Positions 1-64,000 of a DNA stretch of 64,000 nucleotides are shown here, piece after piece. The notes beneath the pieces were generated by a model, which was given only the letters and a program-made list of their open reading frames with translations, was not told the origin of the DNA and did not search any database. Position 1 is the first letter of the stretch; each line of letters begins with the position of its first letter. Origin of the DNA: Gammaproteobacteria bacterium (GTDB lineage: Bacteria > Pseudomonadota > Gammaproteobacteria > DSM-16500). A program made the position numbers and the translations under genes. Location: NCBI GenBank assembly GCA_013287885.1, contig JABDCZ010000003.1, forward strand, positions 12,801-76,800. Reading direction: 5' to 3'.

Positions 1-8
1 CAAAAGTA

Positions 9-1901
9 TTGCCAATTGCTGAGCCTCTTGCATTAACCATGCAACCAGATATTTTTTATGGATATATGGCGGGTTTTCGCCAGCCGGTTGCTTTGCTTAA
101 CATGCGTGTGCATGACTTGTCATCAAAGCAATTACATACCTTAGAAAAAGCATTACATTATTATTTCTCTGATTATCATATTGCAAGTTCATTGCAATCG
201 TTGAGAGACGTGATAGAAAGCTTTAGTAAAGTTATTTGCAATCTTCAACAAGCGGGTGGTTTACCTATTTTCGAAAAACCGGTTATCGAAAAATCTTCGT
301 CTAAAAAAAATGAATTTTCTCTATGGATTCCTTTTTTATTTCCCATATGCTTTCATCCTGTCGCCATTTTTATCATGAAATTTTTCAATTATTATTTGTT
401 GCAACCGTCTTTTATGATATCTCAAAGTATTGTTGAGGAATTAAATTCCTTGTTGAATACATTAAAAATGCATGCACCAAGAGGTTCTAACAGTTTACGT
501 TTTTTAAAAGCGGCATTTGAAACAAAAATTCCTTGGCGTCACATTGCCAATAATACATTTCAATATGGTTATGGAAAGTTTTCTCGATGGTTAGACAGTA
601 GTTTTACCGATAAAACACCTCACATTTCTGCGACTTTGATTGAAAATAAAAAAAATATTGCTTATGTTTTATCGCAGGCAGGATTTCCTGTGGCAGAAAA
701 TTATATTGCAAATAGTGAAATAGATGCACTTCGTATCGCGCAAAAATTAAATTATCCAGTTGTCGTGAAGCCAATAGATGGTCGAGCAGGAAAAGGTGTT
801 TATACTTATTTAAACTCGGAGGATCACGTCAAAAAAGCTTTTTATGCCACAAAAAAACATACGAGCAATGTAATGGTTGAAAAGCATATTGTAGGTCGTG
901 ATTATCGATTATTAGTATTTAATGGAGAAATGATTTGGGCCATTGAACGTCTTCCAGCTTCCGTCACAGGCGATGGCATAAGTGATATTCAGACATTAAT
1001 TGCGAAACATAATCAAGATCATCAATCGCATTATCCCCTCCGACATATTCAAATTAATGAAGATATTCTTGATTATTTATCGGAACAACATTTATCTTTG
1101 CAAACCGTAATTTCTGCGGGAAAATTTATCGCATTAACTCGCATTGCAAATATTTCAATGGGTGGAACGCCAGTTAAAGTTGAAAAAATCCATCCGGATA
1201 ATCAACATTTAGTTGAAAGCGCTGCAAAATTATTACGGCTTGATTTGGTTGGGATTGATTTTATATCTCCAGATATTCAACAATCCTATCGCGAAAATGG
1301 CGGGAAAATTATTGAAGTAAATGTACAACCTCAGCTAGGTTCAACTACGGCTCCGCATATTTATCAACAAATTTTATCATCACTTATTCCAGATCAAGGA
1401 CGCATTCCTATCATTATTATTTTTGGAAATAAAAATAATCATCTGCATTATGTGGAGCATATACAAAATTATTTAAAAATGAGTGCGAGCAAAATTGGCT
1501 TGGCCATCAGTAATAGCGTCATTATGAATAATGTTGAAATGGATATGCCATCACTTTTTACAGCCGGGCAACATTTACTAATGATGGATGATATGGACAT
1601 GATTATTTATTGGGTAAATGATGATAAAGATATTGAAAAGCAAGGATTACCATTTGATTGCTATGATGATTTGATTTTGTTGGAAGATATGAATATTGAT
1701 TTGGTGGATTCAATGCATAAAAATATGATGTTAAACACTTTAATTAAAGCATGTTCAGGCGAAATCATTATTGCAAATAATACTTCGCATCACATGAGAG
1801 ATTTGTTATGTAAAAAATATCAAATTTCAGCGATCACGAAATCTTTTATCGACTATTTTTGCTTTGAAAATACAAAAGTAGGACAGCAAACGCTAAGTTG
1901 A
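9..1901 (+). CDS. ATP-grasp protein resembling the N-terminal and ATP-grasp (G) half of cyanophycin synthetase. The C-terminal ~170 aa look like a degenerate Mur-ligase-type domain. The 5' end may lie upstream of the window.
   Basis: Motif block PVVVKPIDGRAGKGVY...VMVEKHIVGRDYRLLVFNGEMIWAIERLPASVTGDG...ISMGGTP...HPDN...LVGIDFI matches the CphA/RimK ATP-grasp pattern. RIPIIIIFGNKNNH sits where CphA carries the IPIVAVTGTNGKT P-loop. No stop codon lies between window position 3 and the first listed codon. Confidence 0.65.
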   Translation: MPIAEPLALTMQPDIFYGYMAGFRQPVALLNMRVHDLSSKQLHTLEKALHYYFSDYHIASSLQSLRDVIESFSKVICNLQQAGGLPIFEKPVIEKSSSKKNEFSLWIPFLFPICFHPVAIFIMKFFNYYLLQPSFMISQSIVEELNSLLNTLKMHAPRGSNSLRFLKAAFETKIPWRHIANNTFQYGYGKFSRWLDSSFTDKTPHISATLIENKKNIAYVLSQAGFPVAENYIANSEIDALRIAQKLNYPVVVKPIDGRAGKGVYTYLNSEDHVKKAFYATKKHTSNVMVEKHIVGRDYRLLVFNGEMIWAIERLPASVTGDGISDIQTLIAKHNQDHQSHYPLRHIQINEDILDYLSEQHLSLQTVISAGKFIALTRIANISMGGTPVKVEKIHPDNQHLVESAAKLLRLDLVGIDFISPDIQQSYRENGGKIIEVNVQPQLGSTTAPHIYQQILSSLIPDQGRIPIIIIFGNKNNHLHYVEHIQNYLKMSASKIGLAISNSVIMNNVEMDMPSLFTAGQHLLMMDDMDMIIYWVNDDKDIEKQGLPFDCYDDLILLEDMNIDLVDSMHKNMMLNTLIKACSGEIIIANNTSHHMRDLLCKKYQISAITKSFIDYFCFENTKVGQQTLS

Positions 1902-2671
1902 TCAGGTGGCGTAAATATTTCTTGTTCATTCAAGTATTGATTTAAATGTTGTTTTACCTCGTGTAAAGACGGAAATGTATAAAAAGCATTTTGATTTTTA
2001 TAATGATTGATAACATTAATACTTTCTTCAGTCCATTGTAGTTTATCTTTTAAATGATGAATAATCGTTTTAAATTGTAGGTTCCAGCAATTCCACGTAT
2101 TTTTTAATGAAACACCTTGTTGTATATCATCGTGAAGCGCGATTAATAACCGTAGCTTAAATGTCGAAAAATTTTTGATTTGTAATTGTGTCACATCATT
2201 TTTTAATTTTTCTAATGACGCATTAAGGTCAGGACGCAAAAAAAATCTAAATATAAATAAGCCATTTTGACGGAGCAATGATTGAATGGAGTGCGTTAAC
2301 ATTTTATATTCGGAGAATGCTAATAAATTATAACATCCATCACCAACAATGAGATCAAATGATGAAGGTTGAAATGGTAAATGTAACCAATGGGCTGCAA
2401 TTGCAATAGATTTTACGTGTCGCGATTGTTTTCTAAAAATTAATTTTATCATATCCATATTTTGATCCACGGTCAGAAGTTTTGTTTTTTCTGGCCATGA
2501 GATGTTAACAATTTCCGGTGTCACACCGAGTAAAAGAACGGTGAGCGGTCGATAATTTGTTTGATAATAGCGATAAATCCATTGCGTTAAAACTTGTATA
2601 TCCATTGTTGAGGGTCTTAATGGTTCCGTAATCTGATCCCAGTGGATCGCTTGCTTGTCCCAATGCGACAT
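1853..2671 (-). CDS. Putative class I SAM-dependent methyltransferase-like protein
   Basis: 272-aa ORF. VLLLGVTPEI ... DLIVGDGCYNLL ... NGLFIFRF resembles methyltransferase motifs I, post-I and II without a canonical GxGxG. Its 3' end overlaps the convergent ATP-grasp gene by 49 nt. Confidence 0.45.
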   Translation of the reverse strand: MSHWDKQAIHWDQITEPLRPSTMDIQVLTQWIYRYYQTNYRPLTVLLLGVTPEIVNISWPEKTKLLTVDQNMDMIKLIFRKQSRHVKSIAIAAHWLHLPFQPSSFDLIVGDGCYNLLAFSEYKMLTHSIQSLLRQNGLFIFRFFLRPDLNASLEKLKNDVTQLQIKNFSTFKLRLLIALHDDIQQGVSLKNTWNCWNLQFKTIIHHLKDKLQWTEESINVINHYKNQNAFYTFPSLHEVKQHLNQYLNEQEIFTPPDQLSVCCPTFVFSKQK

Positions 2672-2833
2672 TTGATTCCTTTGAAGTTATTATAACAACT
2701 AAGATTTTGCCACAAATTAAGCGAAGGATTAAATGAAAAAATTATTGTAGATTAGTGCGGTCTGAAAAATTTCTTGGTAAAATAAAGACACGCCTGAGTT
2801 GTATATTAGTATCATATGTAGTATCATGCGCAG

Positions 2834-3085
2834 ATGACAAAAATCGATAAAATAATTAGTAAGATGCATAATAATCCTAGAAATTGGCAGATTTCGGATC
2901 TTATGGTTATTGCTAATCGTTTTGATATTCAGGTGAGAAATGGAAAAGGGAGTCATGTATGTTTTACACATACAAAATGGATAGACATTTTAACCATCCC
3001 GGCTCACCGACCAATAAAACCTATATATGTAAAAAAGTTTTTATCATTAATTGCTTCATTGGAAGCGGAGGAAATATGCGAGTAA
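2834..3085 (+). CDS. hicA: HicA-family type II toxin (mRNA interferase)
   Basis: 83 aa. The pattern ...NPRNWQISDLMVIANRFDIQVRNGKGSHVCFTH... is typical of HicA/YcfA. It is immediately followed by, and overlaps, a HicB-like gene. Confidence 0.8.
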   Translation: MTKIDKIISKMHNNPRNWQISDLMVIANRFDIQVRNGKGSHVCFTHTKWIDILTIPAHRPIKPIYVKKFLSLIASLEAEEICE

Positions 3086-3471
3086 AAATTCCTGAATATC
3101 CATTTACTATAAGACATCTTTCCAATGAAGAAGGAACTGGATATTTAATTGAGTTTCCAGATCTCCCTGGATGCATGTCTGATGGCGAAACTATTGAAGA
3201 AGCTATAAAGAATGGTAAAGATGCAGTACGAGATTGGATGGAAACTGCAAAAGAAATGCGAAGATCTATACCAAAACCTGGGGAATTAGAAAGTCAGAGC
3301 GGCAAATGGGTACAGCGAGTTCCGAAGTCCATACATCTACGACTTGTTAATAAAGCCAAAGAAGAGGGTGTGAGTTTAAATACGTTGGTTATCACAATGC
3401 TTGCTGAATCATTGGGGTCTGTTCCATTAAATCATGCAAAACGTCACTCGATTAAAAAAAGAATTCGTTAA
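3076..3471 (+). CDS. hicB: HicB-family antitoxin
   Basis: Internal ATG at 3076 preceded by GGAGG (3067-3071). YLIEFPDLPGCMSDGETIEEAIKNGKDAVRDWME is the classic HicB N-terminal fold motif, followed by a C-terminal RHH-like tail. Overlaps hicA by 10 nt. Confidence 0.8.
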   Translation: MRVKIPEYPFTIRHLSNEEGTGYLIEFPDLPGCMSDGETIEEAIKNGKDAVRDWMETAKEMRRSIPKPGELESQSGKWVQRVPKSIHLRLVNKAKEEGVSLNTLVITMLAESLGSVPLNHAKRHSIKKRIR

Positions 3472-3508
3472 AGATGTTTAAGTTTTTATAATTTCATTAG
3501 TGCTTTAA

Positions 3509-3799
3509 TCACGCAGCCTTATCCACGGGTTTAATATTTTTATGTACTTTTATCGCATGCCATAAATCCCAGTTTTGTTGTAAATTAAGCCAGAATTGAG
3601 GTTCCATTTGAAATGCGTCAGCGAAGGCAAGCGCTGATTCTGGGCTAACTCCGCGATGGCCATTTATAATTTCATTTAAACGGGTGTAAGTCCAACCTAA
3701 ATGCTCAGAAAATTCTTTTTGAGTGATTCTCATGGGTTCTAAAAATTCTTTTAAAAGCATTTGTCCAGGATGGGTAGGGGGTCGTTTTTTTGGTAGCAT
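3509..3799 (-). CDS. higA: HigA-family antitoxin (HTH, VapI/HigA type), apparently orphan
   Basis: HPGQMLLKEFLEPMRITQKEFSEHLGWTYTRLNEIINGHRGVSPESALAFADAF is the HigA/VapI HTH signature. No intact toxin ORF lies upstream. Confidence 0.8.
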   Translation of the reverse strand: MLPKKRPPTHPGQMLLKEFLEPMRITQKEFSEHLGWTYTRLNEIINGHRGVSPESALAFADAFQMEPQFWLNLQQNWDLWHAIKVHKNIKPVDKAA

Positions 3800-3843
3800 A
3801 ATATTTTTCTCCTAATGATAATCCACAACATCAACATCATGTC

Positions 3844-3864
3844 ATATATCGATATTCGATATAT
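3844..3864. promoter_or_regulatory. Perfect inverted repeat ATATATCGA-TAT-TCGATATAT upstream of higA (candidate operator)
   Basis: Read directly from the sequence. It lies 45-65 nt upstream of the higA start on the minus strand. Confidence 0.4.
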
Positions 3865-4003
3865 TGCAATATCTTTTTTATATCATAAAAAGCGGCCCTG
3901 GAAGGTCAAATTATTGGTGAGTATTTTTCGGGCAGATGGTATAATCTTGGAACAGAAAGTCAGTTGGTTAAATTGTGTACGAAAGAAATGAGAGAGTAAA
4001 GAC

Positions 4004-4714
4004 ATGCTTAAGAGAAAGACCCCCGCCACTAACTTCGCGAGCTTTGCTCGTAACATCCCTAATAGCTCTATCAGAAAAAAACCTGAAAATCTTGAAGATA
4101 GTATTTACAAAGTCAATAAAAAAATTACTGAGCTTGAAACTGCCGATCACAAGATTGATATGAAAATTAAAATTAAAAACGAGCAATTATACTTGTTAGC
4201 AGATCAAATAAAAAAAATCGCTGATCCTCAAACAATTTCTAGTTATCGGGAAATCAGTTCAGAGTTAGCTAGTGCTTTTGAGGAAAAGTTGGAAAATGCT
4301 AAAAATTTAAATAAATTGCATGCAATATCAAAAGAATTAATAGGCGCAGCGATACGCCGGAATTCTCTGCCCCCTCAATCCCAGAGTTCACAAGATTCAA
4401 AAAGTTCTAGCTCTTCTTCTATTTTGCAGGCTTTTGATATGCAGCCATGCGAAAAAAAATCAGAAAATTTATTTGCTATACCTGAAGGTGATGAATTCAC
4501 ATCGGATATTCAAATGACGGATGCATATCTTTTTAATGATCGATTCAATGATAGTTTAAATAATAGTTTAAATAATCCTATGAATGATTCATTGCCAACG
4601 GATTTTTTTTCGCAACCATTAAGTCCGGTCGCGAATATTTCTCCCCACAATGATTTATTCGATGTGCCACTTTTCGATGGTAATGCATCTCCGAGTAAAA
4701 TGGGTTTTCGGTGA
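4004..4714 (+). CDS. Hypothetical protein: coiled-coil N-terminus, Ser-rich linker, N/D-S-L repeats
   Basis: 236-aa ORF followed by a strong terminator. No recognisable domain. Contains SQSSQDSKSSSSSS and NDSLNNSLNNPMNDSL low-complexity tracts. Confidence 0.5.
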   Translation: MLKRKTPATNFASFARNIPNSSIRKKPENLEDSIYKVNKKITELETADHKIDMKIKIKNEQLYLLADQIKKIADPQTISSYREISSELASAFEEKLENAKNLNKLHAISKELIGAAIRRNSLPPQSQSSQDSKSSSSSSILQAFDMQPCEKKSENLFAIPEGDEFTSDIQMTDAYLFNDRFNDSLNNSLNNPMNDSLPTDFFSQPLSPVANISPHNDLFDVPLFDGNASPSKMGFR

Positions 4715-4772
4715 GTGCTGTGAAAATCGTAGCGTTTTTCATGTTCCTCGCAATTGACGATTTTCCGTAGAG

Positions 4773-4812
4773 AAACAACCTTCTTTAAGTACGATAAGAA
4801 GGTTGTTTTTTT
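4773..4812 (+). terminator. Rho-independent terminator, possibly bidirectional between convergent genes
   Basis: 13-bp perfect stem aaacaaccttctt / aagaaggttgttt with a 9-nt loop, followed by a T-run. Confidence 0.65.
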
Positions 4813-4840
4813 AAAAATTGCTGGTGCATTTTAAGAACAA

Positions 4841-5341
4841 CTATGAGGTAAAGGTTTGCCCGTGTGATGGTGTGAAACCTATATTTTTTATTATTTCTGT
4901 CAATCGCTCATCGATTTTCTTTATTTCATCTATAGTTGGTTTTGCCTTTAAATTATCATAATATTCATTAATTGCAATTTTAAGATAACCTATTGTGGCC
5001 ACTAGTGCGGCGGGTGTCACTGTAATAGCTGCGGCAGTCGAATCAGATACATAGTTTTTAAATATATCGTGTGAAGAAAAACCAAGAAGAATGCTGACAA
5101 CCAAAGTGCAAGCCGCATTCCATGTCACGTTATTACTTTCATCTGAATTTTTTTTGGAATTCAATTTTTTTGATTTCTCTAAGGTTCGAATTAACTCTTG
5201 TCTTTCTTTAAGCAAAGATTGGGCGTCTGAATTTGATGAAAGAAGTTGTAGAACTTTTTCATCTGATTTATCAAAAAAGGTACCATAACCTGAGCGCATA
5301 GCAATATCCTTTATAATTTTAATAAGCGCGCAAGCTATCAT
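4841..5341 (-). CDS. Hypothetical membrane protein with a bilobed hydrophobic segment
   Basis: 166-aa ORF. The hydrophobic pair ACTLVVSILLGF ... AAAITVTPAALVATIGYL is flanked by coiled-coil-like charged regions. Confidence 0.45.
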   Translation of the reverse strand: MIACALIKIIKDIAMRSGYGTFFDKSDEKVLQLLSSNSDAQSLLKERQELIRTLEKSKKLNSKKNSDESNNVTWNAACTLVVSILLGFSSHDIFKNYVSDSTAAAITVTPAALVATIGYLKIAINEYYDNLKAKPTIDEIKKIDERLTEIIKNIGFTPSHGQTFTS

Positions 5342-5379
5342 TAAAGTTACAAAAAATCAAGAAAGCGAAGGACGAACAC

Positions 5380-6537
5380 TTAACCTGCCGACGATTCTAT
5401 CAAGCAATTTGAAGCAATTGATCGACGAATTTCGACTTCACGTGGTGCTTTATAGCCACCGATCATTCCTTCTTTGGTAAAAACAATTTGCCAAAGATGC
5501 ATGGCACGTGCACGAAAAGTCCCGGCGCAAGATAATAAATAATAATTCCACATGCGATAAAACTTTTCATCATACTTGGATGTTAACAACGGCCAATTTG
5601 CTTCAAAATTTTTATGCCATGCCATCAAAGTTTTATCGTAATCTGCTCCAAAATTATGCCAATCTTCCATCACGAAAAATTTTTCGGATGCTTTCGCAAT
5701 CAATGCAATGGAAGGCAGCATTCCATTCGGAAAAATATATTTGGTGATCCATTCGTTGGGGTATTCTGCAAATGTATTCCCGATGGTATGAAGCAGAAAA
5801 ACACCGTCATTTTTTAAACATCGATGTACGGTTTGCATGTAAATTTTATAATTTAAAAATCCCACATGCTCAAACATGCCAAGGGATACAATGCGATCGA
5901 ATTTTTCTTTCATATCTCGGTAATCTTGCAAACGAATTTGAATGGGCAAACCTTCGCAAACTTTTTTGGCGTGTGCTTGTTGCTCTTTTGAGATAGTGAC
6001 ACCCACGACTTCAACACCGTAATGTTCTGCGGCATATTTCGCAAGTCCACCAAATCCACAACCAATATCAAGTAATCGCATTCCGGGTTTTAATAATAAT
6101 TTTTGACAAGTTAATTCTAGCTTTGCGAGTTGCGCTTCTTCCAAATTTTTAGCGTTTTGCCAATATCCACAGGTGTAGTTCATATGGCTATCTAACATTT
6201 TCTGAAAAAGATCCGTGCCGAGGTCATAATGTTTTTTTCCAACCGTCCACGCACGTTTTTGCGTTTGAAAATTTAAAATTTTGCTCAATGCAATTTTTAA
6301 AAGAAAGCGTTTGTTTTTTTTGATTTTATAGCCTATATTACTGCGATTGATTTTATCGAAAAGTTTATCGAGACTTTTTGTATCCCACCAACCTTCCATG
6401 TAACTCTCGCCGAATCCCAACGGTCCGTCTCGCAAAATGCGCGCATAAAAATCCGGGTGATGCACTTCTAAATCTCCGGGAATTTCAATGTTAGCGAGTT
6501 GGATAAGTTCCTTGACGATTTTTTCAGCAGTTTCCAT
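5380..6537 (-). CDS. cfa: Cyclopropane-fatty-acyl-phospholipid synthase
   Basis: 385 aa. Carries LLDIGCGFGGLAKYAAEHYGVEVVGVTISKEQ, FDRIVSLGMFEHVG and the typical Cfa C-terminus. Confidence 0.9.
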   Translation of the reverse strand: METAEKIVKELIQLANIEIPGDLEVHHPDFYARILRDGPLGFGESYMEGWWDTKSLDKLFDKINRSNIGYKIKKNKRFLLKIALSKILNFQTQKRAWTVGKKHYDLGTDLFQKMLDSHMNYTCGYWQNAKNLEEAQLAKLELTCQKLLLKPGMRLLDIGCGFGGLAKYAAEHYGVEVVGVTISKEQQAHAKKVCEGLPIQIRLQDYRDMKEKFDRIVSLGMFEHVGFLNYKIYMQTVHRCLKNDGVFLLHTIGNTFAEYPNEWITKYIFPNGMLPSIALIAKASEKFFVMEDWHNFGADYDKTLMAWHKNFEANWPLLTSKYDEKFYRMWNYYLLSCAGTFRARAMHLWQIVFTKEGMIGGYKAPREVEIRRSIASNCLIESSAG

Positions 6538-6582
6538 GAGAGAGCCTCTTTCAATATAAACGAGTCTAGGAGATTATTTTAT

Positions 6583-8103
6583 ATGACACTTGCTATTATT
6601 CATAGTCGGGCAAGCGCCGGAGTCCTTGCGCCCCTGATTACGGTGGAAGTTCATTTATCACCTGGTATTCCTCGGGTGAATATTGTGGGACTTCCGGAAG
6701 CGGAGGTGAAAGAAAGCAAAGATCGCGTGCGCAGCGCTTTGCTCAATATGGAGTTTAAATTTCCACGTAAGCGTTTAACAATTAATTTAGCGCCGGCTGA
6801 TTTACCAAAGGAAGGCGGGCGCTTTGATTTGCCGATCGCGCTCGGCATTTTAATTGCGTCAAAACAACTGATGCTTCGCGCTGAATTGTCACAGATGGAA
6901 TTTGTGGGAGAGCTGGCTTTATCTGGGGAATTGCGATCCATTAGCGGTATATTACCGATTGTGCTTGGTGCTATGGCGGCAAAGCATCAACTCATCATTC
7001 CTGAAGCCAATGCATTAGAGGCGGGCTTGGTAAATGGGGCAAAAGTGTATTTTGCTAAGCATTTATTGGAGGTGTGCGCATATCTGCAAGGCGAAGCTAC
7101 GCTTCCAGCATGTGAAAACAAAACAGTGATAAATCATGCTTCCGAACGTTTGGATTTAAGTGATGTGAGAGGCCAAAGTACTGCAAAGCGCGCTTTAGAA
7201 GTTGCGGCTGCAGGTCATCATCATTTATTACTCATCGGTTCGCCCGGTGCTGGTAAAACGATGTTAGCGAATCGTATTACTGGCATTCTTCCCGATGTCA
7301 CGGAGGAAGCGGCCTTGGAAATTGCAGCGATCGCATCCATCACGCGACGCGGCTTTAATTATAATGATTGGCAACGCATTCCTTTTCGTAGTCCACATCA
7401 TAGCGCATCTTCCATTGCATTAGTGGGAGGCGGGCGACCGCCCAGGCCGGGTGAAATTTCACTGGCACATCAAGGTGTTTTATTTTTGGATGAATTAACA
7501 GAATTTCAACGGCAAGTTTTAGAATCATTACGAGAACCCTTGGAGGCTGGGCAGATCACGATTTCTCGTGCATCTTATCAAGAAATTTTCCCAGCAAAAT
7601 TTCAACTTATTGCTGCGATGAATCCTTGCCCATGCGGTTACGCGGGAAGTGGTGAAGATAACTGTCGCTGTACCAATGAACAAATTGAGCGTTATTTAGC
7701 AAAATTATCTGGACCTTTATTAGATCGTATTGATTTGCATGTCGAGGTGAGCGCTCCGCCACCAGAGATGCTCTCTATAAAAGTAGACAATCAGGCAGAA
7801 AGTATAGTAGTAAAGGAAAGAGTGGTTGAGACGCGAGAAAGACAGATAAAACGTCAGGGAAAATACAATTATGAATTAAGTGGTAATGAATTAATAGAAT
7901 ATTGCTCGATATCAACGGAATCACAAACGATGTTAAACCAAGTGATACGAAAATTTAATTTAAGCGCGCGCGCTTACCACCGAATTTTGAAAGTCGCACG
8001 CACCATTGCGGATCTGGAGGATGCGGCAAGTATTTCAAAAGTGCATTTAAGCGAGGCGTTGTTATATCGTAGTTTAGATAAGTCAAAATATGTACTGAAG
8101 TAA
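6583..8103 (+). CDS. comM: YifB/ComM family Mg-chelatase-like ATPase
   Basis: ATG at 6583 follows TAGGAG and gives 506 aa. Has a Lon-like N-domain, Walker A GSPGAGKTMLA, GVLFLDELTEF and a CPCG zinc motif. The 6499 start in the ORF track would overlap cfa. Confidence 0.9.
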   Translation: MTLAIIHSRASAGVLAPLITVEVHLSPGIPRVNIVGLPEAEVKESKDRVRSALLNMEFKFPRKRLTINLAPADLPKEGGRFDLPIALGILIASKQLMLRAELSQMEFVGELALSGELRSISGILPIVLGAMAAKHQLIIPEANALEAGLVNGAKVYFAKHLLEVCAYLQGEATLPACENKTVINHASERLDLSDVRGQSTAKRALEVAAAGHHHLLLIGSPGAGKTMLANRITGILPDVTEEAALEIAAIASITRRGFNYNDWQRIPFRSPHHSASSIALVGGGRPPRPGEISLAHQGVLFLDELTEFQRQVLESLREPLEAGQITISRASYQEIFPAKFQLIAAMNPCPCGYAGSGEDNCRCTNEQIERYLAKLSGPLLDRIDLHVEVSAPPPEMLSIKVDNQAESIVVKERVVETRERQIKRQGKYNYELSGNELIEYCSISTESQTMLNQVIRKFNLSARAYHRILKVARTIADLEDAASISKVHLSEALLYRSLDKSKYVLK

Positions 8104-8190
8104 TACGGCGGACATTATATCGATTATAATGAACAGAGGGATGGTGTTAATAATTGATTAAAATTTATCCAATATAAGTGAGGGGTGTGC

Positions 8191-8571
8191 ATGGCGAATA
8201 TGATTTTTTATCCAAAACATGGCGAACTTACTTCAAGTAACACAAAAGACAAATTAGATGCTTTATTGGCTGCGGCAGAGCAGTATAAAGCAATTATTCT
8301 TGATCCTGATAAAAAAGACATTAATGACCCGACCAAACGTCAGGTTCCTCGTGAAATGATGTATTCCTATAATTGGGATGAATTAGCCAAATTATTGCGA
8401 GAAATCCGAGATTTCCCCGAAAATTCCTCTGCTAACCGTATCAGTAAAGCTGAAAACTTATCAAAACTTGCTGAAATTTACGAAGTCCTCCGCGGCGCCA
8501 AAATGGCCAAGCTCGAAGCCGTCCGACTGGCTTTAGTCAATGAAGCTGGTCAATTGAAGGGTGGTGTTTAG
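8191..8571 (+). CDS. Hypothetical protein, full-length copy of a duplicated gene
   Basis: 126 aa from the ATG at 8191 (GTGAGGGG upstream). Its C-terminal 85 aa are nearly identical to ORF 10437..10730. Confidence 0.55.
   Translation: MANMIFYPKHGELTSSNTKDKLDALLAAAEQYKAIILDPDKKDINDPTKRQVPREMMYSYNWDELAKLLREIRDFPENSSANRISKAENLSKLAEIYEVLRGAKMAKLEAVRLALVNEAGQLKGGV
8311..8571 (+). repeat. Left copy of a ~260-bp direct repeat flanking the AbiE module
   Basis: By-eye alignment with 10467..10730 gives roughly 90 percent nucleotide identity with no indels over most of the length. Confidence 0.8.
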
Positions 8572-8715
8572 GCTCGCTCATTTAGCTTTCACTCCCCTGC
8601 AATGGTTTTAAATAAGGCGGCAACACAGGGGGTTAAACAGCATATATTATTGAAACTTATGACGCTTGATTTTTGTCAGAAAACAATATATATTTTATGA
8701 CAAGAGGATTGAAAT

Positions 8716-9321
8716 ATGAGTACCACCCATAAAGTTCAACAATATGTCCAAAAAACACCGCGAGGCAAGCCATTTACGACCAGCGCCTTGATGGGCTTTG
8801 GCACGCGTGCAGCAGTAGACCAAGCGCTTTCTAGACTTACTGCCACTGGGAAGGTGGTTAGATTAACTCGTGGCGTTTATGTGCGCCCTGAAGAAAATCG
8901 TTTCGTTGGACAGGTATTGCCAGAACCCTTTAAAGTTGCTGAAGCAATTGCAAAAAAAACAAATGAACAAATACAAGTAAGCGGAGCAGAAGCAGCTAGA
9001 CAGCTTGGTCTATCTACACAAGTACCAGCTCAACCAATCTTCTTAACTACTGGACAATCGCGAAAATTTAACCTGGGTGGATTAGAAGTAACACTCAAAC
9101 ATGTAAGCAGAAAAAAAATCCCGCTGTCTGAATCAAAAGTTGGATTAGCTATTCTTGCTTTATGGTATCTCGGTAAAACCCTTATATCTAAAGAAACTAT
9201 CAACAAAATTGAAAATCGGCTTACACCACAAGAATTCGAAAAATTTACATCGTCAACGGAATATATGCCCGCATGGATGAGCAATGTAGTTTTACAATAT
9301 AAAAATTCAAAGGAAATATAA
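8716..9321 (+). CDS. AbiEi-like antitoxin / winged-HTH regulator (DUF6088-like)
   Basis: 201 aa. The N-terminal segment FTTSALMGFGTRAAVDQALSRLTATGKVVRLTRGVYVRP is typical of AbiEi-type partners. The stop lies 1 nt before the AbiEii start. Confidence 0.65.
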   Translation: MSTTHKVQQYVQKTPRGKPFTTSALMGFGTRAAVDQALSRLTATGKVVRLTRGVYVRPEENRFVGQVLPEPFKVAEAIAKKTNEQIQVSGAEAARQLGLSTQVPAQPIFLTTGQSRKFNLGGLEVTLKHVSRKKIPLSESKVGLAILALWYLGKTLISKETINKIENRLTPQEFEKFTSSTEYMPAWMSNVVLQYKNSKEI

Positions 9322-9322
9322 T

Positions 9323-10333
9323 ATGTCTGAGCCATATTTATCATTATCACAAAAAGAACAAGCTCAAATATTAAGATCATTATCAACTAATCCAAACATT
9401 AAAAGAGACGCTATTCTTTTGGAAAAAGATATTTGGATATGCTGGGCGTTGGAATATTTATTTAAAATGCCAAACCGATTTCCTATGGCGTTTAAAGGTG
9501 GAACATCTTTATCGAAAGCATTTCGTGTAATCGATCGATTTTCAGAAGACGTAGATATTACCATAGATTATAAAGCTTTTAATTGCGATAATCCTTTTGC
9601 TGATGGGGTTAGCAAAACTAAGATTAAAAATATTGGTATTCAACTCCGATCAATGTTAACTCAACATATTAATGAAATAATCATTCCATATTTTGAAAAA
9701 ATCATATCGGAACAATTTACAAATAACTCACCTCGTGTAGAGCTAGATAACGACGGCGAAACAATGTATTTACATTATCCGTCTGTAATAGAGCAAAAAA
9801 GTGGATATGTCATTGATAATGTCAAACTGGAATTTGGCGGTAGAAATATAACCATACCAAGTAGCAAACAAACTATAACAACGGATATTTTTGAGTATCT
9901 CATAGATCTAGAATTTCCTGTAGCTGAGGCAACAACTTTATCACCTGAAAAAACATATTGGGAAAAACTCACATTGATTCACTATGAATGCAATCGCCCC
10001 ACGCTTAAAGAGGATGCAAATCGAATTTCAAGGCATTGGTATGATGTATCAATGCTATCCAAAAATGACATTGGCAAAAAAGCGCTTACTAATCGCGACC
10101 TTCTGAATGAAGTAATTAAAGTTAAAAAGACCTTTTATGATTCAGGATTTGCAAAATATGACGATTGTCTGAATGGAAATTTACGGCTAATACCAAATGA
10201 GGATTACCTTCAGCTGCTCAAAGATGATTTTAACAAGATGCTTAGTAATAAAATGTTTTACGGTCAGCAACCAAATTTCGATAATATAATCTCTGAGATA
10301 AGAAAATTGGAAAACTTAATCAATGGAAAATGA
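9323..10333 (+). CDS. AbiEii/AbiGii-family nucleotidyltransferase toxin (type IV TA / abortive infection)
   Basis: 336 aa. FKGGTSLSKAF...RFSEDVDITI is the DUF1814/AbiEii nucleotidyltransferase signature. Confidence 0.85.
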   Translation: MSEPYLSLSQKEQAQILRSLSTNPNIKRDAILLEKDIWICWALEYLFKMPNRFPMAFKGGTSLSKAFRVIDRFSEDVDITIDYKAFNCDNPFADGVSKTKIKNIGIQLRSMLTQHINEIIIPYFEKIISEQFTNNSPRVELDNDGETMYLHYPSVIEQKSGYVIDNVKLEFGGRNITIPSSKQTITTDIFEYLIDLEFPVAEATTLSPEKTYWEKLTLIHYECNRPTLKEDANRISRHWYDVSMLSKNDIGKKALTNRDLLNEVIKVKKTFYDSGFAKYDDCLNGNLRLIPNEDYLQLLKDDFNKMLSNKMFYGQQPNFDNIISEIRKLENLINGK

Positions 10334-10436
10334 CAACAAATTATAAATAATAATATTCCCCATCAAAACAAAGGATATGAGAATGATACCCTGTTAGAAA
10401 AACTATAGTCAAACATAGGCACACGCTCGTCTGATT

Positions 10437-10730
10437 ATGTTTTCCATCGCTTTCCGATTGACCGCTAAAAAAGACATAAATGATCCGACCAAACGTCAGG
10501 TTCCTCGTGAAATGATGTATTCCTATGATTGGGATGAATTAGCCAAATTATTGCGAGAAATCCGGGATTTCCCCGAAAATTCTACCACTAATCGCCAAAG
10601 CAAAGCCGAAAACTTAACAAAACTTGCTGAAATTTACGAAGTTCTCCGCGGTGCCAAAATGGCTAAGCTCGAAGCCGTCCGACTGGCTTTAGTCAATGAA
10701 GCGGGTCAATTGAAGGGTAGTGCCAGTTAA
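10437..10730 (+). pseudogene. 5'-truncated duplicate of gene 8191..8571
   Basis: It shares KKDINDPTKRQVPREMMYSY(N/D)WDELAKLLREIRDFPENS...AEIYEVLRGAKMAKLEAVRLALVNEAGQLKG with the upstream copy. It lacks the first ~40 codons and has an unrelated 10-codon N-terminus. Confidence 0.5.
10467..10730 (+). repeat. Right copy of the ~260-bp direct repeat flanking the AbiE module
   Basis: See 8311..8571. Confidence 0.8.
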
Positions 10731-10770
10731 TATTTAACTTTCTCATTTTTAACCCTCCTTTCCTTTCATT

Positions 10771-10793
10771 TTTTACACTCTTTTAGTGTAAAA
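10771..10793. promoter_or_regulatory. Inverted repeat TTTTACACT-N5-AGTGTAAAA overlapping a TAAAAT -10-like box (candidate operator for the XRE gene)
   Basis: Perfect 9-bp arms read from the sequence, ~35 nt upstream of the 10827 start. Confidence 0.4.
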
Positions 10794-10826
10794 TATAAGG
10801 ATGAATTTAAACAATGGTGAACAAGC

Positions 10827-11126
10827 ATGAGTACTAATGCAAAGCGATATTTAGAAAAAACACGAGGAAAATTGACGCTTGGGCAAGCTATTCGTTCGAT
10901 ACGTCTTTGTGAGGAACAAAGCCAAACGGTTTTTGCAAAAAAATTACAAATATCCACCCAATATCTATGTGATTTAGAGCATGATCGTAAAAGTGTTAGC
11001 CCCAAAAAAGCTTTAAGAATTGCAGAAATATTAGGTTATGCTCCCGAACAATTTGTGGCTTTAGCGATACAAGATTCTCTTAATCGTGAGCACATTCACA
11101 TGCTTGTTGAAATTAAGGTAGCTTAA
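10827..11126 (+). CDS. XRE-family helix-turn-helix transcriptional regulator (possible antitoxin)
   Basis: 99 aa. LTLGQAIRSIRLCEEQSQTVFAKKLQISTQYLCDLEHDRKSVSPKKALRIAEILG is a Cro/CI-type HTH. Confidence 0.75.
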   Translation: MSTNAKRYLEKTRGKLTLGQAIRSIRLCEEQSQTVFAKKLQISTQYLCDLEHDRKSVSPKKALRIAEILGYAPEQFVALAIQDSLNREHIHMLVEIKVA

Positions 11127-11147
11127 ATTTTATTACCAAAATAACCC

Positions 11148-11327
11148 TCAGCCTTGTGCTTCGGCAATATGACGTAAAGCTAATAAAAAAGCTTTCAAAT
11201 CACCATCTTTTTGGTATTCAACTAGTGCAACTTGTAAATATGTTGCAGATTCTTTTTTATCTTTTAAAGAATGAATTAACCATTCTTCATAGTTACCAGT
11301 AGCTTGTCGAATTTTTTGTTTAGTCAT
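11148..11327 (-). CDS. 59-aa ORF resembling only the N-terminal half of HigA-like addiction-module antidote proteins (probable truncated remnant)
   Basis: My own translation is MTKQKIRQATGNYEEWLIHSLKDKKESATYLQVALVEYQKDGDLKAFLLALRHIAEAQG*. The pattern YL..AL.E...GD...FL.AL..IA.A.G normally precedes an HTH, which is absent here. The ORF is below the track's 60-aa cutoff. Confidence 0.35.
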   Translation of the reverse strand: MTKQKIRQATGNYEEWLIHSLKDKKESATYLQVALVEYQKDGDLKAFLLALRHIAEAQG

Positions 11328-11464
11328 ATAAGCATGATCCTGATGAATGACTTAATTACCTATATTCAAAACACAGATACTTCAAAACGATGTACGATTT
11401 AATAGCATTGTCAGCTTATGTAATGAAAAAATCAGCGTCGGCAAGAAAAGTTGGGGCTAAGCCT

Positions 11465-12328
11465 CTATTCATGCGTGAGGCTCAATACTCTTTTTAATTT
11501 TACCATCGCATTTTTTTCTAACTGGCGGATGCGTTCGGCGGAGACTTGATATTTATCAGCTAATTCCTGCAGTGTGGATTTTTCGTCATTTAACCAACGG
11601 GCGGCGAGAATTTCTTGGCTTCGCGTATCCAATTGATGTAGCGCGGCGTGAAGGGAATTTTCTGATTTTTCTGACCAATTATCCGACATAATTTCTGTTT
11701 CGGGATTATATCGATGATCTTCTAAATATCCTGCGGGGATTTTAGGGGTAAATTCTTCATCGTCATCTGGGTGACTTTCGAATGGCATATCTGAATTATT
11801 TAAACGCATTTCCATTTCGCGCACGGTTTCGGGTTTGACCCCGAGATCTTCGGCAACTTGGTTAATTTCTTCGTTAGTAAACCAGCCTAAGCGTTTTTTC
11901 ATGGTGCGTAAATTAAAGAAAAGTTTGCGCTGGGCTTTAGTGGTTGCAACTTTCACGATACGCCAATTGCGCAGAATATATTCATGCATCTCAGCTTTAA
12001 TCCAGTGGACCGCAAAGGTAACCAGTCGCACACCCACTTCTGGATTGAAACGACGAACGGCTTTCATTAAACCAATATTGCCTTCTTGAATTAAATCCGC
12101 GAGCGGAAGCCCATAACCCATATAACCCTTCGCAATGCGAACGACATAACGTGCATGCGCTAAAACGAGTTGTTTTGCCGCATTAAGATCATTATGTTGT
12201 TGTAATCGGATGGCAAGATCTTGTTCTTCATCAAGCTTAAGCAACGGGATTTGATTCACGTGGCTGATATAAGCATCCAGGCTATTGATGGGTAAACGAA
12301 TGTCTAATGTTTGTAAGTTAGTGTTCAT
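11465..12328 (-). CDS. rpoH: RNA polymerase sigma-32 (heat-shock sigma factor)
   Basis: 287 aa. Contains the RpoH box [14 protein letters not shown] and [35 protein letters not shown]. Confidence 0.95.
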
Positions 12329-12371
12329 TATCTAGTTTTATTCCCTATTTTTTAAGGATTAAAACCTATTT

Positions 12372-12396
12372 TAGCACTCTTTTATCGAGAGTGCTA
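12372..12396 (-). terminator. Hairpin overlapping the ftsY stop codon (weak terminator or attenuator before rpoH)
   Basis: 9-bp perfect stem tagcactct / agagtgcta with a 7-nt loop. No clean T-run follows, hence the low confidence. Confidence 0.3.
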
Positions 12397-13413
12397 ATCT
12401 TCTGAATGGGTTTCAGGCATTTCGAATAAAGCAGAAATAAAAGCGTCCGCCTCGAAAGGTCGCAAGTCATCAATGCCTTCGCCAACGCCAATAAAACGAA
12501 TGGGAAGCTTCATTTGTTTTGCGATCGCGAAAATAATACCGCCTTTTGCCGTGCCGTCTAATTTGGTCACGATAAGTCCAGTGAGACCAATGGCCTCGTG
12601 AAATTGCTTGGCTTGGTTAATGGCGTTTTGACCGATGCTCGCATCTAAAACCAATAAGGTTTCATGGGGCGCCGTCGAGTCAAGTTTAGCGAGTACGCGG
12701 GTGACTTTTTTTAATTCCTGCATTAAATTCGTTTGGGTATGCAACCGTCCCGCGGTGTCAGCAATCAGTACTTCGATTTTACGCGCTTTGGCGGATTCCA
12801 TGGCATCATAAATGACAGCGGCCGTATCGGCGCCTGGTTGTTGGGCAACGACGGGAATATCATTGCGCTCCCCCCAAATTTGGAGTTGTTCAATGGCAGC
12901 TGCACGGAAGGTATCGCCAGCAGCAAGCATCACAGTTTTTTTATCTTCTGTTAAATAATGTGCAATTTTGCCAATCGTTGTGGTTTTCCCTGATCCATTA
13001 ATACCCACCACCAAAATCACAAAAGGGTTGTCATTTTTTGGTATAATTAAAGGTACTTGGCAAGGTTGTAAAATAGCTAGCATATCCTCTCGCAAGGTCG
13101 CGAGCGCCGCTTTCGGGTTGTCTAATTCTTTTCGATTTAATTTTTGGGTTAAATGATCAATTAACTGTTTGGTGGCATCTACACCGACATCGGCGGTTAA
13201 TAATTGTGTTTCAATAAGTTCAATCACATCTTTATCTAGGACTTTTTTGCCGAGAATTAAATTAGCAATCCCTGTCGTTAAATGGTTACGCGTTTTTGTC
13301 AAACCCGCTTTTAATCTCGCAAAAAAACCCGGCGCTTTTTCAGTTTTTTCGATTTTCTCGTCAGTTTTTTCCGAAGTGGGAGTGTCTTTTTTTCGTTTTA
13401 AAAAATTTAACAT
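12394..13413 (-). CDS. ftsY: Signal recognition particle receptor FtsY
   Basis: 339 aa. SRP GTPase motifs are present: VGINGSGKTTTIGK, DTAGR, TKLDGTAKGG. Confidence 0.95.
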   Translation of the reverse strand: MLNFLKRKKDTPTSEKTDEKIEKTEKAPGFFARLKAGLTKTRNHLTTGIANLILGKKVLDKDVIELIETQLLTADVGVDATKQLIDHLTQKLNRKELDNPKAALATLREDMLAILQPCQVPLIIPKNDNPFVILVVGINGSGKTTTIGKIAHYLTEDKKTVMLAAGDTFRAAAIEQLQIWGERNDIPVVAQQPGADTAAVIYDAMESAKARKIEVLIADTAGRLHTQTNLMQELKKVTRVLAKLDSTAPHETLLVLDASIGQNAINQAKQFHEAIGLTGLIVTKLDGTAKGGIIFAIAKQMKLPIRFIGVGEGIDDLRPFEADAFISALFEMPETHSED

Positions 13414-13485
13414 CGCTTTTCCTTTCTAAATTAGGCTTGTATATTAGCAAAGGCCAAGCGTTCCGTAAAATGAGGTAAAAAGATC

Positions 13486-14040
13486 ATGAGGGGTGAAGTT
13501 CGAATTATTGGGGGTGAATTCCGTGGGCGGAAGCTAAAAATTCCAGAAATATTGCATCTTCGACCCACGCCTGATCGCGTACGGGAAACCTTATTTAATT
13601 GGATCGCACCCGTTTTGCCGGGAGCGCATTGTTTAGATGCGTTTACGGGGAGTGGTGTTTTAGGATTCGAAGCCATTTCTCGAGGGGCGGCACATGTTGT
13701 GATGGTGGATGAATCACTTACGGTTGTGAAGTTAATTCAAGAAGAACTTGAACTTTTTAATATAAAAAACGCAGAAATATATCAAGCGTCTTTACCAAGG
13801 CAATTAAAAAAACCCGAAAAATTATTCGATATCGTTTTTTTAGATCCCCCCTTTCAAACCGATTTGTTAAAAAGTATGAGTATTTACCTTGAGGAAAATG
13901 GGTTTTTGAGCCCTCATGCGCTGATTTATTTGGAAGCGAAAACGATGTTGACAGAAAAAGATATTCCAGCTAACTGGGAAATCATTCGCAGCAAAAAAGC
14001 AGGGCAGGTGGCGTATCATTTGGCGAGAAGATTGGTATAA
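13486..14040 (+). CDS. rsmD: 16S rRNA (guanine966-N2)-methyltransferase
   Basis: 184 aa. IIGGEFRGRKL...RPTPDRVRETLFNW...LDAFTGSG...VFLDPPF is the RsmD signature. Confidence 0.9.
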   Translation: MRGEVRIIGGEFRGRKLKIPEILHLRPTPDRVRETLFNWIAPVLPGAHCLDAFTGSGVLGFEAISRGAAHVVMVDESLTVVKLIQEELELFNIKNAEIYQASLPRQLKKPEKLFDIVFLDPPFQTDLLKSMSIYLEENGFLSPHALIYLEAKTMLTEKDIPANWEIIRSKKAGQVAYHLARRLV

Positions 14041-14078
14041 TCGGAACACTTGATTTTTCTCTAAAATATTGAGACGAC

Positions 14079-15146
14079 ATGGTGAAAACAAAACCACGAT
14101 TATTAACCGGCGATACACCCACCGGGCGATTGCACTTAGGGCATTATGTTGGATCGCTCGAAAATCGAATTGCGTTACAAAACGATTATGATTGTTATTT
14201 CATTATCGCGAATATCCATGCTTTTACCACGCGTTCGGATAAACCCGCGGAAATTCATCAAAGCGTGATTGATATTGCGATGGATTATTTAGCCGCTGGT
14301 ATTGACCCCGCGAAATCCACCATTTTTATTCAATCAGACATTCCTGCGATTGCAGAGCTCACTTATTTTTTTAGCATGTTGTTGCCTTTGGCGCGAGTGA
14401 TGCGAAATCCCACGATTAAAGATGAAATTCGCGATAAAAAATTAGGGGATAATTATCCTTTTGGATTTTTACTTTATGCAGTCGGTCAAGTGGCAGACAT
14501 TTTAGCGTTTCGCCCGGACATTGTGCCGGTGGGCGAGGATCAAATTCCGCATATCGAAATGACGCGTGAAGTCGCCCGAAAATTTAATCAGTTATATTGC
14601 GGTGTCGATCCGCATACGGAAGATAAGGATTATTTAAACGCAGGTGGGTTGTTTCCGATTGTTGAAACCAAATTGGGTCGCCAAAAACGGTTGGTTGGCA
14701 CCACGCCTCCTGATGAGAATGGTAACCTATTAAAAATGTCAAAATCACTGCATAACGCTATCTTTTTAAGTGATGATGCCGATACGATTGTCAAAAAAGT
14801 GATGGGAATGTACACCGATCCCAAACGATTAAAAGCAAGCGATCCAGGGTCCACTGAAAATAATCCGTTATGGATTTTTCATGATACTTTTAATCCTGAT
14901 ACCGCATGGGTTAATGATGCTAAAGCGCGTTACCGAGAAGGAAAGATTGGCGATGTGGAGTGTAAAAAACGTTTAATCGAGGTGCTCGAAAATCTGATTA
15001 AACCAATACGTGAACGTCGCGCGCATTTTATGGATGATGAATCAGAAGTCATTAAAATATTGAAAAATGGGGCAGAAAAAGCGAATATGGTGGCGATGGA
15101 GACGCTAAAATTGGCCAAAATCGCCATGAAACAAAATTATTTTTAG
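14079..15146 (+). CDS. trpS: Tryptophan--tRNA ligase
   Basis: 355 aa. Class I motifs TGRLHLGHY and KMSKS, with TrpRS-typical spacing and GEDQ. Confidence 0.93.
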   Translation: MVKTKPRLLTGDTPTGRLHLGHYVGSLENRIALQNDYDCYFIIANIHAFTTRSDKPAEIHQSVIDIAMDYLAAGIDPAKSTIFIQSDIPAIAELTYFFSMLLPLARVMRNPTIKDEIRDKKLGDNYPFGFLLYAVGQVADILAFRPDIVPVGEDQIPHIEMTREVARKFNQLYCGVDPHTEDKDYLNAGGLFPIVETKLGRQKRLVGTTPPDENGNLLKMSKSLHNAIFLSDDADTIVKKVMGMYTDPKRLKASDPGSTENNPLWIFHDTFNPDTAWVNDAKARYREGKIGDVECKKRLIEVLENLIKPIRERRAHFMDDESEVIKILKNGAEKANMVAMETLKLAKIAMKQNYF

Positions 15147-15199
15147 TACTATACTTATAACAAATAGATAAAGGCTGAAACCAAAACGAGGTGTATATC

Positions 15200-15502
15200 A
15201 TGATTAAATTCAATGATTTAAAAAAAATGGGAGAAGATTTTCTTGATTCTGCAAAATCTGTAAAATTTCAGGAAGTGATGGATAAGTTCAAAAAAAAGGA
15301 AGTAGTGCTGACTGATGAAGTTGCAGAAAAAGTGAATCAAGATTTGCAAAAAACTTTAGAAACCCTTGCAAATTTACAAAAATCGCAAGCCGAAACGTTG
15401 CATCAATTACAGCATCAAGTGGATGATCTTTTACAATTTCTCGATCATTTCCAAAATAAAACGAACCTTAAAGGAACAGAAGAACATGAACCCAAAGAAT
15501 GA
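15200..15502 (+). CDS. Hypothetical coiled-coil protein
   Basis: ATG at 15200 after GAGGTG; 100 aa; no domain recognised. Confidence 0.45.
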   Translation: MIKFNDLKKMGEDFLDSAKSVKFQEVMDKFKKKEVVLTDEVAEKVNQDLQKTLETLANLQKSQAETLHQLQHQVDDLLQFLDHFQNKTNLKGTEEHEPKE

Positions 15503-15608
15503 AGATTTAATGGAATACCGAACTTTAAAATTACCTTTGTTAAAGTTGATGTCGTTGCTTGCTGTTTTAGGTGTTGCGGCAACGCTTTTGTTGCATTACT
15601 TTTTTTAA
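15486..15608 (+). CDS. Possible 40-aa single-TM peptide overlapping the preceding ORF
   Basis: MNPKNEDLMEYRTLKLPLLKLMSLLAVLGVAATLLLHYFF. Overlaps the 15200..15502 ORF by 17 nt and is followed by a REP hairpin. Confidence 0.3.
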   Translation: MNPKNEDLMEYRTLKLPLLKLMSLLAVLGVAATLLLHYFF

Positions 15609-15625
15609 TGGTGATGTTTTTAATG

Positions 15626-15666
15626 ACGCTGTCATGGAAGCGGAAAGCATGCTGGCATGACAGCGT
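15626..15666. repeat. Palindromic element of the TGTCATGCCAGC...GCTGGCATGACA family (degenerate copy)
   Basis: 11-bp perfect arms acgctgtcatg / catgacagcgt. The inner sequence is related to the copies at 22155, 31277, 47934 and 49661. Confidence 0.6.
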
Positions 15667-15967
15667 TAAGTAGGGGAATGGTTATTTCTTGTATAATAAA
15701 AAATAATGATAAAAAACAGAATAAAACCGAGAATTAACTCGTAGAATTTTGCATCGCATTGGAAATTAAATATTCCACTAAATCAATTTGTTCTTGTGCC
15801 GGCTTATCATTGCCGAGATATTCAATAAGCTCAATGGCGAGGAAATTATTTTGGTCAAGTCGTTCCATAAGATCCTATTCTCATTTTTTGTGCCGGGTTC
15901 CATATGAAAACACGATGGTAAAAGTTTTAATAGATGAAAATATATAAGCGAATTTTATCCCATAAAT

Positions 15968-15995
15968 TTTACATATAAAAAAACTATGATAAAAT
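15968..15995 (+). promoter_or_regulatory. Candidate sigma-70 promoter for the 16022-21490 operon
   Basis: TTTACA (15968-15973), 16-nt spacer, then an extended -10 TGaTAAAAT (15987-15995). GAGGAG follows at 16007-16012 and the ATG at 16022. Confidence 0.35.
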
Positions 15996-16021
15996 CGGCA
16001 AAAAATGAGGAGAAGTAAAAA

Positions 16022-17341
16022 ATGAGCTCGGCATCCTATGAAGAAACACGTTGGGATGAAGTGAGGGAAAAGGTACAAAAAGTCAATCCCGGTTTTGCAG
16101 ACGTGGTAGATAAAATCAAATCGAAAAACGATTATCCACTTTTTAAAGTTCGTTATCCTTTTGGTAGTAGTATCATTGACACGGGAAAGTTCCAATTTCC
16201 CCTTTCAGACGGCTCTCTTGCGCCAATGGATCATCCTGGAATCCCAGATCGTGTTCGACAAGAACTCGGCTATCACAACGGTCATATTCCTCTAGGAATG
16301 GTGTTAGATCGATCTGTTGAATTATTTATGCGAACAGAAAATCGTGTCATTCCATTTAATTTGATTAAAGCCGGACGATTAGTCGGTTTAACCTTTGTAT
16401 TAAGCCCCGTGCATGTATGGCCGCAAGCATGGCATATGACATCCGGTGCACGTTCGATTTTTGTTTTACCCAAAATAACCGATATTCATAATCATCGAAA
16501 ATTGTGTCGTGAACGTAAGATTAAAATGCCGCTTGCCCGTGATCTTCGCACACATTGGTCATTATTAACTAAAATGGCAGCGGATGAGAATTTTTCCCAA
16601 AAGTGGCATACCGAAATCCTTTTTTTCTCAAAAAATTGGATAGACAACAAAAAAAATGATAATTGGTTGCGTTTCAATTATTTTTTGTATAAAGATGGAT
16701 GGGCTGCGATTGAGTACATGCTGACAAAAACCATGCATGATCATATTTGGGATATTTTGATTCGTGAATTAACACAATACGAAGTAAAAGCAAGCCCTTT
16801 TATCATCGATGTGACGAAATATATCATCATGGTAGGTCTTGGCGCGGTCCCCGGATTTTCACCGGCAATTAATGATGATGAAGCGCCTATTTGTGGATTA
16901 CAGGAAGACTTTATTCAGCATTATGGCTTAAAAAATTATGCGCCAACGATTATGATTCCGCATCATTTTTCCGTCGAAAATAAGCGTCCGGTGTACTGGT
17001 CTCTTGCAATGCCAACCCATTTTGAATCAACCGTTAAGCCGAAAACCTTGACAAGTACGATGGTGACATTGCGGGAAATTCGTGAAATGATGTTTCATTT
17101 CAAACAGACCATGTTAAAATATTCGAAAACAAGAGATACCAATACTTCTACAGAGGAATTTTTGAATAAAGTACGTTTCGATTTTTTTCACAGCGAACCT
17201 GATGCAGAAGGTCAAATACGTTTAAGTTTAGAAATGCCAAAAGAAGACAACTCACTTACATTTTGTTCACAAAATATGGTTCGTCGATTTTCTGATGTCA
17301 GCCCTTTTGTGCGCGGATGTGTGCGTTTTAATACTATCTAA
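16022..17341 (+). CDS. Uncharacterised 439-aa protein, first gene of the YcaO/TfuA operon
   Basis: Long ORF with a good RBS and no motif I can assign. It ends 20 nt before the 42-aa ORF. Confidence 0.7.
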   Translation: MSSASYEETRWDEVREKVQKVNPGFADVVDKIKSKNDYPLFKVRYPFGSSIIDTGKFQFPLSDGSLAPMDHPGIPDRVRQELGYHNGHIPLGMVLDRSVELFMRTENRVIPFNLIKAGRLVGLTFVLSPVHVWPQAWHMTSGARSIFVLPKITDIHNHRKLCRERKIKMPLARDLRTHWSLLTKMAADENFSQKWHTEILFFSKNWIDNKKNDNWLRFNYFLYKDGWAAIEYMLTKTMHDHIWDILIRELTQYEVKASPFIIDVTKYIIMVGLGAVPGFSPAINDDEAPICGLQEDFIQHYGLKNYAPTIMIPHHFSVENKRPVYWSLAMPTHFESTVKPKTLTSTMVTLREIREMMFHFKQTMLKYSKTRDTNTSTEEFLNKVRFDFFHSEPDAEGQIRLSLEMPKEDNSLTFCSQNMVRRFSDVSPFVRGCVRFNTI

Positions 17342-17361
17342 TTCAACCTTAGGAGAAAATC

Positions 17362-17490
17362 ATGACCGAAAATGTAATTAAAATTGAGGCGATAACAGAA
17401 ATAAGTGTGCAAGAATCGATTGAAAATTCAACCGCAGTTGCTGCCAATATTATTTCAAGTATTGAAAATAATTCTCTCGATTTAACTTAA
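17362..17490 (+). CDS. 42-aa ORF, candidate precursor/substrate peptide of the YcaO-TfuA system
   Basis: AGGAG at 17351-17355, 6-nt spacer, ATG at 17362. My own translation is MTENVIKIEAITEISVQESIENSTAVAANIISSIENNSLDLT*. It is absent from the ORF track (<60 aa) and sits between operon genes with no spare intergenic space. Confidence 0.5.
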   Translation: MTENVIKIEAITEISVQESIENSTAVAANIISSIENNSLDLT

Positions 17491-17505
17491 TTGATTGGTA
17501 TTTTT

Positions 17506-17763
17506 ATGGCTTTTGTGCGAATACCAAGTGTTTTAATGAAATGGATAAATCCTGCGGAAAAATTGAATATCGCGGGTGATACCGTGAGTGTTGTGTTGCA
17601 AAATCTTTTTTTGGATTATCCTTCGCTTAAGCCATTCATATTTCCATCTGATGCGTTATCTCCGTTTATTAATATTTATGTCAATCGCTCACCCGCGCTT
17701 CTTTCAAACGCAGTTAAAGAAAATGATGAAATTGATATTGTAGCTGCGCTTTCCGGAGGATAA
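17506..17763 (+). CDS. ThiS/MoaD-family ubiquitin-like sulfur-carrier protein (C-terminal Gly-Gly)
   Basis: 85 aa from the ATG at 17506, ending ...NDEIDIVAALSGG*. Size, beta-grasp-like pattern and terminal GG fit ThiS/MoaD. It directly precedes an E1-like gene. Confidence 0.75.
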   Translation: MAFVRIPSVLMKWINPAEKLNIAGDTVSVVLQNLFLDYPSLKPFIFPSDALSPFINIYVNRSPALLSNAVKENDEIDIVAALSGG

Positions 17764-17766
17764 TTT

Positions 17767-18876
17767 TTGCAGTTTCATGCTTCCGAAAAAACTCGATATG
17801 CACGCCAACAATTATTGCCTGATATTGGTGAATTAGGGCAGATGCACCTTCGCAATGCCCGCGTGCTTTGCATTGGTGCAGGGGGGTTGGGTTCGCCATT
17901 ATTATTATATCTCGCAGCTGCTGGTGTCGGTACGATTGGTATCGTGGATCATGATATTGTTGAGCTTTCAAATTTACATCGCCAAATTATTTTTAATTCG
18001 GAAGATGTTGGTACAAAAAAAGTTTCTGCAGCTAAAAATAGGATACATGCATTAAATCCGCATATAGAAGTTCTGAGTTATGAAGACAAAATATCACGAG
18101 CCAATGCAGAAAGTATCATTGCATCGTTCGATATTATTGCTGATGGTACCGATAATTTTAACGCACGATACATTATTAATGATGCTTGTTTTCGTTTAAA
18201 AAAACCGAATGTGTCTGCAAGTATTTTCCAATTTGAAGGACAATGTAGCATATTCACCGATGATAATGGTCCGTGCTATCGGTGTTTATACCCCGATATG
18301 CCTTCTTCTCAATGGATGCCTAATTGTGCTGAGAGTGGAGTATTAGGTGTTTTGCCTGGTATATTGGGCACGATACAAGCGACCGAAGTGTTGAAATGGA
18401 TTTTAAAAATAGGCAATTCATTAAAAAATCGTTTATTAACCGTCGATGCGCGAGAAATGCAGTTTCGTGAATTTCAGATTGAAAAAAATCCGCATTGTAT
18501 TTTATGCGGTGAAAATGCATCGCGCGAAAATTTGATTGATAGTTTAATTGATAGAGAGGAGCAATGTATGAATGCTGTTATTCCAGAAATTTCCATTCAA
18601 GAGTTAAAAGCTTTGCAAGATAAAGGCGAAGAATTTGTTTTATTAGACGTGCGTGAACCGAGTGAATACGCTGAATGTGAAATGGGTGGTAAGCTCATTC
18701 CGATTGGTGAATTGGCAGCGCGCGTGAGTGAGCTCGATCCCACCAAAAAAACGATTGTGCATTGTCGTGGGGGTGGACGTAGTAAGCGCGGTGTTGAAAT
18801 ATTAAAAAATGCAGGATTTCACGATGCGCGTAATTTAACGGGTGGGATTACGGCATGGTTGAAAACTTTTCCCTAA
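17767..18876 (+). CDS. MoeB/ThiF-type E1 adenylyltransferase fused to a rhodanese domain (MoeZ/MoeBR type sulfurtransferase)
   Basis: TTG start. RYARQQLLPDIGELGQ..., VLCIGAGGLGSP nucleotide loop, two CxxC pairs (CYRC, CILC), and a C-terminal rhodanese with the active-site loop HCRGGGRS. Confidence 0.9.
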   Translation: MQFHASEKTRYARQQLLPDIGELGQMHLRNARVLCIGAGGLGSPLLLYLAAAGVGTIGIVDHDIVELSNLHRQIIFNSEDVGTKKVSAAKNRIHALNPHIEVLSYEDKISRANAESIIASFDIIADGTDNFNARYIINDACFRLKKPNVSASIFQFEGQCSIFTDDNGPCYRCLYPDMPSSQWMPNCAESGVLGVLPGILGTIQATEVLKWILKIGNSLKNRLLTVDAREMQFREFQIEKNPHCILCGENASRENLIDSLIDREEQCMNAVIPEISIQELKALQDKGEEFVLLDVREPSEYAECEMGGKLIPIGELAARVSELDPTKKTIVHCRGGGRSKRGVEILKNAGFHDARNLTGGITAWLKTFP

Positions 18877-18879
18877 ATT

Positions 18880-18961
18880 CGTCGTCCCGCGACTTGTTCG
18901 CGGGATCCAGTGGCAGCTTCTATGTGGCTCTGGATCCCGCGGACAAGCCGCGGGACGACGG
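18880..18961. repeat. GC-rich compound palindromic element, copy 1 (CGTCGTCCCGCGA...TCGCGGGACGACG family)
   Basis: Conserved ~31-nt arms flank an ~18-nt variable centre. Each arm contains its own hairpin (cccgcga/tcgcggg). Located between the E1 gene and ycaO. Confidence 0.85.
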
Positions 18962-18992
18962 ATATAAGTTTATTTTATGATAGGTTTTCTTT

Positions 18993-20057
18993 TTGCTTAA
19001 AATAGATAAAAAACTACCCCCCTATCTCCAAACTCTCGGCATCACTCGCGTTGCAGACATTACCGGATTAGATTGCATTGGTATTCCAACAGCGCTTGCC
19101 ATTCGTCCGAATGGCAAACATATTTCAGTTTCCATGGGAAAAGGTTTGACGCAAGAATCAGCTTATATTTCAGCAGTCATGGAATCGATGGAAATATTTC
19201 ATTTAGAAAATCCGCCTGCGATTTCTTTTGAAGATATTTATTCAGAAAACTGTGTTTCACCTGCACTTTTTAACACGGGATTTTTTTTAAAAAATAATTG
19301 GGATCATGAAGTCCTTGCATGGACTAAAGCATTTCATCTTTTCGACAATAAAGAAATTTATATTCCTCATGCGCTAACCAATCTTGATTCAACGGTTCCA
19401 TGTGCGCATCGTGCATTTTTCGATGTGAGCACCAATGGCATGGGGGCGGGAGAAAATGTTGATGATGCGATTTGTCATGCGCTTTGTGAGGTGATAGAGA
19501 GGGATAGTTTAGCGCGTTTTGCTTTATTGCCTGATCATATTCGTCAAACAAAATTGTTTAATCAAAGTGAAATATCTTCAACAAATCATGACTTAATTGA
19601 AAAATTTTTACGACAAAATATGTCTTTGAAGATATGGGATATTACTTCTCATTTTAATATTCCAACTTTTCATTGTGTGTGTCATGATCCAAATCCTTTT
19701 CGTTTACAAGGAATTTTTCGAGGAACGGGCACACATTGGAATGCTGATATTGCATTAATACGTGCGCTTTTGGAAGTGGCGCAATCGCGTTTAGCGCTTA
19801 TTTCGGGATCGAGAGATGATATTTTTGCGGAGCAATATGAAATCAAAGTGCTCTGTCATCCCCGTGAAGACGGGGATCCATTCAAAATAAATCACACGGA
19901 GCGTGGGAATGGCAAAATAGATTCGTCAATTTTAAAATCTCAAATTTTAACACGCCTATACGAAAATAATATCAATGATGTATTCATGGTAATACACACA
20001 AAACCTGAATTGAATATTCCTGTCGTACAAGTTTTTATTCCAGGTTTGATGCGATGA
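18993..20057 (+). CDS. YcaO-family ATP-dependent amide-activating enzyme (short, single-domain)
   Basis: 354 aa, TTG start. ITRVADITGLDCIGIPTALAIRP, SAVMESMEIFH, CEVIERDS and the C-terminal IPVVQVFIPGLMR tail match the YcaO ATP/Mg-binding and proline-rich C-terminal motifs. Confidence 0.85.
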   Translation: MLKIDKKLPPYLQTLGITRVADITGLDCIGIPTALAIRPNGKHISVSMGKGLTQESAYISAVMESMEIFHLENPPAISFEDIYSENCVSPALFNTGFFLKNNWDHEVLAWTKAFHLFDNKEIYIPHALTNLDSTVPCAHRAFFDVSTNGMGAGENVDDAICHALCEVIERDSLARFALLPDHIRQTKLFNQSEISSTNHDLIEKFLRQNMSLKIWDITSHFNIPTFHCVCHDPNPFRLQGIFRGTGTHWNADIALIRALLEVAQSRLALISGSRDDIFAEQYEIKVLCHPREDGDPFKINHTERGNGKIDSSILKSQILTRLYENNINDVFMVIHTKPELNIPVVQVFIPGLMR

Positions 20058-21490
20058 ATATTATTGTTTTTTTAGGTCCATCGCTTGCCATTAATGAAGC
20101 GAAAAAAATATTACCCGATGCCATGTATTTACCGCCAGCGGCGGCGGGGGATATTTTGCATGTGATACGTTTAAAACCCAAGATGATTGCCATTATTGAT
20201 GGATTTTTCGAAAAAAAGGCGTCTATTCTTCATAAAGAAATTTTATTTGCTTTGGAATCGGGGATTGCGGTATTTGGTGCAAGTAGTATGGGAGCATTGC
20301 GTGCGCGAGAGTGTCAATTCTATGGAATGATAGGTATTGGCAAAATTTATGAAAAATATTTTGTCGATTGTAATGAAGATGACGCCGTTGCCATGTTGCA
20401 TGCATTATCTTCTGAGGAATATGCGCCAAAAACGATAGCATTAATGGATGTCATTTTTACTTTAGAAAAAGCAGTAGCATCAAATATTATTGATAAAGAA
20501 ATCGCATCTTTAATTGAAAAATCAGCGCGAGAGCTTTTTTATATTTATCGAACATTCGAAAACATTGTAGAAAAAGTTAAACAAAATTCTGAAGTAAATA
20601 TATCTTGTTTTGAAAAATGGATTTTACAAAATGGATGGGTTAATCAGAAAAAAGAAGACGCCATTTCTCTTTTACAATATTTATCAACAAATCCTGAAAT
20701 TAAAAAAATTAATTTTTGTTTTGCGCGTTCTTTGTTTTTTCGTGCACACTATAAAAATGCAATGTGCCAGCCTTTTCCTTTTGATCACGAAGATTTACCT
20801 ATTGCTGAAAAAATTGCAATTCAAGCTAAAAATAATGGAATTATTTATCGACAATTGCAGCGTATCTCTTATTTGCTCGCCATATGTTTTGCGCTTTCCA
20901 AAAAATATGTTGTAGGAGTGGATTGGGGAAAATTAGATACGCCTCAAAAACGATTTTCTGCTATTGAAAATCTTATGCAGACGCAAACCCATTCATCACA
21001 TCTATTTTATTTATATTCTTTAATGCGTTTATCATCCGAAAAGGAATATCAATATTATCGTGATCAAGTTTCATCTGAAGATAAAATGGCAGAAATGTTT
21101 TTAGAAGATTCGCCTGTAAAATACCGTGTATTTGAATTATGTGCAAAATTGTGGGGGCTGGTTGAGCATTTCATTTCGAATTTTTTACCTCACCCGAAGT
21201 TTGTGCAAGTATACAGTGATAAGTTTCGTTTAAAACATGAATTATTAACGCCTGACGATACGATGAAATGGTTACAGCAAAATGATCTTACATTAAAAAC
21301 CTATCAAGATTTGATGACAATGGCGACTCGGTTTAATTATATTGTGATGCAAAATAATGTGGAGGTCTTAGGTATTTTAGATCATGAAGAAAATATTTGG
21401 TGGTTTGGGGATGCGATGGAATTGTCGGGATCAGTTATCTCAATAACGTCGTCCCGCGACTTGTTCGCGGGATCCAGAGCAACATCGTAG
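20054..21490 (+). CDS. TfuA-domain protein with a ~250-aa C-terminal extension
   Basis: N-terminal IVFLGPSL...LPPAAAGDIL...IAIIDGFF...HKEILFALESGIAVFGASSMGALRA is the TfuA signature. The start overlaps the ycaO stop (ATGA). 478 aa in total. Confidence 0.8.
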   Translation: MNIIVFLGPSLAINEAKKILPDAMYLPPAAAGDILHVIRLKPKMIAIIDGFFEKKASILHKEILFALESGIAVFGASSMGALRARECQFYGMIGIGKIYEKYFVDCNEDDAVAMLHALSSEEYAPKTIALMDVIFTLEKAVASNIIDKEIASLIEKSARELFYIYRTFENIVEKVKQNSEVNISCFEKWILQNGWVNQKKEDAISLLQYLSTNPEIKKINFCFARSLFFRAHYKNAMCQPFPFDHEDLPIAEKIAIQAKNNGIIYRQLQRISYLLAICFALSKKYVVGVDWGKLDTPQKRFSAIENLMQTQTHSSHLFYLYSLMRLSSEKEYQYYRDQVSSEDKMAEMFLEDSPVKYRVFELCAKLWGLVEHFISNFLPHPKFVQVYSDKFRLKHELLTPDDTMKWLQQNDLTLKTYQDLMTMATRFNYIVMQNNVEVLGILDHEENIWWFGDAMELSGSVISITSSRDLFAGSRATS

Positions 21491-21527
21491 GGCTTTCTGG
21501 ATCCCGCGAACAAGTCGCGGGACGACG
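21447..21527. repeat. GC-rich compound palindromic element, copy 2, overlapping the 3' end of the TfuA gene
   Basis: Same arms as copy 1. The tfuA reading frame runs into the element, giving ...SSRDLFAGSRATS*. Confidence 0.85.
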
Positions 21528-21603
21528 AGATTCTTGAAAACTTTTGATATTGTGGCATAATCCGGCCGTAAATAAATAATAACATTGAATAAGGATAATA
21601 AAT

Positions 21604-22149
21604 ATGAATCTGCGTGCCAGATATCTCGAAGCGCTTAATGCTCTCAAAGAAGAAAATAATAAATTTAGAAAGATAGTTCTTAAAGAGCCATCTGCTCAAA
21701 CCAAAGAAGAAAATGATGTGTTGAAAGAGCCGCTCAATTTTTTTATGCCTGCTCTTGAAAAGTTACAAACTTTTTCTAAAGATGCTGATGAATTAATTAA
21801 AATTCTCAGTCCTGAAGATGAAGAGCAAGTAAAAAATATTTTTGACGATGCACAAAATAATATGGAAATTGCAATATTACGTGTCGATAAGGGACCAAAG
21901 ATTGATCCTTTTGATTCACGTTCGGTCTCAAAAGCTCTATTTAAGGGTGTATTTGCACAAGCAGAACTTCAAGAAAAAATAGCAAAATGCAAAGAATTTG
22001 AAGCCAAGCATGCGTCCAAGGAAACTACTAAACCCGATGTGACCATGACCGCTGAACTCGATTCGAAACCAACACCAAAATCTACGCAAGATGTTATGGA
22101 AGATGATGGAGAAGAAATCATGAATCGCATCCGCCGGACGCGTTGTTAA
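21604..22149 (+). CDS. Hypothetical coiled-coil protein
   Basis: 181-aa ORF with AAGGA upstream; no domain recognised. Confidence 0.5.
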   Translation: MNLRARYLEALNALKEENNKFRKIVLKEPSAQTKEENDVLKEPLNFFMPALEKLQTFSKDADELIKILSPEDEEQVKNIFDDAQNNMEIAILRVDKGPKIDPFDSRSVSKALFKGVFAQAELQEKIAKCKEFEAKHASKETTKPDVTMTAELDSKPTPKSTQDVMEDDGEEIMNRIRRTRC

Positions 22150-22154
22150 AAACT

Positions 22155-22188
22155 CTGTCATGCCAGCATGCTTCTAGCTGGCATCCAG
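22155..22188. repeat. TGTCATGCCAGC-family element (partial copy)
   Basis: ctgtcatgccagcatgcttctagctggcatccag. Confidence 0.55.
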
Positions 22189-22263
22189 AATGGTCTTTAA
22201 TAAAGACTCTGAATGCCAGAGCCCTTTTATCTGGAATTCGCGTTTATAATAAAGGAAAATGTA

Positions 22264-23736
22264 ATGCCAATAAAAGAAAACCAAATTAACCTTTTAAAAA
22301 AAATACTAGCCAATAAAATTTCTACCATAGCAGAAGATTTAAAAAAACATAGTGGTAATCAATTCTATTCAGAATCATGTTTACCCGATGCTGTATGTTA
22401 TGCAGAATCAGAAAAGGATATTATTGCTCTTACTAATTTTTGCGTGAAATATCAAATTCCAATAATTCCTTATGGAAGCGGAACAAGTGTGGAAGGCCAT
22501 TTAACGCCAGTATTAGGAGGCATTTCACTTGATTTAAGTAAAATGAATAAAATTATTACGTTTCAACCAAAAGATTATTTAATTGTCGTTGAACCTGGAA
22601 TATCTTACAACAAATTAAATGAATTTTTAGAACCACATGGCTTCCATTTTCCGGTAGAAGCAGGTTTCGGCGCAAGTATTGGGGGTATGGTTGCAACTAA
22701 TGCATCTGGTGCAGGTGCAACAGACTCAGGCTCTATGGCACAAAATATACTAGGATGTTCAGTCATTTCATATAAAAATGAAGAAGCTTATAAAATTACT
22801 ACTGGTAGTCATTCACTAAAATCCTCAGCGGGATACAACATGACTGCATTATTTGCTGGCTCTGAAGGTACGTTAGGAATCATTACAGAAATTTCTCTTA
22901 AAATAAGAAAAAATTTACCATGTAACTTTACAATTTGTACTCAATTCGATGATATATCATCGGCTATTGATTTTGTTATTGCAACCAAAGGTATTATACG
23001 TTTCAGAAGAGTGGAATTACTTGATAAATTGCAAACTGAAATGTGTATACAATTTTCAAATATTGATATTCTTGATAAAAATAAAAATACTATTCTTATT
23101 GAATTATTTGGATCATATGCTGTAATTGAAGATGAAGCAAAAATTATCAATATGAATATAAAAAAATTTGGTGGAAGTAATTTTCAAATTTATAGAGATA
23201 AGCAATCAGCGGAATTTATTTGGAAAATGCGTAAAAATGCTTGTCCCGCTGTTTTGAGTTGTTCTTCAAAATCTAAGAAAGCTATGGCAACAGATGCTTG
23301 CGTACCCTTATCAAAATTATCGGAATGTATTAATTCGTGTTACGTTGAAATGAAAAAATTAGGAATAAATGCTCCTTTAGTTGCTCATGTTGGTGATGGT
23401 AATTTTCATTTTACATTAACAGTGGATCCGAGTGACAAAGGAGAATTTGCTAAAAATCTTGCATTTAATAAGTTCATTGTAAATGAGGCGTTAAAATTTA
23501 AAGGCACTTGTACTGGCGAACATGGTATTGGTTTCGGAAAAAAATCATATTTAGAAACGCAATATAAAGATAGTTTATTCTTAATGAAGCAAATAAAAAA
23601 AACATTAGATCCTTTAAATATTTTTAATCCAGGGAAAATTATTAATATGGAAAATAAAAATGATCATGATTGTTATAATTCCACTAACTGTTCAGACACC
23701 TCTTATTCTGAACCGAAGATAAGGGCAAAAATTTAA
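22264..23736 (+). CDS. FAD-linked oxidase, GlcD / D-lactate dehydrogenase family
   Basis: ATG at 22264 after AAGGAAA. PCMH-type FAD-binding pattern PIIPYGSGTSVEGH, C-terminal GTCTGEHGIGFGK and LDPLNIFNPGKI. Confidence 0.85.
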   Translation: MPIKENQINLLKKILANKISTIAEDLKKHSGNQFYSESCLPDAVCYAESEKDIIALTNFCVKYQIPIIPYGSGTSVEGHLTPVLGGISLDLSKMNKIITFQPKDYLIVVEPGISYNKLNEFLEPHGFHFPVEAGFGASIGGMVATNASGAGATDSGSMAQNILGCSVISYKNEEAYKITTGSHSLKSSAGYNMTALFAGSEGTLGIITEISLKIRKNLPCNFTICTQFDDISSAIDFVIATKGIIRFRRVELLDKLQTEMCIQFSNIDILDKNKNTILIELFGSYAVIEDEAKIINMNIKKFGGSNFQIYRDKQSAEFIWKMRKNACPAVLSCSSKSKKAMATDACVPLSKLSECINSCYVEMKKLGINAPLVAHVGDGNFHFTLTVDPSDKGEFAKNLAFNKFIVNEALKFKGTCTGEHGIGFGKKSYLETQYKDSLFLMKQIKKTLDPLNIFNPGKIINMENKNDHDCYNSTNCSDTSYSEPKIRAKI

Positions 23737-24430
23737 AAAATAATAATTCAGGATCAAATTTATAATTAATTTTATTTGTATCGTATATATTAATTCCTTC
23801 TTTTCGTTTTAGATAATTCATCAGAAAGAGAAGAGGGAAGATCATTATTAGGGAATAAACCATTTTTAATATCCATGAGGATATAATTAAACCTAGAATA
23901 CCTTTGATCGGTATTACACCAAAATATGTAATAATATATGTTATGATATTAAAAACAATTTCAGAAATAGCTGTTGACCATAAGCATCTTTGAACAAAAT
24001 ATTTACCCTGAAAGAAAAATTTAAGACGAGTGATTTTATAAATATTTGTTAGATCGCTAAATAGTAAACCAATTAAACAACCACCTACCAAGCGAATCCC
24101 ATGCCCAAAAGCTTGGATAAATACTTCTTGATGTGGGGCTGTTTCTACTGATGGCATTCGTACTATGATGGCAATTATTGCTGTAAATGCAGAAAGACAA
24201 AATACGCTTGAATAAATCATTCGTAAAGCCAGGTCTCTTCCATATGCTTCTGCAACAGCGCCTCCAAGTAGGTAGGTTAAAGGAAAGATAAAAATTCCGC
24301 CTGGCTCACTGAAGCCGAAAAAATTTATAATTTTATATGGCAATAACGTTGATGCAATAAGAAGAGTACAATAAAACATTGAAATAAAAGTGAAATATTT
24401 AAATTGTTGATTAGGTCTTTCGTGAATCAT
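23684..24430 (-). CDS. yhhQ: VUT-family queuosine-precursor transporter (YhhQ-like)
   Basis: 248 aa, polytopic. FIFPLTYLLGGAVAEAYG matches the YhhQ/DUF165 signature. Confidence 0.75.
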   Translation of the reverse strand: MIHERPNQQFKYFTFISMFYCTLLIASTLLPYKIINFFGFSEPGGIFIFPLTYLLGGAVAEAYGRDLALRMIYSSVFCLSAFTAIIAIIVRMPSVETAPHQEVFIQAFGHGIRLVGGCLIGLLFSDLTNIYKITRLKFFFQGKYFVQRCLWSTAISEIVFNIITYIITYFGVIPIKGILGLIISSWILKMVYSLIMIFPLLFLMNYLKRKEGINIYDTNKINYKFDPELLFFKFLPLSSVQNKRCLNS

Positions 24431-24436
24431 TTTTAG

Positions 24437-24910
24437 TTATTTCCGTAAATATTTTTTTATGAATTCCATTCCCCATATGCAACCAATTTTATGAGCGTCT
24501 AGAGAAGAAATATTTTTGATTAAATTTTTGTCTAGGGAGGCATTTTCTGCCGTGACAGTAATCTTATTTTTAGTGATAACATTTGTAAAAGTTAGCATTT
24601 CGCTATTTGTTTCCTGACAAAAAAAAGTATCTGATAAAACTAATTGGCTTTTATGATATGTGATTTCAAATAATTGTTTTATATCTAATGGAGAAAAGTA
24701 TTGAAAAAGATTTTCGTCAATAATTTTTTTAGGATCAACTTCAAGAACATGCGATTGTCCAGAAAATTGAATTTGTGCAAGAAGCTCACTTTGTTTTTCG
24801 ATGATTTTAATTAATTTACACGGATATGGTAAAGCTTTTTTTTCCAATTGAATATACTTTGTAGTTAACCACTGAATAATATTAAAAAGATTCAGTTCTT
24901 TTTTTTTCAT
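24437..24910 (-). CDS. Hypothetical protein co-transcribed with the CI-like repressor
   Basis: ATG at 24910 after AAGGAA, 10 nt downstream of the repressor stop. 157 aa; no domain recognised. Confidence 0.5.
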   Translation of the reverse strand: MKKKELNLFNIIQWLTTKYIQLEKKALPYPCKLIKIIEKQSELLAQIQFSGQSHVLEVDPKKIIDENLFQYFSPLDIKQLFEITYHKSQLVLSDTFFCQETNSEMLTFTNVITKNKITVTAENASLDKNLIKNISSLDAHKIGCIWGMEFIKKYLRK

Positions 24911-24920
24911 ATGTATTTCC

Positions 24921-25610
24921 TTATTCGTTAATCTTGTGATCATATATAGTTCTAATGACCGTACCTATAATTCTATCTTTTATAGAAATTTTTCGGATTG
25001 TATCAAATTTATTATTAAATGCATTAATGAAGTTTCCATCGTGATTTTTTATGAAATGGCGCAGGATTGGCTTTTCTGTATTATAAATTTGTATAATAAT
25101 GTAATTATTATTTTGCGGTAATAATTCCGGTTCGACAATAACTTTACAATTTTCTAAAAAAAGGGGCTCCATGCTTTGATCAGAAACATTCATAGCAAAT
25201 GCCCTTTTACTAACTTTGCATTCGGAAATTATAAATTTGGTGGGTTTGTATTTATCGATTTCAAGGATTTGGAATTCATTAAATAAAGGGATTTCGTTCC
25301 AGCCAAAATGATTATTGGATGTGTATCCTTTCCAAGTTGTTGTTACATCTTTTTCTCCGATGAATTCACTTAATGATAGCATAAAGTAATCAGCAAGTGG
25401 TTTCATCGTTAATAATTTGGGATTTTTATTTTCTCCCGATAATAAACGATGAATGATGGGTTGTCTAACATTTGTTCGTCTGCTAAGTTCACTTTCAGAA
25501 ATATTTGCTAATAACATAAGTTTTTTTAAATTTTTGGCAATATTGGGGTAAAATTTTTTTTCCTTAGAAAGACTTATTTTTTTTTTCGATTTAGACGAAT
25601 TATTTTCCAC
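24921..25610 (-). CDS. Phage CI/LexA-like repressor (XRE HTH plus peptidase S24 domain)
   Basis: HTH ANISESELSRRTNVRQPIIHRLLSG. S24 nucleophile motif VSDQSMEPLF. The C-terminal beta-rich region aligns by eye to lambda CI. Confidence 0.8.
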   Translation of the reverse strand: MENNSSKSKKKISLSKEKKFYPNIAKNLKKLMLLANISESELSRRTNVRQPIIHRLLSGENKNPKLLTMKPLADYFMLSLSEFIGEKDVTTTWKGYTSNNHFGWNEIPLFNEFQILEIDKYKPTKFIISECKVSKRAFAMNVSDQSMEPLFLENCKVIVEPELLPQNNNYIIIQIYNTEKPILRHFIKNHDGNFINAFNNKFDTIRKISIKDRIIGTVIRTIYDHKINE

Positions 25611-25700
25611 AAATATTGTCTCTTAAAATAATTTAATAATTAATAAAATTGAATTTAATAAATGTATCATTTTTTTAAATAAGCAACTATAAAATTTTTT

Positions 25701-25744
25701 ATACTCCAAAGTATTGATCATTATAATATTATACTTTAGAGTAT
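25701..25744. promoter_or_regulatory. Two ATACT-N4-AGTAT palindromes bracketing a TATAAT box (candidate operators in the divergent promoter region)
   Basis: Site 1 is 25701-25714 (atactccaaagtat) and site 2 is 25731-25744 (atactttagagtat), with centres 30 bp apart. TATAAT lies at 25722-25727. Confidence 0.5.
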
Positions 25745-25776
25745 ATTCGGATTAGATTTTGAAGGATTATTAATTT

Positions 25777-26232
25777 ATGGCAGCATTGGAACCCTTGTGT
25801 CATTTATTTGGAGTAAACCCAAATAAATTTTCAAAATATGAAAATATTTTAATCGAAACAGATATTTTTATAAGAATATTTGAGAAACTTAAAGAATTTT
25901 ACAGGCAGCAACATTCTATTCACTCTTTTATATCGTTAAAATTAAATGGAGACATGATAAACATGATGGATTCAAACATAGCAAAGCATATTATTAATGA
26001 TATTACCTCTACAAATGAATATACCATCCAAGGAATTTCAAATTATACAAGCATTCATGTAGATATACTCACTGATCTTGCAGCAGGATTAAATACAAAT
26101 CCATTGTTAACAAATTTTAGAAGAATAGTTGAATTACATCGAGAGGTTAGGCCTAAGTTATATCATACAATAGCAAAAAAAATTATTGCTGAGTTTGAAT
26201 TAATTTGTGAGGATGTAGACTCAAGTATATAA
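25777..26232 (+). CDS. Hypothetical protein, divergent from the CI-like repressor
   Basis: 151-aa ORF; no domain recognised. Confidence 0.45.
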   Translation: MAALEPLCHLFGVNPNKFSKYENILIETDIFIRIFEKLKEFYRQQHSIHSFISLKLNGDMINMMDSNIAKHIINDITSTNEYTIQGISNYTSIHVDILTDLAAGLNTNPLLTNFRRIVELHREVRPKLYHTIAKKIIAEFELICEDVDSSI

Positions 26233-26324
26233 GTTGTTAAACTTTTCAAAGGCGCGATGATTATTTAAAAAATCACCATACATTCCTTATACTAGTTATA
26301 TACATTCAAATTATTGTATCCTTT

Positions 26325-26397
26325 TTGTCATCCTGAGCGGAGCGTTGAAATCTTTTTAATTTTCGTTAGACCTCTCGCTTTCGCTAAGGATGAGAAG
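26325..26397. repeat. Palindromic REP-like element (TGTCATCCTGAGCG ... CGCTAAGGATGA)
   Basis: The 12-nt terminal arms are complementary with one mismatch. The motif gagcg(g/t)agcg is also seen at 31290 and 62222. Confidence 0.5.
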
Positions 26398-35518: not shown

Positions 35519-36664
35519 TCATATTAAAGAAGGCAATTGCTTTGCATAAGTCGCTCGTTCTTTCACCGCATTATTCGTCAAGACAAAACCCGCTAAGTTT
35601 TTGTCTTGATTATAAAATAATGCGTAAGTGTCGTTTTCTTTCGTCTCAATCATCCACTCCCCAGGCATACCTTTGGGGGGAGGGCAGACGGCAATAGGAT
35701 GCGCCGGGGTCTTTACGACGACAGGCATGGCGGGGTATAGCACAGGTGTGGGGTTGCCGTTTAGTGTTTGTGCCAATGCTTTCGCACAATTTAAAATAGG
35801 GGCAATATAAGGTAATACATGTCCTTCGACTTCAGCGCAATCACCGAGCGCATAGATATTTTTGACACTCGTCTCAAGGTAGCGATTGACTAAAATGCCA
35901 CGACTAGTTTTAATTTCTGACTTTTCAGCAAGTTCAATATGTGGCTTTAAACCAATGGCAGATAGTACAAAGTCCACTTCTAATTCATTACCGTTGGTTA
36001 ATTCGAGATTATAGCCGTTTATCATTTTTTCAACACGGGTGGCCGTGCAACCCAAATGAAAAGTCACATTATTTTCTTCCAACGCCGTTTGTAAAATTTT
36101 GCCAATATTTTCTGGTATTAATAAATCTAAAGGCGCTTTGGCAGGAGCAATAACATGTACTTTATATCCAGCATTACTTAAATCATTGGCAAATTCACAT
36201 CCAATTAATCCAGCGCCTAAGATGGCAATCGTTTTTTTATTTCTAATAAGTTCTTGAAAAGTTGCATAATGATAGATATGATTCACCGAAAGCACTTCTT
36301 TGGCACCACTTCCTTTTAACTGCGGTTTAATCACTTCTGCCCCACACGCTAATACCAACGATTGATAATGCAAAGGTTCATCACGGATTAAAACGGCATT
36401 ATTTGGAATATCCAGAGCGGTGATAGGGCATTTGGTAATGATAGTCGCATTTAATTGAATTGCCATCGCTTCCGCGGATGCGGAGATGAGCGAGGTCGAA
36501 GTTTTGCCTTGGGTTAAAGCGGTCGAAAGTTGCGGTTTTGGGTAACTTTCGCCTTCATCCGCCGTAATTATGGTCAGAGGAGTTTTTTGATTTAGCCTCC
36601 GAAATTCACGAGCGAGTTGATAGCCGGCAAGTCCAGTTCCAATAATGACGATTGGGAGTTGCAT
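35519..36664 (-). CDS. FAD/NAD(P)-dependent pyridine-nucleotide-disulfide oxidoreductase (rubredoxin-reductase-like)
   Basis: IVIIGTGLAGYQLA and IAILGAGLIGCEFA dinucleotide folds, plus ALGDCAE. Confidence 0.8.
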   Translation of the reverse strand: MQLPIVIIGTGLAGYQLAREFRRLNQKTPLTIITADEGESYPKPQLSTALTQGKTSTSLISASAEAMAIQLNATIITKCPITALDIPNNAVLIRDEPLHYQSLVLACGAEVIKPQLKGSGAKEVLSVNHIYHYATFQELIRNKKTIAILGAGLIGCEFANDLSNAGYKVHVIAPAKAPLDLLIPENIGKILQTALEENNVTFHLGCTATRVEKMINGYNLELTNGNELEVDFVLSAIGLKPHIELAEKSEIKTSRGILVNRYLETSVKNIYALGDCAEVEGHVLPYIAPILNCAKALAQTLNGNPTPVLYPAMPVVVKTPAHPIAVCPPPKGMPGEWMIETKENDTYALFYNQDKNLAGFVLTNNAVKERATYAKQLPSLI

Positions 36665-36745
36665 GTTTTTTCCCTTATAATGAGTGCTTAAGACGCGAAA
36701 AGAATGTAATTATTATATTAAAACTACTGACGCACGTATACGTAT

Positions 36746-37270
36746 ATGATTTCTCAAAAAAAATGGTACAAAAATCTCGATTCTTCGGTCCCACCGAATT
36801 TATCGGCATGGCTTCTCCATGAAGGGTCATTCATGGAACGTTTAAAAAATCATGGCATTTTCGGTGCAAAAATTACGATTATTAATGAATCGTGGCAATT
36901 GCCATTTGATGATGAAAAAGAAATATTACCTATTGAAAGTGAAGCGTTAGTGCGAGAAGTGTGGATTACGAGTGAAAATAAATGCTGGATGTTGGCAAGA
37001 TCTGTGATTCCATCTGGTTTTTTAAAAGGGAAATTTAAAGCATTACAAGATCTCAATACCCGTCCTATTGGCACTATTTTATTCCAAGATAAAAATATTG
37101 TACGAAGTGAGTTTGAATTTCGATTGATTGATCATACATTTGATTTATATCATCAACTCAAAAATAATATGCAAAATACCAAAATGTATGCGAGACGATC
37201 TTTATTTAGTATTGAAAAAGATGCATTGTTGTTAACAGAAGTATTTATGCCGGACATGATGACCTTATGA
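36746..37270 (+). CDS. ubiC: Chorismate pyruvate-lyase
   Basis: 174 aa, directly upstream of and overlapping ubiA. Has a WLLHEGSFMERL-type N-terminus and a REVWI block. Confidence 0.7.
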   Translation: MISQKKWYKNLDSSVPPNLSAWLLHEGSFMERLKNHGIFGAKITIINESWQLPFDDEKEILPIESEALVREVWITSENKCWMLARSVIPSGFLKGKFKALQDLNTRPIGTILFQDKNIVRSEFEFRLIDHTFDLYHQLKNNMQNTKMYARRSLFSIEKDALLLTEVFMPDMMTL

Positions 37271-38124
37271 ATATAGATACGATAAAACAATATTTCATTT
37301 TAATGCGATTACATCGACCCGTTGGAATTTTTTTATTATTATGGCCAACACTATGGGGATTATGGTTGGCAAGTGATGGCATACCAGAATTATCGTTTCT
37401 CATGATTTTTATCGCAGGCGTGATTGTGATGCGCTCTGCGGGATGTGTTATTAATGATATTTGGGATCGTCATAAAGATGGATTTGTGGAGCGAACACGA
37501 GATCGGCCCATTGCTTCAGAAAAAATTTCTGTGCAATCCGCTATTTTTTTATTTTTGATATTGATGGTATTAGCATTTTTGCTGGTTTTGCAATGTAATA
37601 AATTGACAGTGTTACTTGCTTTTTGTGGCGCTCTCTTTGCTGTGGTATATCCTTTGTTGAAGCGCGTGACGCATTTACCGCAATTAGGATTGGGTATTGC
37701 ATTTACATGGGGAATTCCCATGGCTTTTGCGGCTGTCACCAATTCTGTTCCGGGGAAAGCATGGATTTTATTTTTTGGAAGTGCGATTTGGCCAATCATT
37801 TATGACACTCAATATGCGATGACAGATCGAGATGATGATATAAAAATTGGTATAAAATCGACGGCTATTTTGTTTGGAAAATATGACAAATGGATCATAG
37901 GGATTTTACAAGCGATCTTTCTTTTTTTATTGGTGTGTACGGGTAAGATTTTTCAATTGGGCGATGCATATTTTTATGGTGTAATAGTGGTTCTGCTATT
38001 ATTTTTATACCAACTTTATTTACTGAAAGATCGAAACCCGCTTAAATGTTTTCAAGCTTTTTTAAATAATCAATGGGTAGGTTTTATTATTTTTATTGGG
38101 ATTTTATGGGGACAAACGGTGTGA
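37267..38124 (+). CDS. ubiA: 4-hydroxybenzoate polyprenyltransferase
   Basis: 285 aa. NDIWDRHKD and YDTQYAMTDRDDD aspartate-rich motifs. Confidence 0.95.
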   Translation: MNIDTIKQYFILMRLHRPVGIFLLLWPTLWGLWLASDGIPELSFLMIFIAGVIVMRSAGCVINDIWDRHKDGFVERTRDRPIASEKISVQSAIFLFLILMVLAFLLVLQCNKLTVLLAFCGALFAVVYPLLKRVTHLPQLGLGIAFTWGIPMAFAAVTNSVPGKAWILFFGSAIWPIIYDTQYAMTDRDDDIKIGIKSTAILFGKYDKWIIGILQAIFLFLLVCTGKIFQLGDAYFYGVIVVLLLFLYQLYLLKDRNPLKCFQAFLNNQWVGFIIFIGILWGQTV

Positions 38125-39209
38125 AAATTGTTGCTGATGAAAATATTCCGTGGGTATCGCATTATTTTGGTGATGCAATTTTAAAACCAGGCCGACAAAT
38201 TACAAGTCAAGATCTTGTCGATGCTGAAATGCTTTTGGTGCGCTCGATTACCAATGTCGATCGAAGTCTACTGCAAAATACTCAAATAAAATTTGTCGGA
38301 AGCACGACAACCGGCGCTGATCATATCGATACGGCATGGTTGGATGAAAATAATATTACTTATCGAGTCGCGAAAGGCTGTAATGCCGATGCGGTTCTAG
38401 AATATGTCATTGCGATTCTTGCAAGCTTACAAAAAAGAAATTTTTTGCCGACCAAAAAATTACGCGCGGCCGTCATTGGTGTAGGTACCATTGGCAGTAA
38501 AGTGGTTGAAAAATTAGAATGGTTAGGAATGGAGGTTATTTGTTGTGATCCCATTCGTGCCATCAATGAACCTGATTTTCAATCAATAGCATTAGACAAA
38601 ATTTCTGACGTAGATTTTATTACCTTGCATACGCCTTTAACGAACGATGGTGAGTATCCCACCTTTCATATGATCAATAAAGATTTTTTAACAAGACAAA
38701 AAAATAATTGTATTTTATTAAACACCAGTCGTGGCGGCGTGATTAATTCTAATGATTTAAAATTGTATGGCGGACATCTCATGTGGTGCCTGGATGTTTT
38801 CGAGGGGGAACCTTTTATCGATTTTGAAATGTTAGATGAAGCATTGATTGCAACGCCACATATCGCTGGATATTCAGAACAAGCAAAATATCGCGGTATT
38901 GAAATGATTTACCAGGCCGCCCACGAATTGAATATTATTCCTACTGCTTTGCCGCAAATTCATAAAAGAATATCCTGCGATGTAAATTCAATAGCAAAAA
39001 ATTGGCGTGATGTTGTCCTTCAGATTTTTGATCCTTATGAATTAAGCAGTCAAATGAAGGTGCGGATGATAGAAGATCCGGATCATGCATTTGATGACAT
39101 GCGAAAAAATTTTAAAACGCGTAATGAGTTTAGGTTTATAGATTTAGTAAATATGAAAGTGGATGAACAGAATAAAAAAGTTTTAGAGCAGTTGGGGTTT
39201 GGTTTATAG
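38121..39209 (+). CDS. pdxB: 4-phosphoerythronate dehydrogenase
   Basis: The GTG at 38121 gives (M)KIVADENIP, the canonical PdxB N-terminus, and overlaps the ubiA stop (GTGA). Also VIGVGTIGSKV NAD fold and TPHIAGYS. Confidence 0.85.
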   Translation: MKIVADENIPWVSHYFGDAILKPGRQITSQDLVDAEMLLVRSITNVDRSLLQNTQIKFVGSTTTGADHIDTAWLDENNITYRVAKGCNADAVLEYVIAILASLQKRNFLPTKKLRAAVIGVGTIGSKVVEKLEWLGMEVICCDPIRAINEPDFQSIALDKISDVDFITLHTPLTNDGEYPTFHMINKDFLTRQKNNCILLNTSRGGVINSNDLKLYGGHLMWCLDVFEGEPFIDFEMLDEALIATPHIAGYSEQAKYRGIEMIYQAAHELNIIPTALPQIHKRISCDVNSIAKNWRDVVLQIFDPYELSSQMKVRMIEDPDHAFDDMRKNFKTRNEFRFIDLVNMKVDEQNKKVLEQLGFGL

Positions 39210-39223
39210 CTCGTCGTGCGTTG

Positions 39224-39306
39224 CCGTCGTCCCGCGATTTATTCGCGGGATCCAGAATGGCTTAGTCGCTGTCGCTAGATCCCGCGGACGAGCCGCGGGA
39301 CGACGG
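39224..39306. repeat. GC-rich compound palindromic element, copy 3
   Basis: ccgtcgtcccgcgatttattcgcgggatccag...tagatcccgcggacgagccgcgggacgacgg, between convergent genes. Confidence 0.85.
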
Positions 39307-39369
39307 TAGTGAAGTTTAGTAGACTGGGAGCTGCACTTTCCCGGTAATGACAGCATGGACTTTTTTCGC

Positions 39370-41331
39370 CTACCCCGGAGTGACAGATTTGTTGATGCCT
39401 TTTTTAGACGTTTCTAAAACCTCACTCATTTCCTTTAAAATAATCGCAGACTTTTGCGGTAAATTTACTTTATCCTCTGGTATCGTTAATTTTTCGGTTT
39501 CTTCATAATTTTTTGTGAGGGTTTGGAAAAAATTGAGTTCTTTTGTTTTTAAAGCCAGCTTGTTTGCTAATCTTGGATTGAATTCTTCAAGTTTTAGAAT
39601 GGTATTATTTTTTTGTTCATCTTCAGATTTTTGTGACAGTGCATCCTTTTCTTTCGAAAGATGTGCAATATGCGCTTTAAGTTTGGGATTGATAACCTCA
39701 TTTTTATCATCCGCTTTAAAAAACATGTACGGATTTTGTTTATAATATTCCACGGTACTGTCGTAACGTTCTTCCAGATATTTTTGTTGTTTTTCGAGAT
39801 AGAGCATTCGACTATGTAATGTTTGCATGAGTTCATGATGAATAGTTAATCCACTATAATTTCCTGCATATTCAAAATGACTGACGATGAACGTGTACAA
39901 TCCTCTTTTTGCTTTTAATGTGTTTTCTAAATATTTTTGATATGTTTCAAGACGTTCGTGATTCATGCAAAGATCATCTTTGTAGGTTTCAATGTATTCT
40001 TCTAGATTTTCAATGATTTCAGGAGGAATATTGAATAAAGAAAATGGTCTGTAATGCATGAATTCACGTAATTTTGCCAATTGCTCATCTATGACAATTA
40101 AATTATTTTCATTAGATTCGAGTCTTGCGAGATAATACACATACTTTTGTCTGGCATAATCGACAGGAATTCGGAGTTCATAGGTAATTTGGTTGTAACG
40201 TTCAACTAATAATTCAACATGATTTAATAGATATCCATCTTTGAGATGTAGCTCACTTTCCAAATTGTCAGCGATACATGCTAATTTTTCTAAAAGAAAA
40301 TTTAATTTTTTTAATTGATTTTTTATTCCTTCCGTAAAAGGATTGGATTGTTCCGCAATGATGGCTTGATAATCAAATTGAAAAAGTGAATTGTAAGCGC
40401 GTCGCAAGTCTTTCACAAAGGTTGTCATCCAGCCGACACTTTGAAAAAAACCAGATTGTTGATATTCTTCATGATCATTTAATACTTTTTTAATACCAAT
40501 GACACCATTTAATAATAGCTTAAGATTTTTAATCGTATCGGAATCTTTCGTATTTATTTCATAATAATTTAATATGTTTTCTAGCGAATCTTGCGATTCT
40601 ATTTTAATTTCGCGTGGAAAATAGTCTTCAGGATAAATACATTTCACCCATCCGTCATTTTTCTTAACCAGAAATGTGACAAAATCATCTTCTTTTTTAT
40701 CCTTTTTTTCAGACTCGATATCTTTCACGATCATTTGCTTTCTTCGAATATAATTTTCTTTATATTTTTCGAGTGCAATCAATTGTTCAATGCAAATATT
40801 TTCTAACTTTTCCAAATTTTCATGCGTAATATATTGCGATAATTTATTGAGTTTTTGAATGAGTTCCGGCAAAACGACGCTAATGATAAACTTTTTCGCC
40901 TGCGAGATATAAAGCGTCAAAATATTGTTGGTAGAACTAAATATTTTATAATTTTGGCGAAAATCATAGATATCTTGAATCATTTCCAGTTTGTTAAAAA
41001 ATGCAATAATAGGTTCACCGTGAGAACACAATTGTTTTTGCGCTGCATTTTCAATCGCATGCAACATGTTTAAGCAAGCTTTTAAATCTCGTATCACCGG
41101 AAGATCATGTTCGACAATTAAATATTTTTTTTGCGCGTCACGAAATGAATTTTTAAATTCATGATGAAGTTCCGGTGTTACCATTTCTTCTAAGTGTTTG
41201 AGAAGTATTTCATTTAAGATGATGGTAACATGGTAAATAAATTCAGCAGTATTTTGGGAATTATCTGAAAGTTTTTGCAGAAATTTAATAATTTCTAAGA
41301 TTTGTTCTGGCGTCATCCGTAACTCCAACAT
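39370..41331 (-). CDS. Large hypothetical coiled-coil protein (653 aa), effector-like
   Basis: Long ORF, K/E/L/N-rich, no recognisable domain. Confidence 0.6.
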   Translation of the reverse strand: MLELRMTPEQILEIIKFLQKLSDNSQNTAEFIYHVTIILNEILLKHLEEMVTPELHHEFKNSFRDAQKKYLIVEHDLPVIRDLKACLNMLHAIENAAQKQLCSHGEPIIAFFNKLEMIQDIYDFRQNYKIFSSTNNILTLYISQAKKFIISVVLPELIQKLNKLSQYITHENLEKLENICIEQLIALEKYKENYIRRKQMIVKDIESEKKDKKEDDFVTFLVKKNDGWVKCIYPEDYFPREIKIESQDSLENILNYYEINTKDSDTIKNLKLLLNGVIGIKKVLNDHEEYQQSGFFQSVGWMTTFVKDLRRAYNSLFQFDYQAIIAEQSNPFTEGIKNQLKKLNFLLEKLACIADNLESELHLKDGYLLNHVELLVERYNQITYELRIPVDYARQKYVYYLARLESNENNLIVIDEQLAKLREFMHYRPFSLFNIPPEIIENLEEYIETYKDDLCMNHERLETYQKYLENTLKAKRGLYTFIVSHFEYAGNYSGLTIHHELMQTLHSRMLYLEKQQKYLEERYDSTVEYYKQNPYMFFKADDKNEVINPKLKAHIAHLSKEKDALSQKSEDEQKNNTILKLEEFNPRLANKLALKTKELNFFQTLTKNYEETEKLTIPEDKVNLPQKSAIILKEMSEVLETSKKGINKSVTPG

Positions 41332-41368
41332 TTTATTTTGTGAGGTCCGTTAAGTAAAAACAGACCTT

Positions 41369-43759
41369 TTAATATACACCACCTGGATTATTTATTGAAT
41401 CATCATGAGCCGCGGTCGTGTTATCTTGTGTCAGCGTACTTTGATCTTCCTCTGGTACAAATGGTGACATGAAATATTCGAATTTGGCAAGCGGGTCATG
41501 CGCGTTGGTTCTTTTGCCGGTTTGTGGGTCAATGCGAACGCTTACAATGCCAGGCGGTTGTAGAATAGGTTGTTCGGGATGATTTTTTAATGCAGTTTGC
41601 ATGAAGTCGATCCACATTGGCAAAGCCGCTTGTGCACCATATTCATGTAAAGAACGTTGTTCATGATCAAAGCCAAGCCAAGTGATGGTGACAATTTCGC
41701 GATTATATCCGGCGAACCATGCATCCACTTCATTTTGTGTTGTGCCCGTTTTCCCGGCTAAATCTTTTCGGTTAAGTACTCGAGCTTGCTTTGCCGAACC
41801 ATTTTGAATCACATCTTGTAAAGCTGAGGTAATTAAAAATGCATTCTGTGGGCTAATCACGCGAGGCGCATGCGTTGGGTCGGGTTTTGCTTTTTCTTCA
41901 GGCTGCGGACAGTCCATACAGGCTGAAAGTGGTTTTGCTTGATAAATGATTTGTTCGCCTTGCTGAATAGAATCAATCGCGTAGGGCACGACTTTAAAGC
42001 CACCATTTGCAAAAATAGCGTAAGCGGATGCCATTTGTAATGGTGTCACCATCGCTGTGCCTAAGGCTAACGTTAAATTGGGTGGTAATTGGCCTTTTGT
42101 GAATCCAAATTTTTGTGAATATTTAACCGCATAGGAAATGCCGGTTAAATCAAGTAAACGAATGGACACAAGATTACGTGAAAGAATAAGTCCTTCGCGT
42201 AAGCGTGTGGGACCATAAAAACGTCTCGAACTATTTTGTGGACGCCATAAGCTATTGTCATTAGGATTTTCCACCACGACGGGCGCATCGTTAATAATAG
42301 TCGCGAGTGTGTAACCTTTTTCTAAAGCGGCGGAATAAATAAAAGGTTTGAAGCTTGAGCCCGCTTGTCGATTCGCATTCGTAATGCGATTAAATTTGCT
42401 AGTTTGATAATCAAATCCGCCGACCATCGCAAGAATTTGGCCGTTGACGGGATTTAAAGCCACAATGCCGGCTTCGGCTTTCGGAACCTGAGTCAAACGG
42501 TACCCTTGTGGTCCGGGTGTGATTCGAACGAGATCGCCCAATTTAGCGATTTCCCCTGCGGTTTTTGGGAATCGATCAAGAAGATCTTCATTAATTTGTT
42601 TGCGGGCCCAGCTCAATCCCTGCCAAGGAATCGTTAAAAGAGACCCATTGGCGCGTAAAACTGTCATGGTGTTCGTAGTGATATCAATCACCACCGCAGG
42701 CTCTAGTCCATTTACGATTGGGATATTGTCGAGTTTCTTTTCCCATTCTTCCATTTGTTTTAAGTCAGGAACCCCTAAATTTCCTTCTGACCCGCGATAA
42801 CCATGCCGTTGATCATAAGTGATTAAGCCATCACGAACGACTTGATTGGCCAATACTTGTAAGTGACTGTCGACTGTCGTGTAAACTTTAAAACCATCGG
42901 TATAGACTTCGTCTCCGTACATTTGTTGTAACTGTTGTCGTACGAGTTCGCCCACGTAAGGTGCTTTAATTTCTGTTTGTAATTCATGATAATGCGCATT
43001 GAGTGGCGCGGCTAAGGCTTTATCATAAGATTTTTTATCAATGTAACCGACCTCGAGCATGCGTTGTAATACATGGTCTCTACGCTTTTTGGCGGCGATG
43101 GGATTCGTTAAAGGGTTTAAGGCAGAAGGTGCTTTGGGTAATCCTGCCAACATCGCAAATTGATCAAGTGATAATTGATTTAAAGATTTGCCATAATAAA
43201 CTTCAGCCGCGGCTTCGACGCCATAGGCGCGCGAACCGAAAAAGATTTTATTAAGGTAAAGTTCGAGGATTTTTTGTTTGCTGAGGGTATGATCGATTTT
43301 AAGCGCAAGCAAGATTTCTCGTAATTTACGTCCAAAGGTTTTATGACGCGTTAAATAAAAAGTGCGGGCGACTTGCATAGTGATGGTGCTGCCGCCTTGT
43401 TCTTTGCGGCCGGTGGCAATCAATTTAATGCTAGCACGCATTAAACCTGGGATATCAATGCCAGGATGTTGAAAATATCGTTGATCTTCAGTCGCAAGTA
43501 GCGCATTAATGAGTTGTTTTGGAATTTGATCATAAGGGACTGGGATACGACGAATTTCACCATATTCGGCAATCAATTTGCCATCATGCGTAAAAACTTG
43601 TAGTGGGACTTGTAAATGAACGGTATTTAATTCTTTGATATCGGGTAGTTGAAATTCCATGTAATATATGATGCCTGCGGCGGCTAAGCCCACTACCACC
43701 ACACCCAGAATAAATAATTTTTTTATAAAGCGTAAGAAAGATCTCATATCATCAAACAT
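41369..43759 (-). CDS. mrcA: Penicillin-binding protein 1A (bifunctional transglycosylase/transpeptidase)
   Basis: EDQRYFQHPGID, GGSTITMQ and RKLRE glycosyltransferase motifs. SSFKP, SRN and KTGT transpeptidase motifs. Confidence 0.95.
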   Translation of the reverse strand: MFDDMRSFLRFIKKLFILGVVVVGLAAAGIIYYMEFQLPDIKELNTVHLQVPLQVFTHDGKLIAEYGEIRRIPVPYDQIPKQLINALLATEDQRYFQHPGIDIPGLMRASIKLIATGRKEQGGSTITMQVARTFYLTRHKTFGRKLREILLALKIDHTLSKQKILELYLNKIFFGSRAYGVEAAAEVYYGKSLNQLSLDQFAMLAGLPKAPSALNPLTNPIAAKKRRDHVLQRMLEVGYIDKKSYDKALAAPLNAHYHELQTEIKAPYVGELVRQQLQQMYGDEVYTDGFKVYTTVDSHLQVLANQVVRDGLITYDQRHGYRGSEGNLGVPDLKQMEEWEKKLDNIPIVNGLEPAVVIDITTNTMTVLRANGSLLTIPWQGLSWARKQINEDLLDRFPKTAGEIAKLGDLVRITPGPQGYRLTQVPKAEAGIVALNPVNGQILAMVGGFDYQTSKFNRITNANRQAGSSFKPFIYSAALEKGYTLATIINDAPVVVENPNDNSLWRPQNSSRRFYGPTRLREGLILSRNLVSIRLLDLTGISYAVKYSQKFGFTKGQLPPNLTLALGTAMVTPLQMASAYAIFANGGFKVVPYAIDSIQQGEQIIYQAKPLSACMDCPQPEEKAKPDPTHAPRVISPQNAFLITSALQDVIQNGSAKQARVLNRKDLAGKTGTTQNEVDAWFAGYNREIVTITWLGFDHEQRSLHEYGAQAALPMWIDFMQTALKNHPEQPILQPPGIVSVRIDPQTGKRTNAHDPLAKFEYFMSPFVPEEDQSTLTQDNTTAAHDDSINNPGGVY

Positions 43760-43916
43760 TCAATCATGAAAGTTGCATTTTACACTAAAAGTAGCGAAAA
43801 TATTACACTTCCCATCGTTTATTTTGTGTTTTTTTTGTAAATCCGACTTCAAATCTTCCCAAATCGTTCAAAAGACTTACAGCCTTTGGCAATTTTTCAT
43901 TTTTAGGAGATATTTA

Positions 43917-44381
43917 TTGCAAAATTTTATTCAAAAAATATCGCGATTAGCGATAAAAAATACCAAGATTTTTTGTTGGTGGATGGCGATCTTGGCATTT
44001 TTTATGTGGGTGATTCCGCACTTTTATTTTTTACATCGTATTCAGCAATTAAAGAATGAGGTGGTGGTGTTAAAAAATAAAATCGAAAAAAATCCAAAAC
44101 CAAAAGACCCGAATGTTTTTACCAAAACGCTTGACGATGCCGCGCTTAAACAAAAATGGTTATCCAATTTATTTTCTTCGATGGCTAACAGTCAAATTCA
44201 ATGGAAGCGCGTGATTGATCAAAAAGACAAACTCATTTTAGTAGGAGAGTCTCCAGAATTTTTGCAACTTGAACACTTTTTATTTGACACTAAAAAATCC
44301 CATCTTCGCTTTATCATTCAAAAAATCGAGATGATGAGTACGTTACATTTTGAATTAATCATGGATAAAAAAAATGGATGA
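43917..44381 (+). CDS. Possible PilN/PilO-like type IV pilus assembly protein (TM plus coiled coil)
   Basis: TTG at 43917, 7 nt after AGGAG. One TM (WWMAILAFFMWVIPHFYF) followed by a coiled coil. Called from its position between mrcA and pilQ; sequence similarity is not evident. Confidence 0.3.
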   Translation: MQNFIQKISRLAIKNTKIFCWWMAILAFFMWVIPHFYFLHRIQQLKNEVVVLKNKIEKNPKPKDPNVFTKTLDDAALKQKWLSNLFSSMANSQIQWKRVIDQKDKLILVGESPEFLQLEHFLFDTKKSHLRFIIQKIEMMSTLHFELIMDKKNG

Positions 44382-44928
44382 TATGCGCATTCGAATTATT
44401 ATTTTATTTTTGGTAAGCGTAAGCAGTATATGGTATCTCGATTTTCCTTACAAAATATCGGAAATTAAGGATCTTAAAGCAAAATTATTGACATTAGATA
44501 AACAAAGCAACGTCACTCTGGCGCGTCCATCCACAATGTTTCTTATCAAAGATGAACGAGGGGCCGTTGAAATGTTGCAGGATTTTATAAGCTATTGTAA
44601 CCATCAAGGAATTTTGATTAAAAAAATAAGTAATGTTCAACATGTCAGGAAAAATGGCTTTCAGGAAACACGTTTTTCTTTGCAAATTATCGGTGATTTT
44701 ATCCCACTCATGACAACTTTTGAGAAGTTTGATTCGCCAATATTGTTACAACATTTTACGATGGACATTGAAGATAATATGGCGTTGATGAAAACAAATA
44801 TCAGCATTTTTCATGTGAAAAGTAAATTAACGCGTCGTATTGTAAGCTTCGGTACGTTAACAGCGAATGGAGCGAATTTCAGCATTCATATTTTATCAAA
44901 TGGCAAAATATTATGGAGAAAAATATGA
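44374..44928 (+). CDS. Possible PilO/PilP-like pilus assembly protein
   Basis: N-terminal TM (IIILFLVSVSSIWYL) then a coiled coil. Overlaps both neighbours. Positional inference only. Confidence 0.3.
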   Translation: MDDMRIRIIILFLVSVSSIWYLDFPYKISEIKDLKAKLLTLDKQSNVTLARPSTMFLIKDERGAVEMLQDFISYCNHQGILIKKISNVQHVRKNGFQETRFSLQIIGDFIPLMTTFEKFDSPILLQHFTMDIEDNMALMKTNISIFHVKSKLTRRIVSFGTLTANGANFSIHILSNGKILWRKI

Positions 44929-46076
44929 AAAAATGGTGGATCTTATTTCTTATTTTTTACGTGACGTATGCGCACGCCTCCATTATTTCGATTGATACGG
45001 AAAATATTTCTTTAAAAAATGCGATTCATATTCTTGCCAAATGGACAAAACAAAATGTCATCGTGAGTAGTTCTGTTTATGGAACGGTTTCACTTCATCT
45101 CAATAATGTGGATGCAGAAAAGGCATTAACCGCTTTATTGCATTCTCATGAACTCACCGAATGGAAAATAGATGATGTCTGGTTTGTGGGAAAATACGCT
45201 GAATTTTTAAAATATAAAGAAGATAATGCAAAATTAAAAATTTCTTTAGATGAAACGGAAATTTTAAAAACACGTATTTGGCATTTGCATTACGCCAAAG
45301 CAGATACGATGCTGGCTTTAATTCAGGATTCAAAAAATTCATTGTTATCCAAGCGCGGCATGATACGTTCCGATTTGCGCACCAATATTTTGTATGTCCG
45401 AGATACTGAGGATCGGATGATGGATGTCGCGCGTTTTATTGCAAATCTTGACGTGCCAGTTCAGCAAGTGTTAATTGAGGTTTATCTTGCGAGTGTGGAT
45501 TGTGACTATGAAAGAGAATTAGGCATTCAATTCTCATTTCAAAATGGTTTCTCCATCGCGAAATTGCAAAGTGAGGCATTAAATATTCAATTGGGTGCGC
45601 TTGAAAAAGAAGGACATGGTGAAATACTTTCGAATCCAAGTCTTTTAACTGCTAATCGGGAAGCCGCTTCGATTGAGTCGGGTGAAGAAATTCCTTATCA
45701 AGAAGTCAGTCGATCGGGTGCAAGCGGTGTTGTTTTTAAAAAAGCGGTATTGAGCTTAAAAGTGACGCCAGAGGTGATGCCGAACGAACAAGTATTATTA
45801 CAAATAGAAGTCAATCAGGACAAGCCCAACAAACGTGTCGTTTTGGGGGTTCCTTCCATTACCACACGCCAAATGCACACTAATATTAGGATAAAAAGTG
45901 GGCAAACTATTGTTTTAGGAGGTATTTATGAGTCAAGCCATCAACAAGATCAGCAAGGAATCCCATTTTTAGGTAAAATTCCTCTTGTAGGTTGGCTGTT
46001 CCATCAGCAAAATGTGTTAAATACAAAACGAGAATTGCTGATTTTTGTGACCCCTAAAATTATTATCGAATCTTAA
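44925..46076 (+). CDS. pilQ: Type IV pilus secretin PilQ, short form (383 aa)
   Basis: Signal peptide MKKWWILFLIFYVTYAHA. Secretin C-domain ILSNPSLLTANREAASIESGEEIPY ... VLGGIYE ... GIPFLGKIPLVGWLF ... ELLIFVTPKII. Confidence 0.8.
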   Translation: MKKWWILFLIFYVTYAHASIISIDTENISLKNAIHILAKWTKQNVIVSSSVYGTVSLHLNNVDAEKALTALLHSHELTEWKIDDVWFVGKYAEFLKYKEDNAKLKISLDETEILKTRIWHLHYAKADTMLALIQDSKNSLLSKRGMIRSDLRTNILYVRDTEDRMMDVARFIANLDVPVQQVLIEVYLASVDCDYERELGIQFSFQNGFSIAKLQSEALNIQLGALEKEGHGEILSNPSLLTANREAASIESGEEIPYQEVSRSGASGVVFKKAVLSLKVTPEVMPNEQVLLQIEVNQDKPNKRVVLGVPSITTRQMHTNIRIKSGQTIVLGGIYESSHQQDQQGIPFLGKIPLVGWLFHQQNVLNTKRELLIFVTPKIIIES

Positions 46077-46084
46077 GGCATGAA

Positions 46085-64000: not shown

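Follow-up and report, generated by a model that had tools for sequence, protein, structure and literature searches.

In the McrA thioglycine system, YcaO works together with TfuA and sulfur is donated by thiocarboxylated ThiS (ThiS-COSH); TfuA binds YcaO and hydrolyses ThiS-COSH (Liu et al. 2021, as summarised in PMC13063428 and PMC8939145). Genes for thiF, moaD, moeB and rhodanese have been noted beside ycaO-tfuA in methanogens (PMC5589413). Thioamidated RiPP clusters, i.e., those of thioamitides, the thiovarsolin type and other TfuA-related clusters, place YcaO-TfuA by a short precursor-like ORF and sometimes include ThiF and ThiS homologues (PMC9576775); Proteobacteria are rich in TfuA-related clusters (PMC8120280). 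E. coli-type YcaO belongs to the same superfamily and thioamidates the protein backbone of uL16, and no uL16-type YcaO is encoded in the vicinity of TfuA (PMC13063428). Moreover, ycaO/tfu genes adjoining Legionella F-type T4SS genes were drawn in 2011, with 'unknown function' (PMC3218107). The first-pass annotation of the locus analyzed here had regarded its complete arrangement as undescribed or special to this host. This view has to be given up, as ThiS/ThiF with YcaO-TfuA are already found in the literature and on Legionella plasmids. The chemistry is of a known kind, and a 42-residue peptide (pep42) and a 439-residue protein (X439) are its uncharacterised companions.

We analyzed a window of 64,000 nucleotides, in which all six predicted ORFs of the locus were present on the + strand and intact, i.e., without frameshift or internal stop. 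The co-directional six-gene operon proposed earlier is real. It had also been called tightly spaced, which is correct for most junctions, with intergenic distances of 20, 15 and 3 nt and a final 4-nt overlap, but not for the E1/ycaO junction of 116 nt. A promoter-like site (TTTACA-16 nt-TAAAAT with an upstream TG; 15968–15995, + strand) lies 27 nt ahead of the X439 start; it is the top + strand match between 15100 and 22300 (10/12) and a consensus match only. The upstream gene is closed by a terminator-like hairpin (15575–15595).

YcaO (18993–20057, + strand) is of the ATP-dependent amide-activating, TfuA-associated type and matched PF02624 with 195.4 bits. Among the NCBIfam models it reached 186.6 bits with methan_mark_1, 94.8 with SagD and 19.6 with YcaO_for_S12, the E. 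coli S12/uL16-type model, which has a cut-off of 700. Its closest PDB relative is MJ1094 (1.1e-24). YcaO is thus McrA-like, although scores against the McrA system stayed below the equivalog cut-offs (186.6 versus 365; 190.4 versus 235.2). Because uL16-type YcaOs form a different clade and are never TfuA-linked (PMC13063428), a ribosomal-protein target is unlikely. The ycaO gene starts with TTG without a clear RBS and shares an ATGA with tfuA (20054–21490, + strand); the two genes also overlap in methanogens. The TfuA assignment was likewise borne out by its family HMM (PF07812, 120.3 bits). In an AF2 model (pLDDT 92.5), this long-form TfuA consists of an N-terminal TfuA domain (residues ~1–215) and an all-helical C-terminal domain (~220–470). 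The N-terminal domain resembles M. acetivorans TfuA (6xp8) in sequence (1.8e-24), and its model superposes on that structure with a TM of 0.88 and an rmsd of 2.2 Å, whereas a fold search with the AF2 model yielded no PDB match for the C-terminal domain. In contrast to the McrA system, the locus is found in a bacterial host, lacks McrA, has this additional helical TfuA domain of ~250 aa and co-encodes a small peptide gene and X439. Long-form TfuA is also present in the nearest other YcaO/long-TfuA pairs (L031, L032), which lie in ordinary RiPP-like clusters with small precursors adjacent.

An 81-nt GC-rich palindromic element (18880–18960), absent from the first-pass annotation, is inserted between E1 and ycaO; its RNA is predicted to fold into a hairpin of -73 kcal/mol (z = -11). 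The corresponding junction of the related locus L021 lacks the element and carries a different GC-rich insert instead. A second copy (21447–21527) overlaps the tfuA 3' end and provides its last ~14 codons. The terminal ~14 residues (ITSSRDLFAGSRATS) have no counterpart in orthologous TfuAs, and the conserved part of TfuA stops ahead of this insertion. The 3' end of the operon probably lies at this second copy, whose last position, 21527, accounts for the end coordinate given earlier.

The ThiS/MoaD-like sulfur carrier (17506–17763, + strand) matched PF02597 with 28.9 bits (cut-off 22.5). Mechanical ORF prediction opens this gene at TTG 17491; ATG 17506 gives an 85-aa form with the C-terminus ALSGG and agrees with the starts of orthologues, all of which conserve the terminal GG. 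The following gene (17767–18876, + strand, TTG start) encodes a MoeB/ThiF-type E1 adenylyltransferase (PF00899, 277.5 bits) with a C-terminal rhodanese (PF00581, 55.1 bits) that contains HCRGGGRS. It scored 277.1 with the NCBIfam MoeB subfamily NF004281, above the cut-off of 266, and its closest PDB relatives are MoeB (1jw9), ThiF (1zfn) and Uba4 (6yub). Family HMM matches hence uphold all four identities assigned at first pass. An E1-rhodanese fusion with a GG-ending β-grasp carrier is also found in MoeZ/MoeBR-CysO, QbsC-QbsE and Uba4-Urm1; the E1 reached 373 bits with the MoeZ model and 5e-47 with the Uba4 PDB entry, below equivalog cut-offs. Those pairs, however, serve cysteine, siderophore or tRNA pathways, whereas the present pair is tied to YcaO-TfuA and comes without a JAMM protease. 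ThiS and E1 adjoin YcaO-TfuA in L007, L008, L030/L051, L033, L034, L113 and the Legionella plasmids L026/L029; YcaO-TfuA pairs at <40% identity are mostly without them. As this linkage is kept out to the Legionella plasmids, we conclude that the sulfur relay is dedicated to the cassette and that its genes are not neighbors by mere chance.

The acidic peptide pep42 (17362–17490, + strand) is a candidate precursor. Its ORF is preceded by AGGAG at 7 nt and evolved with a dN/dS of 0.15 relative to L021 (dS 1.2). ORFs of 41–46 aa occupy the same position in eight related loci, including L021, L023, L024, L007, L008, L030 and L113 (41 aa in the latter). The small ORF noted before is therefore a genuine gene under selection. 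An alignment, supplemented by inspection by eye, revealed a common N-terminal half and [IL]-[GA] motif and a variable C-terminal half. This looks like the usual leader/core pattern of a RiPP precursor. RBS-preceded small ORFs directly 3' of X439 were found only in loci with thioamidation genes and never after a lone X439.

X439 (16022–17341, + strand), the first gene of the operon, matched no Pfam, NCBIfam, PADLOC or PHROG family. Its AF2 model is confident (pLDDT 92.2, pTM 0.91), but fold searches of PDB and BFVD turned up nothing beyond weak matches to CRP/CNB-like barrels, none of them convincing as a structural relative. A word search found 59 homologues and a profile search 1,621 clusters at 50% identity; these are mostly stand-alone genes amid unrelated housekeeping neighbors. 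No sequence feature separated cassette-linked from lone X439 save a few clade-specific positions, which are absent from the plasmid type.

Linkage among the genes was also found in orthologous loci of relatives, with the operon order kept at 43–93% X439 identity. Gene order is identical in the independent assemblies L021 and L113 and partly so in L023/L024, and the arrangement is therefore not due to chance. Among Legionella plasmids, 26 carry TfuA genes and 27 X439-like genes, and at least those inspected from L. pneumophila and L. fallonii bear an annotated MoaD/ThiS-ThiF-YcaO-TfuA cassette. The plasmid cassette (e.g., on NZ_CP016875.1 and on L. fallonii plasmid II), likewise in Legionellales hosts, encodes X439-like (E 6e-23), ATP-grasp, MoaD/ThiS (…SISGG), ThiF, YcaO and TfuA, with the shared genes in the same order as here and a POT transporter at its edge. 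It differs in that an ATP-grasp ligase stands at the place of pep42, with no pep42-like ORF, that its E1 lacks rhodanese and its TfuA has 344 aa, and that it is plasmid-borne, adjoining csrA and F-type tra genes. X439, kept where the peptide was exchanged for ATP-grasp, is thus the more constant partner.

From sequence comparison, we propose with a probability of about 55% that the locus is a dedicated YcaO-TfuA backbone-thioamidation operon with its own sulfur relay, i.e., a RiPP-like pathway with pep42 as likeliest substrate. The E1 domain would adenylate the C-terminal Gly-Gly of the carrier, and the fused rhodanese, carrying on the Cys of HCRGGGRS a persulfide supplied by a cysteine desulfurase whose gene lies elsewhere, would turn it into the thiocarboxylate. 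YcaO-bound TfuA would hydrolyse the latter and supply a sulfide equivalent, and YcaO would activate a substrate backbone amide with ATP to yield the thioamide. These steps follow established family knowledge, whereas the roles of substrate, X439 and POT are ones we infer here. The conserved half of pep42 would act as leader, and the candidate modification site is a small residue in the [IL]-[GA] motif (T24-A25-V26 in the window). POT-family di/tripeptide transporters, which lie in or beside the cassettes of L003/L035, L007, L008, L113, L026 and L029, would handle the small peptide product or substrate. These transporters and the peptide-type clusters L031 and L032 support pep42 as substrate. 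Against it stand the weak similarity of the peptides across loci (31% mean column identity), the missing Cys and recognisable protease or leader-cleavage site in pep42, the lack of a POT gene in the 64-kb window, L033, where ThiS-E1-YcaO-TfuA occur without X439 or a similar peptide within 8.5 kb, the Legionella plasmids, where X439 is kept and an ATP-grasp ligase replaces the peptide, and L022 and possibly L023, which kept X439 and E1 without YcaO-TfuA (L022 also lost ThiS). Unlike thioamidated RiPP clusters, the operon contains no thioamitide tailoring genes (AviCys decarboxylase, phosphotransferase/lyase, methyltransferase, oxygenase), protease or ABC exporter, and no RiPP class is known to include an X439 partner. 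Finally, the very stable inserted hairpin may dampen ycaO-tfuA expression.

X439 could itself be the substrate, a stand-alone protein thioamidated on the pattern of McrA or uL16 in those lineages that have the cassette, with pep42 as an accessory, e.g., an adaptor or chaperone. It is the most constant neighbor of this YcaO-TfuA clade, down to Legionella plasmids at 21% identity, and the McrA-type model is the one that YcaO matches best; a large, mostly stand-alone family would fit an optional modification, as McrA is functional even without thioglycine (PMC5589413). We consider this a serious rival but the less likely reading, given that the nearest YcaO/long-TfuA pairs elsewhere operate within clusters of the peptide type, that no feature shared with the plasmid type sets cassette-linked X439 apart and that L033 lacks X439 nearby; nor would it explain why POT transporters recur and why the small ORF is under selection. 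Still less probable is a small-molecule pathway, in which ThiS/E1 and X439 make a sulfur compound through thiocarboxylate chemistry (thioquinolobactin QbsC/E or CysO type) or YcaO-TfuA thioamidate an imported or ligase-made di/tripeptide. POT transporters and, in one case, a peptide-binding protein (SBP_bac_5) as neighbors and the ATP-grasp ligase of the Legionella plasmids are consistent with it. So are L023, where X439, pep42, ThiS and E1 occur with no YcaO in the ~1 kb downstream of E1, and L022, where X439-E1 occur without YcaO-TfuA, but the L023 contig stops ~1 kb past E1, so that YcaO may simply be displaced, and L022 resembles deletion decay. No catalytic family signature could be detected in X439, and we know of no YcaO that acts on free di- or tripeptides.

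The operon might also be decaying or not expressed as a unit, with ThiS/E1 as housekeeping proteins (molybdopterin, thiamine, tRNA thiolation) adjacent by chance. Both palindromic insertions, the weak ycaO start and partial losses in relatives point this way, and in L022 the retained E1 hints at another role. We regard this as very improbable, since all ORFs are intact, the conserved TfuA part ends before the insertion, gene order is conserved and the ThiS-E1 linkage with YcaO-TfuA recurs in many independent arrangements; according to the ORF list and family searches, moaE, thiG and other housekeeping partners are absent from the operon.

In the proposed thioamidation pathway, X439 would be a conserved partner with a core function independent of thioamidation; binding, processing or using the peptide are possible roles. 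X439 belongs to a large, widespread and uncharacterised family whose members mostly stand alone.

We found six co-directional open reading frames on the forward strand, as the first-pass annotation had proposed. X439, a 439-aa protein of an unannotated family (16022–17341), is followed by the 42-aa ORF pep42 (17362–17490, with AGGAG upstream), an 85-aa ThiS/MoaD-like sulfur carrier (ATG at 17506, a start backed by its orthologues; the protein ends in ALSGG), a MoeB/ThiF-type E1 fused to a rhodanese (17767–18876), ycaO (18993–20057) and tfuA (20054–21490), which overlaps ycaO in an ATGA. Intergenic gaps along the operon are 20, 15, 3 and 116 nt, followed by the 4-nt overlap. Just upstream of X439 lies a sigma-70-like site with a good consensus match (15968–15995, + strand), and a terminator-like hairpin ends the preceding gene. 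An Rfam scan of the whole 64-kb window found no family at gathering score, and no tRNA, rRNA or riboswitch. The gene trpS (14079–15146) lies just upstream of X439 in the window and in the related loci L021–L024; in an unrelated context, another aminoacyl-tRNA synthetase gene, gltX, takes the same place (L016, 8314–9711; L017, 1934–3340). This recurrent position downstream of aminoacyl-tRNA synthetase genes may be due to chance.

The 116-nt gap between the E1 and ycaO genes contains an 81-nt, GC-rich palindrome with a perfect stem (18880–18960), which as RNA folds with −73 kcal/mol (z = −11). A second copy (21447–21527) overlaps the 3' end of tfuA and supplies its last ~14 codons, and a partial third copy is found at 39225–39255. 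Members of this family are ~81 nt long and GC-rich in an AT-rich genome, have the form CGTCGTCCCGCGACTTGTTCGCGGGATCCAG ... reverse complement, and yield 'SSRDLFAGS'-like peptides when translated in either direction; they look like MITE/REP-type mobile elements. In the window's genome, the inserted hairpin may affect ycaO-tfuA expression. In the 93%-identity relative L021, the palindrome is absent from this junction and a different GC-rich insert is found instead (12830–12900), which the gene caller had included as an N-terminal extension of YcaO. The E1/ycaO junction appears prone to small insertions.

YcaO is a member of the YcaO superfamily (PF02624, 195.4 bits, cut-off 25.7, profile positions 1–324 of 325), and its closest solved structure in a PDB search was M. 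jannaschii MJ1094 (1.1e-24). Among the NCBIfam models it scored best with the thioamide-type methan_mark_1 (186.6 bits), compared with 94.8 bits for the azoline-type SagD, and with tfuA directly adjacent it has the features of a TfuA-associated, thioamide-forming YcaO. A uL16-modifying, E. coli-type YcaO could be ruled out, given 19.6 bits with YcaO_for_S12 (cut-off 700) and the neighboring tfuA. TfuA matched PF07812 with 120.3 bits (cut-off 30) and the crystal structure of M. acetivorans TfuA by sequence (1.8e-24). Its AF2 model (pLDDT 92.5) superimposed on 6xp8 in Foldseek with E 1.3e-12, a TM score of 0.88 and an rmsd of 2.2 Å over 215 columns. The NCBIfam and Pfam scores, together with this structure match, therefore dispose of two possibilities on which the thioamidation claim of the first-pass annotation might have foundered, i.e., an E. 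coli-type YcaO and a TfuA-like protein outside its family. Both proteins score below the McrA-glycine equivalogs, YcaO with 186.6 vs 365 bits for TIGR03266 and TfuA with 190.4 vs 235.2 bits for NF033432, and the operon is hence placed outside these equivalogs. We predict that YcaO works like the McrA-glycine thioamidation family without reaching membership.

Ser78 (in GASSMGA) and Lys61 of TfuA are invariant across 62 long-form homologues and presumably correspond to the published Ser-Lys pair. In addition, TfuA carries a confidently modelled, all-helical C-terminal domain of ~250 aa (residues ~220–470, window 20700–21470), in which W406 is invariant in the long-form alignment. Long-form TfuAs of 470–610 aa with the same domain form at least ~100 clusters, one of them cyanobacterial (Pleurocapsa); when only the C-terminal part was used as query, a word-based search returned nothing but the self-match. 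Foldseek found no structural match for the modelled domain in the PDB; this and the all-helical fold speak neither for nor against an RRE-like peptide binder. The domain may recruit a substrate or partner.

The sulfur relay predicted in the first-pass annotation is borne out at family level. ThiS matched PF02597 (28.9 bits, cut-off 22.5) and ends in ...ALSGG; the C-terminal GG is kept in six orthologues. The E1-rhodanese scored 277.5 bits with ThiF and 55.1 bits with Rhodanese, and its translation contains GAGGLGS, CxxC in two places and, as in MoeZ/Uba4-like proteins, the rhodanese active-site loop HCRGGGRS. It scored above the MoeB subfamily model NF004281 (277.1 vs cut-off 266) and below the MoeZ equivalog (373 vs 647), with MoeB, ThiF and Uba4 as closest solved structures.

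The E1/rhodanese sulfur-carrier chemistry is well established. By analogy with these families, ThiS would be adenylated and converted to the thiocarboxylate ThiS-COSH, TfuA would deliver sulfide by hydrolyzing ThiS-COSH, and YcaO would activate a backbone amide with ATP to give the thioamide. Passages in PMC13063428 and PMC8939145 that refer to Liu et al. 2021 describe ThiS-COSH hydrolysis by TfuA and its assistance to YcaO, and ATP use in amide activation by YcaO has been described (PMC5589413).

For X439, we obtained no match in Pfam, NCBIfam, PADLOC or PHROGs, none in a sequence-profile search of the PDB, and no relation to YcaO or TfuA profiles with hhalign. Its AF2 model is of high confidence (pLDDT 92.2, pTM 0.91). 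Foldseek against PDB and BFVD showed only a weak CRP/FNR/CNB/cupin-like barrel-plus-long-helix likeness (best E 2e-3, TMq 0.26). A word search found 59 homologues, and a profile search of 1.84 billion representatives yielded 1,621 clusters (50% identity), of which 904 had E ≤ 1e-30; among 150 members listed nearly all were full-length (~440 aa). The invariant residues include S327, H390, D409 and C433, which could be catalytic. Hosts named in a genome scan with 16 aligned sequences are Legionellales, Coxiellaceae and unclassified Gammaproteobacteria MAGs, and X439-like genes also occur on plasmids, 27 from Legionella and one from Francisella. Most members are stand-alone, with unrelated housekeeping neighbors (dnaE, ligA, dinB, gltX twice, histidine kinases). 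An SBP_bac_5 peptide-binding protein was found next to X439 once, and a SAM methyltransferase and an MFS transporter adjoin the X439-like gene on some Legionella plasmids. Comparison of cassette-linked and lone X439 residues was uninformative, with eight clade-specific positions and none common to the plasmid type.

Directly behind X439, a 41–46-aa ORF is kept in position in eight loci. X439 identity to the window in such loci is 93% in L021, 65% in L023, 64% in L024, 43% in L113 and 38% in L008. L030 also has a position-equivalent ORF (X439 40% identical over the contig's portion of the gene), and in L007 (X439 43%) the small ORF begins 177 nt downstream and has 71 aa when read from the first ATG. 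An RBS match precedes most of these ORFs; the scan gave none for L023. Between the window and L021, dN/dS of pep42 is 0.15 (dS = 1.2), much like ThiS (pN 0.20, pS 0.57), and we conclude from these substitution patterns that the 42-aa ORF is a real, selected gene. X439 genes without thioamidation genes are not followed by a comparable small ORF. Common to the peptides are a hydrophobic/acidic stretch at the N-terminus and an [IL]-[GA] motif, and their C-terminal halves vary among clades, with an acidic ...SDD[LM]T end retained in the window's clade. This is suggestive of the leader/core pattern of RiPP precursors, in a weak alignment (31% mean column identity) in which homology across clades is based on weak similarity and conserved position.

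All relatives are metagenomic except the Legionella and Francisella plasmids, and on several short contigs absences close to the ends are uninformative. The full order X439-peptide-ThiS-E1(Rhd)-YcaO-TfuA was found in L021 and L113 and, in part, on L023 and L024, both of them short contigs. In L113, where the complete cassette is best conserved, a convergent POT transporter gene overlaps the end of tfuA; there, contractile phage-tail-like genes (tape measure, sheath initiator, baseplate wedge, collar; 1–7300) adjoin the cassette, and a LuxR-type response regulator gene lies directly upstream of X439. Variants comprise L007, with a POT transporter and a DUF4143 ATPase between ThiS and E1; L030/L051, where ~5 kb of unrelated genes separate X439-peptide from ThiS; L008, with two X439 paralogues and two POT genes; L003/L035, with POT-X439 convergent to YcaO-TfuA and neither ThiS nor E1; L036, with the order YcaO-TfuA-X439; and L033, with ThiS-E1-YcaO-TfuA and a DUF4143 ATPase and no X439 within 8.5 kb. 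The Legionellales MAG L008 encodes, between the X439 paralogues and ThiS, a 226-aa protein (16403–17083, − strand) with a eukaryotic-type SH3 domain (SH3_9, 45 bits), resembling a eukaryotic-like effector. A short ORF of the type MLNQ[IM]A…Q[RL]LQNI[VA]PNKIEK… occurs in two unrelated MAG loci, L001 (9550–9672) and L033 (8350–8490); intergenic near X439 or ThiS, it is probably a dispersed repeat and not a gene.

In a YcaO-seeded metagenome scan, X439 was found only next to YcaOs at least 40% identical to that of the window, and ThiS and E1 were likewise almost confined to these. Exceptions were L054 (36%), L095 (34%) with an E1, and L071 with a weak ThiS-like match; in the ~70 remaining loci YcaO, mostly paired with TfuA, had no X439, ThiS or E1 partner. 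Legionella plasmids carry a distantly related cassette of POT, a regulator-like gene, X439-like (21% identity, E 6e-23), ATP-grasp, MoaD/ThiS (ending ...SISGG), a ThiF without rhodanese, YcaO and a 344-aa TfuA, which PMC3218107 had drawn as 'ycaO/tfu, unknown function'. On the conjugative plasmids L026 (L. pneumophila FFI329, NZ_CP016875.1, 238–9536) and L029 (L. fallonii LLAP-10 plasmid II, 144–9519) a 61-aa ORF and csrA are also present, with F-type tra genes adjacent. Since the cassette is conserved across loci and Legionella plasmids, the linkage of sulfur relay, YcaO-TfuA and X439 is ancient and recurrent. A lack of linkage in relatives, which by the first-pass annotation would have spoken against the pathway, is thus not what L021, L113, their variants and the Legionella plasmids show.

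We consider a dedicated thioamidation pathway with pep42 as its substrate the most probable reading (probability about 0.55). Three points favor pep42: the gene is under selection and confined to loci with the thioamidation genes, its conservation is leader/core-like, and the closest other pairs of YcaO and long TfuA belong to peptide clusters of the ordinary kind, for example beside an 80-aa double-glycine precursor in L032 or, in L031, together with a C39-ABC exporter and a radical SAM enzyme. The main rival is X439 itself as protein substrate, since it is the most constant partner of the cassette and otherwise a stand-alone protein; set against the case for the peptide, we hold it to be possible and distinctly less probable. 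In L022 (X439 79% identical), a deletion has removed pep42 and most of ThiS and joined X439 in frame to the last ~14 ThiS residues (1954–3318; C-terminus ...GCVRLSTPIQNEGELSLIPQFGGG, also written …NEGELSLIPQFGGG, before the stop). An intact E1-rhodanese gene follows directly, and an amidohydrolase gene replaces ycaO-tfuA, hence X439 is kept there without thioamidation. E1 may accordingly have a further role beyond thioamidation, and the fusion would be a decay intermediate or else a GG-tailed X439 and possible E1 target.

POT di/tripeptide transporters accompany 6 of about 10 independent cassettes and suggest a small peptide as product or substrate. A route to a small molecule or short peptide, with which these transporters would also agree, seems improbable to us. 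Operon decay or chance linkage is very improbable given the recurrent linkage. Alongside the preferred pep42 reading, we tentatively consider X439 a new functional partner of backbone thioamidation, a doubtful proposal that takes two forms. Either X439 would be a third protein substrate after McrA and uL16, or pep42 would be matured to a thioamide ligand or cofactor that the modelled CNB/cupin-like barrel of X439 might bind or process.

The enzyme core would work as in the McrA thioglycine system and in thioamidated-RiPP clusters. A thioamitide sensu stricto could be ruled out, as the operon contains no AviCys decarboxylase, phosphotransferase/lyase or other thioamitide tailoring genes and pep42 has no Cys. 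Tiarins (trifolitoxin-like) have a TfxB/TfxC-type FMN dehydrogenase pair and a conserved core Gln motif (bioRxiv 10.64898/2025.12.02.691738); with no nitroreductase/SagB-like (TfxB/C) gene in the operon, this assignment was rejected, as was an aminoacyl-tRNA synthetase immunity function suggested by the upstream trpS and a 42-aa precursor. That pep42 and TfxA both have 42 aa is a coincidence. Sulfur-carrier genes beside YcaO-TfuA are on record (PMC5589413, PMC9576775) and are found in the RefSeq annotation of the Legionella plasmids; the self-contained arrangement, of which the first-pass annotation knew no description in a Legionellales-like bacterium, is therefore not new. New is thioamidation partnered with X439 and 41–46-aa peptides, both uncharacterised families, and the link to POT transporters. 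The finding would gain in weight if X439 turned out to be thioamidated, as the third such protein, or to use a thioamide ligand derived from a peptide.

Defined chemistry is now tied to the large X439 family of ~1,600 clusters, which is unannotated, confidently modelled and structurally unmatched. To our knowledge, backbone thioamides are rare, with McrA and uL16 as the only known protein targets besides a handful of RiPP classes, and we know of substrates for almost none of the many proteobacterial YcaO-TfuA clusters. With carrier, activator/sulfurtransferase, TfuA, YcaO and two candidate substrates, the cassette is a compact, self-sufficient and transplantable test case, and since a homologous plasmid cassette exists in cultured Legionella strains, it is open to genetics and metabolomics. 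If the X439 partnership were true, the product would form a new class, confined to Legionellales-like intracellular bacteria and their plasmids and possibly trafficked by the POT transporters. Because host-associated bacteria and conjugative plasmids carry the cassette, its product could play a part in competition or in interaction with the host.

Follow-up and report, generated by a model that had tools for sequence, protein, structure and literature searches.

The operon and its gene products

The window analyzed here, a stretch of 64,000 nucleotides from a contig of an uncultured, low-GC gammaproteobacterium, carries on its forward (+) strand a six-gene operon in the order A439, a small peptide gene, a ThiS-like carrier, a MoeZ-type E1/rhodanese, YcaO, and a long TfuA. 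A sigma-70-like promoter candidate (positions 15968 to 15995, + strand; TTTACA-16 nt-TAAAAT with TG), located ~27 nt upstream of the A439 start, likely marks the beginning of the operon; it is the best + strand site between positions 15000 and 24000 and is a consensus match only, agreeing at 10 of 12 positions.

The first gene (16022 to 17341, + strand) encodes A439, a basic protein (pI 8.9) of 439 amino acids that belongs to no known family: it has no match in Pfam, NCBIfam, PHROG, or PADLOC, and its 59 homologues are all hypothetical proteins. The AF2 model (pLDDT 92, pTM 0.91) predicts a confident fold that has no structural relative. The sequence profile gave 0 matches in the PDB, the best PDB match in Foldseek was marginal (E = 2e-3, TM 0.26/0.44), and structure searches of the PDB and BFVD recovered only weak CRP/cupin-like beta-barrel similarity; none of these profile and structure searches pointed to a recognizable catalytic fold or motif. 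Four residues, Ser327, His390, Asp409, and Cys433, are invariant in A439; for the pattern scan, a 20-sequence alignment was used, the 57-sequence alignment being too diverse. A scan of genome contigs with A439 produced a single match, actinobacterial and spurious, and a phage origin was rejected upon finding no A439 relative in a scan of viral contigs.

The four distal genes have clear assignments. The ThiS/MoaD-like sulfur carrier (17506 to 17763, + strand; 85 aa) matches PF02597 (1.5e-6) and the SAMP1 model NF041918 (3.6e-7) and ends in a C-terminal Gly-Gly (...AALSGG). It is followed by a MoeZ/MoeB-type E1 adenylyltransferase with a C-terminal rhodanese domain (17767 to 18876, + strand; PF00899, 9e-83; PF00581, 1.1e-14), which scores 410 bits against NF006444 and 373 bits against the MoeZ model NF005902. 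The YcaO-domain ATP-dependent amide-activating enzyme (18993 to 20057, + strand; PF02624, 2e-57) exceeds the cutoffs of both general family models, with 195 bits for PF02624 (cutoff 25.7) and 172.9 bits for TIGR00702 (cutoff 75.65). The start of TfuA (20054 to 21490, + strand; PF07812, 5e-35, cutoff 30) overlaps the end of YcaO by 4 nt (20054-20057), and the protein consists of an N-domain (residues 1-214) and an all-helical C-terminal extension of ~260 aa, the latter without a relative in the PDB; a search for this long-TfuA clade gave 610 hits. By these profile assignments, a predicted sulfur donor set, comprising a GG carrier and an activating E1/sulfurtransferase, is encoded within the operon itself. 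The preliminary description had placed the small open reading frame (ORF) considered below inside an operon with a thioamidation gene set, and all four components of that set are indeed identified. Neither a leader peptidase nor an RRE domain nor a dedicated exporter could be recognized in the operon. Downstream of TfuA, positions 21604 to 23736 (+ strand) hold an orphan gene for a 181-aa protein and a gene for a GlcD-like FAD-linked oxidase; tblastn found no counterpart of either in any related locus, and it is doubtful that they are members of the system.

A small acidic peptide gene and its family

Between A439 and the carrier gene lies a 42-codon ORF (17362 to 17490, + strand) that runs from the ATG at 17362 to a TAA at 17488-17490 and encodes an acidic peptide, MTENVIKIEAITEISVQESIENSTAVAANIISSIENNSLDLT. 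The ATG lies 20 nt past the A439 stop codon (17339-17341) and is preceded at a distance of 6 nt by a Shine-Dalgarno (SD) sequence, AGGAG (17352 to 17356, + strand), and the ATG of the ThiS-like gene (17506) follows 15 nt past the peptide stop. The layout originally reported for the ORF, its position directly ahead of the carrier gene, and its acidic, Cys-free character (computed net charge about -6.5, zero Cys) were all confirmed. Its designation as unannotated has to be corrected, as the exact sequence is already present in public gene predictions (NCBI, JGI/IMG, Logan), albeit without a name or family.

Comparative data show that the ORF is a genuine gene under purifying selection, as had been proposed. 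Its orthologue in L002, a related metagenomic contig, is of equal length and 69% identical, and the two genes differ at 8/4/20 sites in the three codon positions. The corresponding dN/dS is 0.154 overall and 0.044 for aa 11-35, at a dS of ~1.2 in line with that of the neighboring genes, and the stretch IENSTAVAANIISSIE is identical in both peptides despite numerous third-position changes. Each of the orthologues in L002, L007, L058, L059, L010, L011, and L061 has an SD-like motif ahead of its start. More generally, an SD-preceded ORF of 30-60 aa follows 9 of 15 A439 genes with at least 40% identity, compared to 5.2% of background ORFs (Fisher p = 8e-8), and only 4 of the 31 A439 homologues below 40% identity have such a small ORF.

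Direct sequence searches did not suffice to assemble the peptide family, which was therefore delineated through synteny. A phmmer-type search with the peptide returned the self match and one orthologue only, and a profile search of 1.84 billion protein representatives yielded nothing beyond the peptide itself. When a hidden Markov model (HMM) of three peptides (window, L002, and L007) was compared with 11,969 six-frame segments, it retrieved, near E = 0.04, only the L010 and L011 ORFs, each located directly behind an A439 gene in a YcaO/TfuA locus; the peptides of L057, L058, L061, and L066 were added by synteny. In the reciprocal test, an HMM built without the window and L002 recovered the L002 peptide (E = 7e-4) among 15,343 segments and did not retrieve that of the window. 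The family of 9 clear members (window, L002, L007, L010, L011, L057, L058, L061, and L066) comprises, beyond the window, peptides of 39-58 aa that are always encoded directly behind A439, whereas more divergent small ORFs behind A439 (L014/L062, L020, L048, L050, L059, and L065) gave HMM E-values of 1-7.

The shared feature is a 23-residue C-terminal block (aa 20-42, IENSTAVAANIISSIENNSLDLT; 17419 to 17487, + strand), which aligns ungapped to all 8 other clear members and has the consensus Φ-E-x-x-[I/T]-[G/A]-[V/I]-x8-[E/D]-[D/N]-x-S-x-[D/N]-Φ-[T/S/C]. Residues E21 and S38 are invariant, the [I/T]-[G/A]-[V/I] center (T24-A25-V26 in the window, I-G-V in the family) lies between two Φ-E positions, and the block ends in an acidic tail, E-D-x-S-D-D-Φ-T, that is degenerate in the window copy. 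Indeed, the window peptide is the most divergent member, with Ala at a near-invariant Gly position and SLD in place of SDD. The block also displays a heptad-like hydrophobic pattern resembling that of an amphipathic helix and may, for this reason, act as a helix for binding and not as the core that is modified. The repeat of a SIEN motif highlighted in the preliminary description, the second copy of which (SSIENNS) occupies aa 32-38 and not 31-37, does not hold up as a recognition repeat: a repeated 4-mer occurs in 6.25% of composition-preserving shuffles, which makes it nonsignificant, and the repeat is not conserved across the family. Both copies do, however, fall on the conserved Φ-E positions. 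Comparison of the 9 members with NCBIfam produced no model at E ≤ 1, and with Pfam two isolated chance-level matches only; searches of Pfam, NCBIfam, and the PDB linked the peptide to no known precursor family, and it lies outside the curated precursor models (NHLP, Nif11, TOMM propeptides, and others) of Pfam and NCBIfam.

Across the family, the peptide gene is strictly linked to A439 and the sulfur cassette. The peptide occurs together with ThiS, E1, YcaO, and TfuA in the window, L002, L011, L059, L061, and L062; L007, L050, L058, and L066 show the same gene order as far as the contig end; and the sample that yielded L057 carries YcaO-TfuA on a separate contig, L060. Samples in which contigs of this kind occur include SRR8434617 and SRR33424175. 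A small ORF is present at the same position in every homologous cassette on a sufficiently long contig, which the preliminary description had suggested looking for. That description had also named a nonconserved reading frame as the observation that would count against it; the frame is conserved, and the gene is lost jointly with ThiS, YcaO, and TfuA in L006 and L008, which retain A439 (79% and 56% identical, respectively). These two loci indicate that the peptide tracks the cassette and not A439. They also retain both of the other upstream small ORFs, a minus-strand frame of 44 aa and a transmembrane one of 40 aa, which were for that reason rejected as precursor candidates. In close pairs, the identity of the peptide follows that of ThiS, YcaO, and TfuA (~60-85%), with A439 being more conserved, in a housekeeping-like manner (85-93%). 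The preliminary description overlooked A439, the invariable upstream neighbor, whose linkage to the peptide is no looser than that of YcaO. Pairs of A439 and a small ORF are carried by chromosomes, by a RepA-linked contig, and by a prophage.

Relationship to characterized YcaO systems

The YcaO-TfuA clusters for thioamide-containing ribosomally synthesized peptides (RiPPs), including those of thioviridamide, thiostreptamide S4, the thiovarsolins, and thiopeptin-type thiopeptides, likewise combine adjacent, translationally overlapping YcaO and TfuA genes with a small peptide gene of the same operon. The generic gene-level features of such clusters, namely, YcaO, adjacent TfuA, a conserved small peptide gene, and a sulfur donor, are found here. 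The conserved core of the peptide, with its many small and hydrophobic residues (AVAA or IGV), recalls the thioamidated Val-Met-Ala-Ala-Ala of thioamitides, a likeness that we treat as a lead only. In contrast to these clusters, Pfam and NCBIfam scans of the operon and its flanks detected no genes for HopA1-like, phosphotransferase, LanD-like, lanthipeptide-dehydratase, or cyclodehydratase proteins, and the peptide lacks a C-terminal Cys, which places it outside the thioamitides. The locus further differs from known thioamide RiPP clusters in its host, which is not an actinomycete, and in having its own ThiS, MoeZ-type E1, A439, and a TfuA with a 260-aa extension. A relationship to the azol(in)e-forming TOMM/LAP cyclodehydratases is not supported either: YcaO reaches 94.8 bits against the SagD-type model TIGR03604 (cutoff 219.25), the E1, with its rhodanese domain, is a true member of the MoeZ/MoeB type (TIGR03882, 22.7 bits; cutoff 36.9), and there is no dehydrogenase. 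In its tiny precursor-like gene with a conserved C-terminal motif next to a highly conserved partner, and in its lack of a bacteriocin-type exporter or peptidase, the locus also bears what we take to be a likeness to PqqA/PQQ and MftA/mycofactocin; in contrast to both, neither a radical-SAM enzyme nor a PqqD-like RRE nor any further hallmark gene was found, and no sequence similarity to them was detected.

The closest specific models for both central enzymes come from the archaeal system that forms thioglycine in McrA by means of the YcaO "methanogenesis marker 1" and TfuA and draws its sulfur from ThiS-COSH, with scores below the curated cutoffs in both cases: 186.6 bits for YcaO against TIGR03266 (McrA-glycine thioamidation YcaO; cutoff 365) and 190.4 bits for TfuA against NF033432 (cutoff 235.2). 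The TfuA fold is shared as well, the AF2 model (pLDDT 91) matching, with its N-domain, the Methanosarcina acetivorans TfuA structure 6XP8 with E = 1.4e-12, a TM score of 0.89, and an rmsd of 2.2 Å, and a small residue (Gly/Ala) likewise occupies the conserved center of the peptide. The proposed sulfur logic is the same, in that a ThiS thiocarboxylate hydrolyzed by TfuA supplies sulfide to thioamide-forming YcaOs (PMC8153245, PMC13063428). The two enzymes nevertheless fall outside the McrA equivalogs, and the surrounding genes are bacterial and include proteobacterial RpoH, FtsY, and PBP1a; McrA itself is absent, the probable substrate is a 42-aa peptide and not a large enzyme subunit, and the cluster has its own ThiS and E1 genes.

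YcaO enzymes can also modify folded proteins, such as McrA and uL16, and the E. coli-type YcaO of Pseudomonadota introduces a backbone thioamide beside a Gly in ribosomal protein uL16 (PMC13063428). The uL16-type enzymes have no TfuA nearby and are acidic, matching the basic uL16 (PMC13063428). The YcaO of the window scores only 19.6 bits against the corresponding model, NF040716 (cutoff 700), and is accompanied by TfuA, ThiS, E1, and a conserved small ORF. That the uL16 enzyme acts on a protein without an obvious precursor gene underlies the main rival explanation considered below. Our literature search found nothing specific on the present system in Legionella or Gammaproteobacteria.

Role of the peptide and of A439

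Given that the peptide is conserved and always accompanied by the full set of YcaO, TfuA, ThiS, and E1 together with A439, it is most likely the substrate of a new, uncharacterized family of thioamide-modified ribosomal peptides, and we consider it reasonably probable that the ORF encodes a small acidic precursor for backbone thioamidation by the six-gene operon. In the proposed pathway, the ThiS-like protein would be adenylated by E1 at its C-terminal Gly-Gly and turned by the rhodanese domain of E1 into a thiocarboxylate, which TfuA, positioned beside YcaO, would hydrolyze to deliver sulfide. In an ATP-dependent step, YcaO would activate a backbone amide in the peptide, as opposed to one in a protein, and attack by sulfide would yield the thioamide. 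Modification would most likely take place in or beside the [I/T]-[G/A]-[V/I] center (T24-A25-V26 in the window peptide) of the C-terminal block, and the two Φ-E positions around this center, together with the acidic tail, may serve for recognition. The basic A439 would then bind, further process, or use the peptide.

Other readings of the ORF were weighed against this one. Its shortness, AT-richness, lack of a database family, and location in an intergenic-sized gap would all suit an ORF that arose by chance, or one that encodes a regulatory leader and yields no product of its own, a reading that we nonetheless judge very improbable: on the comparative data it is effectively refuted by the dN/dS of 0.15 and the codon-position pattern at saturating dS, by the ungapped block shared among nine homologues with A439 identities spanning 43-93%, and by the conserved SD motifs. 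An attenuation leader was rejected in the absence of runs of regulatory codons and of a convincing terminator or antiterminator between the peptide gene and ThiS, and the window contains no Rfam RNA family. In the window, the peptide and ThiS ORFs are in the same frame with a single TAA between them, but readthrough to produce a fusion protein was rejected because the frame differs in L002, where a double stop, TAATAG, is present. A more serious competitor follows from the invariable adjacency of A439 and the ability of YcaOs to act on folded proteins, which together mean that A439 could be the real YcaO substrate, the peptide being an accessory subunit (adaptor, chaperone, or regulator) of A439 or of the sulfur relay. 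This would accord with the strong conservation of A439 (93% identity and dN/dS of 0.033 in L002), which resembles the mark of a static protein substrate argued for uL16 (PMC13063428), with the complementary charges of A439 (+7) and the peptide, with the helix-like block, and with pairs of A439 and a small ORF that occur without YcaO, as in the L065 prophage, where no sulfur genes are found within 9 kb. From the L065 pair, the primary partner of the peptide may be A439 and not YcaO. We find this reading rather unlikely, however, as most A439 loci (~40) have no YcaO/TfuA nearby, L006 and L008 keep A439 while missing the peptide and the cassette genes together, and YcaO and TfuA diverge fast (68-75% identity where A439 is 93% identical), a pattern typical of RiPPs and not of protein substrates. 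The electrostatic case is also weakly discriminating, since A439 proteins are basic with or without a linked peptide gene (mean charge 6.4 versus 4.1).

A different division of labor would make the peptide mainly a substrate or scaffold of A439, acting as a new peptide-processing enzyme, with thioamidation as optional tailoring and a product that may be a small peptide-derived molecule, possibly POT-transported. The enrichment of SD-preceded small ORFs, divergent ones included, behind the majority of A439 genes with 40% identity or more favors such a role, as do the POT transporters (PF00854) adjoining A439 in 8 loci (L011, L015, L018, L019, L022, L048, L055, and L059), the four invariant A439 residues, and the lack of any further protease or tailoring gene in the cassette. 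We regard it as quite unlikely, because A439 has no recognizable catalytic fold or motif, the homology of the divergent small ORFs to the window peptide is not demonstrable at their HMM E-values, most A439 homologues below 40% identity are without a small ORF, and L006 and L008 retain A439 without the peptide. Bolder still, and in our view rather unlikely, is the idea that A439 and the peptide form an unrecognized mobile two-gene module for peptide maturation, in which A439, as an enzyme or a receptor, would represent a new fold and the cassette would thioamidate the I-G-V center, giving a new class of thioamide-bearing peptide or of small molecule derived from a peptide, possibly trafficked by POT transporters, in Legionellales-like intracellular bacteria.

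Few post-translational modifications are as rare as the backbone thioamide and, to our knowledge, McrA and uL16 are the only established protein substrates outside actinomycete natural products. With thioamidation of the peptide as the preferred reading, the locus represents a compact, self-sufficient cassette of carrier, E1, YcaO, and TfuA together with a clear 42-residue candidate substrate. Such a cassette could be rebuilt in E. coli, where the cooperation of the ThiS thiocarboxylate, TfuA with its unexplained 260-residue extension, and YcaO on the peptide could be followed. The orphan A439 family gains a defined biochemical context from this association. If the peptide is modified, it would represent a new precursor family and would extend thioamide RiPP chemistry to uncultured low-GC Gammaproteobacteria.

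The peptide gene and its operon

The peptide is encoded on the + strand from an ATG at 17362 to a TAA at 17488-17490 (product MTENVIKIEAITEISVQESIENSTAVAANIISSIENNSLDLT). Coordinates, Shine-Dalgarno sequence and gene spacing bear out the ORF as it had been described: AGGAG lies at 17352-17356, 6 nt 5' of the ATG; the stop codon of A439, the 439-aa protein encoded upstream, is 20 nt ahead of the ATG; the ThiS-like gene starts 15 nt past the peptide stop; and the product is acidic (net charge approximately -6.5) with no Cys. The preliminary description had called the ORF unannotated, but its exact sequence is already in public gene predictions, without a name or family, so the peptide is uncharacterised rather than strictly unannotated. 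The peptide and ThiS ORFs (17362-17763, + strand) share a reading frame, with one TAA and 15 nt between them, and in the ORF list a TTG-initiated 90-aa ThiS frame begins directly past the peptide stop. This shared frame is probably a coincidence, since in the related contig L002 the 2 genes lie in different frames, with TAATAG at the peptide stop.

According to Pfam and NCBIfam scans, the + strand carries, in order, RsmD (13486-14040), TrpS (14079-15146), a 0.9-kb spacer with small conserved ORFs (15147-16021), the orphan A439 (16022-17341; no family matches), the peptide, a ThiS/MoaD-like carrier with a Gly-Gly end (17506-17763), a MoeZ/MoeB-type E1 with rhodanese (17767-18876; 373-410 bits), YcaO (18993-20057; PF02624 at 2e-57), a 478-aa TfuA overlapping YcaO by 4 nt (20054-21490; PF07812 at 5e-35), a 181-aa orphan (21604-22149), and a GlcD-like FAD oxidase (22213-23736). 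A promoter-like site lies directly upstream of A439. The window represents a gammaproteobacterial chromosome of low GC content; its RpoH, FtsY, and PBP1a are proteobacterial, and an Rfam scan of it returned no RNA families.

Thioamide-forming YcaOs outside sulfidic habitats obtain sulfide via a thiocarboxylated ThiS homologue and a TfuA hydrolase (PMC13063428, PMC8153245). Read against this scheme, the ThiS-like carrier, E1/rhodanese, YcaO, and TfuA make up the complete known thioamidation toolkit. The modelled N-domain of TfuA matches M. acetivorans TfuA (6XP8; TM 0.89, rmsd 2.2 Å). The all-helical C-terminal extension that follows (approximately 260 residues, 215-478; 20696-21490, + strand) is modelled with confidence and has no relative in PDB, Pfam, or PHROG. 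It is conserved across a large family (610 matches at E ≤ 1e-20) and in well over 100 clusters of proteins 470-610 aa long from Gammaproteobacteria and cyanobacteria, and could be the substrate-recognition module.

Several features flank the operon. A coiled-coil-like ORF of approximately 100-103 aa (15191-15502, + strand), found in the closest relatives only, precedes a 40-aa single-transmembrane ORF (15486-15608, + strand; MNPKNEDLMEYRTLKLPLLKLMSLLAVLGVAATLLLHYFF) that is kept after TrpS in all syntenic loci and followed by a terminator-like hairpin (15575-15595). Divergently oriented upstream of A439 is a 44-aa acidic ORF (15734-15868, - strand; MERLDQNNFLAIELIEYLGNDKPAQEQIDLVEYLISNAMQNSTS). 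Its conservation exceeds that of the 42-aa peptide, with 61-90% identity in every TrpS-linked locus, including the cassette-less L006 and L008, and it has a weak match upstream of the L059 A439 gene (E = 0.002). The ORF may encode a further small protein associated with A439. Downstream, genes for a Vut_1-type transporter, an orphan 168-aa protein, and a LexA/CI-like HTH and S24 peptidase repressor (24921-25610, - strand) occupy the very AT-rich segment 23500-26500 (GC 0.22-0.31), possibly an island or prophage remnant. The window also has a second FAD-linked oxidase (29580-31253) and three large ORFs of 862 aa (26435-29023, + strand), 1167 aa (31389-34892, - strand), and 653 aa (39370-41331, - strand) with no NCBIfam match at E ≤ 1e-10.

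Selection and conservation in the peptide family

Direct search found a single homologue, P0002 (42 aa, 69% identical to the window peptide), in the Logan contig L002, which is fully syntenic with the window. In the DNA alignment of the 2 loci, the IENSTAVAANIISSIE stretch is identical in protein despite many third-position changes. Nei-Gojobori dN/dS between window and L002 is 0.154 for the whole peptide and 0.044 for residues 11-35, compared with 0.033 for A439, 0.061 for TrpS, 0.084 for E1, 0.14 for YcaO, and 0.22 for ThiS, with dS of approximately 1.1-1.5 across all genes compared; peptide differences per codon position are 8/4/20. The reading frame thus passes the conservation check proposed at the outset, and these substitutions show that its protein product is clearly subject to purifying selection. 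A chance ORF or a leader peptide is effectively excluded.

More than 60 A439 loci were gathered by a metagenome scan and contig look-ups. The window, L002, and L007 peptides were combined into an HMM and searched against 11,969 six-frame stop-to-stop segments from all loci. Its only near-significant matches (E ~0.04) were two ORFs in the YcaO/TfuA loci L010 and L011, both directly 3' of A439; L057, L058, L061, and L066 supplied additional members. With the window and L002 copies left out, a reciprocal HMM recovered the L002 peptide (E = 7e-4; 15,343 segments) and did not recover the window copy, the tail of which is degenerate. Each homologous cassette with a sufficiently long contig has a small ORF at this position. 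The 9 family sequences, the window copy included, align without gaps across its 23 C-terminal residues in the pattern Φ-E-x-x-[I/T]-[G/A]-[V/I]-x3-Φ-x4-[E/D]-[D/N]-x-S-x-[D/N]-Φ-[T/S/C]. E21 and S38 are invariant in all 9, and the N-terminal ~18 residues are hypervariable. The SIEN repeat singled out in the preliminary description has its second copy at residues 32-38 rather than 31-37 and by itself means little, because 6.25% of peptide shuffles contain a repeated 4-mer. Its copies coincide with the conserved Φ-E positions E21 and E35, spaced 14 residues apart around a T-A-V centre (I-G-V in other members), so the repeat has a real basis, although SIEN itself is no conserved motif.

Small ORFs preceded by an SD also follow A439 in L059, L050, L020, L014/L062, L048, and L065; these are more divergent, and no homology with the window peptide can be demonstrated for them. 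In a control counting SD+ATG ORFs of 30-60 aa that start ≤210 nt downstream of a gene, such an ORF followed 16/308 background ORFs (5.2%), 9 of 15 A439 genes at ≥40% identity (Fisher p = 8e-8), and 4 of 31 below 40%.

A439 and the sulfur cassette

Complete cassettes (peptide, ThiS, E1, YcaO, and TfuA) occur in the window, L002, L011, L059, L061, and L062, the last with unrelated genes between peptide and ThiS, and L007, L050, L058, and L066 have the same gene order as far as the contig end. The L057 contig stops 1 kb past E1, and L060, from the same sample (SRR21362128), opens with DUF559-YcaO-TfuA; in this sample, the DUF559 (Vsr-like endonuclease) ORF precedes YcaO, and the gene caller fuses both. 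L010 (1093-7359) carries the peptide between 2 divergent A439 paralogues, 46% identical to each other, with only short remnants of ThiS/E1 ahead of YcaO. Peptide, ThiS, YcaO, and TfuA are absent together from L006 (A439 79% identical, E1 directly after) and L008 (56% identical, followed by rhodanese only). At ≤36% identity, A439 homologues have unrelated neighbours (methyltransferase, POT transporter, histidine kinases) and mostly no small ORF, and long-TfuA family members occur without adjacent A439 in L063 and L064. Pairwise peptide identity follows the fast-evolving ThiS, YcaO, and TfuA rather than the slow A439. The peptide's position thus links it to A439, and its pattern of presence and absence and its rate link it to the sulfur cassette. 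In L066 (134-5243), a 5.2-kb contig, A439-peptide-ThiS-E1-YcaO adjoins a RepA_C plasmid replication gene, which suggests that the cassette can be plasmid-borne.

The 59 A439 homologues (approximately 60 clusters as a family) are all hypothetical proteins from uncultured Gammaproteobacteria. Invariant residues include Ser327, His390, Asp409, and Cys433, the last within a C-terminal SPFVRGCVR motif. Profile searches of PDB, Pfam, NCBIfam, PHROGs, and PADLOC gave no matches, and Foldseek with the confident AF2 model (pLDDT 92) detected weak CRP/cupin-like barrel similarity only and no structural relative. Neighbours of A439 repeatedly include POT-family peptide transporters and rhodanese/E1 genes, also where YcaO is absent. 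In L065 (9001-10470), a homologue of A439 (42%) and a 37-aa ORF preceded by an SD (MSIFTFELNNLSSSNEAGAGLGQLTLATVSHAQPELV) form cargo of a prophage/phage region, between tail/lysis (tail fibre, lysozyme) and RecT/early genes, with no sulfur-transfer genes within 9 kb; an IMG/VR scan yielded no further viral A439.

A candidate thioamidation substrate

The best-supported reading of the locus is that the peptide serves as the substrate (precursor) for thioamidation by YcaO/TfuA, with sulfur relayed by the operon's own ThiS/MoeZ pair. YcaO would introduce the thioamide at or close to the conserved centre of small residues, and A439 would be an obligatory partner; the path from gene context to a modified peptide is inferred. 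Purifying selection, conserved position, and cassette linkage favour the RiPP precursor proposed in the preliminary description, but the peptide matches no known precursor family. Other weak points of the substrate reading are that the operon has no recognisable RRE, peptidase, or exporter and that the window copy is divergent within its family.

There are two main rivals. The peptide might be an accessory partner, with A439 or another protein as the thioamidation target: YcaOs can modify folded proteins (PMC13063428), and the L065 prophage pairs A439 with a small ORF in the absence of sulfur genes, both of which weaken the substrate reading, whereas the joint presence and absence of peptide and cassette supports it. 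Alternatively, A439 might be the primary peptide-processing enzyme, with thioamidation as an add-on step; the POT-family transporters that recur beside A439 fit this rival.

Among known systems, the cluster agrees with the generic YcaO-TfuA thioamide RiPP class in its testable features; it does not belong with thioamitides, azoline-forming TOMMs, or uL16-type YcaOs, and scores under the cutoffs for McrA equivalogs. No paper in the literature searched describes the A439-peptide-YcaO/TfuA system. The precursor interpretation is partly supported, and the operon reads as a thioamidation cassette whose peptide family and partner protein are both new. RiPP-type candidates beside YcaO/TfuA are common, and the peptide described here is a well-supported candidate that is open to direct testing.
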